Source: a virus
Taxonomy: Duplodnaviria > Caudoviricetes
IMG/VR virus record: IMGVR_UViG_3300038317_000092
Span: 1-28,441 of that record
Strand: one strand, 5' to 3'
DNA: 28,441 nucleotides
Shown here: positions 1 to 28,441 of the stretch, in pieces
Layout of the letters: each line of letters opens with the position of its first letter
Numbering within the stretch: position 1 is the first letter of the stretch
Program-made: the position numbers and the translations under genes
Notes under the pieces: generated by a model
The model's database searches: none
What the model was told of the DNA's origin: nothing
What the model saw: the letters and a program-made list of their open reading frames with translations, nothing else

Positions 1-432
1 TGCTAAATCATTAATCCATTCAATTGTTTTTTGAATAGCAATTGATGCGAGAACTGCAACGCCTACATTCATTGCAATATTTAAAGCTTTTACACTAACC
101 GTTGCAACTTTAGATGCTATGCCAACACTTTTAGTAGCAGTTGCGGCGGTGGTTTGTGCTCTTTTAAATCCTTCTACACTATCAGTACCAGCAACTATTT
201 TTGGAGCGAAGTCTTGTGCTTGTTTACTTGCTTTACCAAGTGTTTGTTCAAAGAATTCGGACTTATTTGTTGCTGAACCAACTCCATCAGCATACTCTTG
301 AAGTGCTTGTGCATCCTTTTTTAAATCTTTAGTTAAATCTAACTGAGCTTCTTTCTTAATCGACCAAATATTACTAATACCTAAACCAGAAAAATTATCT
401 TCTTTTTCAATTGTTTTAAATGGAGTTAATAT
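1..432 (-). CDS. Tape measure protein, exon 2 (continues off the left edge)
   Basis: Open frame 432->1 reads ILTPFKTIEKEDNFSGLGISNIWS...ATATKSVGIASKVATVSVKALNIAMNVGVAVLASIAIQKTIEWINDLA, Ala/Thr-rich and TMP-like. An in-frame TAA lies just upstream and there is no good RBS/start. Joins in frame to exon 1 after the predicted splicing. Missed by the ORF track. Confidence 0.85.
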   Translation of the reverse strand, partial: MLTPFKTIEKEDNFSGLGISNIWSIKKEAQLDLTKDLKKDAQALQEYADGVGSATNKSEFFEQTLGKASKQAQDFAPKIVAGTDSVEGFKRAQTTAATATKSVGIASKVATVSVKALNIAMNVGVAVLASIAIQKTIEWINDLA

Positions 433-503
433 CAATCTGTTACTTTCATTAATAAGATGAGGTAGTCTTATTAATTACTGACCATAATTATTTTATATTT
501 ATA

Positions 504-531
504 TTGATTTATTAGATATAAGTGATATACT
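504..531 (+). promoter_or_regulatory. Putative sigmaA promoter of the zinc-ribbon cargo gene
   Basis: TTGATT-16 nt-TATACT with an extended -10 TG (523-524), about 40 nt upstream of ATG 573. Confidence 0.5.
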
Positions 532-572
532 ATAAATAGATATGCATAACAATACAAAGGTGATGATATACA

Positions 573-1064
573 ATGAGTAATCGTATATTCTATTGTCCAA
601 AATGCGGCGATATTTCTATTGAATTTGACGATGATGAACATTACTGCACAAACACGTCAACTTGCAAAAAAATTAAAATGATTAATACTCATAAAACCTC
701 AAAATATTTTTTTAACAAGTATTTTGAGGGAAAAGAAAAATGCGATGAAGTTCTTTTTAAATATGATTTAGCTGAAGAAGTTAGAAAAGAATTTGTTTAT
801 GATAATCCTTTATACGATAAAGAAGCGGATATGAAAAGTCAAGCTGATTACAAAAGAATTGAAGATAAAAATCTTAAAGCTACACGTTTAGAGCAATCAA
901 GAACTAACACAGATAACACTCCACATTGTCCTACTTGTAGCTCAACAGATATTGAAAAAATATCTACATCAAGTAAAGTAGGGAAAGCAGCATTATTTGG
1001 AATATTTTCTATTGGAAGTATTACAAAGCAGTTCAAATGTAAAAATTGTGGATATAAATGGTGA
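573..1064 (+). CDS. Zinc-ribbon protein (intron cargo, antisense to the late operon)
   Basis: N-terminal CPKC...C...C. C-terminal CPTC-(hydrophobic GKAALFGIFSIG)-CKNCGYKW. AAGGTGA RBS. Confidence 0.8.
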   Translation: MSNRIFYCPKCGDISIEFDDDEHYCTNTSTCKKIKMINTHKTSKYFFNKYFEGKEKCDEVLFKYDLAEEVRKEFVYDNPLYDKEADMKSQADYKRIEDKNLKATRLEQSRTNTDNTPHCPTCSSTDIEKISTSSKVGKAALFGIFSIGSITKQFKCKNCGYKW

Positions 1065-1084
1065 TAATTTAGAATAGATATAAT

Positions 1085-1115
1085 AAAAGACTGGATTTCA
1101 ATGTCCAGTCTTTTT
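1085..1115. terminator. Bidirectional intrinsic terminator between convergent cargo genes
   Basis: AAAAGACTGGA-tttcaatg-TCCAGTCTTTT(T): stem with an A-run on one side and a T-run on the other. Confidence 0.75.
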
Positions 1116-1126
1116 AATTCAAGCAC

Positions 1127-1729
1127 CTAACATCCAAATTTGACAATCTCTACAGGACAATTATTGTCAGAAACATCATTAACATTTGCAATAACACAAC
1201 ATTGATTATCATTTGTTATCCATGCTGAACTATATCTATTGTCATTAAGTGTATCTGATACAAGTTTTAGTTTGTCCAAAACAAATTCGGAAACATAACT
1301 TGAAAATGAATATGCTATATTTTTGCGTATATTCTCAATGCTATAGCCATTAAATGCCTTGTCCATAATCGGTTTAAGAATTTGACGTTCATTAGAATTA
1401 AGTTTTACTTCAACAGAAGTATCACAATAATGTTCTTCATCTACAAATTGAATTTGATAATTATAACTTCCTTCAATATTTTTACAAACATTCAATGAAT
1501 AACTTCCTTGAATTTCATCATCATTCCATTGTTCATCTGTATGAAAATATCTTAATTGATTTTTAAGAATCTCTTTGATATGTTCAAAATGTAAATCGTC
1601 TGAAATTTCAGAAACGAATGGAATAATAATGCTTTCGTTATCAAACTCTATATTTTCAAAATTCAACAAATCTTGTTTAATTATAAAGTGGGGAAGATAA
1701 GCAAAATTATTAAAATTAATAAGTTTCAT
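1127..1729 (-). CDS. Hypothetical protein (intron cargo)
   Basis: ORF of about 200 aa. Likely start is ATG 1729 (MKLINFNN), right after the stop of the Bro gene, with an upstream GGTGG RBS. Confidence 0.7.
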   Translation of the reverse strand: MKLINFNNFAYLPHFIIKQDLLNFENIEFDNESIIIPFVSEISDDLHFEHIKEILKNQLRYFHTDEQWNDDEIQGSYSLNVCKNIEGSYNYQIQFVDEEHYCDTSVEVKLNSNERQILKPIMDKAFNGYSIENIRKNIAYSFSSYVSEFVLDKLKLVSDTLNDNRYSSAWITNDNQCCVIANVNDVSDNNCPVEIVKFGC

Positions 1730-1730
1730 G

Positions 1731-2549
1731 TTATGCCACCGTCCTTTTAGAAACAGTAGCCGATAATAATTTTTCAGTATCAAATTCGTTTTCAAGATTG
1801 TTTTTCTTAATTAGTTTGTATATGTAATTTGTTCCTTTAGGACTTACCATAGTTACCATTGTATAATGACCTTTATCGTTTTTGTTATGAAGAACTTTAA
1901 AACAACCGTTTTTCGTAAATCTACCATACGGAACATTAAAATTGCTTTGCTTTGTTAAAATTTTATTTTTTCTAAGAAAATCAAATAGTTTAGTACGACC
2001 GATTTCAATACTTTGAGCCAAGTCAATAAATTTAATGTAACCTTGTGCAGTCATTAAATCTTGATAGGCTTCTGCTTGTGGTGTCAGTCGTGAAATTTGA
2101 TTTTTGTATTCTTCGTTCTGCTTTTTTAAATCTTGAACCATTGCCAGTTTGGTACTATCAGTAAATGATGGAAAGTAATTATCAATAAATTCACTTTCTC
2201 TATCTTCTTGAACATATCCTCCAGTTTGTCGAATTTGAGGTAATACTTCCGATGTTACCCAATGCTTAAATTCTTTTGCTTTTGGTAATTTACTACCAAA
2301 AACCATTGAATAAAATCCAGATTCATTGATAATCGTAATTCCGCGATTGGGAATTTCTAAGGTAGTATTTTGCGACCTTTGAAGAATTTGTTTATCATCG
2401 TCTTCTACATGCCTTATTAAAGCATCTTTAGTGTTTGTATATCCCAGTTGATTAGCAACGTCTTTGCCTATTAACCACGCAATACCATTAATATTAATAC
2501 CACGAATTTCTCCAAAATCTTTATTAATGAATTTTTGTAATTCTGACAT
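1731..2549 (-). CDS. Bro-N domain phage antirepressor with KilAC/ANT-like C-terminus (intron cargo)
   Basis: FGEIR...WLIGKDVANQLGYTNTKDAL..HV...IINESGFYSMVFGSKLPKAKEFKHWVTSEVLPQIRQTGGY is Bro-N. IGRTKLFDFLR...PY...F...T.VSPKG..YI is ANT-like. GGAGG RBS before ATG 2549. Confidence 0.9.
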   Translation of the reverse strand: MSELQKFINKDFGEIRGININGIAWLIGKDVANQLGYTNTKDALIRHVEDDDKQILQRSQNTTLEIPNRGITIINESGFYSMVFGSKLPKAKEFKHWVTSEVLPQIRQTGGYVQEDRESEFIDNYFPSFTDSTKLAMVQDLKKQNEEYKNQISRLTPQAEAYQDLMTAQGYIKFIDLAQSIEIGRTKLFDFLRKNKILTKQSNFNVPYGRFTKNGCFKVLHNKNDKGHYTMVTMVSPKGTNYIYKLIKKNNLENEFDTEKLLSATVSKRTVA

Positions 2550-2657
2550 TTTTATTCCTCCAAATATTAAACAATCTTCGTTTAGTACTTGAAAGATAGC
2601 CAATCTCATGTTATACTGAATTTAACACAAGGCGTACTATCGTCAAGTGCTATGTAC

Positions 2658-2697
2658 AAATAAGACTATTCGCTTTGGTAGGGGGAGTAGTCTTATT
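2658..2697 (-). terminator. Hairpin / terminator-like leader between the RHH and Bro genes
   Basis: AAATAAGACTACTC-(loop containing CTACCAAAG)-GAATAGTCTTATTT inverted repeat overlapping the RHH stop codon. Confidence 0.55.
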
Positions 2698-2851
2698 TAT
2701 TTTTTTTGACTTCAATTTGTATTTCTCCATTAAGATATTTAGCAATAAGCTTTTCAAGAATATCATTTACATCTACATTTTTTTGAATTGCTTTAATCTT
2801 TAATTGAGATAACAAATCTTCATCAAGAGTTGTTCTAAACCCCTTTCTCAT
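2693..2851 (-). CDS. Small ribbon-helix-helix DNA-binding protein (intron cargo)
   Basis: 52 aa MRKGFRTTLDEDLLSQLKIKAIQKNVDVNDILEKLIAKYL shows the beta-strand plus two helices pattern. AGGAGG RBS before ATG 2851. Confidence 0.8.
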   Translation of the reverse strand: MRKGFRTTLDEDLLSQLKIKAIQKNVDVNDILEKLIAKYLNGEIQIEVKKNK

Positions 2852-2875
2852 ATCGCACCTCCTGTTCATGAATGT

Positions 2876-2904
2876 ATAGTAACATATGAACATGAGATTG
2901 TCAA
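2876..2904 (-). promoter_or_regulatory. sigmaA promoter of the RHH-Bro cassette with likely operator repeats
   Basis: TTGACA-17 nt-TACTAT with extended TG. GTTCAT/ATGAAC repeats lie in the spacer and next to the RBS. Confidence 0.7.
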
Positions 2905-2959
2905 TACTATTTGGAAAAATATTTTGAAAATGTTGGAAATAATTTAAGGACGTGACATT

Positions 2960-3316
2960 ATGATTAGACCAAGCCATATGGATGATAGCAATAACAGTTG
3001 TTTAGCTACTACCATAATAGCAATACTATTAGCTGTATGTTTTCCTTTGGGTATAATAGCAATATTTGTTTATAGTGCATGGGACAATACAAGCGAAACT
3101 ACACAACACACTATTGCTGAATGGATACAAATGATTATATTAGGATTTGCGTTAATTTCGTATCCAATTTTAGCATTTATATCGTTGTTTGCCCCAATAT
3201 ATAAACCTCACGAAATTGCAATATTTTGGATAATTACTATTGCAGAATTAATATTTTTAATACATAAATGTTATAAGAAACACAAAAACAAGAATAAACA
3301 TCTAAATAACGATTAA
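2960..3316 (+). CDS. Small membrane protein, about 3 TM segments (intron cargo, antisense to the late operon)
   Basis: Three long hydrophobic stretches and a basic C-terminal tail. AAGGA RBS. Confidence 0.7.
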   Translation: MIRPSHMDDSNNSCLATTIIAILLAVCFPLGIIAIFVYSAWDNTSETTQHTIAEWIQMIILGFALISYPILAFISLFAPIYKPHEIAIFWIITIAELIFLIHKCYKKHKNKNKHLNND

Positions 3317-3767
3317 TCTTTTTAAAATCATAACACCTCTATTATAATTAATGGCTTAAATTTAACCATAGGGGATAGGGTTTAATAATTATGGCGAGTA
3401 GTCATTTCTGCTACTTCTACGGTATTTCTCCGTAAGTTCAGACTGTCCATTAAGAGCATATATAATAATATACTCCAACCTTCATGCAGTCGTTGGACAC
3501 TATCCTATAAAAATAGGACTTGGTTGCTGACCATACATTGTAATAACACTTAGCACCGTTACGAAACGGCTTTTATCTCAGCATATGTCATCTCTTTTAT
3601 TTTTTCTGAGTTTCCTCGACATTCACGCTTACCTTTTGAGTTACGTTGTAGTTAAAAGAGTTTTAGCATTTCCCAGCATTGGAAGGTTCGCTTTTATATT
3701 TGATTTATATAAACATCCTATATCTTGAAAGTTACGCAACTAACTTGACATAAGAGGGCATATTTCT

Positions 3768-5372
3768 ACCAGCGTTTTTACCTAATAAAGATAAGGCTGC
3801 TACTGCTGCACCTGCAAGAGTAGGAATTGTACCTAAATGTTCTGTTAACCAAGATACTGCACCTAACGCACCAGAACCAGTATCAACAGCACCCTTTACA
3901 AAATCACTATTTATAAAATCTGTTGATAATTTTTGGAAATTTGCATTGAATTGTTCCGTTTTAGCATTAATAGAGTTTAACCATTTTTCTTGTTCTTTTA
4001 TGGCAGAACCGGATGAATTTCTAGAAGTATCAAGGGCTTTTTCAGCATCTTTCATATTTGTAATAATTGATGCGACAATATTTGCCTGTCTTTTCCCTGC
4101 CATTAATTCCAAAGCAGAAGCTTGATCTTTTTGAGTCATTTTATCCCAAACTTTAGACATTTCAAGCATAATATCATATGTAGATTTGAACGTATCTTTA
4201 TCAGTCATGATATTAACTTTGCCTTTTGTAAGGTTTAAAAGTTGAGTTTGTAATTTTGTTATACTTTCAGCAGCACCTTCAGATTCTTCACCCAATTCTT
4301 CGAGTTTACCCTTTGTATTTGTTAAACGCAAAGAAACGGTTTTTAAAGCATTACCCACAATTTCGGGGCTTTGAATTACATTATTACCTGCTACAAGTAA
4401 TGCTATTGAATGATCTAAGTCATTATTTGCAACTTTTAATGCAGAAGACGAAAGTTTCATAGCTTGCCCGATTCCTGCGCTGGTTATTGCAAAATTATTA
4501 CCTACCTCATTAAATTTATCAGCAATTGAAATACTGTCTTTTGCAGAAATATTAAAAGCCTTCATGGTTGATATGATATCTTCGCTTGAAGTGTTAATAT
4601 CAACATCACCGACATTTTTATAAATAGTTGCTACTTGTGCTAATTTAGAAGCATCGGGTAATTCATATCCTAATCTTGCAAAATTTGCAGTTGCAGACAC
4701 AACATCTGAAATTTTACTACCTAACTCAACGGCTTTTTGACTTGTGTTTGTTAAAAATCTAGAATACACAACATCTGTTTCATCTGTAACTTTCTTCAAA
4801 TCAGTCATAGCTGTATCAATTTCTACAACATTTTGATACATCTGTTTAATTTCTGCAAGACCACCAACAATTATTCCACCTGCACCAAAAAATGTAGCAA
4901 ATTTCTTTACATCATTTTTAAATTCTCCTAATGCTGTTCTTCCTTCGATATTTAAAGAACGAGATACACCCTTTAATGCAGCCACTTGTGAATTGACTTT
5001 TTGCAATCCACTTTTCATTTCTCCTACATTAGTTACACTTCGTAGTCTTTCAAATTCAGATGCTATATTTTTAATTTCATTAGGAAGTTTCTTTGCAACC
5101 TGACTGTTTTTTTCAAGATATTTATTAAAACTGCCATAAGCACCTGTAGCTCTATTTTTTAAAATATCAAGTTGCGCGGATAAATCTTTTGTACTTTTTG
5201 TAACTTTAGCCGTAACTTGTTGCGTATTTCCAATTGTCTTACTATCTATATTATATTTAATATTAATATTTGGCAATTGTTTTTCAATATCTTTTAAATC
5301 AGCTTTAAGATTAGCAATAGATACAGCTTTATTTAATTGTGCAGTAAGTAGTATCTGAGGCATGTCATTCAT
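3768..5372 (-). CDS. Phage tail tape measure protein, exon 1 (535 codons)
   Basis: EIDTAMTDLKKVTDET...FARLGY...DKFNEVGNNFAITS.GIG.A...VGNALKT.SLRL...AGKRQAN is a TP901-type TMP core. The exon ends ...LLGKNAG. The unspliced ORF runs 11 more codons into the intron (stop at 3732). Confidence 0.92.
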
Positions 5373-5398
5373 ATATTAACCACCCTTTCTTTTATATT

Positions 5399-5435
5399 AG
5401 ACAAGGAGAGTGGTACTAAGCCACTCTCCTTGTCT
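5399..5435. repeat. 15-bp perfect hairpin over the stop codon of the endonuclease gene
   Basis: AGACAAGGAGAGTGG-tactaag-CCACTCTCCTTGTCT. No U-tract on the coding strand. Confidence 0.7.
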
Positions 5436-6996
5436 GCAATATTTCATTTGTTTCTTTTTCATAATATATCCAGTGTAATTTTTCGCCTGTTATTGGATGC
5501 TTACCTGCTGACTTTTGTTCACCTCTACAACAAGCACTAATACACGCCCTATTTATATGCAATTTATTAAATACATCTGAAGCATTTAAAAATATTTGAT
5601 TTAATTCAAGACAATATACTTTTTTAGAACATCTTTCAATGTTTAATTTACCATGATTTATATTATTTTGTATTTTTGATTGAATCACATCATAATCACA
5701 CCAATTTAATGCAGCACCTTGTTTTAAATATCTTCTTATTGTATTTCTATTTAATTTTAACTTGATTGAAATCTCTATGATATTCTTTGTATTATCCCAT
5801 AATTCACAAGCTTCTTTTACAAACGAATTTAAAGCATTTTTATTGCATTGATTCCAATCAATTTTAGACAAATCAAATAAATCATTTAATCTACTATCTA
5901 AAACATTATTCTTAATCCACTCTAATTCAGACTTCCTACAATCAATTACTATGTAATTTTCTTCTTTTATTCCGTTTTTTAATGCTAATTGTTTTTTTAA
6001 TTTATCATTTTCTTGTTCTTCTTGTAATGTTCGTCCTCTACCTGTTTCCTCATAATGTTGCAACCCATGAGTTTCAATAATACAATTAAATTTTGATATA
6101 TAAAAATCATATCTATAATTACTACACCATTTAACAGATGTTTTAGTTAATTGTGTTTGAAATTTCCCACTTAATTGTTGCAATACTGAATACATAATCT
6201 TTTCTGGATAACTGATGCCATCTGAACATTTTGGACAACCTAAACCTTGAGTTATAAAATTAATTGGTGATATAAATTTTTCATTACCACAGTTAGGACA
6301 TTTTATCCAAACCTTTTTATTACTACCATGAGGAATTTCAAATGGACTAATTGTATTTGTATTTCCCCAATACGTTGCAATATTGTTTGTCTCATATGTA
6401 TCAATCTGATATTGACCAAAACTATTACATTGATTGCATAACATACAACCAATTTCACCATTTGTAAAACCATTGATACTTTTTAATTCGCTATGGTGTT
6501 CAGGATAATGTAAACATTTAAACCAATATCCCTTTTTATTAAAACCCATAGAACTATAAGACACATCTTTTGGACTACATTTATTCAATTCATAATCCCA
6601 ACGCAATATTATGTTATCGGCATCTTCTTTTAATAAATTATTATAACACCATTGTTGAAATGATTGACTATTCTTTAATCTCGTTAATCTTCTTTTTTCA
6701 TTACCATATAATTTATTAGCACAATTATTACAATAATAACACCCATTAGGTTTGACATATTTTTTATAATTTTGCCATTTTATATTTAATATTTCTCCAC
6801 ATTTATCACATTTAACATTAATCATAATATTACTATTACTTGATAAATCTTCAATTTTAATGATAATTTTTGTACCTCTTGAGACAGTTAATTTTCCACA
6901 TTTATTTTTTGTTCTATGAATTTTATAACCTAAATTTTCGTAATATTTTATCATATTACTACTAACACCAACTTCTACTTCTTTTGTTAATAACAT
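5416..6996 (-). CDS. Free-standing zinc-ribbon repeat, PD-(D/E)XK/Vsr-like putative homing endonuclease with NUMOD1-like HTH
   Basis: Multiple CxxC pairs. Nuclease-like YDFYI...IIETHGLQHY. C-terminal KKVYCLELNQIF...ISACCRG..KSAG...LHWIY. GGAGG RBS. Confidence 0.75.
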   Translation of the reverse strand: MLLTKEVEVGVSSNMIKYYENLGYKIHRTKNKCGKLTVSRGTKIIIKIEDLSSNSNIMINVKCDKCGEILNIKWQNYKKYVKPNGCYYCNNCANKLYGNEKRRLTRLKNSQSFQQWCYNNLLKEDADNIILRWDYELNKCSPKDVSYSSMGFNKKGYWFKCLHYPEHHSELKSINGFTNGEIGCMLCNQCNSFGQYQIDTYETNNIATYWGNTNTISPFEIPHGSNKKVWIKCPNCGNEKFISPINFITQGLGCPKCSDGISYPEKIMYSVLQQLSGKFQTQLTKTSVKWCSNYRYDFYISKFNCIIETHGLQHYEETGRGRTLQEEQENDKLKKQLALKNGIKEENYIVIDCRKSELEWIKNNVLDSRLNDLFDLSKIDWNQCNKNALNSFVKEACELWDNTKNIIEISIKLKLNRNTIRRYLKQGAALNWCDYDVIQSKIQNNINHGKLNIERCSKKVYCLELNQIFLNASDVFNKLHINRACISACCRGEQKSAGKHPITGEKLHWIYYEKETNEILQTRRVA

Positions 6997-7036
6997 TTTT
7001 GATATCCTCCTTGAATCTTTACAAAATAAAAGATGA

Positions 7037-7195
7037 CTAGATTTCTCTAGCCATCCATTTTTTCATTAGTTCTTTTAACTTTTCATCATCTTGTACTTCT
7101 ATGTAGGTTTTATATTTATTTCCCAATCCACATCCTATAGCAGTACAACCATTCTTAATAAAAATATCAGCTTGACGAATATTAAAAATTTTTAT
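7037..7195 (-). CDS. Small hypothetical protein, 52 aa, ATA start
   Basis: TAAGGAG RBS, then ATA-KIFNIRQADIFIKNGCTAIGCGLGNKYKTYIEVQDDEKLKELMKKWMAREI-TAG. Fills the intergenic gap. Loosely resembles ORF 10665..10886. Confidence 0.6.
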   Translation of the reverse strand: MKIFNIRQADIFIKNGCTAIGCGLGNKYKTYIEVQDDEKLKELMKKWMAREI

Positions 7196-7207
7196 ATAAA
7201 TTACTCC

Positions 7208-8635
7208 TTATAATAAAATTTCAGTACTAGAATTCACACAAATAACTTTTGATGTTCTATTCTTTTTACTAATTTCCTCTTGTAAATCTTTACTAAATTC
7301 TACTTTACTAGAGAATTCGCCATGCACAAGAGCTACCTTTTCACAATCAATATTAGAGTAATAATCAAGTAACCCACTTCTACCCATATGTCCACTAAAT
7401 GATTTCAAATCTGTTATATTACATCTGTTTGGAATAGGTTTACCATCAATAGTAATTGTTTTCTGTTTATTACCATTCTTAATTTTCCCTGCCAATGAAC
7501 TTGTGCTTGAAAATCCCACAAAAATTATATGTGATTTGCTATCAGGTAATAAAGTCTTTGCCCATTGTCTGGATCTTCCTGCTTGCATAAAGCCACTGGC
7601 TGATAATGCACAACATGGTTCTTTACCAGTCATCCAAATTTTGCTATCTGTGTATTCATTAATAAACACAAAATTATTCCAATTCATAACTTTATTCCAT
7701 TTATCAAGTTGTTCACCTTCAAGCAATTCAGTATAAAGTTTACACATTTTTATAGCAAGGGGAGAGTCTATAAGTATTTTTAATTTGAAATTTTCATCTT
7801 CATGATATAAGTCGTAAATATGTGTCATGATATTTTGACATCTGTCTAAACTAAAAATTGCAATTAGAACTTTTCGTTTCTGTTCACAACAAACCTCATC
7901 AATAATACTTTTGATTTTTTCAAGGTCTTTAATTCTGTCTTTACTATTTGTTTGTCTAACTTTATCAGAATAAGTCGATTCACCGATTACCAGATTTGCT
8001 TTTTCAACTGGTTCAAATTTATTTACATAATATTTTTCACAAGAGATATTCCCTAAATCTGATGTATATAAAATCTTTGAGGTATGATTACCATTCTTAA
8101 TCCAAAATTCAATCTGTGAACTTAAAATGATATGCCCTGATGGAATAAATCTAAAAGTAATATTGTCATCAAGTTCAAATTTTTCATTAAAATCATATTC
8201 TTCAAAATACTGTAATGTATCCATAGCATCTGATTCAGTATAAATTGGAGGAACTGTCATCTTATATTTTCTCTGTAATGTTTCTACATCCTTACTCATA
8301 ATATAAGCGCAATCAGAAGACATAAGAGAAAATAACTTAGATGAACCTATAGGAGCGATAATTTTACCTATAAATCCTTCAGAAACAAGACGGGGAAGAA
8401 GTAACATATGATCCGCATGACAATGACCAAGGAATACATATTCAATTTCTTTAGGTTTAAAATCAAAGCGACGATTATTAATTTTATAATCATTTAGCAC
8501 TGAATTTGACTGAAACAAGCCAGCTTCTATGAGAAATTTTCTTTTGTTAAATTCAACTAAAACCATAGAACCTGTAACTGATTCAGCAGAGCCACCTACA
8601 AAGGATACTCTTATTTTATTTTTTGTTTTTGACAT
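7208..8635 (-). CDS. Metallo-beta-lactamase fold, beta-CASP family nuclease
   Basis: VTGS, HCHADH (HxHxDH), GHI, SDLG, ESTY, DSPLA, AGR, SFSGH and VHGE motifs in the expected order. Confidence 0.9.
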   Translation of the reverse strand: MSKTKNKIRVSFVGGSAESVTGSMVLVEFNKRKFLIEAGLFQSNSVLNDYKINNRRFDFKPKEIEYVFLGHCHADHMLLLPRLVSEGFIGKIIAPIGSSKLFSLMSSDCAYIMSKDVETLQRKYKMTVPPIYTESDAMDTLQYFEEYDFNEKFELDDNITFRFIPSGHIILSSQIEFWIKNGNHTSKILYTSDLGNISCEKYYVNKFEPVEKANLVIGESTYSDKVRQTNSKDRIKDLEKIKSIIDEVCCEQKRKVLIAIFSLDRCQNIMTHIYDLYHEDENFKLKILIDSPLAIKMCKLYTELLEGEQLDKWNKVMNWNNFVFINEYTDSKIWMTGKEPCCALSASGFMQAGRSRQWAKTLLPDSKSHIIFVGFSSTSSLAGKIKNGNKQKTITIDGKPIPNRCNITDLKSFSGHMGRSGLLDYYSNIDCEKVALVHGEFSSKVEFSKDLQEEISKKNRTSKVICVNSSTEILL

Positions 8636-8665
8636 TAGAAGTTCAACACATCCCGTCCTTATTTT

Positions 8666-8911
8666 TTAATTTAATTCACCATCGAAATCGTAATCGCTAC
8701 TATCATTTTCTGATTCAAAGTCACAATCTTCATCATCTTCATATGGCTCAATCGCACATTGAGGTTTTAATGAATTTATCAATTTACGATAACATAAACT
8801 ACATAAATCCATAGTAATTATGTCATCTACATTAGAACTAATTTTACCGCCACTATATTCATCTTCTTCGTCAAACATTTTTCCACATATGTTGCAATAA
8901 ACATTAGTCAT
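8666..8911 (-). CDS. Small zinc-finger protein with acidic tail
   Basis: CNICGK...DLCSLC and a D/E-rich C-terminus. AAGGAG RBS. Confidence 0.7.
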   Translation of the reverse strand: MTNVYCNICGKMFDEEDEYSGGKISSNVDDIITMDLCSLCYRKLINSLKPQCAIEPYEDDEDCDFESENDSSDYDFDGELN

Positions 8912-8956
8912 TTTAATCTCCTTTGCATTATGTTATAAAAGAACTCTTCTATTACA

Positions 8957-9415
8957 TTATTTAACTTCAAAACCTTTTTTACGTAAACCATTTTTTAAAG
9001 CTTCAACATGATCTCCTGTTTGCCGTAGTTCTTCTCTAGTGTCTTCCATGAAATCCCTTGGTTCTAAATAAGCAGCCCCTTCAAGATTATAACTATATCC
9101 TTTACCCTCAATAATCTGTTCAGTGAGTGACATGGTAGAATCATCACCATCATATTCTTCATTTATAGGCGTATCATTTGTAATAGATATTGTTCCATCA
9201 GATACTAATTCAGAATGGATATTTTCATTATCAAGTAATCCGCCATCATTGTATCTGCGAATATATTTTACAGGTTTATAAGCAGAATAAACTGTACTCA
9301 ATATATTATCTCTCATTACATCTTTGACCACTGGAGCTACATCTTCAACAAGGGATTCATTAACTTGTTTTTGTAAGTCAGCTAAAAGCGTTTCAAAACT
9401 TGTATATTGAGCCAT
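8957..9415 (-). CDS. Putative tail completion protein (HK97 gp10-like)
   Basis: VY..Y.P..Y.RR...GGL...IIEG.GY...PRDFMEDT pattern. Lies in the tail module. Confidence 0.55.
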   Translation of the reverse strand: MAQYTSFETLLADLQKQVNESLVEDVAPVVKDVMRDNILSTVYSAYKPVKYIRRYNDGGLLDNENIHSELVSDGTISITNDTPINEEYDGDDSTMSLTEQIIEGKGYSYNLEGAAYLEPRDFMEDTREELRQTGDHVEALKNGLRKKGFEVK

Positions 9416-9418
9416 CTC

Positions 9419-10027
9419 TTAACCCTCTGTAGTAGGGGAGATATGTGTGATATTTGAATTATCTTTTTTAGTTACATTCTTAACAATAGAATCTATAATT
9501 GTCTTTTCGGTTGCACCACTTTTATTTACTTTATCAATAAAATCGAATACTTCCTGACCTTTATCCATATCAAAGTTATTAATAGCATTTTTAACGGAAT
9601 CTAATACTTCAACAAAACCATTCAATACTTGGTCAGATAGGGAAGTAGTTTGTGCTAAAACTTGTGCTTTTTTAAATTCAATTGCTTCAATACATTCTTC
9701 ATATAAATCATCTATATACATATATTTACATTTAGCAATAACATAATCCATTACATGATTTTCTACACAATACGCATATGTCTTTTCTACATCCACATAT
9801 TCTTTATCTGTTCCATTCTCATTTTTCATCATGATAGGGGAGATAGTAGTAAACATTCTAAGTACAGATAAAGTAAACATTGGTTTTACATACTCTGAAT
9901 GATATTTATTATCCACAAAACATTTTGTGGTAACCTCATTTACGATAGACGAACGCTCTATAATTGATAATTCTGTGTGGTTGATAGCCTTTTTGATTGC
10001 TCTTACTTTTTTAAAATTTTCAAACAT
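9419..10027 (-). CDS. Hypothetical phage protein (possible tail assembly chaperone)
   Basis: 202-aa ORF coupled to RusA (TAATG overlap). Function inferred from position only. Confidence 0.6.
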   Translation of the reverse strand: MFENFKKVRAIKKAINHTELSIIERSSIVNEVTTKCFVDNKYHSEYVKPMFTLSVLRMFTTISPIMMKNENGTDKEYVDVEKTYAYCVENHVMDYVIAKCKYMYIDDLYEECIEAIEFKKAQVLAQTTSLSDQVLNGFVEVLDSVKNAINNFDMDKGQEVFDFIDKVNKSGATEKTIIDSIVKNVTKKDNSNITHISPTTEG

Positions 10028-10611
10028 TAATTAATTTCTCCTTTTAATTGTTTAAATTTCAAACACTTGTTATTATTAATTTCTTCTTGAATTCTTCCCT
10101 CAATAGCTTTTTTAAAAATACTACATTTCCTTTTCTTATAACGTTTACAATGGATGCAGTTAGATTCAAATTGTTCTAACTGTTCTTGATTACTAAAAAC
10201 ACCTATGTAATCAACAGGATATATAGTCATTTCAATATGTGGATTTTTAGAATCATAATAAATTGCTTGTACACGTTCACAAGTTGTATTATCATCAATC
10301 CAAATTGCTTGCGTATCTGTAATTGAGTCAAGAAGCAATTTGAAATAATTGTTAGCATCTTTGTCAATACGATCAAAATAAAAGACACAATCAATGTACC
10401 AATGTTGTGTCTTGTTAGGTTTAATATTAAATTGTTGTAATTTAACTTGTTCTTTTACATACTCGCAAAATTCTTTTTTATACTTTTTAGCTTCAGCAGT
10501 TTCATATAAACTTACTTGTGGTTTACCATGAATCAAAAATGCTCTTGGTTTAATATAATGATTCACAGAACAGGGAATAGGGGATATTAATTTTAATATT
10601 GGTTTGTTAAT
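10027..10611 (-). CDS. rusA: RusA-family Holliday junction resolvase, probable non-canonical start
   Basis: SPIPCSVNHY...DKDANNYFKLLLDSI.....WIDD catalytic Asp/Lys pattern. The frame is open upstream of GTG 10566 to ATT 10611 / ATA 10614, then TGA. Confidence 0.8.
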   Translation of the reverse strand: MNKPILKLISPIPCSVNHYIKPRAFLIHGKPQVSLYETAEAKKYKKEFCEYVKEQVKLQQFNIKPNKTQHWYIDCVFYFDRIDKDANNYFKLLLDSITDTQAIWIDDNTTCERVQAIYYDSKNPHIEMTIYPVDYIGVFSNQEQLEQFESNCIHCKRYKKRKCSIFKKAIEGRIQEEINNNKCLKFKQLKGEIN

Positions 10612-10664
10612 TATATTCCACTTCTTTCATTATTTCTCAACAAGTTCACCTTTTATGACATCAA

Positions 10665-10886
10665 TTATTTTGGTTTACTTTGTTTCCAATATTTCCATGC
10701 CATTTCTGTTTCAGGTTTAAAATAATATCCAATAAGCTTTCCACTATATCCTCCGCCAACCCATTTTGGTTGTACATTCATTTTTGCATAAAAGACTATT
10801 TGTTTGAGATTGCAAAGCTTAATGAGATTTTCTTCTCCGTATACTTGCTTAACATCTTCAAATGTTTTGAATTTAATAATTATCAA
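10665..10886 (-). CDS. Small hypothetical protein
   Basis: About 70-aa ORF with AAAGGA RBS. The true start may be ATA/ATT a few codons in. Confidence 0.7.
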   Translation of the reverse strand: MIIIKFKTFEDVKQVYGEENLIKLCNLKQIVFYAKMNVQPKWVGGGYSGKLIGYYFKPETEMAWKYWKQSKPK

Positions 10887-10989
10887 TCCTTTTATTTATT
10901 TTTATAAGCGTAAAAAATAGGACATATATTATTCACAATATAGCGGATAATACATGTCCTATATTCGTTTAATTATCAATCCACTATAA

Positions 10990-11023
10990 AAATAGAAAGG
11001 CAAGAGTAATCCTGCCTTTCTAC
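10990..11023 (-). terminator. Intrinsic terminator after the tail-tube genes
   Basis: TAGAAAGGCA-ggattactct-TGCCTTTCTA followed by TTTT on the minus strand. Confidence 0.75.
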
Positions 11024-11044
11024 AAAAAATCATACTAATCCAGT

Positions 11045-11335
11045 TTATTTAATTTTTATTTCAAAATCAGATTCTCCAACAGTACCTTTATATTTAACCG
11101 TAATAGTATCTTTGGTCATATCCACATTAGTATCGACAATCATTTGAATCTTTACATCATCAAAGTTAAAAACTACCATATTATTTGCTTTATTATAATA
11201 TGTAATATTAACTTCTTTTTCTTTATATTTTTTCTTAATAACTTCTGGCTTTTTACTTGGAGTGTAATTAACATTGTCTACAGACTCATTTCCCAAATCC
11301 TCTGTATTATTGTTAAAATCATCTATAGATTTCAT
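11045..11335 (-). CDS. Hypothetical phage protein
   Basis: 96-aa ORF directly after the tail tube gene, AAGGAAG RBS. Confidence 0.7.
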   Translation of the reverse strand: MKSIDDFNNNTEDLGNESVDNVNYTPSKKPEVIKKKYKEKEVNITYYNKANNMVVFNFDDVKIQMIVDTNVDMTKDTITVKYKGTVGESDFEIKIK

Positions 11336-11349
11336 TCAAATTACTTCCT

Positions 11350-12096
11350 TTATTCTTCACTTGTTTCCTCAATTACATCCATAACATTACCATCTGCATC
11401 ACGAAGGCAATCAAATGTTAATTTAAGAGCCGCAGGATCACCAGTAGACGAGAAAGACATATCTAACGTTCTTTGCACAGTAGCTTTATAAGCTGTAATC
11501 TTCATAGGAACAAGAAGTCCTTCTTCATTTTTGTCAACTGTTTCCATTGTGATTCTATAATCTTTAGGGATCTTTTTGCCATTAAATGAAACGGATTTAA
11601 CACCAGTAGTTTTCTGAAGCAGATAGCATACTAAATATGTAGTATCTACAGCAATATCAGCAGGAGCGGTTGCAGTAAAAACTGTTGAAGTTGTAATTGC
11701 TGCCGTACCTTCAATAGGTGTACCACCAAAATCATCCTTTGCATATACAAATATTGTTCCTGCAATGGCAGCTTCTTCAGCAACCGTTAAAGTCCCAGCT
11801 TCAGTACAAGCTACTTCTTTTCTAACAGGAACGATTGCCTTTGTGGAAATTGTACCATCGGAAAGCATAGAATAAATCTTGAAAGGATGACACTGGAATT
11901 CAAGAGTCATTGTACCCTCTAGCGGATTGTTAAATGCAATTGCTTTCTCGCCTTTAATGTTTGCATAAGTATTGTCACTCTTAAAACCTGCTGTAGTAGT
12001 ATTACAAAAATCAGCAAACATCCAAGGTTTATTTGTAGAATACTCTCGAATATCCAAGTCACAACACTGTCTATTAGCCATATTTAAATCTGCCAT
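11350..12096 (-). CDS. Putative major tail tube protein
   Basis: ANR..CDLDIR...F.DFCNTT...MSFSSTGDPA.L..TFDCL pattern. Thr/Ala-rich, highly-expressed codon usage, GAGG RBS, position in the tail module. Confidence 0.75.
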   Translation of the reverse strand: MADLNMANRQCCDLDIREYSTNKPWMFADFCNTTTAGFKSDNTYANIKGEKAIAFNNPLEGTMTLEFQCHPFKIYSMLSDGTISTKAIVPVRKEVACTEAGTLTVAEEAAIAGTIFVYAKDDFGGTPIEGTAAITTSTVFTATAPADIAVDTTYLVCYLLQKTTGVKSVSFNGKKIPKDYRITMETVDKNEEGLLVPMKITAYKATVQRTLDMSFSSTGDPAALKLTFDCLRDADGNVMDVIEETSEE

Positions 12097-12140
12097 AATA
12101 ATTTCCTCCTTAAATTTTAATAAAATAAAAGCCTATAAAC

Positions 12141-12923
12141 TTAATCGTCCATAAGCTGAAACCATCTTGTAATATCAAATTTATTATCTTTATCTCCCCA
12201 AACAGAAGTTGACATAGATTGAATATTATAAATTGTATTGTTTTGTAGTCGTTTGAATTGGTCATATACTTGATATACTGTCATATCCCATATATTTATC
12301 ATATTTAAACTATTATGATAAGCACACAAAGCCGATATAACATTAGGCAATTCAACTTTTTTATCATATTTATTTTGTTTGTTTTGTTTTTCTTGTCCTT
12401 TTTTTAGTTTTTTAAGAATCTCTAAAGCACGATTATTTTTAACTTTTTTGAAATCTTCGTTTGCATAATTCTTAAAAATATTATTTCTTTGAAGGATAAT
12501 ATCACACATATCATAAAAATTATTGTTATCTATTATTCCTACAGGTTTATCTTCGTTTTTAACAGCCTCTTCCGATTCATACAAGACAAACTGATTAGTA
12601 ATTGTATTAAAAACAACTGATTCTTCAAAAAAGAAATTGAACGATTCCAAAAATAAATATAAAATGAATTTATTATTAATTATTAAATCATACAAATATA
12701 TCTTGGATTTAGAATCGTCATCCAATGCCTTAAACCATTCTACTTTATCTTTTTCAAAATTATTATAATAATCTTCAGGTGTGAACAAAAGTATATTAAG
12801 ATATTGATTATATTGAGCATATCTAATTTTTGATATTTCTCTTAATGTAGGAGATTTAATATGTCCAATATCTTTTATATGTATAGGTTCAGGACTAAGT
12901 AAGTCAAAATATTCAAGTTTCAA
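12141..12923 (-). CDS. Conserved-looking phage tail-module protein
   Basis: 260 aa with IG.IKSPTLREI and INIWDMTVYQVYDQFKRLQ. TTG start coupled to the upstream stop. Confidence 0.7.
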   Translation of the reverse strand: MKLEYFDLLSPEPIHIKDIGHIKSPTLREISKIRYAQYNQYLNILLFTPEDYYNNFEKDKVEWFKALDDDSKSKIYLYDLIINNKFILYLFLESFNFFFEESVVFNTITNQFVLYESEEAVKNEDKPVGIIDNNNFYDMCDIILQRNNIFKNYANEDFKKVKNNRALEILKKLKKGQEKQNKQNKYDKKVELPNVISALCAYHNSLNMINIWDMTVYQVYDQFKRLQNNTIYNIQSMSTSVWGDKDNKFDITRWFQLMDD

Positions 12924-13436
12924 TTATTTTACTCTCCTATCAAAATTAGGAATTTCATATACTAACTGTTTAGCAGTATAATTAGTAGAACCTATTGATA
13001 CGGGAGCAATAGGTGTTCTTGGTGAAAGTTGCAATTTACCTATTCCTAAATTATCCATTCTTCTTATAACTAAATCAGTATATCTTATTAAATTATCTCG
13101 TCTATTACCTGCCACTCCTTGAAAAATAGTTGGTTCTAATTTCATATTTGTCTTGTTTGAAATTACAGTTACTATGATATTTAACATCTTTGTTGTATCA
13201 TTTTTTCCATTAGAAACAACAGTGTCAATCGTTATGTAAGATAATGAATCGGTTTGAGTATCAGGAAAAAAATTATAATCAAAAATTTGTGTCCCTAATG
13301 TTTTTGGTTCATCATTTATCATATCAATATTTGGATTGTCTAAAAGTAATCCTACAATTGTTTGGTCTTGGCTCAATGCAAGCGCAATTTTATCAGGATA
13401 GTCTACAATCTCATCTAAATTTGTTAAGATATCCAT
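12924..13436 (-). CDS. Putative tail terminator/neck protein
   Basis: 170 aa, GNRRD.L...GIGKLQL. Function inferred from synteny. Confidence 0.55.
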   Translation of the reverse strand: MDILTNLDEIVDYPDKIALALSQDQTIVGLLLDNPNIDMINDEPKTLGTQIFDYNFFPDTQTDSLSYITIDTVVSNGKNDTTKMLNIIVTVISNKTNMKLEPTIFQGVAGNRRDNLIRYTDLVIRRMDNLGIGKLQLSPRTPIAPVSIGSTNYTAKQLVYEIPNFDRRVK

Positions 13437-14745
13437 TACAATTTACCACCTTACTTAATATAATTTCTTGTATTTTATTATCAATTAGTTGTTTGTAACT
13501 CTCATCTTTTTCAGTCCAATAAGGAATAGCTAAATAAAAATAACCATTACGAAAGGCAATATACCTTTTATAACGGTCATAAAGCTGTCTTTTATGTAAT
13601 TGTTGTTCTGGTGTTAAATTATCATCTTTCCAAATACTACTATATGAATTAGTATTATAATGTTGAATTCCCATAACCTCGATAACTAATTTTAAATCAA
13701 TTACTTCATTATCAAATGGCATCATACCTTGACTACCTATGTATTTAGGATTTTGAGGAATAAGTGTACATTCATATTCATGATTAAGTTTATATCCTAA
13801 TTCTTCTGATAAATATAATCTCACTTTTTCTTGAAGAAAAGATTCATTCCGTTCTCTGGTACAATTTGGACATCTAAAATTGCGATCATTCGATTCTTTG
13901 ATACTTCTTAAATAATCTTTATGTTTACCTTCAGAACATTTCCAATATATTTTACAATGAGACTTGGGAGCATATTCATATGGCGACTTTTTATTTCGAT
14001 CAGACCATATTTCAAATACTTGTGGATACAATGTACCCAATGAATCTAATTTATGTATCTTACCAGAATTTAAGCTACAATATGGACATCTATATCCGAA
14101 ACTAAACATAGAACAAGTTGTTTTATAATCTTCATGATAGCAAACGCTTTGACATTTAATATATATTGTTTTATTATTTTTAACAGATAATTTCCAAGGA
14201 TTTAATTGATTTTTATCACTCCAATATTTTTTAAGAAAATCCTTGTCTGTATTATCAATATGATATTGAGCAAATGAATCTTTAGGATGCACTTTTAAAC
14301 CTCTACAATATGGACATCTTGAGCCATTATAAAAACTACTACAACTTACTTTATAACTTCCATGATAATCATGTTCTTGACATTTTATCCAAATATATTT
14401 ATCAGATTGTATTTCATATTCCCATGGTAATCCAATATTTTTTTCATAATCCCAATACAAGTTAAAAGCATTATTTCCATATATATCAATAAGATATTGT
14501 CCAATTGAACTACATTCTTTGCATTTTACATGAGGATATGCTTTACTATTAGATATGTTATTTAGTTTATGTAACATACTATTATGTAATCCTCTTGGGC
14601 ATTTAAAATAATATTTTTTATATACACTAAATCCAACATCTTTAGGACTGCATTGATTTAATTCATAATCCCATCTATCAAGTAAATCTTGACGATTGTT
14701 TTCAACGCACCAATCATAAAATGTTTTTGTAATTATAGCACTCAT
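13411..14745 (-). CDS. Free-standing zinc-ribbon repeat, PD-(D/E)XK/Vsr-like putative homing endonuclease
   Basis: Four W..KN...P.......K...KC...H.Y.........RCPYC-type repeats, then SFLQEKV..YL...FDNEV..LKLVIEVMGIQHY...D.YK...A..NGY.YL.IPYW. Confidence 0.75.
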   Translation of the reverse strand: MSAIITKTFYDWCVENNRQDLLDRWDYELNQCSPKDVGFSVYKKYYFKCPRGLHNSMLHKLNNISNSKAYPHVKCKECSSIGQYLIDIYGNNAFNLYWDYEKNIGLPWEYEIQSDKYIWIKCQEHDYHGSYKVSCSSFYNGSRCPYCRGLKVHPKDSFAQYHIDNTDKDFLKKYWSDKNQLNPWKLSVKNNKTIYIKCQSVCYHEDYKTTCSMFSFGYRCPYCSLNSGKIHKLDSLGTLYPQVFEIWSDRNKKSPYEYAPKSHCKIYWKCSEGKHKDYLRSIKESNDRNFRCPNCTRERNESFLQEKVRLYLSEELGYKLNHEYECTLIPQNPKYIGSQGMMPFDNEVIDLKLVIEVMGIQHYNTNSYSSIWKDDNLTPEQQLHKRQLYDRYKRYIAFRNGYFYLAIPYWTEKDESYKQLIDNKIQEIILSKVVNCNGYLNKFR

Positions 14746-14750
14746 GTATA

Positions 14751-15827
14751 CTACACCACCTTAACTTGTACAGAATTATGATATAAACCATCTTGACCAC
14801 TCAAGTTAAGAATAAAACTTAAACCAATAAGTGAATTATCTGAATCAACATTCAAATAACATCTCAATGGATAATTAGCATCATATGTCAAGTGTATTTT
14901 TAACTGTTGTGTTGTTGTTAATTTACTTACATCTATTGACCATACAGGAGTTATAGTTGTAATTTCTATCCCTGAAGTATTATAAAAATGACACATGAAT
15001 GGTTTTTTACCAGCACCAACTTTACATGTTGCAATATTAGTATCATTATTATATTCAGTTGATGGTATCAATGTATTTGTTATTTTACAAACATAATCAG
15101 TAGATGGAGTAGGTACAACTGGAGGAGTCGATGGTGTAATATAATCAGCAATTTTTAATGATACATTATCCGTATTTGTCACTTCACATTCATCACAAGT
15201 CAATTGTAATAATCCATGCTCGCCATTCATATGAGTAATTCTATCTACTTTTGTAATTTTATATACTTTTGGTTTGTCGGTTAACTGGTCAATAAAAATA
15301 CGTTTGCCTTCAATAAGATATTTTGTATTTTCATTATATTGAATTAAAATAGCACGTTGAGTATCGGAAAGAGTTATAATTTTACCTTCATCTTCACCTG
15401 TACTGCTTGCCTTTGTAGTATCAATAACTATACAAGGTTCTTGGATTATGGCTGAAGATATTGTCTGAAAGGGGAGAGTGTAATTACATTGCCTTATTTG
15501 AGCAGATTTATAAGCATCATCTACATTTTTTAATTGCGAAAATACTAACCATAATGAATTTTCATATGTAACATAACTGCCATATTTTAATTGAGAATCC
15601 ATTGAGACATGAATTTTTCTATCAGTTTTATCTTCATTTAATGGATTACTATGTTGCTGAACTAATATTTGTTCTGTATATGTTTTATCTATAAGAATAG
15701 ATTTTCCTTCCGCACTATAATAACGTCTAAAATCAAAATTATCTTTTACACTTTGAATAGTTTCTTCTTTAGTATAAAACATAGAATTAAAAGATGTTGC
15801 ATCAGTCCAACTTGTTCTTGTATTCAT
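14751..15827 (-). CDS. Putative head-closure/neck protein with C-terminal Ig-like extension
   Basis: G.YV......WLV...IRQCNYTL...YKITKVD...D.....IADY, then a Pro/Thr linker and a beta-rich domain. Synteny. Confidence 0.55.
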   Translation of the reverse strand: MNTRTSWTDATSFNSMFYTKEETIQSVKDNFDFRRYYSAEGKSILIDKTYTEQILVQQHSNPLNEDKTDRKIHVSMDSQLKYGSYVTYENSLWLVFSQLKNVDDAYKSAQIRQCNYTLPFQTISSAIIQEPCIVIDTTKASSTGEDEGKIITLSDTQRAILIQYNENTKYLIEGKRIFIDQLTDKPKVYKITKVDRITHMNGEHGLLQLTCDECEVTNTDNVSLKIADYITPSTPPVVPTPSTDYVCKITNTLIPSTEYNNDTNIATCKVGAGKKPFMCHFYNTSGIEITTITPVWSIDVSKLTTTQQLKIHLTYDANYPLRCYLNVDSDNSLIGLSFILNLSGQDGLYHNSVQVKVV

Positions 15828-15839
15828 ACAACATCACCT

Positions 15840-16253
15840 CTAATTCTCATAAGTATAAAATTCTTGTCTAAATTTATATATTTCGTCAGATAATGTAGTT
15901 AGTCTTTCTTTTGATTTTTCTGCCAAATCTGGAATATCAGGTAATTTATTAAACGCTTGTGTTCCAACATATTGTTTAATGTTATTATATTTTTCATCAT
16001 AACGTCTATATAATTCTCTCGCCATACATAATGCAAGTAACTCAATAGAATCTAATCCAAGCGTATCATTAAATTGTCCATCATAAGTTGTCTGATTTGT
16101 TAATGTATAAGTTAAACTTTCAGGTACAGTTTTACAGCAATATCCTATTGATGCTTTAAAAAATTGATAAACCAATTCTTCTTTGCCTGTAAAATCTGTA
16201 TCTGGAGTTTTTACAAAAAAAGCATCATAAACTTCTTGCAATTGTGTACCCAA
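15840..16253 (-). CDS. Putative head-tail adaptor protein
   Basis: MGTQLQEVYDAFF...FNDTL....IELLALCM. Lies downstream of the capsid gene. Confidence 0.55.
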   Translation of the reverse strand: MGTQLQEVYDAFFVKTPDTDFTGKEELVYQFFKASIGYCCKTVPESLTYTLTNQTTYDGQFNDTLGLDSIELLALCMARELYRRYDEKYNNIKQYVGTQAFNKLPDIPDLAEKSKERLTTLSDEIYKFRQEFYTYEN

Positions 16254-16265
16254 AACTCCACCACC

Positions 16266-16733
16266 TTATTCTTTAAATTTAATACCTGTGTACTCTTCCA
16301 ACGTCTGAATCTTTGAAAATTCATCAAGTTTAATTTTTCTAGCAACATTCATAATTTTAATTTTTTCCTGTTCTGTTACAATATTATCTTCAAGATTTTT
16401 CTTAAATGAAACAGGTGTTTTTAATTCAAGAATATATTTACATTTATCATCGTCAATAATTAACTGTTTACGTTTATCTTCTTTGTTATCAAATCCAAAT
16501 TCTTCACGCAATTCTTCATTTTCAATATATATAGATGCATGAGAACCTAGTCCATCTGTACCAATAATAAATTTATTTCCATCATCTTTCTGTACTTCAA
16601 GCTCAGAATTCACTATAAAACTTGAACCATTTGCTTTAATCCATTCATCACCTGTATAAGTTTTACGACACCAAGAAACAGGGTAATCACAAAGATTTAC
16701 AACTTTACTTTTATCATTCATGTTTACTGACAT
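16266..16733 (-). CDS. Hypothetical phage protein downstream of the major capsid gene
   Basis: 155-aa ORF with GGTGG RBS. Confidence 0.7.
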   Translation of the reverse strand: MSVNMNDKSKVVNLCDYPVSWCRKTYTGDEWIKANGSSFIVNSELEVQKDDGNKFIIGTDGLGSHASIYIENEELREEFGFDNKEDKRKQLIIDDDKCKYILELKTPVSFKKNLEDNIVTEQEKIKIMNVARKIKLDEFSKIQTLEEYTGIKFKE

Positions 16734-16767
16734 AAATAAAAATTAACCACCTTTTATTTAAATTATA

Positions 16768-16793
16768 TAGGGGAGAAATCAAATTCTCCCCTA
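16768..16793 (-). terminator. Hairpin after the major capsid gene
   Basis: TAGGGGAGAA-atcaaa-TTCTCCCCTA. Weak U-tract, so possibly an attenuator or stabiliser. Confidence 0.6.
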
Positions 16794-16806
16794 ATTTTCT
16801 TACATA

Positions 16807-17934
16807 TTATTCGTCTAAATCAGAGTCATAAATATATCCAATGAAGGGGATATATTCTTTTACAAGATAATTACCATATTCGCAATCAAAACGGGTAACT
16901 TCTGAACGAGAATTAATATCTGTGGCAGTCATAGAAGTAAGACCACCACGCATAACAATCTGAAGAGGAGTCATCTGACCTTGAGGAATGAACCACAAAT
17001 CAGAAGTAGGCAGATAAGGTTTATAGAAATCTCCAGCAGTATTTAATGCTGTCATATTATAAGCGTTAGGAATTTCAACAACAGGAGTACCCTTCCAGTT
17101 CTTGAGAAGACCAGTATTCATAATTTCTTCCATAACTGCTTCAGAGAATCTAACTTCATTAGCATTAGTAGTACTATTGACATTAAATCCTGCAAGTCCA
17201 CTAAGTTTATCAACTGCATCAAAGTCGCCCATAATGGTAACATTACCAAATCTACGAGCTTTTTTACGAACAGAATCAACACTTGTAGCGGTAATACCAG
17301 CCTGATAGTTTTTCAGAGTTGTTGCATTCTTAACACCTGTACGAAGAGCATTAATATTAGAATAAACCATCTGATTAGTAATGTCTGTAACAACCTGTTC
17401 ACCAGCCTGAGCAAAACCATCAATTGCTCCAGAAGCAAGTTCACGATAATCAATTACAAGACCACCTGTAGCAGTCTGAGTATCAGCAATACCAGTTCTC
17501 TTTTTTACAGTAGGGAATACGAAAGAACCAGAAGTTGCCTGAATACGAGAAAGTTCAGAAGCCTGAATCTGATAGTATTCATAACGAAGTTCCTCATTAT
17601 AACCAACTGTCTTTGCATTACCAATAACATTATTAAGCTGAAGTCTCTGGAGTAGAGGCTGCTGAAGTGTAACAGTTGTAATACTATTAATTTCAGCCTT
17701 GGCTTTCATATCACCATTGACAGCCGCAGAAGCCGCATCTTTTACATAACCAAGAACTTCATCGACTTTCTTTCCATACTTGGATGTATCCTTACCCCAA
17801 ACCATTTTAGAAAAGATTTCAACATCTTCTGTTGCCTTACCATTATGTACTGTATTATTAACAACACTATTAAGTTCAACCTGTGCATTGTCTTCTTTAA
17901 GCTTAGTAAAATCATTTACATTAAAAAAACTCAT
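16807..17934 (-). CDS. Major capsid protein
   Basis: 375 aa, GGAGG RBS, highly-expressed codon bias. G.LKNWKGTPVVEIPNAY and TRFDCEYG are HK97-fold-like C-terminal features. Follows scaffold and decoration genes. Confidence 0.85.
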   Translation of the reverse strand: MSFFNVNDFTKLKEDNAQVELNSVVNNTVHNGKATEDVEIFSKMVWGKDTSKYGKKVDEVLGYVKDAASAAVNGDMKAKAEINSITTVTLQQPLLQRLQLNNVIGNAKTVGYNEELRYEYYQIQASELSRIQATSGSFVFPTVKKRTGIADTQTATGGLVIDYRELASGAIDGFAQAGEQVVTDITNQMVYSNINALRTGVKNATTLKNYQAGITATSVDSVRKKARRFGNVTIMGDFDAVDKLSGLAGFNVNSTTNANEVRFSEAVMEEIMNTGLLKNWKGTPVVEIPNAYNMTALNTAGDFYKPYLPTSDLWFIPQGQMTPLQIVMRGGLTSMTATDINSRSEVTRFDCEYGNYLVKEYIPFIGYIYDSDLDE

Positions 17935-17970
17935 TTTATATAACCTCCATTATTTTATATTTATTAAAAA

Positions 17971-18495
17971 TTAAGCAGCCATTACTTTAAGGACATAACC
18001 ACCTGCAACAGTTCCACCATTCTTATCAATAGTAAAAGAACCAAAAGTAGTTTTTGCTACAACAACATAATAAACTGCATAACCCGTTACATCAGCAACT
18101 TTCTTTAGTCCCATTGTATTAGTGGTATCAGCCGCACAACAACCAACAAGAGTATCGCCAACAGAGACAGTAGAAAACGCATCAGTCACTAAATCAGCGG
18201 AAACATCCATTTTCTCACCAACAAAATCTTTGATCCTGTATGCACGAATTTTACCATTTGCAGGAATCTTATAATCATCAGTATTAATGATTTCAGGCTT
18301 ATCAATAATATTAAGCATTACATAAGCATTGCCAGTTTTAACTTCTGTATCTGTCGCAAAAGGAACAGCAGTATCAACTCCAGCAGTAGTAACAATCTTA
18401 AACTGATTACCGTTATACGTATCAACAGTAGCCACTACTTCAGGATGATTGGATTTATTCAGAAAATTAGAATCATGAAATTTAAAAAGACTCAT
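17971..18495 (-). CDS. Putative capsid decoration/cement protein
   Basis: 174 aa, Thr/Val/Ala-rich beta protein between scaffold and MCP. Confidence 0.6.
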   Translation of the reverse strand: MSLFKFHDSNFLNKSNHPEVVATVDTYNGNQFKIVTTAGVDTAVPFATDTEVKTGNAYVMLNIIDKPEIINTDDYKIPANGKIRAYRIKDFVGEKMDVSADLVTDAFSTVSVGDTLVGCCAADTTNTMGLKKVADVTGYAVYYVVVAKTTFGSFTIDKNGGTVAGGYVLKVMAA

Positions 18496-18528
18496 TTTTA
18501 TTTACCCCCATTAATTTTATAATTTTTA

Positions 18529-19053
18529 TTAAACATTGAAAAAACTATGAACCTTATCACTAACAACTTTCTTTTCAGGTTCGTGAATTGAAATAAAAGA
18601 ATGTTTAGAATTCGTTTCAACATTTGTTTCACTATTCTTAACAATATTTTCTTTAAATTTCTTCGTGCAAATTTCTGCTTCAGCAGATTTAAGACCTTCA
18701 AGATTTACCTCATCAACAAAATGTTTAAGAGAATTAATTTCCTCATTAGAAAATCCGTTCTTCGGAATTTCTGTCTCAAAATAAGAATTGCATTCAGCTT
18801 TCTTTGCTTCTGCTTCTGCTTCTGCTTCTTTCTTTTTCTTCGCATCCAATTCAGTTTTACAAGCATTCAATTCCTCAGTGAGAGCAGAAATTTTAGTATT
18901 TAATTCCTCACAGCTCTTATTAGCATTCGTTACAGCCTCACTAAGTTCCGTATTTTTTGCATTCAATTCTGTATTCTTATTGTTAAGATCATTGATTTCT
19001 TTGGTTTTATCTTCAATCTTCTGATTGAGTTCTAAAACTACTTTTTCATCCAT
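18529..19053 (-). CDS. Nested in-frame scaffold protein (174 aa)
   Basis: Perfect AGGAGG (19067-19062) 8 nt before in-frame ATG 19053 (MDEKVVLELNQ), exactly where the coiled coil starts. Confidence 0.6.
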   Translation of the reverse strand: MDEKVVLELNQKIEDKTKEINDLNNKNTELNAKNTELSEAVTNANKSCEELNTKISALTEELNACKTELDAKKKKEAEAEAEAKKAECNSYFETEIPKNGFSNEEINSLKHFVDEVNLEGLKSAEAEICTKKFKENIVKNSETNVETNSKHSFISIHEPEKKVVSDKVHSFFNV

Positions 19054-20070
19054 TGAATTTACCTCCTGTTTTGTTTTTTTATTATCACCACCTAAAAATT
19101 CAGGTAGTTCTAAACCAAGTTCGTTATAGTGTTTCTTTAAATGTGCTCTACCAGATTCAGATAATCCATTAGAAGCACCCCTACTAGCAGCCGCATGTAG
19201 TCCTGCTTCTGAAACAACCATTTTCCCACTATTGATTTCATGATGTGGATATTTAACATCAGATTCAATAACATCATCCATGTTAGAAGGAAGTTCTGTT
19301 TCCAAGTACATCTCGTTAAAACATGCTTTTGCGTTTGATGCCTCTTTGCAAGCCTTAAATAAACTTCCTTTATCTGGATTCCAACTTCCATTCATAATAG
19401 CTGATGCTTTTGAATTATCAATATCTATTTTAGCCATTTTTTGATTTTCACCTTCTTTAGAATTAACTTCAAATACCCTTGATGATTGATCCGCTGGTTG
19501 GACAAAATTTGAAAGAATAGCCAAAGCTGTGAAATCAAAAATTTGTGGTTTTCTTCCAATTTGTGGTGAACCATCAGAATTTACGCCTGTACCATTAGAA
19601 TAAACGATTCTTTTAGAATCACCTTTACCGTTAACTTCTACACTTCCAAATACAGTTCCTTGATTAGCTTCAGATTTAAGCCACTCTACAAAATTAGGAT
19701 AAGATTGATTATATATATAACCTTCTGTGCATAAAACAGTTTGTTGTTTACCATCTAAATTTACATCTTGCAAATATGCTTTTTGGATTGAACCAACACT
19801 ATCTGAATTAGGAAATATTACTTTTCCATTCTCATCGTACTCCATATCTCCGTGTCCAGAAGGAATTGTTTTATCATCATCCACAAAACAAACTTTATAT
19901 GATGCACCAATCATTGATTGAAGATTATTTTGAACAAACTGTTTATCCCAGTTAATACCATTTCCATTATTATCATTATCATTTTCCGAAATTTTTAATG
20001 CACTCATTTTTATATGAGTTCTACCAGCTACTTTTTCGTCAGGCTTTTCACAAATCTCAATATTATACAT
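18529..20070 (-). CDS. Prohead protease-scaffold fusion
   Basis: N-terminal globular domain (N.NGI.W...PSGHG...GSVE...FDFTALAIL...PAD) and C-terminal coiled coil. Lies between portal and capsid. Confidence 0.7.
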   Translation of the reverse strand: MYNIEICEKPDEKVAGRTHIKMSALKISENDNDNNGNGINWDKQFVQNNLQSMIGASYKVCFVDDDKTIPSGHGDMEYDENGKVIFPNSDSVGSIQKAYLQDVNLDGKQQTVLCTEGYIYNQSYPNFVEWLKSEANQGTVFGSVEVNGKGDSKRIVYSNGTGVNSDGSPQIGRKPQIFDFTALAILSNFVQPADQSSRVFEVNSKEGENQKMAKIDIDNSKASAIMNGSWNPDKGSLFKACKEASNAKACFNEMYLETELPSNMDDVIESDVKYPHHEINSGKMVVSEAGLHAAASRGASNGLSESGRAHLKKHYNELGLELPEFLGGDNKKTKQEVNSMDEKVVLELNQKIEDKTKEINDLNNKNTELNAKNTELSEAVTNANKSCEELNTKISALTEELNACKTELDAKKKKEAEAEAEAKKAECNSYFETEIPKNGFSNEEINSLKHFVDEVNLEGLKSAEAEICTKKFKENIVKNSETNVETNSKHSFISIHEPEKKVVSDKVHSFFNV

Positions 20071-20093
20071 TTATTTTTATCACCGCCTTTCAA

Positions 20094-21752
20094 TTATTTA
20101 GTAGATGGTTTAATAACATTATTTGCTTGTGTACCTTTAGTTACTGCTCCACTAAATGATAAATCTTTATCATCTTTTTGCGGTCTACCACCCTCATTAG
20201 CACCCACATTATTGTCTGGATTTGATTTATCTGCTGAATCGCTCAAATTATATGCTGTTACATGAGGTTGATATTTACTATCCAAATCATCAGAACATTC
20301 TTCATCACAAATTGCAAAATAATCTGTAGGATCAACTCCTGATGCAGCTATCATATATGTACGAGAACCCCCACTTGTCATATATAGATCCTTCATCTTG
20401 TCATACATATCATTCTTATTTAAATAACTAATAGGCAAATATTTAATATCTACATAATCTATTGGATTTGTACCTTCATGCTCATTAAGCAATCTTGTAT
20501 ATTCACTTGCAATTTGATTTACCATCTGAAATACTTGAGAAGAAATAATATCCATGTTAATTTGCATTCCTGCAAATCCGGAGCTTCCTTCACTAGCCGC
20601 ATTTAATGCAGAACTAGCGAATCCTAAATTAGTAGAAATTTTTTTAATGTTTTCATCGTTTAATGTGTCTTTCAATAATGAAGCATCTTTTGTTAATTTA
20701 TCAAGTTTCGTATTTGGTGGTAAAGATAAAGTTGATATTTTTGCCTGACCTTCAGATGTATTGATTTTTACAGCATTCTTAAAAGCAGAAATTACATTGT
20801 CTTGTTGGTCTTTGTTTAAAGCACAACTGCCTATTTTTTCACCTTGAGGAAGTACAAGATAGTATATGGATGAAGCTAATTCATTCACCAACTTATATTG
20901 ATTCAAACAATAATCAGATTGAAGTTTCATATCAGCAAACGCTGCAAGTCCATAAGGTCTACCATATGGTTCATCGATATTAGCTCTAGCTGTCAATGCT
21001 AATGTTTTTCTATAATCAAGTATAAACCATCTATTACCTGCGTCTTTTTTATAATCTTGATATGCTTTAATAAACTCTTTAGGATAGTTTTTAATTTCAT
21101 TCAATAAACCACCATACTTAAATTGGTCAAAGTACATCATATCGAAAGCAGCTATATTTACATTGTTTTGAAAACCAACAATTTTCACATAATCAAGATC
21201 AAGTGGCTGAATCATAAAGTTGTCATCTAATGACAAGCCTTCAAGACGATTAAGACCTTCTATCATTCCAGACATGGGCATTACATTCTTGTTATTTGCT
21301 GTTGTATCTCTTAAAATTCCGACATAAATTCCGTCAACATCTAATTTACGAAGGATATCTCTTGTAGTCTTATCATGATTTAATAACTTCATCATTAAAT
21401 TGATTTTTTGCTTACGTTTTTTATCTTTGTTCTTAATATTTTTACCATTATTAAACCTACGCAAAACAGCAACATATGAGAGTAATGGCAATGCCACTCT
21501 GGTATCAATAGACCTTGCATACATACCATTTGAGTTATAACATTGTTTTGAGATTTCTCTTAAAATTGCATTATAAATCATTGGATATTTTATGTAATTC
21601 TGTAAACCTTCCATCGATAAATTAGAAGAATTATTATATGTAGACTGAAAATAATATGAAGATGAATTTATATTATTTGTCTCAACACTATACGAGTTAG
21701 TTTCCACTTGTTGATTTTCATCAGAGGATAGGGGAGTATTAGAAGTTGCCAA
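20094..21752 (-). CDS. Portal protein
   Basis: About 552 aa directly after the terminase, with EPYGRPYG and a C-terminal GGRP motif. GAAAGGAGG RBS favours TTG 21752. Confidence 0.8.
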   Translation of the reverse strand: MATSNTPLSSDENQQVETNSYSVETNNINSSSYYFQSTYNNSSNLSMEGLQNYIKYPMIYNAILREISKQCYNSNGMYARSIDTRVALPLLSYVAVLRRFNNGKNIKNKDKKRKQKINLMMKLLNHDKTTRDILRKLDVDGIYVGILRDTTANNKNVMPMSGMIEGLNRLEGLSLDDNFMIQPLDLDYVKIVGFQNNVNIAAFDMMYFDQFKYGGLLNEIKNYPKEFIKAYQDYKKDAGNRWFILDYRKTLALTARANIDEPYGRPYGLAAFADMKLQSDYCLNQYKLVNELASSIYYLVLPQGEKIGSCALNKDQQDNVISAFKNAVKINTSEGQAKISTLSLPPNTKLDKLTKDASLLKDTLNDENIKKISTNLGFASSALNAASEGSSGFAGMQINMDIISSQVFQMVNQIASEYTRLLNEHEGTNPIDYVDIKYLPISYLNKNDMYDKMKDLYMTSGGSRTYMIAASGVDPTDYFAICDEECSDDLDSKYQPHVTAYNLSDSADKSNPDNNVGANEGGRPQKDDKDLSFSGAVTKGTQANNVIKPSTK

Positions 21753-21780
21753 TAATATCAACCTCCTTTCTATATTTTAT

Positions 21781-22305
21781 TTATGAATAATCAAACACAT
21801 AATCATAAGTAGATGAACTTGAAAATAAATCCAATTCAAGTTGATCTAAGAAATAACTGCCATAGCTACAGCTTGTATATCTATCTTTTCTGTTATTTCC
21901 TTTTTCATAAATTTTAATCATTCCTGTTTGGGGCATTTTTTCATATTGTAATTCAGCAGATTCACTTATCATTGTTTGTGTTTCAAGAAACGGTTTTTCA
22001 AATTGTACTTGTTCCTCAACGTCTGTAGAAGAAACATAATCTTTATTTTCATTTAAAATTTCTTCTTTTGCAGTATTATAACTAATTAAAAAATCTATTT
22101 TATTTTCCAATAAATTTTTTCTAAAATCTATAGCAATATCACTGTTTAAAGACTGCGTCGCATTTATAGCAAAAATACATGCTTTTGCATTTGAATCTGG
22201 ACATAACTTTGCATAATCGTCATTGTTCATACATTTTAATGGTGGATATTCAATTTCTCTTTCTTCGTCATATAAAACTTTCTGTAATGTATAAAGAATT
22301 TGTAA
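21781..22305 (-). CDS. terL: Terminase large subunit, exon 2
   Basis: LQILYTLQKVLYD...RKDRYTSCSYG carries the last nuclease Asp. In frame with exon 1 after splicing. Confidence 0.88.
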   Translation of the reverse strand, partial: LQILYTLQKVLYDEEREIEYPPLKCMNNDDYAKLCPDSNAKACIFAINATQSLNSDIAIDFRKNLLENKIDFLISYNTAKEEILNENKDYVSSTDVEEQVQFEKPFLETQTMISESAELQYEKMPQTGMIKIYEKGNNRKDRYTSCSYGSYFLDQLELDLFSSSSTYDYVFDYS

Positions 22306-23528
22306 CAACGTTGTTATCTTACAAGTTTTTTATCTTGTAATTCTAATAATTTATTTTATTATTAGTTCAGCATATCTTTTTATCATGATTTAATATATAT
22401 TCTTTTAACTGAGTTTCGTTGGTGTTTTTTATTCCATATAACTTATGAAATTCAATATGACAATCTTTACACAAAGTAATACCATTTTTAACATCATATC
22501 TTAATTCTTTATTATCTGCAAAATTGAAAATATGATGTACATGTAACTTTACTGTGTGCCCATTACCATTTTTATCATTACAGCATTGACATGTATAATT
22601 ATCTCTTTCTAAGACAAAATTATGCCAATCTTTATATTGATATGTACTGCGATATAATCCATTTCTTAAAGCCCCACCATGCCATCTAGGACTTAAATCT
22701 CCTTTTTGTTGAGCTAATTTTAATTTCGGAGAATATGTAATTCCATAATGACTAAGGTTAAATTTGATAACTTTTTCTTTTATTTCATCAGATTGCATTG
22801 CATATTCATACCCGTATTTTTTAAGATTAGTCTGCTTTATTTTGTCTTTTATATAATCTGATTGAAATGGATTTTTAACACCATATTTATCAATATTTGT
22901 TTCAATTATTTTTTCTTTTATACTATCTAATTGAAACACATTAGATACATTATATGTTTTATTTACTGATTCGGATGCTTTTAAATGTTTGCATTTATTA
23001 CAAGCATCTTTATGTATATTTGATTTATTATTTTCTGCTATATAGTTTCTCCAATGTTTAGCATAATTTAAACCACAATAATCACATTTAATTTCAACAT
23101 ATACTGCACTACCTTCTGTTAAATCTTCAACTTTTACTTCAAGTTCATCTCCAATTTTTGTAAAAGTATATCCAAGATTAACATAATGATTTTTTGTTTT
23201 TGAATTCCATTTAGTTTTAGCTAATTTACTTAATAACAATTTTAACTACCCCCACTTTTTACATATAAAAAGAGAGATACAAATTTTCATTATATCTCTC
23301 TTATAAAAGAGCGGTTAGTAATTATCCAACAAATCTCTTTATAACTAAATTTTAGATAAAGCGGACTCGTGGAAAGATTATATTCTCTTTATAGAGTTTC
23401 ACTTTCTATGCGTTGCCTGTGACTATGATTTTAAACATAGCCTTCCAGTCGGATTGCCATTTCAGGTTTCCCGATTTCTTCCGCTTATTAATTACTTATA
23501 TGTTTCCATATAAGAGGGCAACAAATTC
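22306..23528 (-). ncRNA. Group I intron in terL (1223 nt) encoding an HNH endonuclease
   Basis: P1 exon GGGGGU / GCCCUC; P10 GAAUUUGU / exon 2 ACAAAUUC; P3 AGCGGA / UCCGCU; P4 UCGGG / UCCGA; P7 GCAUA (23411-23407) / UAUGC (22374-22370); P9 hairpins; terminal ...AUAACAACGUUG. The 3' site could alternatively lie 3 nt earlier. Confidence 0.85.
22367..23239 (-). CDS. Intron-encoded HNH homing endonuclease
   Basis: VLERDNYTCQCC...LHVHHI...RYDVKNGITLCKDCHIEFHKLYG, with T...KYGV repeats. The stop codon overlaps the intron S element. Confidence 0.9.
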   Translation of the reverse strand: MLLSKLAKTKWNSKTKNHYVNLGYTFTKIGDELEVKVEDLTEGSAVYVEIKCDYCGLNYAKHWRNYIAENNKSNIHKDACNKCKHLKASESVNKTYNVSNVFQLDSIKEKIIETNIDKYGVKNPFQSDYIKDKIKQTNLKKYGYEYAMQSDEIKEKVIKFNLSHYGITYSPKLKLAQQKGDLSPRWHGGALRNGLYRSTYQYKDWHNFVLERDNYTCQCCNDKNGNGHTVKLHVHHIFNFADNKELRYDVKNGITLCKDCHIEFHKLYGIKNTNETQLKEYILNHDKKIC

Positions 23529-24818
23529 ACCCCCGTTTCTACAGTCTAATACTATATAATCTGAATCAAAGTCTTCAAATAGTTGTCTGATTCTAATAGC
23601 CTGTTTTGTCGTATCTCCTATTTGATTAGATTCTATATAAGGAATTTTACGACGATATCCTTGCTTTATTTCTATAGCATTACCTTCTGCCTCATATGTA
23701 ATTGATTCTGGAACACCTCTAATGCAACTATATACAGAGTTATCATTTTGCTTTCCAGCAACAAAAGCAATATCACAAGATATAACTCTTACTTCTCCAT
23801 CTTGTTTTGGAATAGAATATTTATTTTTTCTACCGCTTTTAATATCTATAACATTACGAGGATAGAATACCTGTCTTAATTTTTGTCTATTAATTAGCAT
23901 GGCATAAGTAAAATATGATGAAATAGAATCTCTTACTTTTAAGTTTAAAAACTCAATCTGCCATGTTGCAGGATCTTGTTTCTTTTTTTCCTTTATCAAC
24001 TGGTCAAGGGTTTTTAAATCATGTTTCAATGTAATACTTTCATCAAATGCAAGCATCATTCCACCTTTGTGCTTTTTCATTGCATCAAGGGCTTGCTTTT
24101 CTATATCCCACATCCAGTTTCCGTCATCGTACCAACTTGAACTTATATATATATCAACTGGTTCTTCTTTTAGAATTGAAATATTTTTATAATAATCCTT
24201 CAACATATATTTAGGTTTTCTTGGAGTTTGGAAAGGAGAAATTACAGAATCTTCAACTTTTTTCTTTATTTGCCTACATTCTTCTCTTGCAATAGCATTT
24301 GCTCTTAAACCTCTTGCATTCTCATTTGCAACAAATACAGTAATTTTTGAACCGTTACGAAATTTTACATATATATCATTATTCTTAATACTATATGACT
24401 CTATTTCTTTTCTTAAAATAGGCGACCAATCACATAATTCATCTATTATCTTTTCAGATACAATTAATTTCGCTTGCTTTTCAGTAGAAGATCCAATTCT
24501 AAATTTTGTTCCTTTGTATAATAAGCATCTAGCAACAGCATAGACTGCAACAATAAACGATTTTGCATCATTTCTACTCGCAATTATACATATTAAATTT
24601 GATATACCCATCATATATATGGCTAATGCTTGATATTCATATAAAGATATTTTTAAATAATCAATTACAAATCTATGCATATTTCTTCTAAAAAACGTTC
24701 CCCATGCCAATACATGAAGAACATTATTTTGATTACTTAAATAATTGGTAGAAGGATAATTTTTATATAAACTAAGTTGATTTTCGTCAGCGTATGTTTT
24801 TAAATCATTCTTCTTCAT
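23529..24818 (-). CDS. terL: Terminase large subunit, exon 1 (430 codons; spliced product about 604 aa)
   Basis: LYEYQ, IASRNDAKS (Walker A-like), NARGLR, REE (Walker B-like), YISSS (motif III), ISCDIA and YIVLD (RNase H-like acidic residues). Likely ATG 24818 after GGTGA. Confidence 0.9.
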
Positions 24819-25815
24819 CGTCATCACCATTACTATCTGGTACAAAGAATTCGAAATCTCTTGTATTACTTCCTGTTTCCAAATTAATCATTGGTCTTGT
24901 AATATGTCGTTCAATATATTCTCCAAGATTATCATTATCTTTATATAATTCTTTATTTAAATAGAATTCTTCTGGTGTATATTCAGAAATAAATCCTAAA
25001 GTCATACAAAACGTTTCATCATTGCTAGAATCTTTTTCTTCAATAGTTTTTAATCCAGCTTGTTTAAAGGTTTTTGCATATTCTGAATTTGCATCAATAT
25101 ATGCTTTAGTATCTTCTTTCTGAAGTGCTTTAATTTGTAATAAATTTAAATGGCAAAGAGATTTAATAAATATTTCCTGATTATTATCACAATTTGGATT
25201 TTGTTTCTTTAACATTTTATAATGATCTTCGAGAGTTTGATATTCTTGCGGAGAAAACAAACCAATACCCCAACGTTTAGCTACAGTATCACTAATATTA
25301 GTTTCACCATTTTCTCTAGCATTTTGTAAATCTTCATATGAGTTTATAGTATCTGACTCTCTATCTCGTATTGTATCTAAATATGTAGTACCTTTGTCTT
25401 TAGTTTGCTTCAAACACATTTTACTAGGATAAGCACCAATTCTTGATCTGTCAGCGCTTATTTTTCTAGTAGAAGATACAGCAGAATCTTCATAATACCA
25501 ATCAAAAATACCGCAAATTCTATCTATTGCCTTTTCTTCATTACCAGTATAAAAATCTGTTACTTTATCAAAATATTTATCACGACATGAATTACAAGTA
25601 GTTACGTATCCATTGTTACCAGCATAAAGTGGGGAATAAGAAATACTAAAGTTCCCTTTTTGAGAAGTAAATGGTTTACCACAACAAGAGCAATAATATT
25701 TTCTTTCTTCTTCTTCTTTATAATGTATTTTTTCTACTTTGATATCTGTATTGATTTTTGCAGGAGATTTAATATTCTCCTTTGTAGTATCTAACTTTGT
25801 TTTATAACAAGCGAT
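24805..25815 (-). CDS. Putative terminase small subunit with N-terminal zinc finger, non-canonical start
   Basis: The frame is open 132 codons upstream of ATG 25419 (YYCSCCGK...TCNSCRD) with no ATG/GTG/TTG. GAAAGGAG precedes ATT 25818 / ATC 25815, and an in-frame TAA lies just upstream. Overlaps the terL start. Confidence 0.7.
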   Translation of the reverse strand: MACYKTKLDTTKENIKSPAKINTDIKVEKIHYKEEEERKYYCSCCGKPFTSQKGNFSISYSPLYAGNNGYVTTCNSCRDKYFDKVTDFYTGNEEKAIDRICGIFDWYYEDSAVSSTRKISADRSRIGAYPSKMCLKQTKDKGTTYLDTIRDRESDTINSYEDLQNARENGETNISDTVAKRWGIGLFSPQEYQTLEDHYKMLKKQNPNCDNNQEIFIKSLCHLNLLQIKALQKEDTKAYIDANSEYAKTFKQAGLKTIEEKDSSNDETFCMTLGFISEYTPEEFYLNKELYKDNDNLGEYIERHITRPMINLETGSNTRDFEFFVPDSNGDDDEEE

Positions 25816-26010
25816 AATAAAATCTCCTTTCTTTTATAATTAGAATCAACTAAATTCTTTCCTAAATGTGATCGATATGATTTACAACTGTGTAATCCAT
25901 TCTTTAATTTAAAACACTTTCTTATAGAATTTGGATATCCATTTTTATTAATATAATTTGTTAATTCTTTAATTAACATTTCTTTTATTTGTATATTTTT
26001 ATTTTCTTTT
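25791..26010 (-). pseudogene. Remnant of a homing-endonuclease-associated repeat protein
   Basis: KEMLIKELTNYINKNGYP...NGLHSCKSYRSHLG resembles one HNH-associated repeat. The start region looks frameshifted and no nuclease domain follows. Confidence 0.45.
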
Positions 26011-26033
26011 CTCCATTCTTATCTCCAATAAAA

Positions 26034-26102
26034 TAAAAAATTAAGTAGAAATGTGGAGATACACTTGTCATCAGGTTAATTACTCCTGACTATCTACTTA
26101 AT
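26034..26102 (-). promoter_or_regulatory. Structured leader with nested hairpins and U-tract
   Basis: Outer stem ATTAAGTAGA...TCTACTTAAT followed by T-run, enclosing TCAGG-agtaattaa-CCTGA and a CTCCA anti-SD-like segment. Confidence 0.5.
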
Positions 26103-26104
26103 CA

Positions 26105-26180
26105 TGGGTGCGGAAGCTAGACTCGGACTAGCGTTCTCCAACTTATGAGGATGCGAGATGACCAACTTCTCTATTCCGCA
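26105..26180 (-). tRNA. tRNA with CAT anticodon (Met or Ile2), degenerate
   Basis: 76 nt. Acceptor TGCGGAA/TTCCGCA plus encoded CCA, D-stem GAGA/TCTC, loop CTCATAA, T-stem GCTAG/CTAGC. The anticodon stem is mismatched and the T-loop reads TCCGAGT. Confidence 0.7.
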
Positions 26181-26184
26181 ATAT

Positions 26185-26218
26185 AAAAGACAGTACAGGA
26201 TTTCTCCCATACTGCCTT
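26185..26218 (-). terminator. Intrinsic terminator after the Hsp20-like gene
   Basis: AGGCAGTATGGGA-gaaa-TCCTGTACTGTCT-TTT on the minus strand. Confidence 0.65.
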
Positions 26219-26258
26219 GCAAATTGTGACTGTGTATTACCAATCACACGATATAATC

Positions 26259-26633
26259 TTATTTGCCATTAATAAGAATTTTCTTACGCTTATTTTCAAG
26301 AATAAGATTAATAAAAGTCAAACCATCTTGAGAATGATATTTAATTTCTTTTAAATCTGCCATTACAGAATCATTAATAGCAATTTCTATTTCTGTATTA
26401 TACTTTTCGCCATTAATTTCACTTTCGCCAGTGACTTTAATTCCATATTCTTCAACAGTTACTTTTATATCTTTTTCAGATATACCTAAAGTTTTTACCG
26501 TTCCGATAAAGCCGTCATCGGTTTTCTTAAAAGAATAAGGTGACATATCTTTCACATTACTATTAAAAACTAAACGCATAGGGCGATAACCAAAAAGTGA
26601 CATACCATTAAAAAATTCATCAAAAAGTTCCAT
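26259..26633 (-). CDS. Hsp20/alpha-crystallin-like small heat-shock protein
   Basis: LFDEFF N-terminus, LGISEKDIKVTVE...IKVTGE, and I...SQDGL..I.L. GGAGG RBS. Confidence 0.65.
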   Translation of the reverse strand: MELFDEFFNGMSLFGYRPMRLVFNSNVKDMSPYSFKKTDDGFIGTVKTLGISEKDIKVTVEEYGIKVTGESEINGEKYNTEIEIAINDSVMADLKEIKYHSQDGLTFINLILENKRKKILINGK

Positions 26634-26706
26634 AAAAATACCTCCAAAAAATTTATAAAATATAATTTGTTGTCATCTCAAAGGAGTTGCCTTTTGAATG
26701 ACATAT

Positions 26707-26737
26707 ATAAAAGGGGATACCATTACAGCATCCCCTT
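26707..26737 (-). terminator. Intrinsic terminator
   Basis: AAGGGGATGC-loop-GTATCCCCTT-TT on the minus strand. Confidence 0.6.
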
Positions 26738-26817
26738 ACAATAGAAAAGTGATTAAATAAATAATCACCAACACTTATTTAAATATAATAAGTTAGATAA
26801 AAATAGGGAATAGAACA

Positions 26818-27267
26818 TTACTCTTCATCACCAAAACCGAAAATAGTAACATCGTCAGATTCAACTTTATCTAAAATCTTATAATCACTATCTTCATAAA
26901 CGTATGTATAATCCGCTTCATCCGTATAGTACCCACCATCTTCATGCCAAGCAGGTTCACACCATACTTCATAATCATTATTAATTGAAATATAGTATTC
27001 GCCATCATATTCAATGGAATTAAAGTTTATCATTCCCATATGAAATAGAAAATCATCACCATAATCATTAGTATCCAACTGCTCTGACGGTATAGTTAAA
27101 ATTAATCTAATTAAATCTTGTGTTAATTCACCATTAGCAACAATTGTAGTCGAAGTAAAATCTTTACCTGAATCAATTATTTCATTAGCAACTGATTCTA
27201 AAAAATGTTTAATACAACAATAATTTTTTACCTTAACATCATTATGCTCATATGTATAATTATTCAT
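26818..27267 (-). CDS. Acidic hypothetical phage protein
   Basis: 149-aa ORF with AAGGA RBS, rich in D/E/Y. Confidence 0.7.
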   Translation of the reverse strand: MNNYTYEHNDVKVKNYCCIKHFLESVANEIIDSGKDFTSTTIVANGELTQDLIRLILTIPSEQLDTNDYGDDFLFHMGMINFNSIEYDGEYYISINNDYEVWCEPAWHEDGGYYTDEADYTYVYEDSDYKILDKVESDDVTIFGFGDEE

Positions 27268-27299
27268 TTATTATTTTATCCTTACTTATTTTATATATT

Positions 27300-28441
27300 G
27301 TGCAAAGAACACTCGTGACTTTAGTCGTGAGATGAATTGGCTCTATTCTGTTCGCATATAATCCATGATTTTCTTGCACTGATTCTTTGCATATTAGACA
27401 TTTTCGGTGTCTTCATACCTCTAGGTGCATTACTAAAATCTATTTTATCGCCATCTATGTCCATAAGAACAGCGTAACCTGTAGACATTCTACCTTTAAT
27501 GAAATATTCATCACCCAAATATCTTACCTTATCAAATTTCCTAAATCCTTCTATTTTGCCTGTAGGTATCTTTTGATGGCTTCTTACTCCTTTTGTCTGT
27601 TGATAGTCGCCTTTAGAAATACACTTTTTCAATACTACTTCTTCAGTTTTAAAACTTACATCAATTAGTCCTGTATCTTCAATGTTGTTTAAACAAGCAA
27701 TGGCTATAGCATCACAGTAATGTTCTTTTGGCAATCCCATTAAATATCTGTGCTCTTTAGTAATAAATCCAAAAGTTTCTTTTGCATCTGGCAATATTTT
27801 TAATAATTGTTGCCTTATACTATTCATTTGTGTTGCGTGTTTTAATTGTCCTTTAATTTTGCCATTTTTCTTTAATTTAATTTTTCCTTTATGCAAACTA
27901 TCATGACAGGTTTTACAAAGTACAATTAAATTTTCTGCATCATCTGAACCGCCATTCTTTCTAAAGATTATATGATGCACTTCTAATCTATTATCTTTAC
28001 TTTTTCCTTTACAATGTTGGCAGGTATAACCATCTCTACTTAGCACATATGCTTTAGTATTAGCAAATCCATAATTAGTTCCTTTTTGGTAAAGCCACTT
28101 GTTATTTAATACTGCTGGATTTTTTAAAGCATGTGGGTCAAATGTTGCCGTTTCTATTATTATGTTTTTAATAGGCAATATTGATTTTACAAATTCAATT
28201 TCTTTTAAATGTGAATTAATTTTACTTGTCATTGTAGGAGAAAACCTATCTTTTTTAATACTATTTTTTCTATTATTAAACCTAGGTTTTCTGTATCTAG
28301 TTTTTCTGTTTCTTCTAGTTCTTCTATATTTGGCTCTTTTATCCATTTTGTCAGATATATCATTTCTAATTTCTATTTCTGACATGTAAAATACTTCATT
28401 TTCGTCATTTACTACTGCACTGCCTATTTTGCCACTACCTG
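27300..28441 (-). mobile_element. IS200/IS605-family IscB element, right part
   Basis: iscB ORF ending in the subterminal hairpin CTCACGACTAAAGTCACGAG (27331-27312), typical of IS200/IS605 ends. The exact end is approximate. Confidence 0.7.
27321..28441 (-). CDS. iscB: RNA-guided endonuclease IscB (5' truncated by the window)
   Basis: Frame open to the edge (GSGKIGSAVV, tail of RuvC-I). Arg-rich bridge helix RAKYRRTRRNRKTRYRKPRFNNR; RuvC-II IIIE; HNH CQHC...EVHHI...GGSD..ENL..LCKTCH; RuvC-III HYCDAIAIA. Confidence 0.92.
   Translation of the reverse strand, partial: GSGKIGSAVVNDENEVFYMSEIEIRNDISDKMDKRAKYRRTRRNRKTRYRKPRFNNRKNSIKKDRFSPTMTSKINSHLKEIEFVKSILPIKNIIIETATFDPHALKNPAVLNNKWLYQKGTNYGFANTKAYVLSRDGYTCQHCKGKSKDNRLEVHHIIFRKNGGSDDAENLIVLCKTCHDSLHKGKIKLKKNGKIKGQLKHATQMNSIRQQLLKILPDAKETFGFITKEHRYLMGLPKEHYCDAIAIACLNNIEDTGLIDVSFKTEEVVLKKCISKGDYQQTKGVRSHQKIPTGKIEGFRKFDKVRYLGDEYFIKGRMSTGYAVLMDIDGDKIDFSNAPRGMKTPKMSNMQRISARKSWIICEQNRANSSHD

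Follow-up and report, generated by a model that had tools for sequence, protein, structure and literature searches.

A putative group I intron holding exchangeable accessory genes in the tape measure gene of SPbeta-like phages

The window analysed here is a 28,441-nt stretch of phage DNA (IMG/VR record IMGVR_UViG_3300038317_000092), in which a 3.3-kb element interrupts the essential tail-length (tape measure) gene of an SPbeta-like phage. As judged from its sequence, this element is a group I intron: the core appears intact, the predicted junction is in frame, the cargo is free of endonuclease families, and cargo is exchanged under a fixed core. We propose, with a probability of roughly two in three, that the last loop of the intron is an accessory island, which would be cis-spliced from one long late RNA made by a YonO-type RNA polymerase.

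Ribozyme core and splice junction

The features of the locus are collected in Table 1. Exon 1 ends at 3768 and exon 2 is in phase 0 from 432, and a splice at the predicted G433 keeps the two tape-measure halves in frame. These coordinates agree with the sequence-only reading, but the unspliced frame does not stop at the exon end: it reads 11 codons of intron and then stops at 3734-3732. In a relative with 92% identity (L291), exon 2 comprises 1336 codons.

Table 1. Features of the interrupted tape measure locus, in the order of transcription of the tape measure gene
Feature	Position	Strand	Evidence or remark
Tape measure gene exon 1, 535 codons	3768..5372	-	Pfam PhageMin_Tail 3.6e-20; phrog_4211 5e-87
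P1 helix, 5' splice site (after U3768) and internal guide sequence	3757..3770	-	sequence; P10 matrix
Predicted group I ribozyme core, P2-P9.1	3397..3767	-	RF00028 match; P3/P4/P7 table
5' arm of predicted cargo-loop closing stem	3384..3394	-	
Cargo 1, 118-aa hydrophobic, likely membrane protein	2960..3316	+ (antisense to tape measure)	no family above cut-off
Sigma-70/A-type promoter-like site (TTGACA, 17 nt, TG, TACTAT) before the RHH-Bro-orphan cassette	2876..2904	-	consensus match only
Cargo 2, 52-aa Arc-like (RHH) repressor	2693..2851	-	phrog_3180 4.1e-11
Cargo 3, 272-aa Bro-N + KilAC antirepressor	1731..2549	-	PF02498 2.3e-24; PF03374 2.3e-16
Cargo 4, 200-aa orphan	1127..1729	-	no family, no Atlas match
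T-run-flanked hairpin (both sides), likely bidirectional intrinsic terminator	1085..1114	.	between convergent cargo genes
Cargo 5, 163-aa zinc-ribbon protein	573..1064	+ (antisense)	weak zinc-ribbon and phrog_3845 matches
Promoter-like site, extended -10, for the zinc-ribbon gene	504..531	+	
3' arm of predicted loop-closing stem	482..492	-	unchanged in L291; no variant listed in four runs
10-bp hairpin, 3' intron module	448..475	-	fold
Predicted omega-G, 3' splice site	433	-	phase 0 with exon 1; P10; homologue collinearity
Tape measure gene exon 2	1..432	-	runs off contig; alignment with the uninterrupted L149 immediately follows the site

The core helices are all present. P3 (3688-3682/3483-3477) and P7 (3493-3487/3445-3440) form the pseudoknot, with a bulged C in P7 next to the guanosine-binding G-C pair; the P4-P6 domain contains P4 at 3678-3673/3530-3525; P9 begins at 3437 and is followed by P9.1 (3415-3397). 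In P1, the exon bases GGU (3770-3768) are paired with the internal guide sequence (3764-3757), and the U-G pair is present. A covariance-model search, as proposed in the sequence-only reading, found RF00028 at 3739-3417 with an E value of 5.6e-5 when the scan was narrowed, the whole-window Rfam scan returning no intron. The score, 26.9 bits, is below the gathering cut-off of 50 bits, which is a curation threshold and not a biochemical feature; a 120-nt P5 extension was scored as an insertion. Partial Rfam matches are usual among phage introns (PMC11878797), and no Rfam match was obtained for a second intron in the closest tape-measure relative (L082) or for the terL intron of the window.

Intergenic stretches similar to the core occur in 198 phage records. 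Over five lineages the sequence of P3 varies with 5-7 of 8 pairs retained, and the first P7 pair is A-U, U-A or C-G depending on the lineage; both covary. Helices were read by motif anchors; a MAFFT alignment of the core misplaced the P7 region of the window, and no pair counts were taken from it. Subgroup IA2 introns have the extra helices P7.1/P7.2 between P7 and P3. In six relatives as well as in the window, only 2-3 nt separate P7 from the P3 3' strand, which argues against IA2 membership.

Comparison of lineages also bears on the 3' splice site. Exons join in phase 0 in all nine lineages. P10 is the unique best site among the G-preceded positions in L093 (11 bp, n=1352), L078 (11 bp, n=231) and L199 (8 bp, n=765), and in L061 guide and exon are altered together with P10 kept; L035 has no P10 at the chosen 3' site. 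These tallies are partly circular, because both P10 and frame were in view when the 3' sites were chosen by eye. The closing stem was found in six of the nine lineages, as three unrelated arm sequences of 9-12 bp ending 39-49 nt before the omega-G, and no stem above background was seen in L078, L003 and L035. One control pair of arms from different lineages reached 10 bp, so chance pairing of A/T-rich sequence is real. With this proviso, P10 and the closing stem differ between lineages while remaining paired.

The sequence-only reading had held that P10 and the 11-bp inverted repeat bring core and 3' end together. Their coordinates are correct and relatives support them, but both are modest in the window alone: the 5-bp P10 with exon 2 is equalled by 11 of 531 G-preceded sites, the repeat (3394-3384/492-482) exceeds all 47 loop windows narrowly (best control, 10), and the co-fold gain of -10.7 kcal/mol is above that of 105/105 loop windows by a margin of only 0.5. 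The comparative evidence therefore outweighs that of the window.

Collinearity of an uninterrupted homologue across the junction had been set beforehand as a test. L149, which is uninterrupted, can be aligned with both exon 1 (E 3e-22) and exon 2 (E 9e-14) and is collinear within three residues. Together with the core helices, the Rfam match and the phase, this bears out the identity of the intron and its splice sites. Gene callers take a TTG overlapping the omega-G (TTG 435) as the start of exon 2. This codon has no ribosome-binding (Shine-Dalgarno) site before it, and in seven of nine lineages no start led by such a site occurs in the first 80 codons. None of four exon-2 homologues is a longer protein joining both exons; the ones checked begin with exon 2. 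In contig X1-1, positions 433-495 carry one conservative change versus 27 changes in exon 2, and the sole variant seen in the 3' hairpin (position 449) retains the pair as G-U. A loose contig end behind 413, seen in two runs, was considered as an intron-less allele and rejected, being absent from viral contigs and from the matches listed.

Cargo of the loop and its exchange

All five cargo genes described in the sequence-only reading are present; we add that two of them, the 118-aa ORF and the zinc-ribbon gene, are antisense. No recognisable endonuclease had been seen in the loop, and this held in wider searches: none of the five window ORFs matches an endonuclease family, and HNH, GIY-YIG and LAGLIDADG families match none of the 51 cargo cluster representatives, among whose orphans an unrecognised nuclease is possible. 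PADLOC gave no match for the five ORFs and weak matches for 4 of 14 other cargo proteins. The orphan has only two close homologues, and its match to the TcdA/TcdB pore (E 0.0068; 15 bits, where the cut-off is 27) was discarded as chance. The zinc-ribbon protein falls into Atlas clusters of unknown function and is a recurrent last gene of the loop, with homologues at 14 of the 42 interrupted loci but at none of the 138 uninterrupted ones.

In a redundant set of 185 related loci, 42 (about one fifth of the sample) stop at the intron site and 138 continue as one ORF straight across it. The 63 resolved inserts measure 881-6464 nt and hold 1-10 ORFs, the last of which is always antisense. L061, L187, L188, L003 and L006 are common gut lineages. 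Exchange was also seen at close range: a near-identical relative (run X2 contig 1) matches 917-1745 and 2895-3837, and about 1450 other letters replace the 1150 that hold the RHH-Bro cassette. The proposal of a variable-cargo hotspot is supported. To call the intron a cargo vehicle was an overstatement, since cargo turns over under a fixed core and there is no sign of the intron moving it; a "safe harbour" may be a selected benefit. Across relatives, the cargo includes regulators, membrane proteins and toxin-antitoxin or defence-like genes. Upstream of the tape measure gene lies a free-standing gene for a DUF4379 nuclease-like protein; a role for it as intron mobiliser found no support (homologues at 0/42 interrupted and 3/138 uninterrupted loci).

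Origin of the precursor RNA

The loop has promoter-like and terminator-like sites of its own that face the tape-measure direction and that the earlier reading had missed; they raise the question of how one precursor RNA arises. Sense-facing terminator-like hairpins were found in six of eight loops, versus two matches in equal lengths of exon control, and are absent from the two shortest lineages. The hairpin at 1085-1114, retained in L291, also faces this direction, and the sense-facing hairpins of the window are modest (-11.6 and -10.1 kcal/mol). Consensus matches of the type at 2876..2904 are not enriched over shuffled sequences. By eye, a -10 element similar to that of the zinc-ribbon gene precedes the last loop gene in other lineages.

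[quoted passage not shown] A YonO-like gene is present in 11 of 12 intron-bearing records, although three family matches score below the cut-off and one is on a different contig. The contig of the window has no polymerase gene. In L082 (64% identity) a YonO-like gene missed by a single-protein YonO query was found by family search about 16 kb upstream of the locus, apparently on the same contig; this relative, from Anaerovorax sp. IOR16, also appears to bear an intron at the site studied here. All four intron-less phages and phage TR-TP1 have YonO-like genes too, which therefore represent a permissive condition and not a specific link.

We favour the following course of events. The cargo genes would be expressed from their own host-type promoters, for example in the lysogen. 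Late in infection, a processive phage polymerase would transcribe the whole 3.3 kb through the cargo stop signals; such read-through by YonO would go beyond the evidence in the accessible text of PMC5467207. The short stem and P10 would then bring the 3' end, 2.9 kb off, to the core, and guanosine-initiated splicing would yield a tape measure mRNA of ~1,870 codons. Insertions in the loop would be tolerated because the loop is spliced out, and recombination between the conserved core or exon 1 on one side and the last gene, likewise conserved, on the other could exchange cargo, with no homing.

Trans-splicing is the leading alternative, though an unlikely one. One RNA, with exon 1 and the core, would stop at a terminator of the cargo. 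Another, initiated in the loop, would supply exon 2 together with the 3' module and would meet the first via the closing stem and P10. The frequent sense-facing hairpins fit this scheme, as do the placement of the entire catalytic core on the 5' side, a stem equally usable between two molecules, and the promoter-like site at 2904 oriented toward exon 2. However, from the 1085-1114 hairpin to the 3' arm no exon-2-facing promoter-like site stands out, the promoter candidate near 556 is not retained in L291, and the two shortest lineages lack a sense-facing terminator. Moreover, none of the 63 resolved loci has the halves unlinked or out of order, and 9-12 A/U-rich pairs would be weak for intermolecular capture.

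Cis-splicing of a precursor made by the host RNA polymerase, through phage antitermination or leaky terminators and with no role for YonO, seems to us improbable: the modest hairpins and the missing polymerase gene of the window's contig are in its favour, but the YonO-like gene upstream of the L082 locus and the silence of the SPbeta late genes without yonO weigh against it. That the intron is dead, with a two-protein tape measure or a defective prophage and the cargo an ordinary moron island, is very improbable, for the overlapping TTG and the sub-threshold Rfam score are opposed by the intact guanosine site, the covarying helices, phase 0 in nine lineages, the conservation of 433-495, the absent Shine-Dalgarno site and the 138 continuous loci.

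A wider reading would join two proposals: that a widespread class of phage group I introns gave up homing in exchange for cargo, making an accessory-gene island of the middle of an essential virion gene, and that the ribozyme is a polymerase-gated switch, with the host polymerase expressing only cargo and halting at its terminators and the YonO-type enzyme alone making the spliceable precursor (or, in place of the switch, that the tape measure is put together from two RNAs by trans-splicing). This reading is tentative and, on balance, doubtful.

Relation to known introns

Published systems are compared here from the accessible portions of the cited papers. TMP-IVS1, IVS2 and IVS3 of the Bacillus cereus group are also in-frame group I introns of prophage tape measure genes; they are of IA1/IA2 type, also have an early stop in P1/P2 and site-adapted P1/P10, and, as here, different introns share one site (PMC2504315). 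Their passenger is a single homing endonuclease gene or what is left of one (PMC2504315), whereas in the present loops the scanned cargo matches no endonuclease family, and as many as ten unrelated genes lie on the two strands, with promoter-like and terminator-like sites of their own. Bastillevirinae introns likewise have an ORF in a loop and partial Rfam matches, and their splicing is shown by RT-PCR; they average 802 +/- 342 nt, against 0.9-6.5 kb here, and mostly have one or no internal CDS, all nucleases (PMC11878797). IStrons, which join a group I intron to an IS605-family transposon, likewise make an insertion with non-homing genes harmless to the host gene, but they are transposons with transposase/TnpB (PMC10690162), in contrast to the present core, which is fixed at one site while its cargo changes. 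No IS200/IS605 transposase or TnpB was found in the window ORFs or the scanned cargo, which sets the element apart from IStrons.

The tape measure gene of Vibrio phage ICP1 is likewise intron-split, with splicing seen by RNA-seq and RT-PCR and intron content differing between isolates; its passengers are HNH endonucleases, not accessory genes (PMC10448857). The same arrangement, with one or two HNH endonucleases as passengers in these two phages, is found in Thomasclavelia phage TR-TP1 (RF00028, 54.6 bits). The group I intron of hexacoral mitochondrial ND5 has a loop with whole, fixed housekeeping genes of the organelle genome. The present loops also hold whole genes, but these are variable phage accessory cassettes.

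Phage group I introns are described with one endonuclease or nothing, and their function is "largely elusive" (PMC11878797). In the mostly open literature searched, we found no description of multi-gene non-nuclease cargo in a phage group I intron and no example of a phage trans-splicing group I intron. The 3.3-kb intron with five accessory genes would be a variant of the known phage group I introns, and what is new is a predicted fixed ribozyme that shelters fast-turning accessory genes inside the tape measure gene. If splicing occurs as predicted, a group I core can find its 3' end over distances of up to 6 kb, and the tape measure genes of many SPbeta-like phages of gut and fermenter bacteria are mis-annotated and conceal islands of accessory genes; these phages would offer a testable case of an intron that is kept for what it lets the phage carry.

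The group I core and its predicted splice junction

The window, which is the whole 28.4-kb virus record, encodes phage head and tail proteins from its minus strand. The tape measure protein (TMP) shares 27-38% identity with the TMPs of SPbeta, Sundance and Basilisk-type phages, and ~50% with those of many uncultured gut and fermenter phages. At the DNA level the best match is in a fermentation metagenome, which may be the sample of origin. All features described by the sequence-only reading were found in the sequence where it had placed them. The TMP frame enters the insert for 11 codons and then stops. The core has P1 with a U-G pair, P3, P4, P6, P7, P8, P9 and P9.1; in P7 a C is bulged out and the G-C pair that binds guanosine is present. 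An Rfam scan over the whole window missed this core. A search with group I models had been proposed; in a narrowed Rfam scan RF00028 aligned over 3739-3417 with the same helices (E 5.6e-5), but the score, 26.9 bits, was below the cut-off of 50. The core is similar to intergenic stretches of 198 phage records, among them the TMP intron of phage TR-TP1, which scores 54.6 bits. When seven loci were compared, P3 had five different sequences with 5-7 of 8 pairs kept, and A-U, U-A and C-G were all seen at the first P7 pair. By structure, the element is a group I intron.

After G433, the predicted omega-G, the frame continues in phase 0; in the 92%-identical locus L291 it extends over 1336 codons, with tail genes after it. 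Exon 2 of L291 matches 24 of 56 distinct uninterrupted TMPs. As the proposed junction demands, an intron-less homologue is collinear across it: both exons align, with a three-residue offset, to the TMP of L149, which has no interruption. The TTG overlapping omega-G lacks a Shine-Dalgarno site. The 63-nt 3′ module shows a single change, with a hairpin pair kept as G-U, and contig X1-1, from a sequencing run with matching contigs, has 27 changes in exon 2 versus one in this module. The P10 of the window comprises 5 bp, and 11 of the 531 sites that follow a G do equally well; the closing stem, at 11 bp, beats all 47 control windows (best control, 10). Taken alone, these two features are modest. 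Judged from sequence, a functional intron at the predicted splice sites is very probable.

Candidate features in the window
Feature	Position	Orientation	Remark
Promoter-like site	2904	sense	in loop
Promoter-like site	504	antisense	in loop
Hairpin	1085-1114		T runs on both sides
DUF4379 zinc-finger, endonuclease-like genes	5416-6996 and 13411-14745	-	free-standing; tail cluster
Metallo-beta-lactamase-fold beta-CASP ribonuclease gene	7208-8635	-	within tail cluster
RRXRR + HNH protein	27321-28385	-	IscB-like by Pfam domains

Directly upstream of the TMP gene lies one of the DUF4379 genes, accompanied by a strong hairpin (5393-5442); in relatives, the DUF4379 endonuclease-like genes showed no association with the intron. 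The beta-CASP ribonuclease is an RNA-processing enzyme encoded close to the intron-split genes. The large terminase gene is apparently split by a second, conventional intron (22308-23530, minus strand): the frame is broken after ...LDCRNGG, what looks by eye like a group I core comes next, then an HNH ORF (22367-23239), and the frame picks up again near 22308. An Rfam scan of this region gave no match.

Interrupted tape measure genes in relatives

TMP group I introns are known in B. cereus-group prophages (PMC2504315), and ICP1 has a spliced TMP (PMC10448857). Loci were fetched by protein, in redundant sets of 80 viral, 25 genome and 80 metagenome loci; the TMP frame ends close to the site in 17, 5 and 20 of these, respectively, and continues across it in 63, 16 and 59. 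Together with loci added by core motif, 83 cases were examined. Both ends were resolved in 63, using lineage-specific motifs written by eye; the 3′ end was not found in 11, and nine had no lineage; inspection by eye of all of these but L127 showed a group I-like core in most. The last insert ORF is antisense in 63 of 63, and the join is in phase 0 in all nine hand-curated lineages.

P10 extends to 11 bp in lineages L093 and L078 and to 8 bp in L199, where its site is the single best among the 1352, 231 and 765 G-preceded positions of the loop, respectively. Guide and exon are altered together in L061 and L003; in L035, P10 fails at the chosen 3′ site. Six lineages have a closing stem of 9-12 bp that lies 39-49 nt before omega-G. 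Its sequence takes three unrelated forms (window; L093; L187/L199/L188/L061), and L006 has a stem of 27 bp by eye. No closing stem above background was found in L078, L003 and L035. An antisense promoter might account for the 3′ arm of such a stem, though not for a complementary 5′ arm that varies in step with it.

Quite different group I-like cores lie near the same TMP site in L024, L035, L099, L102, L107 and L121. Differing cores at one TMP position suggest repeated invasion of the site, or core exchange under a shared cargo end. In L082 (the cultured Anaerovorax sp. IOR16, 10890-18270) the TMP gene has two apparent introns. The upstream one, ~69 codons before that at the window's site, holds an endonuclease-like ORF; the other holds a Mutator-family transposase, Bro-KilAC and an antisense zinc-ribbon gene. 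The second L082 core was seen by eye and had no match in an Rfam scan, and the L082 3′ splice site was not fixed.

Probable transcription through the loop

A total of 11 sense-facing terminator-like hairpins were found, spread over 6 of the 8 loops, versus 2 in exon controls; therefore, the host polymerase would probably stop within the intron. The late genes of SPbeta are transcribed as one operon by YonO, a single-chain polymerase with little pausing; it is described as probably missing the majority of domains conserved in the host polymerase, and the flap controlling hairpin termination is named as one of those domains (PMC5467207). That YonO would also read through terminators is our prediction. 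Of the 12 intron-bearing records, 11 yielded a YonO-like gene, with three of the matches below the family cut-off and one located on a separate contig; the incomplete L092 genome yielded none. In L082, the closest TMP relative, the gene lies ~16 kb upstream of the TMP locus; the window's own contig is too short to reveal one. Since all five controls that lack this intron have YonO-like genes too, the enzyme is a trait of the whole group, which could allow such loops but does not predict them.

We favour, with a probability of roughly 0.7, splicing in cis once the phage polymerase would have read through the cargo loop. Trans-splicing is an unlikely alternative, and splicing after read-through by the host polymerase is less likely still. 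A dead element is very improbable.

Cargo and its exchange

The five cargo ORFs of the window are present, and the claim that no recognisable endonuclease is among them held (0 of 5) and extends to relatives. The loci that remained once duplicates were removed contain 216 ORFs, which fall into 56 clusters. Of the 52 cluster representatives from outside the window, 51 were scanned, and none matched HNH, GIY-YIG, LAGLIDADG or PHROG endonuclease families. Named matches were zinc ribbons, aspartyl proteases, a Panacea/SocA antitoxin and DUFs. The zinc-ribbon gene of the window has homologues in 14 of 42 interrupted versus 0 of 138 uninterrupted loci. In L249 (4608-5490), the Panacea/SocA antitoxin and its neighbour lie within the cargo loop, and could stabilise the island.

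Group I introns containing genes occur in hexacoral mitochondria. The window element is neither a homing intron nor an IStron. Surveyed phage introns average 802 nt and carry one nuclease or none (PMC11878797), whereas the 63 resolved inserts are 881-6464 nt long and hold 1-10 ORFs each, with no endonuclease-family match among the cargo representatives scanned. Searches of openly accessible papers found no account of phage group I introns that carry several non-nuclease genes.

Relatives had been expected to combine the same core with different cargo, and they do. One 3564-nt contig of sequencing run X2 agrees with the window on the core side, with 8 differences over 943 nt, and also on the orphan side, but has ~1450 other letters replacing the window's RHH-Bro cassette; the L061 lineage has 2.6-5.4 kb of cargo on the same core. 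On this evidence, cargo exchange is recent. In run X7, one low-depth contig joins the zinc-ribbon gene end (1070) to the core side (3293) with 33 letters between, and may be a short-cargo allele. We infer that the cargo turns over via recombination between conserved flanks, and it may be of benefit to the phage.
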